A stretch of 64,000 bases of DNA. Origin: Eledone cirrhosa. Its lineage: Eukaryota. How positions within the stretch are numbered: the stretch's first letter is position 1; each line of letters starts with the position of its first letter. Below the pieces are notes generated by a model. It saw only the letters and a program-made list of their open reading frames with translations, searched no databases and had not been told where the DNA came from. The position numbers and the translations under genes were made by a program. The stretch lies in assembly GCA_964016885.1 (NCBI GenBank), contig OZ024742.1, forward strand, positions 287,866,001-287,930,000, written 5' to 3'. Below are positions 1 through 64,000 of this stretch, one piece after another.

Positions 1-62
1 ATATATATATACATATATATATACATATATATATACATATATATATACATATATATATATAC

Positions 63-95
<33 letters not shown>

Positions 96-454
96 CATAT
101 ATACATATATATATATACATATATATATATACATATATATATATACATATATACCTATACATATATACATATACATATATAATAAATAACCTCATACTGC
201 CTGCTGGATAAGTGGAGTGTTATACACCCCTGATCCTTTCCCTAGCATACATATACATATATATATACATATATACATATATATATATATACATATATAT
301 ATACATATATATATACATATATATATACATATATATACATATATATATATACATATATATATACATATATATATACATATATACATATATATATATATAC
401 ATATATATATACATATATATACATATATATATATATATATACATATATATATAC

Positions 455-501
<47 letters not shown>

Positions 502-563
502 TATATACATATATATATACATATATATATATATATACATATATATATACATATGTATATACA

Positions 564-619
<56 letters not shown>

Positions 620-626
620 TATATAC

Positions 627-657
<31 letters not shown>

Positions 658-658
658 C

Positions 659-741
<83 letters not shown>

Positions 742-1501
742 TATATACATATATATATACATATATATATACATATATATATATATACATATATATATAC
801 ATATATATATACATATATATATACATATGTATATATATATATACATATACATACATATATATACATATATATATATATATATACATATATATACATATAT
901 ATATATACATACATATACATATATATATATACATATATATATATACATATACATATATACAGATATATACATATATATATATACATATACATATATGCAT
1001 ATATACAGATATATATATACATATATACATATATATATATACATATATACATATATACATATACATATATACATATATACATATACACATATACATATAC
1101 ACATATATACATATATATATATACATATACATATATATATATACATATACATATATATATATACATATACATATATACATATACACATATACATATACAT
1201 ATATACATATACATATATACATATATATACATATACATATACATATACATATATATACATATACATATACATATATATACATATACATACACATATATAT
1301 ATATATACATACATAAATACATATACATATATATATATATATATACATACACATATATATATATATACATACACATATATATATATACATACATAAATAC
1401 ATATATATACATATATATATACATATATATATACATATATATATACATATACATATATATATACATATACATATATACATACATATACATATATATACAT
1501 A

Positions 1502-1563
<62 letters not shown>

Positions 1564-1619
1564 CATATATACATATATATATATATACATATATATATAT
1601 ACATATATATATATACATA

Positions 1620-1653
<34 letters not shown>

Positions 1654-1948
1654 CATATATACATACATATACATATACATATATATATATACATATATAT
1701 ATATACATATATATATATACATATATATATATACATATATATATATACATACATATATATATATACATACATATACATATATATATATACATACATATAC
1801 ACATATACATATATATATATATATACACATATACATATATATATATATATAGATATACATATATATACACATATATATATATATAGATATATATATATAT
1901 ACATATATATACACATATACATATATATAGATATATATATATATATAG

Positions 1949-1979
<31 letters not shown>

Positions 1980-2026
1980 CATATATATATACATATACAT
2001 ATATATAGATATATATATATATATAG

Positions 2027-2057
<31 letters not shown>

Positions 2058-2497
2058 CATATATATATACATATACATACATATATATATACATATACAT
2101 ACATATATATATACATACATATATATATACATATACATACATATATATATACATATACATATATATACATATATACATATACATATACATATATATATAT
2201 ACATATATACATACATATATATATATACATATATACATACATATATATATATATATACATATATACATATACATATATATATACATATACATATACATAT
2301 ATATATATATATACATATACATATACATATATACATATATATATATACATATACATATATATATACATATACATATATATATACATATACATATATATAT
2401 ACATATACATATATATATACATATACATATATATATATACATATATATATACATATACATATATATATACATATACATATATATATACATATATATA

Positions 2498-2530
<33 letters not shown>

Positions 2531-2534
2531 ATAT
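1..2534. repeat. Compound (TA)n/(TACA)n microsatellite with a 65-bp unique island at about 181-247
   Basis: Seen directly; it generates the spurious Y/I/H/C/M ORFs. Confidence 0.98.
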
Positions 2535-2565
2535 AAGATCAAAAGATGGTTAAAGGAGTTCCATG

Positions 2566-2636
2566 TATTTTATTATGCGCATTTCAAAAACAAACATCAT
2601 CATGCAATAATATTTGTGTTTTCATCAGATAAAACA
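2566..2636 (-). ncRNA. Minimal type-I hammerhead ribozyme
   Basis: Minus strand reads UGUUUUAU-CUGAUGA-[16-position stem II, 1 mismatch]-GAAA-UGCGCA-UA|AUAAAAUA. Stem I is 8 bp and stem III is palindromic. Confidence 0.85.
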
Positions 2637-3032
2637 GGACATGATATGAAGGCTAAAAAACACTTGTGGATAGTGCAGTTTTAAATCAACATATGAAAAG
2701 TAATTTTATAATGATGTGTGATATTGGGAAAAATATTTTATTTAGAGAGGGCGTGGGGGTGGAAAGGATGAAAAAAGGGGAGGAGATGAGAGTGAAGGTG
2801 GAGAGGGAGAGATGGGTGATAGAGAGAAAGAGATAGTTTTTATAACTGAGAGAAGATATATTGTTTTACATAGAGAGGTTGAAAACCGTTGGAAGATAAT
2901 GTATAAATTAAAAGAATTTGAAAATTAACGAAGGGAAAAAATATGTACGAGGAAAAAATATTTTATTTAGAGAGAGGGGGTGGAAAGGATGAAAAAAGGG
3001 GAGGAGATGAGAGTGAAGGTTGAGAGGGAGAG

Positions 3033-4349
3033 ATGGGTGATAGAGAGAAAGAGATAGTTTTTATAACTATTATTAAGAACAATATACGTAATCTCTTTAA
3101 CCAACGTAACCTAAAAATTGAATTTGATAATAGTATCAAACTAGCTAATTTCTTGGATGTATCTCTTAATCTTGACACTGGCCTATATTACCCTTACCAT
3201 AAAAACAATGAGAACCTAAATTATGTTAACTTTAAATCTAACCATCTTACCGATATCAAGAATGCTATAGTTAGTAATATTGGAAAAAGAATATCTAACA
3301 TATCTTCTAATAAAAACATCTTTGATGCTAACGCCAATTACTATAATAATGCACTTTCTAAAGCCGGTTATCCTGATAAAATCAAATATAATAAAGAAAC
3401 AAATTCTAGAAAAACTTACAGTAGAATAATTAATCATGATCATTCCAATAACTTTAATAAAAGACCTAGATACAAAAACATAATCTGGTATAATGCTCCT
3501 TTCTCCATCTCTATTAATAACAATATTCCTAAATTATTTTTTAGTGCCTTAAATAAATGCTTCCCTCCCTCACATATCTATAGTAAAATATTTAACAAAC
3601 ACACCATAAAATTTTCTTATTCTACATCCTCCAATATTTCCAACATTATCTCTAAACACAACAATAAAATACTAAATACTAAATCTCTTCCTTCCAACAT
3701 TGAATTTCATAATAACAGTAATAGTACTCCCGACGTCATTGTAAACCCTAGGCTAACTTCTGTAAACCCAAATACAACGTCAAACACAACTTCGCTAAAT
3801 GTTCATAATCCAACTCTAAATCAAGAAACTATTATTCCTATTATTCCTATCGCAAACAACTTCTCCAATCCAATTCCTTCTATAGATAACACTAGGTCAC
3901 TCATTAATAATCTCTCTAATTGCAACTGCCGCATTAAAAATAAATGTCCTCTCAACAACCATTGTCTTGATAAAAACTTAATTTATGAATGTAAAGTTAT
4001 AACTAGCACCAATTCCTTCACCTATTTTGGCTCCACTTCCACCTCTTTTAAAGCTCGTCTCTATAATCATCATTCATCTTTTAAATACAAACTTAAAAGA
4101 ACCAACACGGCTCTCTCAGAACTCATATGGTCCTTGAAAGACAAAAACATTAAATATACCATCTTTTGGAAGAAGGTTTCTTCTGCGTCCTCATACTTGA
4201 ACAGCTCTCTATCTAAAATCTGTAATCTCTGCCTAAATGAAAAATTTACCATTATCTCTAATCTAGATTCTGTAATAAATAGACGTACAGATTTGTTTTC
4301 TATCTGCTTGCATAAATTCCATAGGACTTTTCACAAAGTATACAGCTAA
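3033..4349 (+). CDS. PLE ORF remnant: RT thumb, linker and GIY-YIG endonuclease, with no RT catalytic core
   Basis: Thumb motifs NFLDVSL and YVNFKSNH; linker IIWYNAPFS..KCFP..KIFN..TIKFSYS; CNCR..CPL..CL; GIY-YIG-like LIYECKV..TYFGST..FKARLYNH; CNLCLNEK. The first 12 codons come from the inverted terminus. Confidence 0.85.
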   Translation: MGDREKEIVFITIIKNNIRNLFNQRNLKIEFDNSIKLANFLDVSLNLDTGLYYPYHKNNENLNYVNFKSNHLTDIKNAIVSNIGKRISNISSNKNIFDANANYYNNALSKAGYPDKIKYNKETNSRKTYSRIINHDHSNNFNKRPRYKNIIWYNAPFSISINNNIPKLFFSALNKCFPPSHIYSKIFNKHTIKFSYSTSSNISNIISKHNNKILNTKSLPSNIEFHNNSNSTPDVIVNPRLTSVNPNTTSNTTSLNVHNPTLNQETIIPIIPIANNFSNPIPSIDNTRSLINNLSNCNCRIKNKCPLNNHCLDKNLIYECKVITSTNSFTYFGSTSTSFKARLYNHHSSFKYKLKRTNTALSELIWSLKDKNIKYTIFWKKVSSASSYLNSSLSKICNLCLNEKFTIISNLDSVINRRTDLFSICLHKFHRTFHKVYS

Positions 4350-5379
4350 TATTCAATTCTTTATCAATTTAGAATCTTTTCTCAAAGGCACATATACATA
4401 CACCTCTTTAAAATATACCCATCTTCCTACCTTACTTCAAAGGGTATTATACACTCTATAATACTTGTTTACTCATTACCCTCATTCTATCTTCACCTTG
4501 TAAAATCCTTCATAACATATACATTTGTTTTTTTTGACGTTAGAATATTCATCCGCAATTATTATTATTTTTTCTCTCCATCATCAAACTTTTTAATCTC
4601 AATACATTAACTCCCTCTCCTTCTTCGTACACATTCTTTTGACGCTAGAATATTCATCCTTAATTTATTATTTTTTTCTCCCCATCATCTAACTCATTCT
4701 TAATACATATTAACTCTTTCTTCGCACATATTATCAATTCCTTCAATATACAAACCTTAACTTCACATTATTTTTCTCAAATCCTTCAATACACAAACCT
4801 TAATAATTTTTTAATACATATTAACTCTTTCTTCGCACATATTATCAATTCCTTCAATATACAAACCTTAACTTCACATTATTTTTCTCAAATCCTTCAA
4901 TACAAAAACCTTAATAATTTTTTTCTCTTCGTTAATTTTGAAATTGCCATAATACTTATAAACATACAACTTTTTTTGACGTTAGAATATTCATCCGCAA
5001 TTATTATTTTTTCTCTCTATCTTCAAACTTTTTAATCTCAATACATATCAACTCCCTCTCTTTCCTCGTACATATTTTTCCCTTCGTTAATTTTCAAATT
5101 CTTTTAATTTATACATTATCTTCCAACGGTTTTCAACCTCTCTATGTAAAACAATATATCTTCTCTCAGTTATAAAAACTATCTCTTTCTCTCTATCACC
5201 CATCTCTCCCTCTCCACCTTCACTCTCATCTCCTCCCCTTTTTTCATCCTTTCCACCCACCCCCTCTCTAAATAAAATATTTTTCCCAATATCACACATC
5301 AATCTAAAACTACTTTTCATATGTTGATTTAAAACTGCACTATCCACAAGTGTTTTTTAGCCTTCATATCATGTCCTCC

Positions 5380-5450
5380 TGTTTTATCTGATGAAAACAC
5401 AAATATTATTGCATGATGATGTTTGTTTTTGAAATGCACATAATAAAATA
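5380..5450 (+). ncRNA. Minimal type-I hammerhead ribozyme (stem III palindrome broken)
   Basis: CTGATGA at 5388, GAAA at 5431, then TGCACA-TA|ATAAAATA. Confidence 0.75.
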
Positions 5451-6058
5451 CATGGAACTCCTTTAACCATCTTTTGATCTTATATATTATGTATACTCCA
5501 GTCCTACAAACTGTAGAGTGCTTCTTATCTGATATCTGCATTGCTTTATTGTACTACAATAAAACTCACCTCCTACATATACATATATATATACATATAC
5601 ATATATATATATACATATATATACATATACATATATATATACATATACATATATATATACATATACATATATATATACATATATATACACATATACATAT
5701 ACATATACACACATATACATATATACATATATATATACACACATATACATATATACATATATATATACACACATATACATATATACATATATATATACAC
5801 ACATATACATATATACATATATATATACACACATATATATATACACATATATATATACACACATATATATATACACACATATACATATATACATTTATAT
5901 ATACACACATATACATATATACATATATATATACACACATATACATATATACATATATATATACACACATATACATATATACATATATATATACACACAT
6001 ATACATATATACATATATATATACACACATATACATATATACATATATATATACACAC

Positions 6059-6105
<47 letters not shown>

Positions 6106-6304
6106 TATATACATATACATATATATATACATATATATACATATATATACATATATATATACATATATATACATATATATACATATATACATATATATAC
6201 ATATATATACATATATACATATATATATACATATACATATATATATACATATACATATATATATACATATACATATATATATACATATACATATATACAT
6301 ATAC

Positions 6305-6350
<46 letters not shown>

Positions 6351-6424
6351 ATACATATACATATATATATACATATACATATATACATATACATATACAT
6401 ATATATATATACATATATATATAC

Positions 6425-6456
<32 letters not shown>

Positions 6457-6716
6457 ATACATATACATATATATATATATATACATATACATATGTAGAT
6501 AAATCTACCAAGAGTTTACGGTAGTGTCCAATCCGTATGAAGAACTCAATGTATTCCGGATATCATGGAAAGAAGAGATGTAATGAAAAATCACTTTCGG
6601 TGAAAGATAAACGGTATACAGAGTCAAGATAAAATATTAAACAAATAATGAATAATAATATTCATTATTTGTTTAATATTTTACATATACATATATATAT
6701 ACATATATATATATAC

Positions 6717-6765
<49 letters not shown>

Positions 6766-6868
6766 CATATACATATACATATATATATATACATATACAT
6801 ATATATATATACATATACATATACATATATATATATACATATATACATATATATATATACATATATAC

Positions 6869-6901
<33 letters not shown>

Positions 6902-7114
6902 CATATATACATATATATATATACATATATATATATACATATATATATATACATATATATATATATACATATATACATATATATATATACATATATACAT
7001 ATATATATATACATATATATATATACATATATACATATATATATATACATATATACATATATATATATACATATATACATATATATATATACATATATAC
7101 ATATATATATATAC

Positions 7115-7157
<43 letters not shown>

Positions 7158-7180
7158 CATATATACATATATATATATAC

Positions 7181-7281
<101 letters not shown>

Positions 7282-7346
7282 CATATATACATATATATAT
7301 ATATACATATATATATACATATATACATATATACATATATATATAT

Positions 7347-7377
<31 letters not shown>

Positions 7378-7388
7378 TACATATATAC

Positions 7389-7487
<99 letters not shown>

Positions 7488-7489
7488 CA

Positions 7490-7895
7490 TGGTGGCTGCC
7501 AACTCGTTTTCGAGTACGGCCACTACTTTATATCCATGTAGGAGAACCCCTACCAATGCGCTGAACGAATGTGACTTTTTAGTCCAGCCAGCGACTTGAA
7601 AACTCTGGTACAAACACTACACTTGTGACAATTATTGACACATAGTGCTGGGCCCATGGTACCATGTGACGACAAGTGTAGAGAGATCTCCAGATATAAA
7701 GCAATGCCTGTGCTGTGAAGCTTTTATAGTGAGCAAAGGCACTGCACAAAGCCAGTCCCACTCTCTTAACCAAGATGATATTTACCAAAAAGAAGAACAA
7801 GTCAACATCATTGGATACCATCAGGGTTGCAGGTGTTATATCAGAGTTTTCCTTCTCCTAGAATTCTGCCTTGACAAAGGCTAAGGGGTCATCTC
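7490..7895 (+). mobile_element. Interspersed repeat (RTE 5'UTR-like), related to 18050-18330 and 63275-63565
   Basis: The three copies share blocks close to AAGCAATGCCTGTGCT, GTCAACATCATTGGAT and CAGAGTTT(T)CC(T)TCTCCTAGAA. Confidence 0.6.
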
Positions 7896-7933
7896 TCATG
7901 TATATATACATATATATATATATACATATATAC

Positions 7934-7964
<31 letters not shown>

Positions 7965-7973
7965 CATATATAC

Positions 7974-8078
<105 letters not shown>

Positions 8079-8087
8079 CATATATAC

Positions 8088-8182
<95 letters not shown>

Positions 8183-8194
8183 CATATATATACA

Positions 8195-8264
<70 letters not shown>

Positions 8265-8286
8265 CATATATATACATATATATACA

Positions 8287-8338
<52 letters not shown>

Positions 8339-8419
8339 CATATATATAAATATATACATACATATATATATATATATACATATATATAAATATATACATA
8401 TATATAAATATATACATAC

Positions 8420-8450
<31 letters not shown>

Positions 8451-8553
8451 CATATATATATATACATACATATATATATATATACATACATATATATATA
8501 TATACATATATATAAATATATACATATATATATATATATACATATATATATAC

Positions 8554-8584
<31 letters not shown>

Positions 8585-8685
8585 CATATATATATATACA
8601 TATATATATATACATATATATACACATATATATATATACATATATATATATACATATATAAACACATATATATATATATACACAT

Positions 8686-8822
8686 ATATCGAATAAGGAA
8701 ATGATGTCACGACACTCGCACACAGAACAGTGTGGCCAGTGTCGCCATTGAAATATATATCACAGCATTATTATTAAAGGATTTGAACATCTGAAACTAC
8801 TTCGCTTTTCCTTATTCGATAT
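8686..8822. mobile_element. 137-bp element with 16-bp terminal inverted repeats (MITE-like or fold-back)
   Basis: ATATCGAATAAGGAAA at 8686-8701 and TTTCCTTATTCGATAT at 8807-8822, with an internal hairpin. Confidence 0.55.
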
Positions 8823-9052
8823 TTACTCCGTCACTCCTATGTGGAATAAGTACGTTGAGTGCTTGAATTGAATTGCATCAATATTTACCCTGATATATAC
8901 ACATATATATACATACATATATACACATATATATATATATACATATACACATATATACACACATATATATATATATATACACATATATACACACATATAT
9001 ATATATATACACATATATATATATATATATACATATACACATATATACACAC

Positions 9053-9083
<31 letters not shown>

Positions 9084-9440
9084 TATATATCTATATATAT
9101 ATACATATACACATATATACACACATATATATATATCTATATATATATACATATACACATATATACACACATATATATATATCTATATATATACATATAC
9201 ACATATATACACACATATATATATATCTATATATATACATATACACATATATACACACATATATATATATCTATATATATACATATACACATATATATAT
9301 ATCTATATATATATACATATACACATATATACACACATATATATATATACATACATATACACATATATACACACATATATATATATATACACATATATAC
9401 ACACATATATACACACATATATATATATATACACATATAT

Positions 9441-9487
<47 letters not shown>

Positions 9488-9490
9488 TAG

Positions 9491-9539
<49 letters not shown>

Positions 9540-9542
9540 TAG

Positions 9543-9587
<45 letters not shown>

Positions 9588-9590
9588 TAG

Positions 9591-9635
<45 letters not shown>

Positions 9636-9642
9636 TACACAC

Positions 9643-9675
<33 letters not shown>

Positions 9676-9676
9676 T

Positions 9677-9723
<47 letters not shown>

Positions 9724-9724
9724 T

Positions 9725-9769
<45 letters not shown>

Positions 9770-9770
9770 T

Positions 9771-9813
<43 letters not shown>

Positions 9814-9838
9814 TATATATATATACACATATATACAC

Positions 9839-9917
<79 letters not shown>

Positions 9918-9938
9918 TACATATATATATATATATAC

Positions 9939-10278
9939 GGAGGCACATGGCTTAGTGGTTAGAGCATTGGCCTTGCAATCGAAAGGTTGAGAGTTCAATT
10001 CTCAGACCGGGTGATGTGTTGTTTCCTTGAGCAAGACACTTTAATTCACATTGCTCCAGTTTACTCAGCTGTAGAAATGAGATGATAGGACTGGGGTCCT
10101 TATCATTCCACTGTGAAATGGTCGTGGAGGTGCCACGGCAAAAAAGCACCCAGCACTAACTGTAAATGAGGTTGGTGTTAGGAAGGGCATCCAGCTGTAG
10201 AAATCAAGCCAGAATCAGTTCCCGTCCCACCCTTGCAAGCAGGGAAAAGTGGACGTAAAATGAATTGATGATGATGAT
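9939..10278 (+). mobile_element. tRNA-derived SINE with RTE-type 3' tail
   Basis: A-box TGGCTTAGTGG, B-box GAGTTCAATTCT, tail CCCTTGCAAGCAGGGAAAAG..(GAT)n. Near-identical to 58194-58537. Confidence 0.9.
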
Positions 10279-10402
10279 ACATATATATATATATACACAC
10301 ATATATAGATACATATATATATACACACATCTATAGATACATATATATATATATACACATATATATACATATATATGTATATACATATATGCTCATGTAT
10401 GT

Positions 10403-10441
<39 letters not shown>

Positions 10442-10609
10442 CTCTACCATTTCCTCTAAGAGTTGTACCAAATTCCATATTGAGAACTTCCTTTCCTGGC
10501 TTCCATGTTTACCATTTAACTCATCATTAGCTTCACATTAGCAACACACATTTCTGATGACAAACATTTAACTTATACAAAAACAGTAACGCTGTAATTT
10601 TTTTTTACT

Positions 10610-11235
10610 TCAAAACACTCAGTCCAACCTGTAAAGTGTTGCTACTATGAAAAAAACACTCAGTCCACCCTGTAATGTGGTAGTGTTGGTCCTATGACAA
10701 AAACACCCGGTCCACCCTGTAAAGTAGTAGTGCTGATGTCAGTGAAAAAACATCCACTTCACCTTGTAAATTGGTAATGCTTGTACCATTACAAAAAACA
10801 CCCTCTCCACCCTGTAAAGTGGTAGTGTTGGTACCTTGATAAAAACATCCAGTCCACCCTGTAAAGTGGTAGTGTTTCTACTATGACAAAAACACCCAGT
10901 CCACCCTGTAAAGTGATAGTGTAGGTACCATGACAAAAGCACCCAGTCCATCCTGTAAGATGGTAATGCTGGTGTCAATGAAAAGTACCCAGTCCACCCT
11001 ATAAAGTGGTAATGTTGGTACCATGACAAAAAACACCCAGTTCACACTGTAAGGTGGTAGTGCTGGTACCTTGATAAAAAACACCCAATCCACTCTGCAA
11101 GGTGGTAGTACAGGTGTCACAATGATAAACACCCAGTCCATCCTGTAAGTTGGTAGTGCTGGTGTCACAATGAAAACCACCCAATCCACCCTGTAAAGTT
11201 GTTGGTATTAAGGCATCCATCCATAGAAACTAAGC
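10610..11235 (+). repeat. About 49-50-bp minisatellite (about 12 units) derived from a SINE/LINE 3'UTR segment
   Basis: Unit is approximately AAAAACACCCAGTCCACCCTGTAAAGTGGTAGTGCTGGTACCATGAC. Confidence 0.9.
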
Positions 11236-11338
11236 CCAAAATCTAAGGTATGAGCAAGATGTGCTCGCCTGACCTATCTAGCTCCTGAACATGACAAACC
11301 ATTAACACATGCCAGCATGGAAAAATAGCTGTTAAACA

Positions 11339-11818
11339 GTGATGGTGGTGGTGGTGGTAGTGATGGTGGTAGTGATGGTGGTGGTGGTGGTGGTGATGAT
11401 GGTAGTGATGGTAATGATGGTAGTGGTGGTGGTGGTGGTGTGGTGATGGTGGTAGTGATGGTGGTGGTGGTGGTGGTGATGATGGTAGTGATGGTAATAA
11501 TGGTAGTGGTGGTGGTGGTGGTGGTGGTGTGGTGATGGTGGTGGTGATGGTGGTGGTGATGATGGTGGGTGGTGGTGGTGGTGATGGTGGAGATGATGGT
11601 AGTGATGGTAGTGGTGGTGGTGGTGTGGTGGTGGTGGAGGCGGGGTGGGGGTGGGGTGGGGGGGGATGATGATGTTGGTGGTGGTGGTAGTGGTGATGAC
11701 GGTGATGGTGACGGTGGTGACGGTGGTGGTGATGAAGAAGAGACAATGGACAGGTGAATAATGAATCAGTGTCAGATAAAGGAAGAAGATGAAGGCATTA
11801 AAGGGATTACAATAGTCA

Positions 11819-11855
<37 letters not shown>

Positions 11856-11994
11856 CGCGATAGTAATAGTAGTGGTGGTGATAGTGGTAGTTGTAGTAGT
11901 AGTAATAGTTGTGGTGGTGGTGTGGGTGGTGATAGTAATAGTAGTGGTGGTGGTGGTAGTAGTAGTAGGAATAGTAGTAGTAGTAGTTATGTTG

Positions 11995-12026
<32 letters not shown>

Positions 12027-12030
12027 TGAA
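11339..12030. repeat. (GGT/GAT)n and (GTA)n trinucleotide tracts
   Basis: Seen directly; they produce poly-H/P/T/V pseudo-ORFs. Confidence 0.95.
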
Positions 12031-12334
12031 GTGTAGAGCTGAGCAGTGTAGTGTAGTGTATGGTTAATGGGGCCAAGACAAGACAAGATTAGGGGGTAAA
12101 AAGAGGACAAAATAGCCTAAAGGTAGCTAGACATAGTTTTAAGATGTTTAGAGATACCCAGATTAAGATTAATGACAAGAGCAGCTGGAGAAGGACAATG
12201 GACTGGTGTTAATTACAGGTGGATTGGCAGAATCAGTAAAGTCATGGAGAAAATATTTGGCAGTTTTTAGTTAGGACTTTCTAAGTTCTAAGTTCAAATC
12301 CTGTTATAGAAACCATGCCAAAAAACACACCCAG

Positions 12335-12600
12335 TGCTTAGCCTAGTGGTAAGGGTGTTAGACTTATAATCATAATGTCATGGGTTCGATTCCTAGGCTG
12401 GGTTGTGTGTTGTGCTCTTGAGCAAAGCACTTTGTTTCATGTTGCTTCAGTATACTCAGCTGAAAATGAGTACCAGCAATAGCTGGGAGTTTAACCCTGT
12501 GATGGACTGGCACCCAGTCGCTTCACACCATGGAAACCAGCGGATAACACTGGCCCGATGAGTCTCTGGGCTCGAGACAGATTTTAGACTTGGAGACTTT
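12335..12600 (+). mobile_element. tRNA-derived SINE (family 2); other copies at 14635-14770, 14935-15220, 30855-31019/33687-33750, 57200-57380 and 63890-64000
   Basis: GCCTAGTGGTAAGGG..GGTTCGATTCC Pol III boxes and the shared body CTCAGCTGAAAATGAGTACCAGCAATAGCTGGG. Confidence 0.85.
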
Positions 12601-13689
12601 GTAAAGGGGTTGGTTGTTAGGAAGGACATTCAGCCATAGAAACTATGCTAAAATGTGGAGTGTATGAGCAAGATGTGGTTCCTGACTTGTCTAGTTTCAG
12701 AATGTGACAATTAGTCAAAAGCATGCCATCATAGAAAAACAGACATATGATGATCATGATGATGGTGGTAGTGGTGATGATGATGGTGATGATCATGATG
12801 ATGACTGCCTGAGCTAAGTTCAACATCATATTGCAATATATCTTACATAAAAGCAGAATGTCTAGCAATGGTTTGAAACCCTATGAATCACAATGAAGCC
12901 CTCTAATTTCTACTTAAAACAGGTGATTGTTGAGATACAAACAAAATACAAGTGATCAGATTATTACAATGAAAAAAGATTCAGGTTCATAAACACAAAC
13001 ACATGAATAAATTTGAATATTAATGAGACAAAACAAAGAACAACAACAACAACAACAATACTTTACTCCACCCATCTTTCTGTATGTGACAGTAGATATA
13101 AAAGGTTTAATATATAGTTCCAATGATAAAAATAGTGGAAACCAAGTATCCTTGTTGTTGTTGTTAATGTTAACCCTAGTTAGGGCAGTGGATTGGCAGC
13201 AAGGCAGTATTGGTGGAGCATTGGATAAGATGCTTTATGTCATAGAGTTATGGCCCTTTACGATTTGAGTTCAAATCCTGTCGAGGTTAGTTTTGCTTTC
13301 ATCCTTAAGGGGTCGATAAAATAATGTACCAGTAACAATGATGGTGACAATGATGATAATGATAGTGATGTATGAATGTCTGACTTTTATATGCACATGG
13401 ATATATGCATGTAAGCAGATATCAATTTTCATGTATGTAAATGTGTGTGTGTGTGTGTGTTGCACATATGCAGATGCTGATAAAAACTATAACTTAAGGA
13501 TGTTGACCTTTAATATAACATCCAGTAAACCTCCACAGGGGAATAAATCCCCATTGGTCCCCCTCATCACCACCTACTCTTTCCTTTTCATATGATATCT
13601 TAATTGTGGTTTCAGAAATGTTTGACCTTTTGTCAAGTGACAGCAGGAGTAAGAGAGAAAAGAACAGGGAACTCTGTGGGTCAAGGCTG

Positions 13690-13759
<70 letters not shown>

Positions 13760-15525
13760 AATGAGATGAAGTATGTGTCTACAGAAAGAAAACAGAGGAA
13801 AAGTTTTTAAACTTTTATTGTCCTGTACCACATGGAACCACATTAGCAAGACATTCTTGAAAATTACACAACAACACTATGACGTCATCACATTAAAAAT
13901 TGAAGTTTTTACTGTAATACTGCAAATTTTCACAAGAATCTGTCCACCACTAAAGATATAAACATTTAAATTAAAAACCCGTTTTTAGATATTTTCTCCT
14001 AAATCATTACAGAATGATAAGCGTTTAAAAAAGTGTATACATTATTGAATAAAAAGAAGGAATACTTCAACTTACAGATGGAGACCCAGATAAGCAAATA
14101 CATAGACATTTTATTAGTCAAGTTAGCAGCAGTTTTTTCTGGCTAAAGCAGAGGCTAATGTAGTGGGCCTCATGAAAGGCAGGATACTTATCATGGAGTT
14201 CTTTTTAACCCTTTAACATTTAAACAGGCCATATCCGACCAGAATTCTCTCACCTCTTTCTTTTCAAACCAGCCACTCATACCGATGCTAGGATATTGTT
14301 CTCAAAATTGTTGGCCTTGTGCTTAAATCAGAAACTATTATTGGGAGTGTCTAAAGGAGAAAGTGATGTGCTATAGAGCATGGAATGGAAATATGGAGGA
14401 GAGAAGAAGATAAACAACAATTTAGATGAAACCAGGCAGGAAATAGAAGAGAATTAGATGGAGAACAATTAGAGATAAAAGAAATTTGTACCAAGTCATA
14501 AACTATTTCCTTTCTTCCATGAGAATGGGTGAGATGAAGGACAGAGTTATTAGGGAAAATAATTATATATTAATTTCTCTCTACTGAGCCTGATACAATG
14601 TTTCACACAAATACAAAGATGGAAGTGTGTATGTGGAGGCACGTGGCCTAGTGGTAAGGGTATTGGACTTACAATCATAATGTTGTGGGTTTGATTCCTG
14701 GGCTGGATTGTGTGTTTTGTTCTTGAGAAAAACACTTCATTTCACGTTGTTCTAGTACATTCAGTTGAAAATGCCATATTATAAAAAGTGTTCCTAACAT
14801 GACCATCCCATCGTTTGGTATATCTACAAACATATTGTCATATGTATCCTCCAATTCTTTTTTTTATAAGATGGTCAGATGCAATATGATGGGGATTTGA
14901 CTGCTATTTTTAGTGAGTTAACCAGAAACTTGTGGAGGTGTGTGGCCAAGTGGTAAGGGTGTTGGACTTACAATCCTAATGTTGTGAGTTTAATTCCTGG
15001 ACTGGGTTGTGGGTTGTGTTCTTGAGCAAAACACTTCATTTTGCATTGCTCTAGTATACTCAGCTGAAAATGAGTACTAGCAATAGCTGGGGGTTTAACT
15101 TTGCGATGGACTGGTGTCCTGTCTAGGAGAGTCTTGTACTTTCAGGTGCCTCATGCCATGGAAACCAGGATAAGCACCAGCCTGATGAGTCTCTGGGCTC
15201 AAGATAGACTTTAGACTTTTAGAAGTGTGTGTGTGAAAGCATGTGGCTTAGTGTTAAAAGGTGTTCAGCTTCTGATCATAAGGTCATGTGTTCAATTCCT
15301 AGCAGCATGTTATGTATTTGAGCAAGATACTTTATTTTATATTGCTCTAGTCCATTCAGCTGGCAAAGTTATATCTGGAACACTCATCATCGAAACAGAT
15401 GGACCCCCCCCCCCCCTCCATACACACACACACATGCATTCATGTGTGAGTGTCTGTAAAGTAAGAACAATACAGAAACCCCCATTTATTGGGAGTGGGG
15501 AAGTTCTCAATAGATCTTAATGCTT

Positions 15526-15948
15526 TTTAAACCTTAATGTCCTGTACCACATGAAACCACATTAACAAGACATTCTTGAATAGTACAAAATATTACTGGG
15601 ACCACATTAAATAATTGTTTCTGATTTAGGCACGAGGCCAACAATTTTTGAGGGAAGGGCAAAGTCGATTAAATCGGCCCTGGTGCATTACTGGTACTTT
15701 ATTTTGCCAACACCATAAGGATGAAAGGCAAAGCTAACCTCGGCGAGATTTGAACAGATCATAAAGGGCCGTAACTCTATGCCATAAATCATGTCCGATG
15801 CTCCACCAATACTGCCAGTCCACATACATATTAAAATCTTTACTCCAATACAACAATCTGTCGACTAATAAAGAAAGTATAAACATTTGAATTAACAAAT
15901 CTGTTTTTAGCTATTTTCTGCTAAATATTACAGGATGCTAAGGGTTAA
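15526..15948. mobile_element. piggyBac-like MITE with a nested antisense SINE; uninterrupted older copy at 13806-14030
   Basis: TTAA-flanked imperfect TIRs (..TCCTGTA / TACAGGA..AAGGGTTAA) and shared internal GTCCTGTACCACATG..CAAGACATTCTTGAA. Confidence 0.6.
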
Positions 15949-15970
15949 ACAGTTGTTGTTGTGTATATAT

Positions 15971-16001
<31 letters not shown>

Positions 16002-16624
16002 CACATACATACACACACACACACACACATATATATATTAGATACCAGGAAATTTCCCTTCTTTTTTTTAGTCCCTTCCTGTCTCCCACACATAATTCCT
16101 CACTGTCCTCTCTCTCCACCCCACCCTTAATATTACACAAAACAAAATTCTGATAAATAATGCATAACCATAATCCACACCCTACCCACTCTCCTGCACA
16201 CTCCCCCACCCCATCTCACCCACATGCTGGGAGTGGAATGCAGGACAAATAGACAGGATTAAATCTGTCACATTCTTCACACTTCCAAATAAAATGTAAC
16301 AATAGTCAAAAATCAATGACAAAGAATAATAATAACAATAATAATAAACAAAAGAGAAATTTTCATTTACTAGAAAACAGTTATGTAAAACATGCACCAG
16401 GGTATCCCCACATATATATGTTGGTGGTATGAGAAAAAGCACTCAGTCCACCCTGTAAGGTGGTCGTGCTGTTGACACGGTAAAAAGCACCCAGTCCTCA
16501 TTGACAACATGCTTTATGGCATATAGTTACAGTCCTTTACCTTCTGAGTTCAAATCCCACCAAGGCTAGTTTTACCTTTCATCCTTATGAGGTTGATAAT
16601 ATAAAGTACCAGTAATTAATCAAC

Positions 16625-16900
16625 TCTAAATTTTCCCTAAATTTTACATCAAATTTCTTTCCTAAATTTTTCCAATATTTTTTCCTAAAATTTCCCCCCT
16701 AAATTTTACCCTACATTCCTCCCTAAATTTTATCCTATATATCTCCGCTAAATTTTACCCTACATTCCTCCCCTAAAATTCCCCCCATATTTCTTCTCTA
16801 AATTGCCCCCCCCCCCCCAAATTTACCCTATAATTCTCTCCTAGATTTTACCCCATATTTCTCCCCTAAAATTTCCCCCATATTTCTCCCCTAAATTTTC
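16625..16900. repeat. Degenerate minisatellite of about 24 bp (CCTAAATTTTACCCCATATTTCTCC)
   Basis: About 11 imperfect units are visible. Confidence 0.85.
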
Positions 16901-17139
16901 TATTAATCTGAAAGAGTTGACAGTCAAATCTTTCCTTCTGTTACGCTGTTCTCACTAATAATTAAGACTGACATTCTTTATACTGGCCTTTCCTCACAGC
17001 TCGCATTATGGAATGTAATTTGGTTTAGTTAAACTTTTTTGATCTGATTTTTTTTTCTAAAGCAGTTTTTAAATATAGTAGCATTCAAAGTATGGATGTA
17101 AAAATAATGATAATGATTATATATATATATATATATACA

Positions 17140-17330
17140 AAAGGCAAATAGAAATAATAAAGCAAACAACACAGTACAATAAGAAATATATTATTAGTTT
17201 TACACTTGATATAGTAAGAAAAGAGTCTTAATGTTTCAGACAGTAGTCCTTCATCAGAAAATAGAATGAGAAATCAAAGAAGCAATAGAAAGATAGAAGA
17301 GAGTGGGTAGTGGCAGAAAGAAAAAAAATA
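17140..17330 (-). mobile_element. Probable PLE 3' terminus with a degenerate hammerhead; related copy at 63100-63270
   Basis: Minus strand reads TTTT-CTGATGA-A-GGAC-TACT-GTCT-GAAA-CATT-AAGA. The two copies are clearly homologous and both abut (TA)n. Confidence 0.5.
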
Positions 17331-17396
17331 TTTTTAGAGAAAATATAGGTCCATTCATGTCACCATCTCTTGGAAAACTTGATTCTGGCATTGTTG

Positions 17397-17426
<30 letters not shown>

Positions 17427-17432
<6 letters not shown>

Positions 17433-17741
17433 TGAGAGCTCATCTCAAATTGTTGAGACTCACAGAGGAGATGACAAAGGAATGTGGCAAGTGGAGAGAT
17501 GCTGTGCTGAAAAGGATCCATCCAATCCACTAGAAAAACGTAAGTAAAAACGATGGTCATGATATATATATATATATGGTGATGATAGATATATATATAT
17601 ATATATATATGGTGATGATATATATATATATATATATATGGTGATGATATATATATATATATATATATATATGGTGATGATATATATATATATATATATA
17701 TATGGTGATGATATATATATATATATATATATATGGTGATG

Positions 17742-17765
<24 letters not shown>
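17427..17765 (+). mobile_element. RTE 3' end followed by an amplified [GGTGATG(AT)n] compound tail
   Basis: Encodes VRAHL..LTEEMTKECGKWRDAVL, matching 20410-20490; followed by about 6 repeats of about 32 bp. Confidence 0.85.
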
Positions 17766-17777
<12 letters not shown>

Positions 17778-18009
17778 TCGTGTATATATATGTATGTGTG
17801 TGTATATATTTTTTCTATATATATATTCTCATGAAATAAAATGCTAATCAGAGATCCTTGACCTGTCATTAGGAGTAAATATACGTCAACAGGTAAAGAA
17901 CCTGACCTTAGGAAGTGAGAGAATGTCAGTTTTAACATTCATGTCTTTAACAGGAACTTTAGCATTTTATGGGAACTATTTACAACCAGAAACTGAATCT
18001 CAATTGTAA

Positions 18010-18046
<37 letters not shown>

Positions 18047-19235
18047 AATATGGTGGCTACAAACTCTGCTAAGAGTATTGCAATCACTTGTTAGATTATA
18101 GAGTTTTGTGCACTTTAGGCTACTGTCAGCCACACAAACCTGTAACATATCCTGTACAAGCAATGCCTGTGCTTTGAATTTTCTTAAATGGGGAAAGGCC
18201 ACTCTCTGAGCATCAAAAACACCACCTGAAAAGGAGAACTTGTCAACATCATTGGATGCTTCTGAAGCTGCAGGTTTTATTTTCAGAGTTTCCCTCTCCT
18301 AGAAAGGTGTTGTGACAACCATTGGGGGACCAGACCGAAAAAAAAAAGTTCTATTTAGATGGCCGTTGACTCTGCTGAGTACCTCCACCCATTGCCGGGT
18401 CTTGTATTTCATCTTGCATATATATACATACATATATAGTCGTGTAGGCATCACAACAAAAAGCACCCAGCACACACTGTAAATGTGGTTGGCGCAAGGA
18501 AGGGCATCCAGCTGTAGAAAACCAGCCAGAAACTGTCACTCGACCCAACTTGCCTCTAAATGTGACAAACCCTTCTAACCCATGTCAGCATGGAAGATGG
18601 ACATTAAACGATGATGATGATATATATATATATATACACACTTGCACATCTACGCATACACCCACACTTCATCCCACAACGCGTCCTGATTTGACATGAT
18701 CTCATTTCATCCCATCCATCTCCCTCTATCCACACACAAACACACCTACACCCATACAGGGACTATACAGACAGACACACACTCCATGCCCAACACACAC
18801 ACAATGGTTTTTCAAAGCCCACATACACATTCCTTCCAAACTCTCTCACACATACACTTACATCTATACATACACACACGCCTTACCTTCCGCCATCCCC
18901 ACTCAGACTCAATTTTTATCGGTATTCATACCCTCAACGTGCATAATGATGGTTTAGTGTTTGAAAAAATTGTCAGCCATTAAAAATATATGTATTCATA
19001 AATTTTTGTTGTTCTCTCCAGCATTTTATATATGCTTTTTTGCTCTGCTTATGATAATTTTGCTAGACATATTTCCTTCCATTTACTTGCTTGGTTTGCT
19101 TGTCTTGCAATCTATATACATCGAGCACACCAACCCTCTCTCTACTGGCTTGTAATCTGTGTAACTAATCACTTATTTCTGATTTTTGATTGGTTTGCTT
19201 GCTTTTTATTTGATATATATATATATTTATATATA

Positions 19236-20547
19236 TGCCCTCTTCTTAGTGAGACAACTACAAGAGAGGTTCTTAGAGAAGAATAAGCCACTATACTTAG
19301 CTTTTGTTGACCTAGAAAAGGCCTTTGATAGGGTACCCCGATATGTCATCTGGTGGTCCCTAAGGAAACTAGGTGTAGAGGAATGGCTTGTGAGGACAGT
19401 GCAAGCTATGTACAGGGGTGTTGTCAGTAAAGTGAGAATAGGAATGGAGTTTAGTGAGGAATTCCAGATACAAGTAGGAGTACATCAGGGTTCGGTCCTC
19501 AGCCCGCTCTTGTTCATTATAGTCCTCCAAGCCATAACAGAAGAGTTTAAGACTGGATGCCCATGGGAACTTCTCTATGCTGATGATCTGGTTCTTATAG
19601 CAGAATTAGTAGAGGAGCTAGAGGATAAATTCTGGCTATGGAAACAGCAGTTGGAATCAAGAGGACTGAGAGTGAACATAGCTAAGACAAAAGTGTTGAT
19701 GAGTAGAAAGAGGACAAAACTCTGATTCCATCAGGGAAATGGCCATGTTCGATATGCAGAAAAGGAACTGGCATAAATTCTATAAAATACACACAATGCA
19801 GATCCTGGGTACACAAGAGATGTAGTGGGATAGCAGGAAAACTAACAGGTAGGGAAAACTACGTAAAGTTGGCAGTAGTAATCGCAGTGATAGACACATT
19901 TTTCCAATGCAGGTGGGTTCTATAGAAGTGGTTGATAGCTTCCGGTACCTAGGTAATCAGATTAGCATGGGAGGAGGTGTTCCGAGGCCATAGTATCTAG
20001 AATAAGGACGGGTTGAAAGAAGTTTAGGGTGCTGATTCCTCTGTTGACAAAGAAGGGTTTCTCCCTGCGTACGAAAGGATGGTTATATGATGCCTGTGTG
20101 AGATGCGCGATGCTGCATGGTAGAGACATGGGCAGAAACTACAGAGGATATGCGACAGCTGGAGAGAAATGATGTAAGTATGCTCCGTTGGATGTACAAT
20201 GTCAATGTGCGTGAACAACCAAGTATAGATGAGTTGAGAAAGAAATTGGGTATAAAAGGGATAAGTTGTGGTGTGCAGGAGAGAAGACTGAGATGGTATG
20301 GACATGTGATGCGCATGGAGGATGACCGCTGGGTAAAGAAGTGCCAAGAAATGCCAGTAGAAGGAAGACGCAGTAGAGGAAGACCACGAAAAACATGGGC
20401 GGAGGTGGTGAGAGCAGACCTCAGATCGCTGAAACTCACAGAGGAGATGACGAAGGACTGTGACAAGTGGAGAGATGCTGTGCTGAATAGGACCCGTCCT
20501 ACCCTTGCAAGCAGGGAAAAGCAGACGTAAAATGATGATGATGATGA
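19236..20547 (+). mobile_element. 5'-truncated decayed RTE LINE (RT, PHD remnant, C-terminus, GAT tail)
   Basis: FVDLEKAFDRV, GVHQGSVLSPLLF, LLYADDL, RLRWYGHV and GRPRKTW, with stops and frameshifts. Confidence 0.95.
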
Positions 20548-20734
20548 TATATATATATATATATATACCTCCTGATGGAATTATAGGGATGCTGTATTGA
20601 TATACAGCATTTTTTCGGGGATGGGGGACATTTTCAGCCTGGTGGAGCCCCTCAGTCTCCAGGCCTAATTACTGCAGATGTCTTCCAGAGAACGATTGAA
20701 AGTGACAGAGAGGAAGTGAGAAAGAGATATAGAG

Positions 20735-21240
20735 GAATAACTGAACCCCAGTAATAGACTGGTACTTTTTTTATTGACCTTGAAAGGATGAAAGGCAAAG
20801 TTGACCTTAGAGGGATTGTTTTCTGATTTAGGCACAAGGCCAACAATTTTTTGGGTGAAGGGAAAATCAATTTAATCAACCCCAGTACATTACTGGTACT
20901 TTATTTTATCGACCATGTAAGGATGAATGGCAAAGCTAACCTTAGCAAGATTTAAACTCAGAACATAAAGGAACATAACTATGTGCCATAAATCCTGTTG
21001 TCCGACGCTCTACCGATTACTACCAATCCACCACCCTAGGTAGTATATAATTGTTTCTACTTTTGGCACAAGGCCAGCAATTATCCCAGTACATTACTGG
21101 TACTTTATTTTATTGATCCCATAAGGATGAAAGGCAAAGTTAACCTCGGCGGGATTTGAACTCAGATCATAAAGAGTCGTAACTCTATGCTGCAAAGCAT
21201 GGTGTCCGACCTTCTACCAATACTGCCAATCCACCACCCT
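20735..21240 (-). mobile_element. Cluster of three antisense SINE copies (family 3)
   Basis: Repeated ACTGGTACTTT..AGGATGAAAGGCAAAG. The same family occurs at 13260, 15615, 31308, 36320, 40665 and 63680. Confidence 0.85.
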
Positions 21241-21407
21241 AGGTGATATATAATGTGAGATGATAAGCACTAGTTAAGTAGTGTTCACAAGTAGGTGATC
21301 AAAGTAAAATAGATTTAGATAAACAAGAGAGACGCAAAGCTAATTTAAATATAACAAAAGACTATTGACATTTCTTACTTGAGAACTCATCAAGTACTGG
21401 TCTAAAT

Positions 21408-21451
<44 letters not shown>

Positions 21452-21989
21452 TTGTAGGAAAAAACATATGACAATATGCCTCACTACAAATTTCATACTT
21501 GACGACCCAATATATATATAATTTCTCATCAAGTACTGGTCTAATTAGATAACATTTCAGACCTCTCCAAGTCAGCATTGGCGCCTGAGTGTTTAGAACT
21601 CAAGCTTTACAATGTGTATCTCTTCTCCCAAAATATAATAATTTCAACTTACAGTTTGCTAAACTAACAAACCTACTTTTTAACACTTCTTGCTGATCAC
21701 ACTTAGAAAATTACAAAGAGGGAGAGGAGACACATATTAAATGTTGATCCACAAGAAGGGGCACTGGAATTTCCTTCTAATGATTTTTTAGGCAAGCCAA
21801 GACACACACAGTAATAACCAAGTACCCTCACCAGAAGTATCACCTGATAGATACTTTAGTAAGGCCAGATGATAGCGAGGCTAAGACACTGGAATAAACA
21901 AGTACCCCCCCATCAGAAGTATCAACTAATAGGTTGGTGTGGTGAGCCGCCAACAATGATAAGAATCTCATTGTCAGATCCTCCCAAGG

Positions 21990-22275
21990 TTGGATTTAGA
22001 CCTTGAGGGGCCCGGGGTACTTCAGATTGGGGGGGTCATACACAAAAAAATTAGAATACACAGCAAACCTCCCAGTTTTACATATCAAAGTCAGCTTGGT
22101 GCAAGTATTGGAATTGAGAAGTTATACATACAGGTATTAAATTCAAATATTCTAACATCCTAAAACTAAAAAGCCCAGCTGAGGGCACAAATAAATTGCT
22201 ATGGCCATAGCTGGTGGGGCTCCCCACTGCAGGAGGCCTGGGGCAATTGCCCCCCCCCCCCTTAAATCAGGGCCT
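21990..22275. mobile_element. hAT-like MITE, inverted relative to the copies at 26044 and 26468
   Basis: Body is the reverse complement of 26468-26770; TIR-like GGTTGGATTTA / TAAATCAGGGCCT. Confidence 0.75.
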
Positions 22276-22289
22276 ACTTGTTAATTCTC

Positions 22290-22470
22290 GAAAATTGAGG
22301 GGTTATTGACTCTCTGGGGCCCACTTGATAATCCTCCAAAGTTGGGGGCAGGGTGATATTGACTGTCTGGGGCACTTGATAATTCTCCAAAGTTGAAGGG
22401 ATGTTAACTTTATCTGGAGCCATTTGAGAATTCTCCAAATTTGAGGGGCTACTGACTTTATCTGGGCACT
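22290..22470. repeat. Tandem repeat of about 40 bp (about 4 units)
   Basis: TTGACT.TCTGGGGC.CACTTGATAA.TCTCCAAAGTTG is repeated. Confidence 0.8.
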
Positions 22471-23060
22471 TTTCATAATTAGGTTCAGCATTCCCTGTTG
22501 TTTTCTAAACATTTATACAAGTCAAAACATTTTTTTCCCAGATATATGAAAGATAAAATTTTACATTGAGTGCCAAAATATAGGCTACATTTAGTGTTAC
22601 ATTCAGATATAATCCCAGTAGTTTTTTTGTGCACTTTTGCCATCACAAAATTACTCCAAATGTATCATATATATATAGAAAGTATATATCTTCAATATAC
22701 ACCTCCTATTAAGATATAACTACATGAATATTTTGTATACTTTGTAACCAAATTATAAATACCCCAGTTATGGAATGTATTTACATTATATATATATATG
22801 CACACACATATATATGGAAAAGGATTGCTGAACACGCATGCCGAAACTGCTTGGCCCTGGAGTCGGGATGTTACATATCTCTCTCCCCCTCATATATATA
22901 TATATATATCTATATATATATATAAGTAGAAGGGATATTTAATTTGTTGGAAATTCAACAAATATAAATGTTTATAACTGATTCAGAGCACTCGACACAT
23001 TTCTGGAGTAAATATTCAATGATATTAAATAAATGGAAACTATATTTATAAAACCATATT

Positions 23061-23122
23061 TATTCTATTATATATATTTCAAGGGTACCAAAAACTTTGG
23101 TACGCTTTCATCAGATAAAATA
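23061..23122 (-). ncRNA. Minimal type-I hammerhead ribozyme
   Basis: Minus strand reads UAUUUUAU-CUGAUGA-AAGCGUACCAAA-GUU-UUUGGUACCCUU-GAAA-UAUAUA-UA|AUAGAAUA. Confidence 0.85.
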
Positions 23123-23253
23123 CAAAGTGTGTTTTATAAATTTTGACATAGCCAAGGAACCATACCTTATCAGTTGAATTTTCCTTGGATCCAAGGAAAA
23201 TTCAAACTGATAAGGTATGGTTCCTTGGTTATGTCAAAATTTATAAAACACAC

Positions 23254-23314
23254 TTTGTATCTGATGAAAGCATACCAAAGTGTTTGGTACTCTTGAAATA
23301 TATATAATAGAATA
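23254..23314 (+). ncRNA. Minimal hammerhead ribozyme with weakened stem I
   Basis: CTGATGA at 23261, GAAA at 23295, TATATA-TA|ATAGAATA; a 5-nt indel affects the 5' strand of stem I. Confidence 0.65.
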
Positions 23315-24093
23315 AATATAAGTTTTATAAATATAGTTTCCATTTATTTAATATCATTGATTATATATATATATATATATATTCAAAATTAAATTAAATT
23401 AATTTAGCGTACAGGTTGGAGACATATATCGACTGTAAAAAAATTATTCCCTGTAATTGTTTCATATGTTTATTTTAGATATATATATATGTCAATCAAT
23501 TTCTAGTTGATAGAGAGAGAGAGAGAGAGAGAGAGTGGGAGGAGTAAAAATAAATATAAAGATCAAAATCCATATATATATAGGTAAAAAGTAAAAGTGG
23601 AAAAGCACAAGAGTATATTATCTAAAGATTCTTTTTGCCTATAATGTTCAATTTGTATGGAATTTTACCCTTCTTCAACTATATATATATATATTATATA
23701 AATGAGACGTATAGAGATTGTTTTAGCAAGAAGCTAACGGCATTCTATAACATATATGCGACTATAACGTCAAGATGGGAAAAGTAGTTAATACTTAATT
23801 ATATAGATAATATAAATCTTTATAATATATATATATATATATTATATATATATTATAAAGATTTATATTATCTATATAATTAAGTATATAGGTGGAAAAA
23901 TATCTTTTAAATCATATTTAATTCCTAATTCTGCACACTTGAACAACATTCTAATAAATATTGCCTGTACAGGTAATCAAAGTATGTATATATTTTGGGG
24001 GGGGGACACCCTGTATATATATGTGTGTGTGTGTGCGTGTATACATACTTAAATTCCTCCATGTAAAACATGTTGGAGCTATAAGGAACTCAC

Positions 24094-24178
24094 CTGTTGC
24101 AACATCCAGCAGGTAAATGATGGCAGACAGAACAACAATTGCCACATCTTGGCTGTGAAAATCTCTTCCAGATGACAT
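24094..24178 (-). CDS. Probable first coding exon of an XK-related (Xkr scramblase family) gene
   Basis: Encodes MSSGRDFHSQDVAIVVLSAIIYLLDVAT plus G, then a perfect ACAG|GTGAGT donor. Resembles the Xkr first TM motif D-hydrophobic-Y-x-x-D-V-x-T-D. There is an in-frame upstream stop. Downstream exons were not located. Confidence 0.55.
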
Positions 24179-26043
24179 ATTCTGAGGTACATTATCCTGA
24201 CTTCCCTTCCTGGGACCAGGTACTCACCAATTTCACCATCAAATTAATTCCATTAAAGAAATTCCACAGATGTATTACTGTTTTTTCAATTTTTTTTATT
24301 TAAAAAAAAAATTATTTCAGTGACCCCACTTCTGTACTGACTTGGTCTATATAGACTCCTCCATCCCTTACTAGCAGGGGAAACGAACGTTAAATAATGA
24401 TCTCACTCTTTCCAGTAATGCACTGGGACGATTTAATCATCGACTTTCCCTTCTACCCAAATTGCTGGCCTTGTGCCTATAGTAGAAATCATTATTTTAC
24501 AAAATCCCTTAAGATGTAGTTATGTCCTGGGGGGTGTCTCCGTCGTTCACTGTTTTCATTCATTCTCTATAACTAGGAGGAATACCATATTAAAATAAAC
24601 CAGACGATGGTTTCGTGGTCCGTTAAATGTCGTGGTCGTATGTCTAATGAGGGTTTGTTTGAATTTGGCGGATAGACAAACTATCATCATGTGACAGTTT
24701 TCTAGGGATTTACTCTACTTCTACTTTAGCCATAGCACTTGTTGCATGTGTTAACTGATCAACAAGCAGCACGCATTGTTTTTAAGCCGTCAACGGGGGT
24801 TCATTGTTATATTAATACTGTAGTTACATTTATAGAAAGGGATGTGCCAATATATAATAAAGTTCACCAGTTTTTTATTTGTTTGTTTGTCTGTTTGTTT
24901 TTACAAGTATTGCTATGAAGAGATAAGCATCACACACTGGTGTCGCACTCACCCATTCACGTCAATTTACAACACGCTGCACAACTTATAAATTTATATA
25001 ACTTTGTTTTTACACACACACATTGAAATATATAATCAAAATCGTTTAAAAAATATGCATTACCTTTTCTTCCCGTTTTTCTATTTCTTACATAATTTCG
25101 TCCAACGTTGTTTTCATTACTTCTAAATAATTATTTAACCTCTTCATTGTCTTACCTGTAATTACAGGTATTTTTCATTCATGTCTAGTAAGTCTGCAAA
25201 AAAAAAAAAAACATGATTTAATTTTGAATTAATAAATAAAAATATTTTAAAAATTATTCTTTTAAAAAAATTATTATTTTTTTTTTTAATGAAATGACCC
25301 TCTTATTAGTTTACTTGTTGAATATTTTAAATACACGTAACTGTAAATAATGCGACTATTAGTGTATAACCATGTATACAAGGGAGCATATTATTATGTA
25401 TATGATTATATATATAAATCCGTTTATCTACCATGTAACGTATTGTGTCCACTTTACAACATACGTCTTGTGCAAAATCGTGGAGTGAGTGAAAAACGGC
25501 GATCCAGGACGAAATCTAATTGTCTGGCTTGTTTCTCTTTCTTTTTTTCCCCTTTCCCTTTCCTTTGTATATATTATGTTTGTGTTTTCGTTCTGTAAGC
25601 ATTATATCATTATATATATATATTTTTTTTTTATACAACTCTGAATAAAATAATTTATACATTATTGTTTAATTCTACCTTGTAACGGATATACCTAGTA
25701 AGTTGAACATAATCTTGCATATTAGTTTGACTCTACGTATTTATGCACCTGATTTTGTTGTTTACACCTCGGTTGAGGTCCACGGTGCGATTTTCAAACT
25801 GTTGGAATTTAACCGCCAATAGTGTGTTTTGTTCTAATGAGGTAATCTGACTACCTGACTCACCTGGTCACGTGATGCTGCTACAATGTAAAGGGCCAGC
25901 TGTCAATAATTGAACTGTTAAATCATAGGCTCTCTGTTCAAGTCGCCCAATCGTACTAGAGAGTCCAACGGCATAAAGTCGTTTATGTTGTACAAAACAG
26001 AGTAGTTTTAGTATAGACAGAGCATGCAAGCGATGCGGGCACA

Positions 26044-26284
26044 CAGGGTCCGATTTAATGGTGTAACAATATATTTGTCTTCAGCTGGGCTTTTTAGTTT
26101 TAGGATGGTTAGAATTTTAGAATTTAATACCTGAATGTATAACTTTTCAATTCCAATTACTTGCGCTAAGCTTACTTTGATATGTAAAATAGGGGGATTA
26201 TTCTAATTTTTTGTGTATGAGACCCCCCTCCCCCCAATAAAACCCTAATGTACCTCGGGCCCCCAAGGTCAAAATCCAACCCTG
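26044..26284. mobile_element. hAT-like MITE with 8-bp TSD
   Basis: CAGGGTCCGATTT..AAATCCAACCCTG with flanks CGGGCACA / CGGGCACG. Confidence 0.85.
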
Positions 26285-26467
26285 CGGGCACGTGAGACAC
26301 ACAGACGTAGAGTAGTTTATTGTCACTTGATAGGGGAGGGGTGAACATATGCACTAATAAACACACGCCAGTCGCGTTCAGTCTTCCTCACATCTCCTCC
26401 TCCTTCAAGGAATTGATGTTGTAGTCTTGAAGGTAACACGGCGCGCGCACTGCTCGACCACTACGCG

Positions 26468-26770
26468 CAGGGCGCTTTTAACGGGAAGGCAAAAGGGGCA
26501 ATTGCCCCGGGCCCCCTTCTGGGGCACCAGGGGCGGCCGTAGCAATTTATTTGTGCCGTCAGCTGGGCTTTTTAGTTTTAGGATGGTTAGAATTTTTGGA
26601 TTTTATACCTGAATGTATAACTTTTCAATTCCAATTACTTGCGCCAAGCTAACATTGTTATGTATAATTGGGGGGGGGGGGGGGGGTTGCTGTGTGTTCT
26701 AATTATTTGTGTATGAGCGCCCCCAAAACCTGAAATGCCCTGTGTCCTCCAAGGTCTAAATCCAACCCTG
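26468..26770. mobile_element. hAT-like MITE, same family
   Basis: CAGGGCG..TAAATCCAACCCTG; body matches 26080-26284. Confidence 0.8.
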
Positions 26771-26789
26771 AGTTCAACATGTGTATTTT

Positions 26790-28560
26790 CTTGTGTCGAG
26801 GGTTCTTAAGCCGATTCTGTCGTGGGTAACGTTGTACGAGTTGGTCGGCTGAAAAAATGTTGGGCGGGACTCGAGTTGCCGGTTGACGGTAGGTTTCGGT
26901 GATTGAGAAGAGCTAGATAAACGTCACTCTTTTCAAAACTACATTTCTTCATTAAATTTATTGTCTCAGTACCAGATTTACTATTGTGCTTAGATGTGCT
27001 TAAGTACAGGGCCCCGTTGGCTCGGGGGCGGGGGGGTCTTCCTGCCAAAATTTGTTTTTACGATGAACTTTTCAAATGTTTTTCAAATGTCAACCGTTCA
27101 AAGGGGCCTCATAACTTAAGAAGCACAGGGCCTCATTTGTCCTAAATCCGGCACTACTTTGCCTGCTTCTCGACTGCCTCGGCCTTTACAATACATTGAC
27201 TGTGATACGGGCTGCAGGTCCGATGATCAAATTCCCACGTTTGGGCAAACATTTTGAACTCAGTACTAGTGAATTGAGGACCATTATCTGATACTACAAT
27301 TTGGAGGATCCCGTGTTGCGCAAGCTGGGATCGTTATAACTTCTCGCGTGTTTGTTCTGGGAAGGTTATTGACTTCAAAGAAATTGCAGAAGTAGTCGAT
27401 GTTAGCACATACCTTCGGTAGTCTATTGGGTGACCATCTTGGAGTAAGACTGGCTGCTATCACATTGCACGACCAGGTCTTTAGATGCGTCATAATAAAC
27501 AAGCACAGGCAATTCGGTAATTTGGGTTTTGATTCTTTCGAATGTTTTCTCATGTCCGAAAGTTCAGATCCGGGGTACACCACTTTGCATGAGGGCTCTA
27601 AGGGGTTGCATTTCATGAGATAAATTGGGAAGAAACCTACTAAGGTAGTTCACCAGGCCTTGAAACTTTGACAAACTTTTTGCATCCGATGGTCGTTGCA
27701 TCTGTCGAATTGCTAGGACTTTCTCTAGGTCTACATTTAAGCCTTTTTTTTATGTTAGAAAGTGCCCGTGGAACGGCACTTCAGTCTTGTTAAAGTCAAT
27801 TTTTGTTTGTGAAGTTTAATGTTTTAATGAACACACCGCTTAAGGAGATTCTCAAAATTCGTATTATGTTCTAGAGTTCGCCCGTAAATAAGAATGTCAT
27901 CGGCTACACAGATTACGCCTGGGATACCCTCCAACGCTTATACTAAAGGTTTTTGAAATATTTCACCCGAGACCTTGAGGCCAAAGGGTAATCTCAACTA
28001 TCTATACCGAGCGATTGGCGTAGCAAAAGTAATCATATAACTAGGATTTTGGTCCAACTCATGTTGCCAATAGGCAGAGTCAAGGTCTACTTTGGAAAAA
28101 TACTTTGCTCTTGTTGATAACGGAAGCATGTCTTCTACAATTGGCAATGGATAATGCTCACGCTGCAAGGTCTCGTTTAAGTGTTTCGGGTCAATACATA
28201 TTCGTAATGCGCCATTCTTTTTCGTGTTATCAATGATCTGGCTAACCCATCCGATGGGCTCCTCAACTTTCGCGATCACTCCTAGCTCTATTAAACGTTG
28301 TAACTCAACTTGAACTTTAGCGTTACGGGAATTCGGCGGACTGGAAGTACAACAGGCTTCACCTTATCAGTCGTCTTTAACGCTACTTTTCCCGAAAAAC
28401 GCCCCAAACCTTGGCGAAAAGCTTGCATATAGTTTGCAATTAATCTATTAGTCTCGATTTTGCATATAAAATTATCATGATTTATCCCTAAGAGCTTCAT
28501 AGTTTGCGTTGTGGATGCTTCAAGGAGTGCACGAAAATCCTCTTTGCCTATGGCAAAGGG
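26790..28560 (-). pseudogene. Decayed Ty3/Gypsy pol (RT and integrase fragments), interrupted by a hAT MITE at about 26967-27155
   Basis: LRICIDPKHLN..REHYPLP, FSKVDLDSAYWQ, TFATP, CVADDIL (about 27890-27912) and SDNGPQF (about 27270-27290). Confidence 0.9.
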
Positions 28561-28763
28561 TAAAATATAAGTTTCCAGTCACAGCTACCATTATATAACG
28601 GAGGAGGCACTTTTAAACTGGCCCTTCATTCAGGCACATGGACAAAAATATGAAAAGGGAAGTTGTTGCCCTTCTGCTAAATTTCTTTCCTAAAAGTAGA
28701 GAAGAGAAGTGATGCACCTGAGCACTGTACAAAATAATTTTCATTATTATTATTATAAAAGTA

Positions 28764-28988
28764 CTAGCTGACTCTGTGCCGTCAAAAATCACGGCTAATT
28801 GTAATATCTATACATAATATAAAAAAAGAGATGTTTGTTGGTTGGCTTGTTGGTTCCTTCACGCTTACTCACACAAGTGATACAAACACACACACACATC
28901 CTTTCCTTCCTCAATCGACGTAATCACCCTTTCTTCCTCAGTCATCTCTACTGCGTGACGGACAAATACACATATGTTATTAAATAGA
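28764..28988 (-). mobile_element. Non-autonomous mini-Helitron
   Basis: Minus strand starts A|TCTATTTAATAA and ends with hairpin GCCGT..ACGGC followed by CTAG|T. Confidence 0.7.
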
Positions 28989-29237
28989 TATTTGAATCAG
29001 GGGAAGTAATTCTGCGCTGAAAACTTTGTATAGGAACTTATCAATGTTTCGGTCTATTCTGTTCAGTGGAAAATAGATAAAGGGAAATAACTCAAAGTTA
29101 TCAGGTAATTAATCTGTGGTATGTAAACGGACACACGTACACACACTGACACAGATTATGAATAATTAAGATTTAAAATATAACAGACACGGATTTGCTC
29201 GCATACTTGCACACAACTGTAAGGGTAGTTATATATC

Positions 29238-29308
<71 letters not shown>

Positions 29309-29559
29309 TGACACAATGCATGCACATACATTTGAATATATGTATACACACACACACACACATATATATATGCACGTTCGTAAACCTGCATATTCACTTA
29401 AAATTTGTGGCTTTATTGGGGCTTCACCAATTTTAAGATCTGAGATGAAAGAAGTTGTATGTCTGTGTGTTCGTTGTTTTCAGTGTGGTGTTGTAATCTC
29501 GATGTCTCTTCCATCAATTCACCAATCTGTGTATGTGAGCAGTGAACTCATTAAGAGGT

Positions 29560-29880
29560 ACTAGAGGTAGATAGTGTCATGGGGAGTGGGGTTCAGGAGG
29601 TCTGGTGAGATGGTATCTTGTGGTGCAGACTTCCAGTTATATAAAAACTGGGTCTTTTGATGCAAGCATGCCCTGAAGATTTCTGTCTTTGAGTTTAGGG
29701 ACACATTGGGTAGACCCCGAGAAAGATGGTTGGATAATATCCATAAGCTTGGCTGGTCTCACTTGGAGATCCAGCTGGATCAGTTGGAGACGGTTGCTTC
29801 TAACAGGACTCAGTGGAAGGCGTGTTTGAGGACTCTTCCTCTATGACCCCTTCAGGAATAAGTGGGCGAAGAAGAAGAAG
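29560..29880 (+). mobile_element. 3' end of a second RTE family with (GAA)n tail; related copy at about 35800-36060
   Basis: GRPRERWLDNIHKLGWSHL..W..CL; both copies end with TCAGGAATAAGTGGGCGAAGAAGAA. Confidence 0.75.
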
Positions 29881-31019
29881 GAGAAAAAGACCCCAGGGTG
29901 AACTCTTAATTACCAGTCATATGAATCATCATTGAGATGAAACTCTTCAGTTCTGCAAAGCTAATAATTGCTTTAGCAGGGCAGGGAAAATGTTGATCAT
30001 AATACTGGTTGTTGTCAGTTCCATACTTCACTGTTCTTGGTTCAAAATCACACTAGGTTACTCATGAACCATCAATGATCAGCAGAAATAAAAGTTGTTT
30101 AATTTTAGGCTGGCTCTGATTGAGATGATCTAGGATCAAAGCTGTGATTTTCTTTTTTTTACCACATTATTAAACATGTATTTTCTTATGACAGTGGGAT
30201 ATGGTTTGAGATAGAGTTGGCTGCTATAGGAGGTGAAGCAACCACATCCCTTGTTGACTGGAATAATAACAAATAAGATACTTAGGTCGATTTTATTGAT
30301 TACTCTCTTGTTTTCATTGCAAAATTGGTTTTACATCTAGTCAAAATTGGCAGAAATACTATAGCATTGGTACTAAATAAATTATATTATTTATCCTTAC
30401 TCTTTTATGTTTTAAATTTAAATCCCAGAGCTGCTGACCCTGTATTTCATCACTTTGGGGTCAATAGAATTCATATTAATAATATACTGGCATCTATTCA
30501 ATTGACTACTTTCACTATTCTGCCAAAATTGGCCTAGTGCTTACTGAAAAGAAATCAATATTATCTTTTCTCATCACAGTTTTTCAGAGCTATGTTCTGC
30601 ATTGTATATCAATATTGAACAGTAGCTTTTCAGTTCTATATTGATCAGATTGGGTCCACATCCTAATATTACATGAGTTGGGATGAACTAACAAAGAAGC
30701 CTCTACATGGTTGTAGTCAAATTTTCTCTGAAATTACACCTTAATATTTTATTAAATATAATGGAGAGGCACATATATAATAGCCCTGGAAATATGGAAT
30801 AATCATGGCTGGAATACCTATGATCATATATCCACTCGATTAAGACTGGAGGTGAGAGGCCTAGTGGTAAGGGTGTTGGACTTATGATCATAATGTCATG
30901 GATTCAATACCTGGGCTGGATTGAGCAAAACATTTCATTTCACATTGCTCCAATATACTCAGCTGTAAATGAGTACCAGCAATAGCTGGGGGTTTAACCC
31001 TGCATCCATGGGGAAGTCT

Positions 31020-33686
31020 TGTAGTGACCTACATTCCGCGGGCTCACATACATTCTATGTGCGTGATTTGGCTCAGCTCAGCCAATCAGCGCCAGTAGAA
31101 GAGAATGTATCCCTACGCGCCCTGAGGGAAAAATTCCCGCTTGAATTTGAGAAATCACTCTTTCGCAACCTGAACATGGTAATGGTCTCTTGCTGCTTGA
31201 ACTCCGAAGGAACGGCATGAACAATATGTAACGGTGAAATTTGCACTTGGACCTGGCACATTCCTTTTGTAACCTTGTTATGTTTAACTTCAACCATACA
31301 AATTAACATGGCAGTATTGGTAGAGGGTCGGACGCCATGCTTTGACGTATAGAGTTACGGCCCTTGCCATTCTGAGTTCAAATCCCGCCAAGGTTAACTT
31401 TGCCTTTCATCCTTACGGGGTTGATAAAATAAAGTACCAGTAATGCACTGGGTAATTGCTGGCCTTGTGCCTAACGTAGAAACAATTACTTTGTGCTACA
31501 ACAAAATAAACATACATTTCATCTCACGAACATTCTTCTTGTTGACGTTATTATCATGTTACTCCTTTATCGATATGACTAACATATAACATAAACACAT
31601 CTTCTACCAAACTGATTACTCGTGGCGCTACTAACTATAACACAATTATTTGCTAAATTGGTGACCCCGACGTGAGGGATATTGTAAATACAAAATACCT
31701 TTTAAAATTAAAAAAAATTAGAAGTATTTCAAAAGCTTTTCGCCACGAGGAAATTTCAAAATGGCTACCACCAAGTACTTCTCTACTACCAGCCATCAGC
31801 AGCAACTGACGCAGCATAGTGACACCTTTGTAGTTATACCGCCGCAACTACCACCACTGCGAATAGCAGTCACCTACAGCTTTTGGTAACACATTTACCA
31901 CTACGGCGACTACCACAGCTTCGACACGGCTACAATGACAACTTCGGCGACTTCAGCAGCAGCAACAACACATAGTTAACTACTAACCAACAACAAGGAA
32001 TAGCTATGTGGCAGCCTTGTAACTTTACAGATGCAACCACCATACCTTCTGTCTCGTTACCACAGGGACTCGAGAAATCAAGACATCAGTCTTCTCACCA
32101 CTATGGCGTCAGACGTGACTTGCATATTGGTGACTCTGGGCTCTTCAACGCTCGACTTCGATTCTATAGAAAATTCACTGTGACTTTGCTTTGATAACAA
32201 CAACTCTACTAGCTTCCTAGTAAGAGCGATCACAAAAAAATTTTAAGGAAAAGAAAAAGCGAACTTTTTGTTAAAAAAACAATTCTTTCTTTCTTTCTCT
32301 TTTTACAGGCAATGTTCCGACATTTATTCTTTTAGAACTGCATTATATGAAAAACATTTTTTTTTTATCATTGTATATATGACTGCTCCCACACATTATT
32401 TGCTGTATTACATGCCTGCATATGCACACACATTTCTTTGACACACACTAACATGTTGTTCTTAGTATATGTTCTTCAAACGTAATATTCTGCGAGATCC
32501 CTTTTCACCTGGTTGAGGTGCCGACACATGCTAGCGACTTATAGAGCTTAATTCACCTGGACTCAAACAGGCACCGCAACACGAGAACTGCTAATTGCAG
32601 CTGGATTCAAACAGTTCGCATCTCGTTGCACACTCACCGTCCTATAGCATAACAACCTCCATCTTGTTACTTTACCCGACTCACTGGGAAAACAACAAGT
32701 GGAACTGGACCTGTCGGCATTTCCACCACTTCTATGGATTCGCCAGAGTTATGGAATTTATATTTCAACTACTACCCACCTACAGATTCAACTTGCTTTT
32801 TTTGTCTTTTCAAAGCGACCAGCCATTTTTTCCTGGCTGCCTAGCACTTTCGGCAATACATCTGGGAGGCCGACATTTTCTCGCCTACCCATCATCTTCT
32901 TGCCAGCACTGGTAAACTACCATAATAGCTTCATCCACAGCAACAGGTACAACACTTACCATTAACATTTAATGCAAGAACAGCAACTTCGTCCATGTCA
33001 GACTTTATCCGTTTTCTGTTAGACCCCTGGTGGTCACGTATAAATAGCAAAACAGCTAGTCATTTGACACAGAGGCTCAACACGGCCCTTAGCGCCTCAT
33101 TTTTCTTCTTGCATGTATTTTGTTCAATTTTTTCACTGATGTGCTCTTTCAGCATTTTTTCCTGCTGATTCAATAATCTGTATCGTCTTACGACTAAAGG
33201 GGAGTATTGTAGTGACCTACATTCCGCGGGCTCACATACATTCTCTGTGCGTGATTTGGCTCAGCTCAGCCAATCAGCGCCAGTAGAAGAGAATGTATCC
33301 CTACGCGCCCTAACGGAAAAATTCCTGCTTGAATTTGAGAAATCACTCTCTCGCAACCTGAACATGGTAATGTAAAGACCTCTTGGTCTCTTCCTGCTTG
33401 AACTCCGAAGAAACGACACGAACAATATGTAACGGTGAAATTTGCACTTGGGCCTGGCACATTCCTTTTGTAACCTTGTTATGTTTAACTTCAACCATAC
33501 AAATTAACAAACATTACTTTGTGCTACAACAAAATAAACATACATTTCATCTCACGAACATTCTTCTTGTTGACGTTATTATCATGTTACTCGTTTATCG
33601 ATATGACTAACATATAACATAAACACATCTTTCTACCAAACTGATTACTTGTGGCGCTACTAACTATAACACAATTATTTGCTAAA
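31020..33686 (+). mobile_element. Non-autonomous LTR retrotransposon (Gypsy, CsRn1-like), inserted in a SINE
   Basis: Direct LTRs at 31020-31657 (with a SINE nested at about 31308-31484) and 33208-33686. PBS TGGTGACCCCGACGTGA at 31659-31675 is the tRNA-Trp complement. PPT AAAGGGGAG at 33196-33204. The 1.5-kb interior has no pol. Confidence 0.9.
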
Positions 33687-34119
33687 CTCTCAATCGCTTC
33701 CTGCCATGCAGCCTGACAAGCCAGGCTTGAGACAAACTTTAGATCTTAGAGGACTGGGGTGAGGGAGGGCAACAACAACATGTGTTATGGACTAACTGCA
33801 ACAGAAATTGTAGAATACTAGACTAGTAATTTTCTATCTCAAATATCACCACTGTTCTATTAGTGAGTTTTCACATAGACACAAGACAACAAATGTTTCT
33901 GGATGGGTTTAGCTGATGAAATCAAATTCTTGATATTCCTGGTACTTATTTTATCGACACTAATGAAATGAAATACATGATTCACTCTGGTGGGATTTGA
34001 CCTCAGAATGTAGAAGGACAAACTACTGAATATGAAATATGTAGAAAGATTAAATAATGTCCCCTACAAAATACTATTAAGCATATTTAGTTTAGTGGTC
34101 TCTTTGTCCTCATCATTGT

Positions 34120-34570
34120 TTTTACGTCCATTTTTACACACTTGCATGGGTTGGATGGGTCCTTCTCAGCATGGCATCTCTCCACATGTTGCAATCCTTT
34201 GTCATCGCCTCAGTGAGTTTCAGTGATTTGAAGTTAGCTTTCACCACCTCTGCCGAAGTCTTTCTAGGTCTATCTCTACTGCGGCTTACTTCCACTGGCA
34301 TTTCCCAGCATTTCTTCACCCAATGATCATTGTCCATGTGCATCACATTTCCATACCAACGCAGTCTTCTCTCCTGTACACCACCTTGGATTCCTCTTAA
34401 ACCCAACTTCTCCCTCAACTTGTCTAAGCTCTGCTTTTCTCTCAAATTTACATTGCACATCCAATAGAGCATGGTTACTTCATTTTTCTCTAGTTGATGC
34501 ATGTCCTCTGCAGTCACAGCCCATGTTTCACTACTATGCAGCCTCACTTCACAACAGGCGTCATTGTCTG
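34120..34570 (-). mobile_element. RTE LINE 3' fragment
   Basis: SETWAVT..RRLRWYG..RPRKT; homologous to 20110-20530. Confidence 0.9.
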
Positions 34571-36705
34571 GTTGAGAATAGGTACACTGTAACCCTGTCA
34601 ACTGTAAGAGACGACTAAAAGTATTGATGTCTGGAAGGGCATCAGGATGTAAAACATTGCCTTAAAAAGGACCTTACTATGATGAGTATGTTTAACATGG
34701 AGCCTGCTTTAGCAGCGAAAATAGCTTTAAAATGCTTGCTGTTGTGTATATTTAGTTTAATCTATTACAATCACAAAGTGAAGGCACATGACTTTCTGGT
34801 TTTTCAGATTTGTCGAAAACACGAAAAAAATCCTATTGAACGCGAGACAGGTGAAAATTTTAAAATCTAACAGATTTTTAGTCATTCCCTGCTAAATAAA
34901 CCCCTGCAAATATGTAATGAACAAATTATCTGATGAACCTTCCCTCGCATTACTCTGTATATCCAATTGGTAATTTCTCATGACTTTCAATAACGAAACT
35001 AAAGTTCTAATATAAACGATAGTTTATATAATGATATCAAAGGCAGTTTTATATGGCCTATCTACCTATTTATTGTAAAATCACTTAATCTTTAACTCTA
35101 CAAAATACTTCAGCAATGCTGGTAATGCACTAATTTCGTTGCCGTGTGTTCACTTTCATTTTCAACATAGTAATATCGAATGCTAGCCAAAAAAAAAAAA
35201 AAATCTATATTATGTCTTGAATAATTTATCTTTAAATAATTACATACGAAAGAAACAAAACATTCTAAATATAGCCACGTGAAAAATAGAAAAAAAAAAG
35301 GTCAGTGCTTTTTAAAGTTACCTCCCTTTACACAGAAACTGTAAAAACTTAAAGAATATGACTGCGACAAACAATCGGTCATAACTTAAATAAATCCCTT
35401 GAACAAAAGAAGTGATCGTAGTATGACTTAAAAAATTTCGCCAAACAAACTAATCCCAAGATTAATTATTCTGATTGTATTAATATGGCGGGAATGTATA
35501 TATTAAGAATTCTTGTATATGAATGGGTATACTCGTGTCAATGCAGGGACGTCTGAACTGGACAGATCAACAGAATATTTAGCGGTTCTTTATTCAGACG
35601 GTTACTTGCAGATATCATGTGTTGATGATAACGAAGAGAAAAATATAAATAAAAGATAACGGGTAACGACTGAAAGAATACGATCGCGAATACAAACGGT
35701 CGAAATAAGGGGTCCTCTGAAGGGTTTTCGAAGTAACGTTAGTCGATAGAATGCGTAGCTCGGAGATCAGAGAGAGGCACTCTAGGTAGAGCCGAATTGA
35801 GAGATCACAGCTCCGATACTATCAGCACGTGGTTAGAATGTCTCAGGAAAGAATCGCAGGACAGATTTTACGGGCAAAACCAACCGGCAGGACACCCAGG
35901 AGTAGATCCTGAGAAAAATGGTTGGATAACATCCATGAGCTTGGCTAGTCTCGTTTGGGGATCAGTTGGAGACGGTTGCTTACGACAGGACCAGCTGGGA
36001 GGAGTGCTTGAGGACTTTGTCCCCACGACTCTCTCAGGAATAAGTGGGCGAAGAAGAATAAGATAACAGATTAATAAGTATTCCACTTTAGATATAGTCA
36101 CATAATTTTTTGTGAGAGCTAGACTGCAAAAAAAAAAGAAAATTGATTTAATCTCGAATGAATAAATCTAAACCAGACCATGTGATTACTCCACAATTTT
36201 GATATTTAAAAAAATTTTTTTTTTAAAGAAATGATCCGCTTATTAGTTTATCTGTTGAATATTTTAAATAAACGCAACTGTAAATAAGAATTGCGACTAT
36301 TAGTAAGAAAGGCAACATCACCTGTGAACTTTGCCTTTCATCCTTCCGGAGTTGATAGAATAAAGTACCAGTAATGCATTGGATAATTGCTGGCCTTGTG
36401 CCAAAAGTAGAAACAATTATTATATATATATATATAAACATACACTGGATTAAATAAATATGAACACCAATACCTAACTATTACTAATACTAGATGTATC
36501 TATATGCATGTGTGGTCAGGCTTAAAAACGAAACGAAATCAATATTTAGCCAGTATTCATTTTTATAGGAACAATAAAAAACATTATCAGAATCAGTATA
36601 TATATTAATATTCTGGTATGATTTAAAATGCAAATATTAATCAGTAGTAAGAAACTCCCAGGAAAGCTCATATAAATAAATAAATATATAGTCTGCCCCC
36701 ACATG

Positions 36706-36769
<64 letters not shown>

Positions 36770-36854
36770 TAAGAAACTATCAGCTCTCCTGAGATTTTCT
36801 TAGTAATATATATATATATTACTAAGAAACTCAGGAGAGCTGATAGTTTCTTAC

Positions 36855-36912
<58 letters not shown>

Positions 36913-37132
36913 CATGAGAAGAATGAATACTGCGTGGTTGCACATGGGTTACATATGATAAAAATAGTCCTTCATCAGTGATTTTCCAACCTTTATTGAT
37001 ATTTCATCGCTTTAAAAATCATATACCTCCAGTTGGTGCGAGCAGTAGCTAAATAAAGCTATTGGGACAAGTAAATCGCGTAAAGCGAGCGAGACAAGTA
37101 AACAAACATAGAAGGATAGCAACGCAAAGATA

Positions 37133-37175
<43 letters not shown>

Positions 37176-37469
37176 AAAGTTCTATTTAAATTGTTGGGAT
37201 ATAACAAGCAAATATATATATATATATACATGTGTGTGTGTGTGTGTGGGTGGGGGGGGCAGACTTAAAAACGGAACGAAAACCATATCGAGCCAGTATT
37301 CATTTTTATAGGAATATATGAACAATAGAAAGAAAAAAAAGCATTATCAGAATCATATATTTAAATAACATTCTGATATTATTTAAATTAAAATGCAAAT
37401 ATCAAACAGCAGTTATCTATACTGAAAATAAACGGAAATATACAGAAAAACAAATTCTTAATAAAATCC

Positions 37470-37586
37470 GTTGCCAAGCAACAGCTCCATCTTTTTCCAG
37501 TCTCGGGTCACGTGAGACGTAAATTTCTGGAACGCTCTAGAAAGAAACATACTTCGACTGGTTGCTCTGTCGTCTCTCAGGTACGC
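37470..37586 (+). promoter_or_regulatory. Candidate FKBP4 promoter and non-coding first exon
   Basis: X-box GTTGCCAAGCAAC at 37470-37482, E-box CACGTG at 37509-37514, HSE TTC-tg-GAA-cg-CTC-ta-GAA at 37525-37542, donor CAG|GTACGC at 37580/37581; locally CpG-rich. Confidence 0.6.
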
Positions 37587-38400
37587 ATTTATAATTATTG
37601 CTTTTATATTATTATCATACCAATTATTTATTTAATATTACTTATATATAACATATATATTTCATATAAACATATATCTACTGTTCTACTATAGAAATAC
37701 CCAGGAAAGACTTCATTTTTTTAATTAATCAGCGTGTAACCATTAGGTAGAGAAACGTATATTTAAAATATAATCCACCCTAAAACATGAACCAAACGAA
37801 GAGGTTCTTTATACTACGGTCATTGAACCTACTTGAAAGGGCAGCTAAATCTCCCTCTAATCACACTCTACCGATGTATTTAGCATGTAATCAATTCTAC
37901 TGAATCGGGCCTAGACATGAAAGCGTTCCATCCATGACTACCCCTCCATCTTTTGTAAAATCTAGGTCTACGTTGCCCAATGTCGCCTTTTTCTCCCTCT
38001 TCGTTTTTATTTAAGGCGGTATAGAGTAGTTCAGGAGTGATTTCGAAGCTGTCTCTAGCCACTGTAGAGCCCCACTCCATTATTTATCGTTTTCAAAAAG
38101 AAATTAAAGAAATCTTTGAAAAAAAAGAAGCTAACCCAACTAAAATGAAATTCTCTCAGTAAAAAAACCAAACTCCAGACGAATAATTCTACATTGTGTT
38201 TATAATGTAGATCCTGCTATGTTTTTCTTCCGTTTTGATGTTTTATCTTCCTATATAACATTTTATTCACATTCACATGTTATATGCTATTAATTTATGC
38301 TAACCGCGGGAATTAAAAACTGTGTCAGGAAACGAATACAAACACTTGAATAGGATAAGCAGCCTAAAATTTTAGTAATTTATATTGATTTTGATTTAAA

Positions 38401-38490
<90 letters not shown>

Positions 38491-41400
38491 GCGATCTTTG
38501 ATTTTAGCATGCCACTTTCATTGGGAGAATATGATTGTATCCATTTTTTCTTGTCTTATTTTTAAATAACGTTCACGGGATAAAAATTTTAAACAAATGC
38601 TCGGTTTTTTGGCTAATGCTTGTCCACAGTAATCTGCAGTAAATCCATAAATAGGATATAATGGTCAAATTAAATCCATATAATAATTCGGCTCTATCAT
38701 ATTAAAGTCATAGCCTTTTTATTTCCTATAATATTAAGCAGTATGTCTGCCTTTGTATTTGGTATTTTAAAGAAACATATCTTTGTGTCTCTTTGATCTA
38801 CCTCGCCATTTGTCTCTAGTATATTTTCTGTGATAACATTTTGTTTCATTTATTTCCATTATAAATCTTCCATCTCTATCTGAATTGATTCCACCGATAA
38901 CAATTGGATTGCTCTGAACCCAATGACATATCACACCAAGCAACTGCTGTAATAACTACCTTTCCGTACTGAAATAGATTTACTGTATGAACGGAACGAC
39001 ATTGCTAAAGATCGGTATATGCTTTAGCTTTCAACACTTATTTTACAACTAGGCTCAATATTTCTACAACTGCTGGTTGTTAGACCCTTATAATTGTGTA
39101 GAAACGGATAAATTTCCGGGAGAATACATCATTATACGGTCAAATATTTCTTTTTACTCACTCCAAGCAAGGCAATAAAGCCACTAAAAAGCAAAATGTT
39201 ACTAAAAAGATAAAGAGGCGTGAGGAGAGATGACGATTGATATTTCTTTTGAATTTTTGCAAATTGTAATGGTCAGAAAAGCAAGAACCTGGATGAGAAT
39301 TCTATCGGCGAGTACTTGTAGTAAAGAGGCGAATTGGTAGATTTGTTAGAGCCGTCGGATTAAAATTAATCGCGATTTGTCCGTGTACTCAAATAACCCC
39401 CGAGGTCACTTTGACGTTTAATTCTTCGCCGTGGATGAGCGAAATTGTTAGAGTATCTCTTTCGACCCATTACGTTCTTAACTCGCCCGCGACGACATGA
39501 TGCCGAGCTTTATCGGGCTTTGTCATTTTCTTTGACAACACTAAGGTGCGTAGAGAGGTGAGGCGTGTTTGCATCGGCGACTGCTGGTCTTCCGGAAAAT
39601 ACTTTGCTCAGGATTGCAGAGGAACTTTCTAGTTGCAAACCTATGGCCAGCAATGACTGAAGTAAGCCAATATAGACGCAACCGAGAAAGAAACTGAAAG
39701 CTAAAACTCGTACAACATCCCAAGACAAAAAGGGATAGGTAAAATAACCTCACACAAGAACACTCTTTAACTCTAACAACACTTTAAAGTGTTTTCTATG
39801 ACAAACAAGCAGGCCACAGCACACCCTAATGATAACTATTCTGTAGCTGCTAAAGAAACCGTTAGGCACCAGCTATAATTGGAGAAAGTGACCCGTTATA
39901 CTCGTAATATATATATGATGTATATATTTGTCTCCCCTCATAACCACCACATGGCACACACCCATGACATATTCCTCCGTTTGTCCCCACCCATAGGATA
40001 ATGAGTTCTTAAACTGAATAACTGACCTCTCCAGTTTTAAGGCCACGAAGAATGCATCAATACTCCCAGTAAGGTTGTTGGCGATAGGAAGGACATCTTA
40101 GGGATACAACTTCTCTAGTGTTGGTGATCTACACGATAAACGCACATAATGCACTGTAAAGGGGTTGGTTATTGGAAGGCATCCAGCCGTAGAAAACCTG
40201 CTCCACAAGGAGTCGGAAAGGCTTTTCAGTTGTCAGACACAACCTTCCAAGTAGTCCATGGTGCCACGATAAAATGCACTTGGTAAAGCGCGGGAACGTT
40301 AACGGGCTTTAAAGGATGATGATGATATACTTACTAATGGAAAACGGATGTTAAATGATATAGCTATATGTTAATATTTGTGTAGGTGTCATTTAATAAT
40401 TTGAAGACTAGATAACTTCCTCCGCCCCTTCGGGTGTATATTTTTTATTCGCTGACATGGTGTCCAGTTTCCAGTTATTTTTATTCGTGAAAAAAAAACA
40501 AACAAACAAAAAAACCTACATTTTTATCTCATGGATTTGCTTTTCCATATAAAATGACATTGTACACATGACTGGTACATTGAGCACCGATCAGAAATTT
40601 GCTTTATTTTATACATGGTTATTATTTCCATCCTTTGTTTAAAATTATGATTGCTATAATAATAATTGTTTCTACTTGTGGCACAAGGCCAGTAATTATT
40701 CAGTGCATTACTGGTACTTTATTTTATCGACCCCGTAAGGATGAAAGGCAAAGTTTACCTCGGTGGGATTAGAACTCAGACGATAAAGGATTGTAACTCT
40801 ATGCTGCAAAGCATGGTGTCCAACTCTCTACCGATACTGCCAATCCACCATAATAATAATGTCTTCATATATTTATTTGTTTGTGAAAGATCAGTTAACA
40901 TAGCTATAGTCATCCAAAATATATAAGATGGTAACGGCTAAAACGACCAGAACCGACCCAGTGTTTAACACCGACAGCAGGAATACATATGTTGTTAATT
41001 AATTTGTACTGTCATCACCCTTCTACCATTGTATTTCTTTATTTAAATTTAATCTAATTATATCTCTTAACGAATGTAATTATATAATTTGTCTTCTGCC
41101 TCCGCCATGCTCTTCTCCTTATGTATGTGTGTGCGGGACTTGTATTGCACGCGCTCCTTCTAATTCTCATTGTCTATTCTAGCAGCTCTTTATAATCCCC
41201 ACTTACATTTTATATTGCTGTTTACTTCCTTTTTAACAGCCCTCTCCTCCAAGTGCGACAACTCTTGTTCCTCATTCTTCCAAGCCCTACCTTCCTCTCC
41301 ACATATTCGACCATTTAACTTCATACTGCTGTAGCACTGCTTCCAATGTAGAACAACGATATTATGTCTCTAATACTTAGATATCTCAATGATAGGATAT

Positions 41401-41808
41401 ATTAATAAATGAGAAGTAATTAATATATATGTATGCATATATAAATGGTGTCGCCCAAAAATGTACACATACTTCAACAGCATTATAATAAATATTGCCT
41501 GTACATGTAATCAAAGTGTGTATACACCTTTTTCAGGGCACCCTATTATATATACGTAAAACGAATGTTTGCGACTGTGATAATTTTCTTCTAGAAAATT
41601 CGATCATCTCACCTTCTAAATCATTGACCTCGATTGTGTTGATAAATCAATGTACGCTCACTTCTATTCACACACGTGTATATGTACATGATTGACATGT
41701 GACTTGGTCTGAAACCGTCTGTTGGAAATGAATCAATTACGTCAGGGAAAAAACATCAGTCATTTAAAATCCCCGTATACCTTTATTTTTAGTGATTGTA
41801 TTTTATGC

Positions 41809-41911
41809 CAGTGGTTTCCAAAGTGAGTTCCGCAAATGAGTGTCTGGGGTTCAGTGAAAAAAGGTAGAGGAGTATATTTATATTACGTTTGAAAAATTTT
41901 GGGAAACCCTG
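41809..41911. mobile_element. 103-bp hAT/Charlie-like MITE
   Basis: TIRs CAGTGGTTTCC / GGAAACCCTG and a perfect 8-bp TSD TTTTATGC. Confidence 0.9.
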
Positions 41912-43648
41912 TTTTATGCCATAATGTAAAATTTCATCGTACATTTACTTTATCATTAACTCGTTGTTTTTAACACTATTGTATTTAATTATTTCACAAA
42001 ATGAAATGAAAGTGAAATATGGTACATGAATCTCCCACGACGAAGGCGACCACAAGCGAAAATTTAAAATCATTGTCGACTACTTGCAAAAATAAATTCA
42101 ACATATGTATCAAGTGTTTTTTCATTTAATGTTCGTCTTTATATATGATACATAAAACACGTATATAATCCATTTATGATTGAAATAAGTTATATTCACA
42201 GGATTCATTCCATCGTGTGGAAATTATATTATTTAATACGCCAACCATAGCTGATATTGCTGCTAAGGGGAGATAACACGACCATGGCGAGTCATCGAAA
42301 TTCTCGACCTTCTAGAAATGACAGTCAAATTGCACCTTAACTTCTTTAGAATGGAAGAACACACTGGATAGTATAATCTAGTAAAAGAAAACACGAAGAA
42401 AACAATCACTACCATCTCTGGGATAATAAATATGTGAAATTTTTTAAAAATAGAAAACGAAAATTGTGGTATAAATGCAACAAGAAAAAGCCAGTTCCAT
42501 TCAAAACAAATTCAAATGCTCTTTCATTTATCATTTTTATTTGTTTCTTAAGTTTGAAACTGCTTGTAGCTGTCTAAAGGTGTACATATTTGTGATCTGT
42601 GGAATCTAGAAAGCTAAAAATTTCTCAAATGAATTAGTATTTAGGTGATCATTTGCTTCTCAATGCTAATTAATTACTCCCCTTATTTTGTTTTCCTTTA
42701 AAAAAAAAAAAAGAAAAAAAAAGTGAAGCATGTCCCAAACCTCCAAGCTCATCTGGCTGGAGTTTATCTCGGTTTCCTTGATGTTAAGTGACCGTACAAA
42801 ACAGGATGGGACACCAATCTGCTGTAGATTTCTACCTAGTTACTGCTTCTTCAGCCGAGTGAACTGGAGCAATATGAAATGAAGTGTCTTGTTAAGGGAC
42901 ACAACATGCTGTGACGTCATGCCAAGCCCACTTTCATGCGAGTGTTATGTAAATTCTATTCATTAACTACAATATTTAAAAACAATTGTAAGTTGAAATG
43001 ATTGATAACACATCTACAATATTGAAATGAAATAAAACAACATTTACAGCTTACACCTATGCTACCTACCCTTCTAGGTTTCTGAAGTGTTTTTATGTTA
43101 AGGGGCCCCAGTCCTATCATGAAAATCAACATAAAATGAAGCATCTAACTCAAGAACACATGTCGCCCATTCAGGAATTGAATAAATGACCTTGTGATCA
43201 TGAGTGCAATACCCTAATCTCTAGGCCATGCACCTTTTGGGTGAAATTAAAGAAAGTCTTATTTTTACTACTATGGTGACCAACTGCAATTAAACAGTTG
43301 GAGAATTGACAGGAATGTAGTTCATATGAATCCAAAGGCCCAGTTCTTGGACAGAGTGAATCTTGCTTTTCAAAAAAGTGCTTTTAGCAATTGAGTTATT
43401 TTGTTCACCAATCATCTTCATAATAATTTAACCGTTAAATAATAAACCCCACTCCCCATCCTAATGGAGTTAACTCAATTGAATATAACTGCACAAATAT
43501 ACTTGCATTCTCTGTCTATGGTTTGTTTTTCAAATTTCATACTTTTCTCTATCTCTAAAAGATCTTGCTGTATTCCTTTTTTAAATTATATATCCACAGA
43601 CGTCTACAGGAATCAAAGCAAATCCATTTGCTGTAGTTCTGTGCCAAG

Positions 43649-43862
43649 ATGACTCAAGAAGAAACCGCAGTGGCTGGCATTGATGTCACACCTAAACAGG
43701 ATGGTGGTGTGATTAAAGAGATTTTACGGGCAGGTGACAGTGATGAACAGCCAACCAATGGTGATACTGTCATTGTACACTATGTTGGGACTCTACCAGA
43801 TGGAAGCGAGTTTGATTCCAGTCGGTCTCGTGGAGAAAAATTCACTTTTGCTCTTGGAGAAG
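43649..43862 (+). CDS. FKBP4: FKBP4/FKBP52-like PPIase, coding exon 1 (FK1 domain)
   Basis: MTQEE..DVTPKQDGGVIKEI..GDTVIVHYVGTLPDGSEFDSSRSRGEKFTFALG; donor G|GTAAAT, phase 1. Confidence 0.93.
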
Positions 43863-43927
43863 GTAAATATGAAGTTATCTCTAGCACATATACAGGCATG
43901 CATATTTTTTTGCATATGTGATTCATG

Positions 43928-43970
<43 letters not shown>

Positions 43971-43971
<1 letters not shown>

Positions 43972-46900
43972 CATCATCATCTTCGTTTAACGTCCATTTT
44001 CCACGCTAGCATGGGTTAGACGGCAGTTGTCCCACTTGAGGCAAAGCTGGTCGGGTGACCGTGTCTCGCTCATAGAGGACTATCTGGCAGGTTTTCTACG
44101 GCTGGATGCCCTTCTTAACACCAACCACATTTACAGTGTGGAACTGAGAACTTACCATGTTACCTACACGGCCACATTACAGCGTGGACTGTGTGTTTTT
44201 TGTCATGACACCTACACGATCTCGATCTCATTTTCTCGCGCTGTTGGTGGGAGTGGGAGGATAGGGTAGGGGTTGTGGATTGGGGTGTATATTTAGTTAA
44301 GAGGTGCCTACTGACTGTAGATTTCGCTTTGTACATAGGCAAGGCGGGTCTTCTGTATTACTGCGTAGCGCCAAAGATCTCGGTCCAGAGACATTGTCTT
44401 AGAAAGATGTGTGTGAGGTCGGAATTTATCAGATCATCCCAGGTTGTTCTGGGTCTACCTACTCCGTAACTACCATCAACTTTGATCGCCCTGCACTTTT
44501 TTTATGCAGCTGTCGTCTTTCATGCGCATCAGGTGACCATACCAACGTAGTCTTCTCTCAAGTAAACAGCATCTGATCCCTCTTATTCCTAATTTCTCAC
44601 TTAGTTAATTTATGCTTTGCCGTTCACGTATATTACTATTACACATCCAACAGAGCATGCATGCTTCGTTCCTTTCCAGTCTACACAGGTCCTCTGCACG
44701 TAATGCCCATGTCTCACTGCCACGTAGCATTGCTGTTCGTATACAGGCATCATACAATCTGCCTTTCATTTTTAGAGAGAAACCTTTTGTGGCCAACAGC
44801 GGTATAAGCTCTCTGAACTTTTTCCATCCCGTTCTGACTCTGGCTACTGTACTTTCAGAACACCCTCCACCACTGCTGATTTTGTCACCCAGGTAACAGA
44901 AAGTGTCTACTATTTCTATAGAACCATCTGGGCAATAGAAGGAGCTAGTATCCTTTGGACACTTGCTACTTATTGCACCTAAGCATTGGCCACATATAAA
45001 GTCTACGTTCTTAGATAATTTACCTGTGATCCCACTACATCTTTTATGTACCCATACTTTGCATTTGGGACATAAAATGGAATTTCTGCCTACTCCTTTC
45101 CTACACACTGAGCATGGCCATTTCCCTGAGGGCACCTGTGCCCTATTTTCCTTTCTACAAACTAGAACTTTAGTCTTAGACAAGTTAACTTTAAGGCCTT
45201 TTGATTCTAGGCCATGCTTCCATGTTTCGAATTTCTTCTCTAGTTCAGCCATTGATTCAGCTATGAGCGTTAGATCATCTGCGTATAGGAGTTCCCATGA
45301 GCAGCCGGTCTTGAACTCCTCTGTTATAGCCTGAAGGGCAATAATAAATAAGAGGGGGCTAAGGACAGAGCCTTAATGAACATGTCTTCTATAGCTCTCA
45401 CAAGCCATTCATCAACACCTTTTTTTTCTAAGAGCCCACCAGATAATGGAGCGGGGGACTCTGTCAAAGGCTTTCTCCAAGTCAACAAAAGCTAAGTAGA
45501 TGGGTTTACTTTTAGCTAGGTGCTTCTCCTGTAGTTGTCATACAAGGAAAAGAGCGTCTGTGGTACTTTTACCTGACACAAACCCAAACTGTATTTCATC
45601 TAGATCAATTCGCTCTCTGATTAGTTGCGTTATAACTCTTTCTGTGACCTTCATGACCTGGTCAACTAACTTAATGCCTCTATAGTTTCCTCTATCTAGA
45701 GCATCCCCTTTACCTTTGTAGCAGTTAATGATGATGCTGCTACGCCAGTCTTTCGGTATGACCCCATTCTGTATTACTTGGTTAACTATACGGGTGACCA
45801 TAGTGTGTCCCACCATACCAGATGCCTTCAACATCTCAGCAACTATCTCTGAAGGCCTAGCTGCCTTGCCTGTCTTCATATCTTTGATTGCCTTACTTAT
45901 TATACTACCTTTAACTTGCACTGCTGGTCCTTCTATTGGATCGCTTTGGGGCAGACTATCTTTTTCCCATTTATTCTCCTCATTTAATAGTCTCTCGTAG
46001 TGACACTTCCAGGCTATCTTCTTATCAGTATCAGTGAGCGCAAGTACACCATTATCATTACGGACACACGTCTCCCCGACAATATCACGGTTTTCCTTGA
46101 CACATTGTCTCACAATCCTGAACACCTCACGTTTTTGGTCCTCACGTTGTAGAACATGCTTGAACTTTCTATCCTCTGCTACCCTTTTTGCAAGGTAGTC
46201 TTAGCTTCTCTCCTGGCCACTTGATAGTGCTCTCTACTTCCTCCATCCTGCCATACTTTCCAAGCCTGCTTTTTGGTCTTGATTGTCTCTTCCACCTTAC
46301 TGTTCCACCACCAAGTTACTCTCCTCCTGCCAATAGGTCTGCTCCAGCCACAGATTTCATCCGTTGCTTTCAGCAGGTTCACTTTCAAGAATTGCCACTG
46401 TTCCTCTATATTGCACGTCTCTAATTGCTCTTCCTTATTGTCAAAGGCATCAAATAATAAGCTTTTAAATTTGTCACTGGCTATGGGGTCCTTCAACTTC
46501 CATATTCTTCTCCTCAAGGTAGGCCTCCTCTGTCGTCGAGTACGTCTATTCCTGACTATGAGGTCACTAACTACTAGTCTATGTTGGTAGGTGCATTCTT
46601 CACGGGGGAGGGATTTAGTGTTTACAATAGACATTTTGTCCCGTCTTCTAGTAAGGATATAATCTATCTGGTTGGCGTGTTCCCCTGATCTATAGGTGAT
46701 CAAGTGGTTTTCACGTTTTTTGAAGTTTGTGTTACAGATAGTTGGGCTATTTGCGTCACAGACTTCCAGGATTCTGAAGCCCTCCTCATTTCTATTTCCA
46801 ATCCCATAGCCTCCATGGATTCCATCATAGCCATCACTATGTTGTCCAACGTGACCGTTTAGATCGCCAGCAATAATTAAGTAGTCACTGTCGGTTATTT

Positions 46901-48034
46901 GGGAGGTAGTGTGCATTAGCATCTCATAGAACCTGTTCTTTATAACATCAGGTAGACCAGATTGGGGTGCATAAGCAGATATTATTGTCACAGTAGTTCT
47001 ATTTAGAACTAGTCTTAATTCAGTTATTCTGTCATTCATTCTATTTATGTCAATTACCTTATCTACCCATTTTTCAGCTAACATAATTCCTACACCACCC
47101 TGTCCGTTGTCATTTCCCACCCAGAAAAGTTTATAGCATCGCTTTTTACCCACAATGAATCTGGCAGACCCCCCCCCCCTCTCCACCTAGTCTCTTGAAT
47201 ACAACAAACATCAACTTCTTTACATTCAAGCATCTCTACAACCTCATTTAAGCGACCTTTCAATGTGCTTACGTTCATGGTACCAACTCTGAAGTTGGGA
47301 GGGTGGGATGGATGGGTTGGAGGAGTGTGGGAGACGGGATTTTGTTGGTCATCTGTGTCTGAAATAAAGAGGGGTCCTTGTATTCTCGTCTTGCAGTGGG
47401 AGGTGAATTTATCTTTATCTGTGACATTGTCATTGAGTGCTTAGACTTTTCAAATTTCCGCAGTCAACCCATCAAACAGGTCTAAACTTAAGGAGTAGTA
47501 ACCGGGGTGGTAGCTTTGCTATACTGATTTGTTAGAGAACTTACTAAAGCTGGTGAGTTATGATTGGACCATATAGCAATGGTGGTGGGCGTGGGAAGGA
47601 GCAAAGTGTTTACAAAGTTTGCGAGCGAGATGCAGGAAGGTTCTAGAATAATTATTTAATAACAATACTAGAAGGTTAGTTTTTAGGAAGGGTCCAACGA
47701 AGAGACATATTAAAAATATATAAAATATTAATTGAAAATCCGAGAGGAAAACGGAGAATTTGCCTTCTAGACACCTATAAAAAGTGGAGTTTAAAACCCA
47801 GACGAATTTATGGGTGACTTTAGGATAAGTTTAGTTTTTAGGAAGGGTCCAACAGATTGAGACATATTAAAAATATGTAAAATAATTTAAAATCAAAGAG
47901 GAAAACGGAGAATTTTAATTTTAGAGTGGTATAAATAAGAGTTTAAAACTGCTTAATTGAGGAGACTACGGAATAAAGAAAAGACAGTTATTGCTTACAT
48001 TCTCAAAATCGTCAGATCGCCCGTAAGATAGTTT
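43971..48034 (-). mobile_element. Near full-length inactive RTE LINE (APE, RT, PHD finger) in an FKBP4 intron
   Basis: APE motifs GTMNVSTL, CCIQETRW, AGDLNGHVG and NQIDYIL; RT motifs GNYRGIKL, QFGF and YADDL; (GAT)n tail. Has frameshifts and a deletion near 45380, and is flanked by (TA)n. Confidence 0.95.
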
Positions 48035-48256
48035 GATATATATATATATATGGACAGATTTAGAAAGGTGGGAAGTATTAATCGTGTGAAGTATTGGTAA
48101 TAGGCTTTCCTTGGAAATTAATGTTATGCAGCGGCGTATCAATTCATCTTGAGATTTGTCTCATCCATTTAACAAACACTCCAGGAAGTGAAGGTTTAAA
48201 TACCAAATCTATGAACTATTAGGCTCCGTGAAAGGATCACATGCATCTTTTTTACA

Positions 48257-48310
<54 letters not shown>

Positions 48311-49689
48311 TTATCCAGGCAGATAAAATAGCTGCAGTCATATAGTCTTGTCCTCTTCAGTGTGTGTGTGTGTATACACAGACATACACACTGTGTGTCT
48401 ATACTGTTAATGTATTGTGTTGTCTCAATGCCATTTGATAAGTCCTGAGGTTGATTTGATGGTCTAAACCCCTTGGAGCTAGTGTTCCAGTATGGCTGCA
48501 GTTCAATAAGTGAAACCAGTAAAGGAATATATATATATATATATTTCTGTTAATCCATGATGGCATGGTTTGTATATGATATGGGCGAATTTATGGGTGT
48601 TGCCAGGGTTGTGAAGCTGCTCATTTTGCAACTATGTGGGTGTGGATTAGATCCTATTCTGTGGCACTTTGGTCAAGTTTATTGTATAACTTTAGATTAA
48701 CCATTACCTTGTGATAAAAACTGTGGAAGCCTCTTGTATGAATGTGTGTGTGCTTATATATTTATATCAGTGATGTGTGAAAACCAGTACAATCAACTGG
48801 AATGAATACCTAAAAGTATTGATGTCTGGTTGGATTATCTCCCCTTAAACGAATATCAATTTCAGACTTATTACCTGTACTTGTAATTCAAATAGCCAGC
48901 CTTGTCACACACTGTCACATTGAATCTCCCTGAGAACTACGTTAAAGATACATGTGTCTGGAATGCTCATTTCCACACAACTTTCACAAGCAGACTGTTC
49001 TGTTTGTTCAAGAACTGGAACACTCATCCTCAAAACCAACAGGTTCACTCAATTCCATTTCATTACAAATTTACTACTTAAGCCCTTTTTGAGTCTAGTG
49101 TTTTCTGGAGTGACATAAATGCCTGTTTACTTTCTAAACTTAAACGTGCTTGTTTAAATTTGGTGCAGGCATGGCTGTTTGGCTTGTGACAACACAACCA
49201 TGGGTTCAATCACATTGTGGGGCACTTTGGACAAGTATCTTCCATTGTAGCTGATGCCTAATAAAATATATTGTAACTGAAATTGCGTTGATAGAGACTA
49301 CAGAAATCTGATTTAAAATAGATCTCTTTGGGTGAGCTAACTTAATTCATTAAATTTGGAATGGTAGAAATCAGTAAAAACTAGTTGGAAAATACGCATT
49401 TTCCTCTTGACTGTAAATCATCACCATCATCATCACTGTTTAATATCCATTTTTCCATGATGTCATTTGAAACTAAAATGTATTGAATCAAAATATAGAA
49501 AGTAAGAAAAGAAAAAAAGACACTTGAAGCATTCTTGCCTTTTCCTTTATACACACTGATATTCTGTAATATATATACAGGGTACAGCAAAAGTAATGCT
49601 CTTTTTTCGTTTATTTTATTAAAAATAAATATTTCAGTTTGAAGGAAAATTTGTTTATGTCTAAAAGTCTTTCAGAAAAAGATTATTAC

Positions 49690-50120
49690 TTAACTCTTTT
49701 GATACCAACCTAACCCAAACTGGCTCTGGTTCTATGAAATAAAACCACCTTTAATTTTTCATGCATTTCTAATGAAATACACTCTATTTTAATTGATTAA
49801 TGAAGAATTTTGAGGGATTTACTAAAATATTAATTTTATGTAAGGATCTTATATAAAATTATGTTAGCAGATTTTAATTTAAATTGGAAATCCTTAAAAT
49901 GGGTGGTTTTATTTCATAGAACCAGAGCTAGATTTGGCTGGGTTGGTAACTAAAAGGTTAAATTAAAATCTTCCAATATAATTTTATATAAGAACCATTA
50001 TTATCACCACTGTTTGTTGATTTTCCAGTTTTGCATGGGTTATATTAAGTTAATAAATTCCTCATTAATTAATTGAAATAAAGTGTATTTCATTAGTAAT
50101 ATGGTCACAATAGGGTAAAA
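49690..50120. mobile_element. Two piggyBac-like MITEs, one nested antisense within the other; decayed relatives near 52620-52846, 60450-60611 and 60964-61205
   Basis: TTAA at 49690 and 49958; 49694-49750 is inverted at about 49902-49957, and 49770-49810 is inverted at about 50055-50095. Confidence 0.65.
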
Positions 50121-50616
50121 GATATGAATAATTAAAACAAAATAAAGCATACTGATTAACTAAGTGCTCTTTTTCAATGTAACTCATGAAGGTTGTGCCT
50201 ACACACAAACTTGCATACATGTACAGAAGTGTACACATTGGCTGATACCTTGCTACTTTTTTAATTGATCTGTATTCTGCCTCGTATACAAACTGTTATC
50301 CATCCAGTTTTTCTCTTTAGACTCTAAGTCATGCACAATCAGTGTTTATATAGAATCACACAGCTTAAGCAAACAGTCTTTTATATCTAACGAGGAAGTT
50401 TGGCTGCTCTGACCATGACAACTTGTGCGAGCCATGCCATGCCATGGAAAGGGGGGATGTAAAATGATGTGAAGATTAGTTCATGGGGGCTCCCACCACT
50501 AACTATTCTTATGACAAATATTCCACTGTATACTTCTGTGTAACCATTGAACTTTCATTTGTAGTTTATAAAGATGTATTTTTATTTTATCTATGTACTT
50601 TTTTCACTATTTAAAG

Positions 50617-50781
50617 AGAAAGTCATCAAGGCATGGGATCTTGGTGTAGCTACTATGAAGAAAGGTGAACTTGTTCGTTTGACATGCAAATCTGAATATG
50701 CTTATGGAAAGAGAGGCTTTCCTCCCAAAATCGAACCAGATGCTACCCTGATATTTGAGATAGAACTTTTTGATTGGAAAG
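50617..50781 (+). CDS. FKBP4: FKBP4 coding exon 2
   Basis: [45 protein letters not shown]; AG/GT boundaries, phase 1/1. Confidence 0.93.
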
Positions 50782-51288
50782 GTAAACTGAAAACTTTTTT
50801 TTTGAAATGACTTGAGAATGTGATGTTTAAAATAAAAAAAAAAAATTACATGCACTTTTGGGTCCAAATAATGGGGTGGGTTGAGGTGAGCATGGAATAA
50901 GCAGGGTGAGGGTGGAAAATCAGTAATTTATTTTACGTTGTCTCCATTGATTTAAAAAAACAAAAAAACAGAATTAGTTGTTTAGTTTACATATTGAGAT
51001 CCCAACCTATCTTATTTATTTTATAACATGGAATTTCGAGTAATGTACTTTTTTTGCTGTGTGTGTTTGTTAATGTATAAAGAAAATTTTCACAGCAGTG
51101 CCACTACTTAAAATAAAATTTTGCCAGGGATAGATTAACAAAATTTAATAAGTGGATGTGTGTGTGTGTGTGTGTGTGTGTGGAAAAATCTGAAAAATTA
51201 ATAAGCATGTGTGTGTGGAGGGTGACGATTATTTGACTCCTGAGAGTGCATATAAATTCATTGAGTTCATCTAAATTTGTTTTTACAG

Positions 51289-51384
51289 ATGATGTGTCAC
51301 CTAAGAAAGATGACAGCATTATAAGGCGATTGATATCAAAAGGAGAAGGGACTGATACACCAAATGAAGGTGCTACTGTAAATG
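51289..51384 (+). CDS. FKBP4: FKBP4 coding exon 3
   Basis: DDVSPKKDDSIIRRLISKGEGTDTPNEGATVN; TTTTACAG| and |GTGAGA, phase 1/1. Confidence 0.9.
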
Positions 51385-52342
51385 GTGAGATTTTAATATT
51401 TTTTTGTTCATATTTCAGATTAATTTTTTAGTTTTAATTAGTTGAACATTTTGCTTTTTATTGAAAAAAATTTTGTAGGGTATATTAAAGTGTTGTTTAA
51501 CTTCAGATCACCTTGATCAAGTAGACATAAAGACACTTCAGTCTTTTAGCGACACTATTTAGCAGACTTCAACTATGTTTTTTTTTTTTAATGTAATTAT
51601 GTTAATGTGAATAACTACATTTTAGCAAGGTTTTAAGACTAAGACAGCACTGCCTTTACTGATATATTATATACTAGTATTTGATGGAACAAAGATTTTA
51701 AGACTACAAATCTTTTCTGTGCTTCCGTAGATATCAGTTTATCTATAACGGCAGTTTCTTTTTTCTTTGTTGCCATGTCTTACCATAACACTTCAAAAAA
51801 TTCAACGTCACACTCAATGTTTGGTGTTAAAAAAGATACAATGTAAAATTTAATAAGTTGTTCCTCTCTCCATCTTGTGGATATGTAGAATTACCTGTTA
51901 AGTCTTTTTAATTGGTTCTGATTATCTTTGACATCTCCACATTTAAATTTTGTGTAGTTCTTTGCCTATGTGATAGAAATGAAAGCTTACTACTGTGTTT
52001 GTGAAGGCAGGTGCCTTAGTGGTTATGGTGTTTGACTCATTATAGCAAGGTCTTAAGTTCAGTTTCCAGTAGTGTGTTGTATTCTTTGAACAATACTTTT
52101 TATTTTATGATGCTTCGGTACACTTTGTAAAGTGGTTGGTGATCCAGCTCTTGAGCTGTGTCAAAGACATGCCAACCTCTCTAATGATGGTGCCTCAGTT
52201 GAGTGTGGGAATGTGAGATGGAAGCCTCCAACCCATCTGCAAAGTCAGTATCCCTGACTCTGGTGCCCCATATAACTTTTGCTAGCAGAGAAAACACACA
52301 TTAAATGATAATGATGATTTAAATTTATCTTAACCTTTTCAG

Positions 52343-52590
52343 TTCATTATATTGGGTACCATCAAGATAAAATATTTGAAGAACGTGATGTGACATTTGT
52401 CATTGGAGAAGGCAGTGCTGAAGATGTTATTGAAGGTTTAGATATAGCTGTGAAACATTTCAAAAATAACGAACATTCCAATGTTGAAGTTGATGCGGCA
52501 TATGCATATGGTGCAGAGGGAAATGCTAAATTCAATATTCCACCTAATGCACGTCTTAAATATGATGTCACATTGAAATCATTTGAAAAG
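52343..52590 (+). CDS. FKBP4: FKBP4 coding exon 4 (FK2 domain)
   Basis: VHYIGYHQDKIFEERDVTFVIGEG..IPPNARLKYDVTLKSFEK; phase 1/0. Confidence 0.93.
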
Positions 52591-53989
52591 GTAAAACCCT
52601 TTCTGTTTAGTGTAAATCTGTTTCACCATTTGGATATGAAACTGTCTGAAATCACCCCTGGTTCTCTGATACAAAGTTGTTTTAAAGTGTTATTTATGTC
52701 GAAGTCTTCCATCATAATTTTATTTAAACACCTTTGTTATGCTATATTCCAAACACTTATTGATGAAATTTTTGTTACACCCATCCAAATTATTTGAAAA
52801 TAATATGCTGTATCTTTCATTAGAAATATCATATTGAAAGAGTTAATCAACTTGATGCTTTTTAACATGTATTAGTAACAAAAAAAAACTAGTTTTTCCT
52901 TTTCTCTCTCTTCACTTGAACTTGTAACTTGCTTGAAGTTTTTAAAAGACGGACATTACAATAACTTAGCCATATGATGTTTTAATAATTGATTTCAGAC
53001 AGTAATTTTCAATTGGCAGTGGATTTGGACCTTAGTTTTGATTTAGGTTGTTGTCTGATGGACAAACAGCATTCTCTTTCAAATCATGTCAGTTACCTAT
53101 TACTAGATTGTTATTTTGGTAAACTCTGAGATATTCCATAATGAGGTCATGCTGCCTGTTAGGAATGTACAATGTACACATACATTGCAGTTGTAATTCA
53201 TGAAGCTAGCTTATGATTGCACAAACATTTCACAATAATTGGTTGGTTGATCAATAATTTGTGAGTGGAATTTGGTTGGTGGAAACTGCAAAAGCTCATT
53301 GTACACACATGCGCATGTATACCAGTCTAAAAACCAGTGTTCTTAATGGTGTGTCCCGCTATGTCTTGTAACAAATGGATTGATGAAATGAGTACCAGAC
53401 TGAAACAAGTTCTGATGTCAATATGATTGATGAAAAACCCTTGAGGGCAGTGCCCCAACATGGTTGCAGTTCAGTGGTTAAAACCAGTAAAAAAAAAACT
53501 ATGTGTTAAATCAAAGAGTATCTATTGTAGCTGAAATGATTCAGCTGATTGTATGGACAAGAAACAAGTGTATGGTTAATAACTAGTATGAAAAAAGAGT
53601 GTCATGTCTACAGTGAAAGATAGATATAGTAGAGGAAGATATAGGAGAAAATAATGAGGAAAACTCTTGGATGTTGGGCCTCATGGATGAGGGTTGATTT
53701 GCTGTACTGCAACACCCATTCAGTGAAACATGCCAGCATGAAAAACGATAATTAAAATAATGAATCAATTTCTGATTAGTGTAGCTGCTATTTTAGTTAA
53801 AAATTGCTTCTGATTTTTTTCATTCTAACTGGTATGTCTTAAGTTATCTTTTGTGTAAGTGAATGACATAGTAGGAAGAGTTTGAATCCTTGTTTCTTCA
53901 AGAAAATTGTTGGAATCTTAATTTAAATAAATCTATTGGGTTTTTTTAAGATGACTCTTAAAGTATATAATATATGATATCTCTTTCAG

Positions 53990-54073
53990 GCAAAAGAAAT
54001 TTATAAAATGGATGCAAAAGAAAAGTTAGAACAAGCACAATTAGCTAAAGATAAGGGTACCCAATATTATAAG
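53990..54073 (+). CDS. FKBP4: FKBP4 coding exon 5 (absent from the ORF track)
   Basis: AKEIYKMDAKEKLEQAQLAKDKGTQYYK; CTTTCAG| and |GTAAAA, phase 0/0. Confidence 0.92.
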
Positions 54074-54439
54074 GTAAAATTTTATTTTTGTTATTGCTTT
54101 GCTGTTGTTTTTCCTATTTCTTGATGATAGTTGATGTCGTGCCAAATTAGGTGTTACAATATTTACTTGTGGTGTTTAAATTTTCTTTCATTATACTTGA
54201 CTTAATGAAATACTTGTAAAATTCTGGATTTAATGCTGTTGATCCAATGAGAATTGGGGGAACTATATAGTCTGATTTAACAAACATATTTAAAAAGAGC
54301 ATTTGATCTTACAACATCACACAGGCATATGTGTCCAGTTTGTCAAGTTTTAGAAAATTTCCAAAACAGTGTGTCTCAAATGATTCTGGTACACTTAGCC
54401 TTACTGACAGAAGAGGCATGGAAATGTTACTATTTGAGG

Positions 54440-55090
54440 TTACTAAATTTGGAGAATGCATCTAACCTTAGTAGATCCAACAGAGCGACCCACTATTGAG
54501 GTTGACAGCTATTTGATTAAAGGAGGCCATTATGAATATGAAGGATGGAAATGTTGCAGAGACATCTGGGATGGTTGCATGGTTGTTGAAAATATCTGAA
54601 ATAAAGCTTTGGCTAGTCTCTTGCATAGTCAACCAGGTAATATGTGATTTTGTCATATCTGATTGTTGTAGCAGTATCATTATTAACAACTGCAAGGGCA
54701 AAGGAAATACTCTAGAAAGGAGCAATTACTGAGGCATCAAACTAATGGACCATATGAAAATAAGAGTTGTAATAGACTGATTAGGGATAGAATTACGTTA
54801 GATAAGATGTAGTTTGAATTTATGCCAGGAAAGAGTACAAGCAATGCCCTTTTTTTTTATCAGACAGCTGCAAGAGAAATTCCTAGCCAAGAGTAAGCTA
54901 CTGTATTTAGCAATTCATTGATTTGGAAAGGCTTTTGATAGAATACTTATTCCTTAGTCTTGTGGGTTTTAAGAAAACTAGGTGTAAATAAATGGCTTCT
55001 GAGAATAGTATAAGCCATATAAAGAAATGTCAGTAAATTCAGAGTTGGCAATGAGTTTGGTGAAGAATTTGGTGTGTAAGTAGGTGTTTA
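54440..55090 (+). mobile_element. Highly decayed RTE RT fragment
   Basis: IIINNCKGKGNTLERSNY, plus remnants of QLQEKFL and KAFD. Confidence 0.85.
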
Positions 55091-55309
55091 CTGGACAAAC
55101 ATGTGGAGATTCTATGCACTATTCATCATGATCATCATATTGTATTTTGTAAAGTAACATAGGGTTTATATCAAATTATGCATTAAATCATATCATCATC
55201 ATCATTTCATTTTACGTCCGCTTTTCTCTGCTTGCAAGGGTGGATATTAAATATGTTAAGCTTTCATTTAAAACATTTCTTGAGGCAGTCTTTGTTCATT
55301 TTTATTTAG

Positions 55310-55546
55310 AATGGAAAATATCAAGTAGCTGTGAAGCAATACAAAAAGATTGTGACGTATTTGAAAAATGAATCTACTCTAGAAGATGCTGATGAAGTAC
55401 TAAAGAAATCTCTTTTACTTGCTGCTCAACTCAATACTGCTTTGTGTCATCTTAAAACAAATGATTCCCATCGTGCAATTCAGGCTTGTGATAAGGCATT
55501 AGAAATTGATGAGCAAAATGTCAAAGGACTGTTCCGCCGAGGGCAG
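55310..55546 (+). CDS. FKBP4: FKBP4 coding exon 6 (TPR)
   Basis: NGKYQVAVKQYKKIV..LNTALCHLK..CDKALEIDEQNVKGLFRRGQ; phase 0/0. Confidence 0.93.
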
Positions 55547-56213
55547 GTAATATATGGCTCTTATTTTTTGTAATAGTTGTTTTAAGATACTAAAATGGAA
55601 AACTTCTGAATTTTGTAAGAATTCTATTTTTATTATTTATGTTTTACTATATTTTCTAACTTTGCTTCATATTTAGTTACTATTTGTTACCAACCATCAA
55701 AATTGGTTTTGTTTTAATATAAATTCTTGCTACTGGAACTTGGATATTTTAACCTTCATAACAGATTAGTTGGTGAAACATGAAGTTATTAATTTCATTT
55801 CATAGAAATTTTACATTAGCACTGTCAAATCATAAGTTGTTTGAATTAGTCTGAATTTATCTTTACTACAATTATTGGTTTTTCCTCTGAAGAAGGTATA
55901 TAATAATTCTTTTTTTCCATATATGGAAATATTACCTTTTTATAGTAGCATAGATAAAATAGATGTGATGTGTACGCTTACATAGTACACTTTTTGAAAT
56001 AATTTGTTTCTATGGCAATCTTTAAAATTCATTCTTTATAAATGGAACTTAGAACATGGTGTTGTCTCTCAACCTGTTGATCCTCAGACTGTGACAACTT
56101 ATTCAACCGATGCCAGCATGAAAATGGACATAAAATATAATTTACTCACTAGTTTCAGAAAAATTCTGATGATTAAATATTTATTGAGTTTGTTGTATAT
56201 GTGTGTTTTGCAG

Positions 56214-56402
56214 GCAAAGATGAATGAAAACGATTACAAAGAAGCCTTGTGCGACTTTAATTCCTTGCTAAAACTGGAACCTGATAATAAAGCTGCTAAG
56301 AACCATATTATCATTTGCACTAAAAAAATGAAAGAATACAAAGAAAAGGAAAAGAAGCTGTATGCTAACATCTTCACTAAATATACCATGGAGAATGCTA
56401 AG
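56214..56402 (+). CDS. FKBP4: FKBP4 coding exon 7 (TPR3 and helix)
   Basis: AKMNENDYKEALCDF..LEPDNKAAKN..EKEKKLYANIF..AK; phase 0/0. Confidence 0.92.
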
Positions 56403-56432
56403 GTTGGTATCATATTTTTATAGACTTCTTTC

Positions 56433-56464
<32 letters not shown>

Positions 56465-56503
56465 GTATAGTAAGAAAATCAATAGATTTTGAGTGATTTC
56501 CAT

Positions 56504-56534
<31 letters not shown>

Positions 56535-58193
56535 GAGTGTATGTGTGGTAAGTTAACTTATTTTGTTTCATATTTTTCTGGGGACAGTTGTTTTAAGTCT
56601 TTTAACAAAAAAGCTTCTATTTGGGGTATTATTCAGACCTTATTGATAAGAATTTTCATTGTTATAAATTATCTTGTAACCTATAGGCTTATGATATATA
56701 TATTTTTCTGATACTTTATTCGTTTTTCAAAGAGATTAGAGTGCATGCTAACAAATATGTAGGTAGTGTTGGAAAACCTAATTTGTTTAGTGAAGAGCAT
56801 TCATGTGTTTGATAGATCTCAAAAATATTTTTCTTGAAAAATATGTTGCATATCAACCCACAGACACTTAATAGGTGTATAAATAAAATGTAAACAATAT
56901 CGGCAGATATACAAAATACACATACTTAGTATACAGCTATGTTAGAGCGAACACCTTAATTCAATATTTATAGTTTTCTTTAAAATGTGTTCTTTGTTAA
57001 CCAATAATTACAAAAAAGAATATTGTTATATAAAAAAGTGATGGTTACTTACTAGTTTCATGAAATCACTTTTAATATAGCAAAAGATAGTGTTTAATGG
57101 TACATTTATAAGTGTAGCTTTGGTATTTCTTATTGTAAATCTAGCATTACTTTATTCAATATTGAAAAGATAATTTTTGTGGTGTTCATGGTGATATGTA
57201 CATGGCTTAGTGGTTAAGGTGTCGGGTCTCATGATAATATGGTTGTTGGTTTGATTCCAGTACTAGATGGCATATTTTGTTCTTGGGCAAGAAATTTAAT
57301 TTCATATTACTCCAGTCCACTCATCTTGTGTACTGGTAGTTAACCCTGTGCAACAGACTAGTGTCCAGCCTAGGGTGGAGTCTTTTCAAGATAGGGACTG
57401 GGGCTGTTATCATTAAAACATCTGAGAAACTTCTATGAAGATACAGCCTTGTAGGAGGCCAACTAAACCTACATGTGTGTGAGCTGTCCTTACCATTGAA
57501 GTTAACTTTCAACATGGTGATAGATGAGTCTAAATTCACAAATGTACTTATGTTTATGACATTTTCATGTTTGTCGAGCTAATTATCCACAATATAAGAT
57601 AAAACTTTGTGTGTTGTCTTTTGTTCCATCAGAAATACATAAAAGTAAAACCACCACACTATATTTGGATAGGTTACCTTAAGTCAAGTTGTTAGCATTT
57701 CAACCGATATTGAGTTTTAGAAAAAGCTTCAGTAATTACTACAAATGTTCACATTTCAAAAATTATTCCAACTTAACAAAATATAGCAAGTTTTATATAT
57801 TTTATGATTTAAAAAAAAAAAAGAAAAAATAATTTCCAGGCTTCATTTGCTTTTAATAAAAAAAAAAATGCTTTAAATATATATCTAGTGTTTGTTAATG
57901 GTGGTATTGTTAGAATGCCTTGTGGTATTTGTTATGGTTCTCTGCACACCAAGTTCATATCTCACTGAAGCCAGGCTTGCCTTGCATTCAAGTATCGGGG
58001 GGAGGGTGTAAATTCTTCTGTCTTTGAATGAGTTAACATTATGCCATGAGAAGGGTCCTGGGAGACCACTCATAGTAGTCCGTTTTTCAGAGATAATGGT
58101 TGAGCGAGAGCCTTATACATAAACTGTCATGTCACTGGAGTTGTTATAGGATGGTCTCATGTACTGTACCGCATTGAATGTAAATAAAGGAAT

Positions 58194-58537
58194 GGAGGCA
58201 CATGACTTAGTGGTTAGAGCATTGGCCTTGCAATCGAAAGGTTGTGAGTTCAATTCTCAGACCGGGTGATGTGTTATTTCCTTGAGCAAGACACTTTATT
58301 TCACATTGCTCCAGTTTACTCAGCTGTAGAAATGAGATGATAGGGATTGGAGTCCATAGCATTCCACTGCAAAGTGGTCGTGGAGGTGCCACGGCAAAAA
58401 AGCACCCAGCACTCACTGTAAACTGAGGTTGGTGTTAGGAAGGGCATCCAGCTGTAGAAATCAAGCCAGAATCAGTTCCCGTCCCACCCTTGCAAGCAGG
58501 CAAAAAGCAGACGTAAAATGAAATGATGATGATGATG
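58194..58537 (+). mobile_element. tRNA-derived SINE with RTE tail
   Basis: Near-identical to 9939-10278. Confidence 0.9.
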
Positions 58538-59148
58538 AATGAAGGGTTTGTTATAAAATCTATTTGAATAAGTGAAGCTATTTTAGAAGCATGCTAGCAT
58601 TCTTTTTTTTTTTTTTTTTTTTTTTTTTTGTTTTTTTGTTTTTTTTGTCCAGGTATGACGATGTGGCTGATGGTCTGTATTGATGTATCAGTAAGAGTCT
58701 TGTTTGAAAGTTTGGAGACCATTATAATTTTGTGGTTCAAATCATACTCAACCTTTTGCTCTTCTATGGATCATATAAGTATTGACTAAAGAACAAGACC
58801 ATTTCAGTTGAATATATTTTATAATGGTTAGGTTAAAATTCTACTTAAGTTGTCACCAAATAACCAACTTTTGTGTTGTGGAATCAAAGATAAGTTTTGA
58901 CTATATGAACTTATACAAGACATAAAATATAATTCTTCCCATACAAAAGTGAAGCTGAAGATCATTTTACCAAAATCTGGTTTTGCAACAAAGAATTCAC
59001 CTTTATATAACAGGAGTTGATTACATTTTATTAAAATTAATGTTTATGTGGTAATAAGATTTAAGTCAATTTGTTAGATAAAGTTATATATTTTTTTAAT
59101 TAAAGAAAAAAAAAATTTACACTAACCTTGATCTTTGCATTTTTGTAG

Positions 59149-59379
59149 CTTGAAAGTAATTGTGACGACGAGGGAAATGTGTTTGATAATGTAGGGGAAT
59201 GGAATAATGACATGGCCAAGGGCATGATGAGTATTCCACAAGAAATGGAGGCTTTTGGTGAAAAAATGCCCGAGACTGGCACTGCATGTCAGTCTCATGA
59301 GGACTCTGATGACAATGGTACTTCACTGTTCTTCATTACCAGCTCTCAGCTCTCCACTATCACTAATGTCCAGATTTAG
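59149..59379 (+). CDS. FKBP4: FKBP4 candidate last/alternative exon A
   Basis: Branch point ACTAAC plus TTTTTGTAG acceptor, phase 0; LESNCDDEGNVFDNVGEWNNDMAKGMMSIPQEMEAFGEKMP..QI*. Confidence 0.7.
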   Translation, partial: LESNCDDEGNVFDNVGEWNNDMAKGMMSIPQEMEAFGEKMPETGTACQSHEDSDDNGTSLFFITSSQLSTITNVQI

Positions 59380-60060
59380 CTTCAACCCTTTTTAATGAGC
59401 TCCATTTCAAAACTGAAAACTTAAGGCCATAAAACCCATAAACTTAACATTTTTTTTCTTTCTAACAATATTTTGTGGAAGTTGTTTGTTGCTTCTCCAA
59501 ATAATTCACTACATTCGGTTTAATGTTTTCTTTTGTGTGGGAAGAATTGGAGTATATATATATTTAAATAACATTGACTTAAAATTGTCATTGTCATTTT
59601 TATAGAAATTTCCAAAAGCCTTACATTGAAGCCATTGATATTTGCCTGTGGCAGTCTTTAGTGATATTGGCAATAGCCAACTGAGCATGTACAGTATATT
59701 TTAAGGGCACCTGCTTTTTTAGTTAATGCCCTGAGCACTTGATTTGTTCCTCTTAATTTGTGCCTTTTCTATCTTTGTAGTTCTGCAATAGCTGTCCTTA
59801 CCATTGAAGCTAACTTTCAAACTAAAAATTGTTTTGAATGGCTTTTCTATAATTTTTCTATTATCAGTAAACTTTAATATTTCTTTTGTATGGGTTTAAC
59901 TGTTTGACATTCTAAACAATGTCAAATAAAATTTTGCTGCCTAAAAAATTTTTTTTTCAATTTATTTGAAAACTGTTCAAGCAGCTGACTTAATCGACAC
60001 AAAATAGTTACATTTGCTCTGTTAGAAATTTTTCATGGTCTTCTACATTTTATTTTTTAG

Positions 60061-60141
60061 AATGAAGAAGAGAAAGAAGAGGAAATAACTACTCCAACAG
60101 AGGAAGAGATGATCACTGAAGAAATGGAAGGGGAAAAATAA
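60061..60141 (+). CDS. FKBP4: FKBP4 candidate last exon B (acidic tail)
   Basis: TTATTTTTTAG acceptor, phase 0; NEEEKEEEITTPTEEEMITEEMEGEK*; AATAAA near 60232 and 60388. Confidence 0.65.
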   Translation, partial: NEEEKEEEITTPTEEEMITEEMEGEK

Positions 60142-61312
60142 CTCCTTAAAACTATGCACTAATTGTGTCATTTTCTTTCCATTTTTCTTGTATCAGATTT
60201 GACTGACAAAATGTATTAGTAGGTCTCCCTAAATAAAGACTTACAACATGTATTCTGTGCTCCTACAGATCAGTCTCTGGGATCTGGCGCTTTCAACATT
60301 TCTTTTCATTGACAGTCACTTCATTTGTTTATGACAGTCAAATTCTCAGAAACCTAACTATTCTGTTCTGTCAATTCATTTAGATTGAAATAAAAGTACT
60401 TTTCACTTGACTTAAACTTTTTGTTTTGATAAATTTTTCCCGCATCCAATATTTTAGCACATTTCATACTGGCTCTGGTCTATAAAACAGAACCACTCTT
60501 TTTTAAAGGGATCCTATTTAAAGTTACTTTGTAAATAATTTTAGTAAATCCCTCGAAATTCTTAATTTGAAGTAGTTTATTTCCTTAAAAATATAGTTAT
60601 TGATGGGTTAAGAGAAAAAGGGAGGTCAATCATTTTTATTCAAAATCGTTTTGAAAAATTGGAAAAAAAAAATTGTAATTTTCTTAAATATCCTTTTATT
60701 GGTAAATCTTTAAAATGGGATTTGAAATTTTACATTTGAGTGTCATAGGTTATATATATATATAAAGTAGTAAATTGCTGACTTTTTTAGTGATATTATA
60801 TTAATAGTATTCTGGAGGATTTATTTGCAAATAAATAAAAATTGAATTTGTCAAAGCAATATGTTATAACCAAAAATAGATTTTTCTTTACCAGAAGCAA
60901 AATTGTAAGAACACATTTAAGGTTTGTGTCAGAATTCAAATTAATTTTGAAAATATTAGCATATAACCCTTTTTGATATCACAATGCCCTAGTTTCTATA
61001 TGAAACTAGTTGTTTTTTAAAGTGCTTGTATTTATTTAAAAACCTTCCATCATAATTCTGTGAGAACCTTTCTCCAAGTTATGCTCTACACACCAGCTTA
61101 TTGAGAAAGTATATATTACTAAATACTTTCAAGTTCTTGAGATTATTTTCAAAATTATTTTAAAATCACAGGTAGTGTCTTTAGAAATGTAATTAAAGGG
61201 GCTAAACAAATTTTGACTCCATTTTTTTTTTCTGCTTCATTGAAAAAAAAAATGAAAATTGTGAAACATGAAAAGTTTTTGTTATTTTGGATATGTCTTA
61301 TGAATTAAACAT

Positions 61313-61547
61313 TCACATATCTACTGGCATTTGAAATATTGGTCCTACAGTTGGCTCCATTGGAAAACTTTTGCGCATACCCATACAGAACTTACTGTCA
61401 ATATGTAAGCTATTTTCTTTCACATTGATGTCATTCTCAAGAGTACTTCTTGTCTTTACCAGGCGAGCTAAGGCAGCTTCTGCATTTCGCAGCTTGTCTC
61501 GCAAAACTTTAACTGATTCTCTTATTTCACTCACTTCTCGTTGAAGA
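61313..61547 (-). CDS. TEKT3: Tektin-3/5-like, last coding exon
   Basis: LQREVSEIRESV..LENDINVKENSLHIDSKFCMGMRKSFP..*; TTTTCTGTAG acceptor, phase 2. The TEKT3 versus TEKT5 assignment is uncertain. Confidence 0.88.
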
Positions 61548-62693
61548 CTACAGAAAAAAAATGAGTGGTTAATATAAATTTATTCACTTAGGAATATTTC
61601 TCATTTATCCTTTGGATTCCAAACTGCTTCAAACAATACTCTTTATTTTAAAGTGTTTATATTTATCTAAAAGCCAATCATAATTTTATGCAAGAAATCC
61701 TTTTAAGTTATGTTCAAAACACCAGCTTAATAATCTTGTTTGAAACAACTTTGATTCTTACATAAAGTTACGATTTAAGCATGAACAGTTTAAAGCCACC
61801 AGCTTTGTATCATATAACCAGGGTCGTTTTATGGGCTTTTTATGTATAACACGGTTTAATGTCCATGAAAGAAAAACAATTTTTTACTTAATTATTATGA
61901 GTTGGCTGGTAGCGCAGATAGATAAGTCGACAAGATAGCTAATTACCGCAGGTATGATCGTATGGTTAAGTTTACTTAGTAACTGCATCGGATAACTCAG
62001 TTGAACTCCTTTCTTGTTTGAAAATGTTCCCCGACGATCTTAGGTAAATATTTCTTTATCATATTTGCGTTTCCCAAATTTGATTTTTATTATGCTCTGA
62101 ATAATTAATTCTTATTAATTACTTCATTGAGCAAAATTGATATCTGTTGGATTCCCTCGTATGTAAGTATATATATATATATCAACAAGATCTCAGACCT
62201 CATTCACTTAACGAGTGAGGTGGACCGAGGAAACAATGTTTTCATTGGTCTTTCCAATTAATAATACTATCTGTCGGTCGCAAATCCAGGCAGAAGGAGC
62301 AACGTGAAATAAAGTGTTTTGCTCAAGGACATACATAACGCATCGCCTGGTTCGGGAATTGAACTCAACCTCACGATTGTGAATCCAATTCTCTAACCAC
62401 TCAGGCATTTTCTCAAAAGATGGAAAACTGGCTGAGGCCAAGCCTATTACGACACGTAAGGATACGGTGTGCTTGTAAAATCCGGGATTCACCTTTGCTC
62501 TACTTTCCTATACAGCCAGATATGCCCTTTACCCTTCCTCCCTTTTTTCATTAATTTTGTTTTATCTTTTTAAAAAAATATTTCCATCATTGTATAACTT
62601 CTGTGTGTAAAATCTAGTTGATGTATTATGTATAACAGATAACAAAATAAAATTAATTTCTTTAAAACAAAATAATTCAAAATGACTGACTTA

Positions 62694-62870
<177 letters not shown>

Positions 62871-62910
62871 TTAGTGTTGATTCATAAAGAAAGTCAATAA
62901 TTATATATAT

Positions 62911-63008
62911 ATAGGAAAATGTTTAACCCCGACGACGGCTATTTCTGGACTCAGAAATAACCGTCGAAATGGCTTGAGCTCTGCCGTTGGGGTTAAACAT
63001 TTTCCTAT
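62911..63008 (+). other. 98-nt three-way-junction structure, hammerhead-like
   Basis: A perfect 20-bp outer stem, a 14-position stem with 1 mismatch, then GAAA-UGGC..GCCG-UU. Confidence 0.6.
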
Positions 63009-63579
63009 TACCCACTCTACTAAGTATTGAGTACTCTGGTGCGTTATGGCCCATCTGGTTCTTTACCACACTTCCTTCGTTATATATATATATATATAAA
63101 CGGCAAACAAATAAAGCAAACGACACAGTACAATGAAAAAATATAATATTAGTTTTACGCTTGATACAGTAGGAAAAGAGTTTTAACAATCCGCGGACGC
63201 TTGTCATTCCTCAGAAAAGAGAATGGGAAAGAGAAGATTGAGGAGACGGGCAATGGAAGAAAAAAATTATATATGATGACTGTAAACTCTGCTAAGAGTA
63301 TTGCAATCGCTTGTCAGATTATAGAGTTTGGTGCACTTTTAGGCTACGGCCAGCCACACGAACCTGTAACAGATCCTGGACAAGCAATGCTTGTGCTTTG
63401 AAGGTTTTTTAAGTGGGAAAAGGCCTTGCACTCGACCAATCCCACTCTGAGCATCGAGAACACTACCCGAAAAGGAGAACTTGTCAACATCATCGGATGC
63501 TTCCGAAGCCACAAGTTCTTTTCAGTGTCCCTCTCCTTGAAAGGTGTTGTGACAACAGCTGGGGGCCTCTCTCTCTCAC

Positions 63580-63610
<31 letters not shown>

Positions 63611-64000
63611 CACACACCTCTCAAAGTATCTTAGCCTTTTCCGTCAATCAGCCACCTTCCAATGCTATTTTATTTATCAACACTGAATGGATGAAAGGCA
63701 AAGTTGACTTTGGCGAGATTTGAACTCCGATTTTGAATATATATATAGATTTGAATACATATAGCAAGGCATTTAATCCAATCCCATGACGACTCTGCTG
63801 ATTCACCTCCTTTATAGAACTAACACTTCTTCTACAAGAAACCTATATAGCTGCTGCTTTAGCTACAAATTTACTAGGAATTCATCTGGAGACGCGTGAC
63901 CTTGTGGTAAGGGTGTTGGACTTACGATCATAATGTCGTGGGTTCGATTCCTGGGCTGTGTTCTTGAGTAAAACACTTCATTTCACGTTGTTGCAGTATA

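What the first reader, a model, noticed from the sequence alone, without database searches (positions are those of the whole stretch)
2535..5481. Penelope-like element bounded by an outward-facing pair of minimal hammerhead ribozymes
Seen: 420-bp inverted termini, each with a complete CUGAUGA/GAAA/UH core, an 8-bp stem I and an unusually long GU-rich stem II; the left copy has a palindromic stem III (A-UGCGCA-U) and the right copy carries a one-base break. Established: PLE pseudo-LTRs carry minimal type-I hammerheads whose palindromic stem III supports dimeric cleavage. Inference: transcripts from either strand could self-cleave about 40 nt before the element end. If the candidate minus-strand Xkr gene spans this region, the intact minus copy would lie in its pre-mRNA.
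Basis: partly seen in the sequence, partly recalled or inferred. Interest (0 to 1): 0.75.

Follow-up and report, generated by a model that had tools for sequence, protein, structure and literature searches.

The report
Truncated Hydra-type Penelope retrotransposon copy
This is a shortened copy of a very abundant Penelope-like jumping gene whose two mirror-image ends each carry a hammerhead-shaped RNA motif, a layout already described for such elements; the pair likely arose because both cut DNA ends copied the same RNA, and the two ends would likely pair with each other instead of cutting a transcript.

Summary
Window 2535-5578 is a 5'-truncated copy of a young, abundant Hydra-clade Penelope-like element in a (TA)n tract. 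The genome holds 18,926 exact hammerhead-pattern matches (control 0), and 19 of 40 ORF-selected copies carry the same outward pair. The same layout is published for Penelope-13_HM. The right-hand stem III change is a 2% CpG-type variant. In 58 of 61 outward pairs one end stops near +46 and the other at +134 from the ribozyme site, and the arms usually share private variants. Both target ends therefore likely prime one uncleaved RNA; the scan has noted this reading before on other genomes and found Hydra-type ends in this one. Cleavage is untested and probably weak: on either strand the complementary arm is transcribed first, and copy ends show no sharp pile-up at the cut site. An Xkr gene likely spans the site through a roughly 727-kb first intron (no RNA proof). 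New family of a known kind.

The parts
246..2534 (.). Left (TA/CA)n target tract
   Evidence: sequence; 90% A+T
2535..2955 (-). Inverted arm: 5'-truncated copy of the element's 3' end, with the short end (about +40 to +51 from the hammerhead site, blurred by TA)
2566..2636 (-). Type I hammerhead motif, stem III palindrome intact, predicted cut after 2574
2951..3068 (-). Second inverted piece (repeat of 5168-5287), likely a slip-back of the reverse transcriptase at a GGAAAA microhomology
   Evidence: slip-back is inference
3069..4349 (+). 5'-truncated ORF: residues about 375-800 of the 800-aa protein (end of RT core, thumb, N-rich linker, CxCx5C, GIY-YIG-type endonuclease); the catalytic YRDD (357) is missing; 14 differences from intact copy L081
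4350..5060 (+). 3' UTR with imperfect direct repeats (4529-4812, 4634-4923, 4971-5079)
5061..5481 (+). 3' pLTR region, partner of the left arm
5380..5450 (+). Type I hammerhead motif with G>A at 5438 in the stem III palindrome, predicted cut after 5442
5482..5578 (+).
5579..6496 (.). Right (TA/CA)n target tract
   Evidence: sequence; 87% A+T
24094..24178 (-). Candidate first coding exon of an XK-related gene; its likely first intron (about 727 kb) contains the element
   Evidence: splice not shown by RNA

Best explanation
The locus is one 5'-truncated insertion of a Hydra-clade Penelope-like retrotransposon in a (TA)n tract, and its outward hammerhead pair is likely a by-product of both cut target ends priming reverse transcription on one uncleaved element RNA. 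Shown: family identity, abundance, two fixed 3' end points (about +46 and +134 from the hammerhead site), one of each per inverted insertion, and arms that share private variants. Inferred: the endonuclease cuts both strands of (TA)n; one 3' end primes at +134 and the other at about +46, both at TA-like RNA sites; both cDNAs run through the hammerhead site, stop early and are joined by microhomology, very often at the self-complementary CATATG upstream of the ribozyme. The hammerhead is a conserved RNA structure of the family, probably slow and dimer- or protein-dependent; at this locus it is likely inactive because the complementary arm would pair with it.
For: Hydra motifs in intact copies: RW at 37, DKT at 123, CxCx5C at 659, CxxC and CxH around the conserved E and N (definition in PMC8557442 section 11). 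Predicted fold hits telomerase RTs at ranks 2-9. 23 of 40 ORF-selected loci have a terminal inverted arm and 22 of 23 pair a long with a short end. 58 of 61 outward pairs are one long, one short; 30 expected if independent, P about 1e-14. Arms are closer to each other than to the median other locus in 53 of 61 pairs and share rare ORF variants in 7 of 11 usable loci. At L164/L165 both 3' pLTRs carry an 8-nt deletion that both 5' pLTRs lack and that no other fetched locus has, which fits one linear read-through template. Four short arms that start at +134 stop at +36 to +55, near the other start site. 795 perfect palindromes are centred on CATATG, with varied junctions in others. Contigs of run X1 end in TA at the same +51, +134 and +136 sites. 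In vitro an anole PLE extends both strands, starts at two RNA sites that bound the tail and does not need hammerhead cleavage (PMC11167929).
Against: No biochemistry and no RNA data. Gene conversion between arms could also give shared variants. L119 and L134 have two long ends; L105 pairs two short ends but its arms differ at 17 of 162 sites and are probably separate insertions. L082 and L170 share no rare ORF variant between arms. L054 and L166+167 give mixed variant patterns that fit neither a simple linear nor a simple circular template. The window's own arms differ at 5 substitutions and 4 gaps inside the aligned arm, and one left-arm variant cluster was found in no other fetched locus. 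Target-site duplications cannot be read inside (TA)n. Clade placement rests on motifs, not on a tree with the published sequences.
Confidence: 0.7

Rival explanations
1. Single priming plus fold-back: one cDNA is made and the inverted arm arises by self-priming on an antisense template or on the new strand, as proposed for Adineta Penelope elements.
For: Proposed in PMC3846280 from palindromes at inverted junctions (passages). Explains shared variants and the CATATG and stem III palindromes at junctions.
Against: A fold-back copy of a short-ended strand cannot supply the extra tail, yet in 16 of 23 arm-bearing loci the ORF strand ends short and the arm ends long. Many junctions are asymmetric, with one arm much longer and unrelated ORF sequence next to the join, as in the window.
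Confidence: 0.15
2. Circular template: the hammerhead cuts tandem transcripts, monomers are ligated into 3,864-nt circles, and the circle is copied by rolling reverse transcription.
For: Proposed in PMC4209133. 5' and 3' pLTRs of one copy are often nearly identical, for example 1 mismatch in 897 at L166 and 1 in 895 at L054. Some copies start exactly at the predicted cut site (L185, L190, L191, L197).
Against: L164/L165 has different 5' and 3' pLTRs preserved in both arms. Starts at the cut site are at most about twice the controls: 40 non-deletion hits at +1, 13 at +8, 26 at +14, with TA microhomology favouring +1. It does not by itself explain inverted arms.
Confidence: 0.1
3. One reading: the two hammerheads actively cut transcripts crossing the locus, including Xkr pre-mRNA.
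For: Core intact in both copies; stem II changes across subfamilies keep pairing (97.4% of cells paired, A-U, G-U and G-C at the first pair); the element likely lies in Xkr intron 1.
Against: The complementary arm precedes the motif on either strand (about -100 against -10.6 kcal/mol). No sense partner for a dimer. A-U instead of the usual G-C at 10.1-11.1 (PMC4209133 calls G10.1-C11.1 highly conserved); AUA was the slowest of four triplets in a viroid hammerhead (PMC1636495 abstract). Metazoan PLE hammerheads showed no monomer cleavage and low dimer cleavage.
Confidence: 0.05

Closest known systems
Hydra clade of C-terminal-endonuclease PLEs, especially Penelope-13_HM (Craig et al. 2021, PMC8557442, Files S1 and S2)
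   Same: DKT, CxCx5C, CxxC and CxH motifs, (TA)n target, hammerhead near the 3' end; Penelope-13_HM has a 5'-truncated inverted copy and the hammerhead listed on both strands.
   Different: Unit 3,864 nt against 2,084-3,045 for the complete or longest listed families; RWT instead of RWK; N-rich low-confidence linker insert (residues 581-656); stem II 15 bp against 3-7 bp in the Hydra rows; AUA against GUH in those rows; tail about 85-95 nt against the 30-40 bp described.
Hydra-1_Obim (Octopus bimaculoides, same paper)
   Same: Same clade motifs and (TA)n target.
   Different: Different hammerhead stems and cleavage triplet, 2,507 bp, described as without pLTR; a different family (compared by eye from the supplement rows, not aligned).
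Poseidon_Ac of the green anole (Frangieh et al. 2024, PMC11167929)
   Same: Two reverse-transcription start sites that bound the tail; both target strands cut and extended; hammerhead not needed for insertion in vitro and protein-assisted.
   Different: Other clade; start sites lie inside the ORF and are not homologous to the target, whereas here both ends lie in the 5' leader at TA-like sites that merge with the target.
Minimal hammerheads of metazoan PLEs (Cervera and De la Pena 2014, PMC4209133)
   Same: Type I motif in pLTRs, palindromic stem III region, long helix II; pairs on opposite strands 100-700 bp apart were already reported.
   Different: Helix II here is about twice their 7-8 bp, there is no extra base before 10.1, and the active subfamily has A10.1-U11.1.
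Pen2a_Av of Adineta vaga (Arkhipova et al. 2013, PMC3846280)
   Same: Inverted pLTR flanking the insert, tail on one end, palindromes at junctions, asparagine-rich inserts.
   Different: Explained there by self-priming; visible target duplications; few copies.

Membership tests
Penelope-like element, endonuclease-bearing | Single ORF with telomerase-related RT | tested here: met
   821-codon open frame in intact copies; YRDD at 357; model mean pLDDT 76, telomerase RTs at ranks 2-9 by Foldseek, low TM-scores of about 0.3. Pfam and PDB sequence searches gave nothing.
Penelope-like element, endonuclease-bearing | C-terminal GIY-YIG endonuclease | tested here: inconclusive
   IYEC...YFG strands and conserved R, E, N align with 12 homologues, but no profile or fold hit to a GIY-YIG domain was obtained; the domain was not folded alone. 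The label rests on the motif and on PMC8557442.
Penelope-like element, endonuclease-bearing | pLTRs from partial tandems, direct or inverted, with a one-sided tail | tested here: met
   Direct 5' pLTR in 6 of 40 loci, terminal inverted arm in 23 of 40.
Hydra clade | DKG changed to DKT | tested here: met
   DKT at 123
Hydra clade | RWK motif near the N-terminus | tested here: inconclusive
   RWT here; RWK or RWR in all 12 aligned homologues
Hydra clade | [quoted passage not shown] | tested here: met
   CNCRIKNKC at 659, CNLC at 759, CLH at 787; no CCHH insert seen between the two endonuclease strands
Hydra clade | Insertion into (TA)n | tested here: met
   All 55 long ends printed run into TA; window flanks
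Hydra clade | Phylogenetic placement with published Hydra proteins | not tested
   No tree with the published sequences was built
Hydra clade | Generally under 3 kb | tested here: not met
   Unit 3,864 nt; a tendency in the paper, not a strict criterion
Type I hammerhead ribozyme | CUGANGA, GAAA and UH core around three helices | tested here: met
   Both window copies; core intact in 65 of 67 indel-free copies from the 40 ORF-selected loci
Type I hammerhead ribozyme | Helices conserved as structure | tested here: inconclusive
   30 copies: 97.4% of cells paired against 36-62% for slid controls; 8 of 15 stem II pairs vary on one side only and 2 on both; 12 of 500 shuffles reach the covariation score, 186 of 500 the two-sided count. 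The rows were pre-filtered for stem I and the first stem II pairs.
Type I hammerhead ribozyme | Match to an Rfam hammerhead model | tested here: not met
   No hammerhead family among 5 matches at E up to 10
Type I hammerhead ribozyme | Self-cleavage | not testable with these tools
   No RNA holder listed; genomic footprint test weak
Non-LTR retrozyme or MITE | No coding capacity; tandem hammerhead units or a fixed internal sequence | tested here: not met
   The window copy holds 426 codons of the ORF; small palindromes have varied junctions and follow the same long/short rule

The most novel reading that the evidence does not exclude
This Hydra family records a paired-priming insertion mechanism: one protein complex cuts both strands of (TA)n and copies a single linear, uncleaved RNA twice, from two fixed TA-like sites about 85-90 nt apart, so that every two-armed insertion gets one tail. 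Thousands of young copies, intact 800-aa ORFs and a 795-copy junction hot spot make it a ready system to test how PLE inverted repeats and tails form and what the hammerhead is for.
Probability: 0.55. Interest if true: 0.6.

Novelty: new member of a known kind. Interest (0 to 1): 0.3.

Why it matters
The locus itself is one of thousands and probably does nothing as a ribozyme. The family matters more: the origin of PLE inverted repeats is named as open in PMC8557442, and this young family gives a strict rule (58 of 61 pairs one long, one short; arms from one source) that ties the published two start sites to the inverted layout and argues against self-priming and, less firmly, against a circular template. 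It also seeds many long inverted repeats in introns, which would form double-stranded RNA (inference).

Tried and rejected
Rfam: only microsatellite-driven miRNA hits in 1-12000 and no hammerhead hit in 2536-5575. Pfam and PDB sequence searches did not name the protein. Sequencing runs: no RNA holder listed; contigs laid on the Xkr exon showed only unspliced sequence and say nothing about splicing. 'The broken palindrome is never copied': rejected, since 4 both-arm pairs appear among the first 100 of 394 listed TGCACA copies, although none of the pairs in my 39 TGCACA-selected loci had it on both arms. A sharp pile-up of copy ends at the cut site: not seen. One search used a mistyped pattern (7 hits) and was replaced. 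The L166+167 merge was wrong; that row is left out and was redone. A fold-back of the target flank at 5' junctions: clear only in L081 of 22 junctions examined. Locus and chance artefact: rejected.

Full report
Observation. Self-comparison shows the left arm 2522-2955 as an inverted copy of 5061-5495 (97.3%); unique sequence begins at about 2535. Each arm has CUGAUGA, a 15-bp stem II with one mismatch, GAAA, a six-base stem III insert and AUA closed by an 8-bp stem I. Predicted cuts fall after 2574 (-) and 5442 (+). A second inverted piece (2951-3068) lies between the arm and the ORF. Rfam does not recognise the motif.

Identity. The window ORF (3069-4349) is the last 426 codons of an 800-aa protein. 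A search of the genome listed 98 matches (only 98 of 95,635 candidates were scored), all 97-100% identical, many with the full 821-codon frame. The intact protein has RW, DKT, YRDD, CxCx5C, CxxC and CxH at the places given for the Hydra clade in Craig et al. 2021 (PMC8557442; I saw passages, section 11, supplement parts 2 and 3 and search hits). 35 unnamed homologues at 30-38% identity were found, 12 of which I aligned. The predicted fold matches telomerase and other RTs. The endonuclease label rests on motifs only. The published Penelope-13_HM has a 5'-truncated inverted copy and its hammerhead listed on both strands, and Cervera and De la Pena (PMC4209133; parts 1-2 of 4 read) already report opposite-strand pairs. 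An earlier, unchecked note calls this genome an octopus.

Abundance. The core pattern with TGCGCA occurs 18,926 times (reversed control 0), with TGCACA 394 times. The right copy thus carries a 2% CpG-type variant; in predicted dimers it weakens stem III from -12.5 to -3.7 kcal/mol. Of 40 loci taken in rank order from the ORF search (window and one partner arm skipped), 23 have a terminal inverted arm and 19 an outward hammerhead pair (arm classes were entered by hand).

Two fixed ends. Of 131 hammerhead copies measured, 71 end at +43 to +52, 55 at +132 to +137, and 7 run on into the ORF (133 rows in all by the printed tally). Among 100 sources (39 chosen by likeness to the right arm, 40 by ORF, 20 by position on C1, and the window) there are 61 outward pairs: 58 have one long and one short end, 2 two long, 1 two short; 30 are expected by chance. 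Contigs of run X1, of unknown kind and possibly the assembly's own sample, end in TA at the same sites. This matches the one-sided tail of PMC8557442 and PMC3846280 (passages) and the two start sites of PMC11167929 (parts 1-2 of 4 read), with a longer tail.

One template. Arms differ by a median of 1 site in about 160, against 4 to other loci, and are closer than that median in 53 of 61 pairs. Rare ORF variants are shared in 7 of 11 usable loci; 2 share none and 2 are uninformative. At L164/L165 both arms are full length; both 3' pLTRs carry the same 8-nt deletion and both 5' pLTRs lack it, which fits one linear RNA that was not cut at either hammerhead. L054 and L166+167 are mixed, and gene conversion cannot be excluded. 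The ORF strand has the short end and the arm the long one in 16 of 23 loci, which a simple fold-back cannot give. Small palindromes follow the same rule, and 795 are joined exactly at CATATG.

The hammerhead. The core is intact in 65 of 67 copies, but young copies would look so anyway. Across 30 distinct copies stem II changes are mostly A/G opposite U and U/C opposite G, and the first pair is A-U in 16, G-U in 12 and G-C in 2; two-sided changes are few and not above shuffles. This favours an RNA structure on the sense strand without proving it. Copies that start at the cut site exist. The pattern test gave 72 hits at +1, of which I read 32 as small deletions, 27 as TA-like context and 13 as other, against 14 (13 without a deletion) at +8 and 26 at +14; patterns differ in capture rate, so the excess is about twofold at most. 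Two earlier notes on other genomes report a sharp pile-up; this family does not show one.

Host gene. XK-related Pfam hits lie at G000:C3:287,158,181-287,162,976 on the minus strand. The first of these exons begins in phase 1. The window holds a single-copy 85-nt exon candidate (24178-24094, phase 1); the join is open and scores 42.4 bits against a paralogue, against 28.1 for the downstream exon alone. No other candidate was found in 97,860 bases scanned, which cover only a small part of the 727-kb gap. The element therefore likely lies in intron 1. Any transcript crossing it meets the antisense arm first; the arm pairs with the motif at -103 (minus) or -100 (plus) kcal/mol against about -10.6 for the motif alone. 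Cleavage of the pre-mRNA is unlikely; a long hairpin is the more likely product (inference).

Novelty. The layout, the tail and the hammerhead are in print. Searches showed no paper that counts the one-long-one-short rule or describes this family; subscription papers and bioRxiv supplements are not covered. I also saw part 1 of 5 of a 2026 preprint on retrozymes and the abstract of PMC1636495. I had the paired-priming reading before the first look-up; the scan holds it for several other genomes, which is not independent support. Verdict: new family of a known clade, interest 0.3.

Noticed in passing
L168:922-968 and L169:94-140 (G000 C1 and C2): A different short hammerhead (stem III CGCG) in 22 near-identical copies among the fetched loci; looks like a tandem retrozyme-type array.
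   Followed up: no
L046, L061, L063, L111, L146: At least two further hammerhead families with long stem II and 7-nt stem III inserts; L046 has an outward pair.
   Followed up: no
G000:C1, L120-L134: About 430-bp palindromic mini-insertions of this family; 795 are centred exactly on CATATG.
   Followed up: yes
L081:3745-3793: At the 5' junction about 20 bp of target flank are duplicated in inverted form around the TA tract, as if the target end folded back; clear in 1 of 22 junctions.
   Followed up: partly
window 2951-3068; L081, L103, L162, L163, L169: Recurrent duplications of 100-230 bp in the same purine/pyrimidine-biased part of the 3' UTR, likely a slippage hot spot.
   Followed up: partly
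L081 protein residues 581-656: Asparagine-rich, low-confidence insert in the RT-endonuclease linker, absent from most aligned homologues; recalls the N-rich inserts of Adineta Penelope elements.
   Followed up: partly
window 43637-56420 (+): Exons of an FKBP4/5-like gene (name recalled from the translated motifs, not searched).
   Followed up: no
window 61316-62870 (-): Exons of a tektin-like gene (name recalled, not searched).
   Followed up: no
window 19183-20527, 27157-28578, 44608-47440: Fragments of LINE-like and LTR-like retroelements (by eye).
   Followed up: no
window 24094-24178 to G000:C3:287,162,933: A likely first intron of about 727 kb in a gene whose other four coding exons span 5 kb; could also reflect an assembly or annotation issue.
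   Followed up: partly
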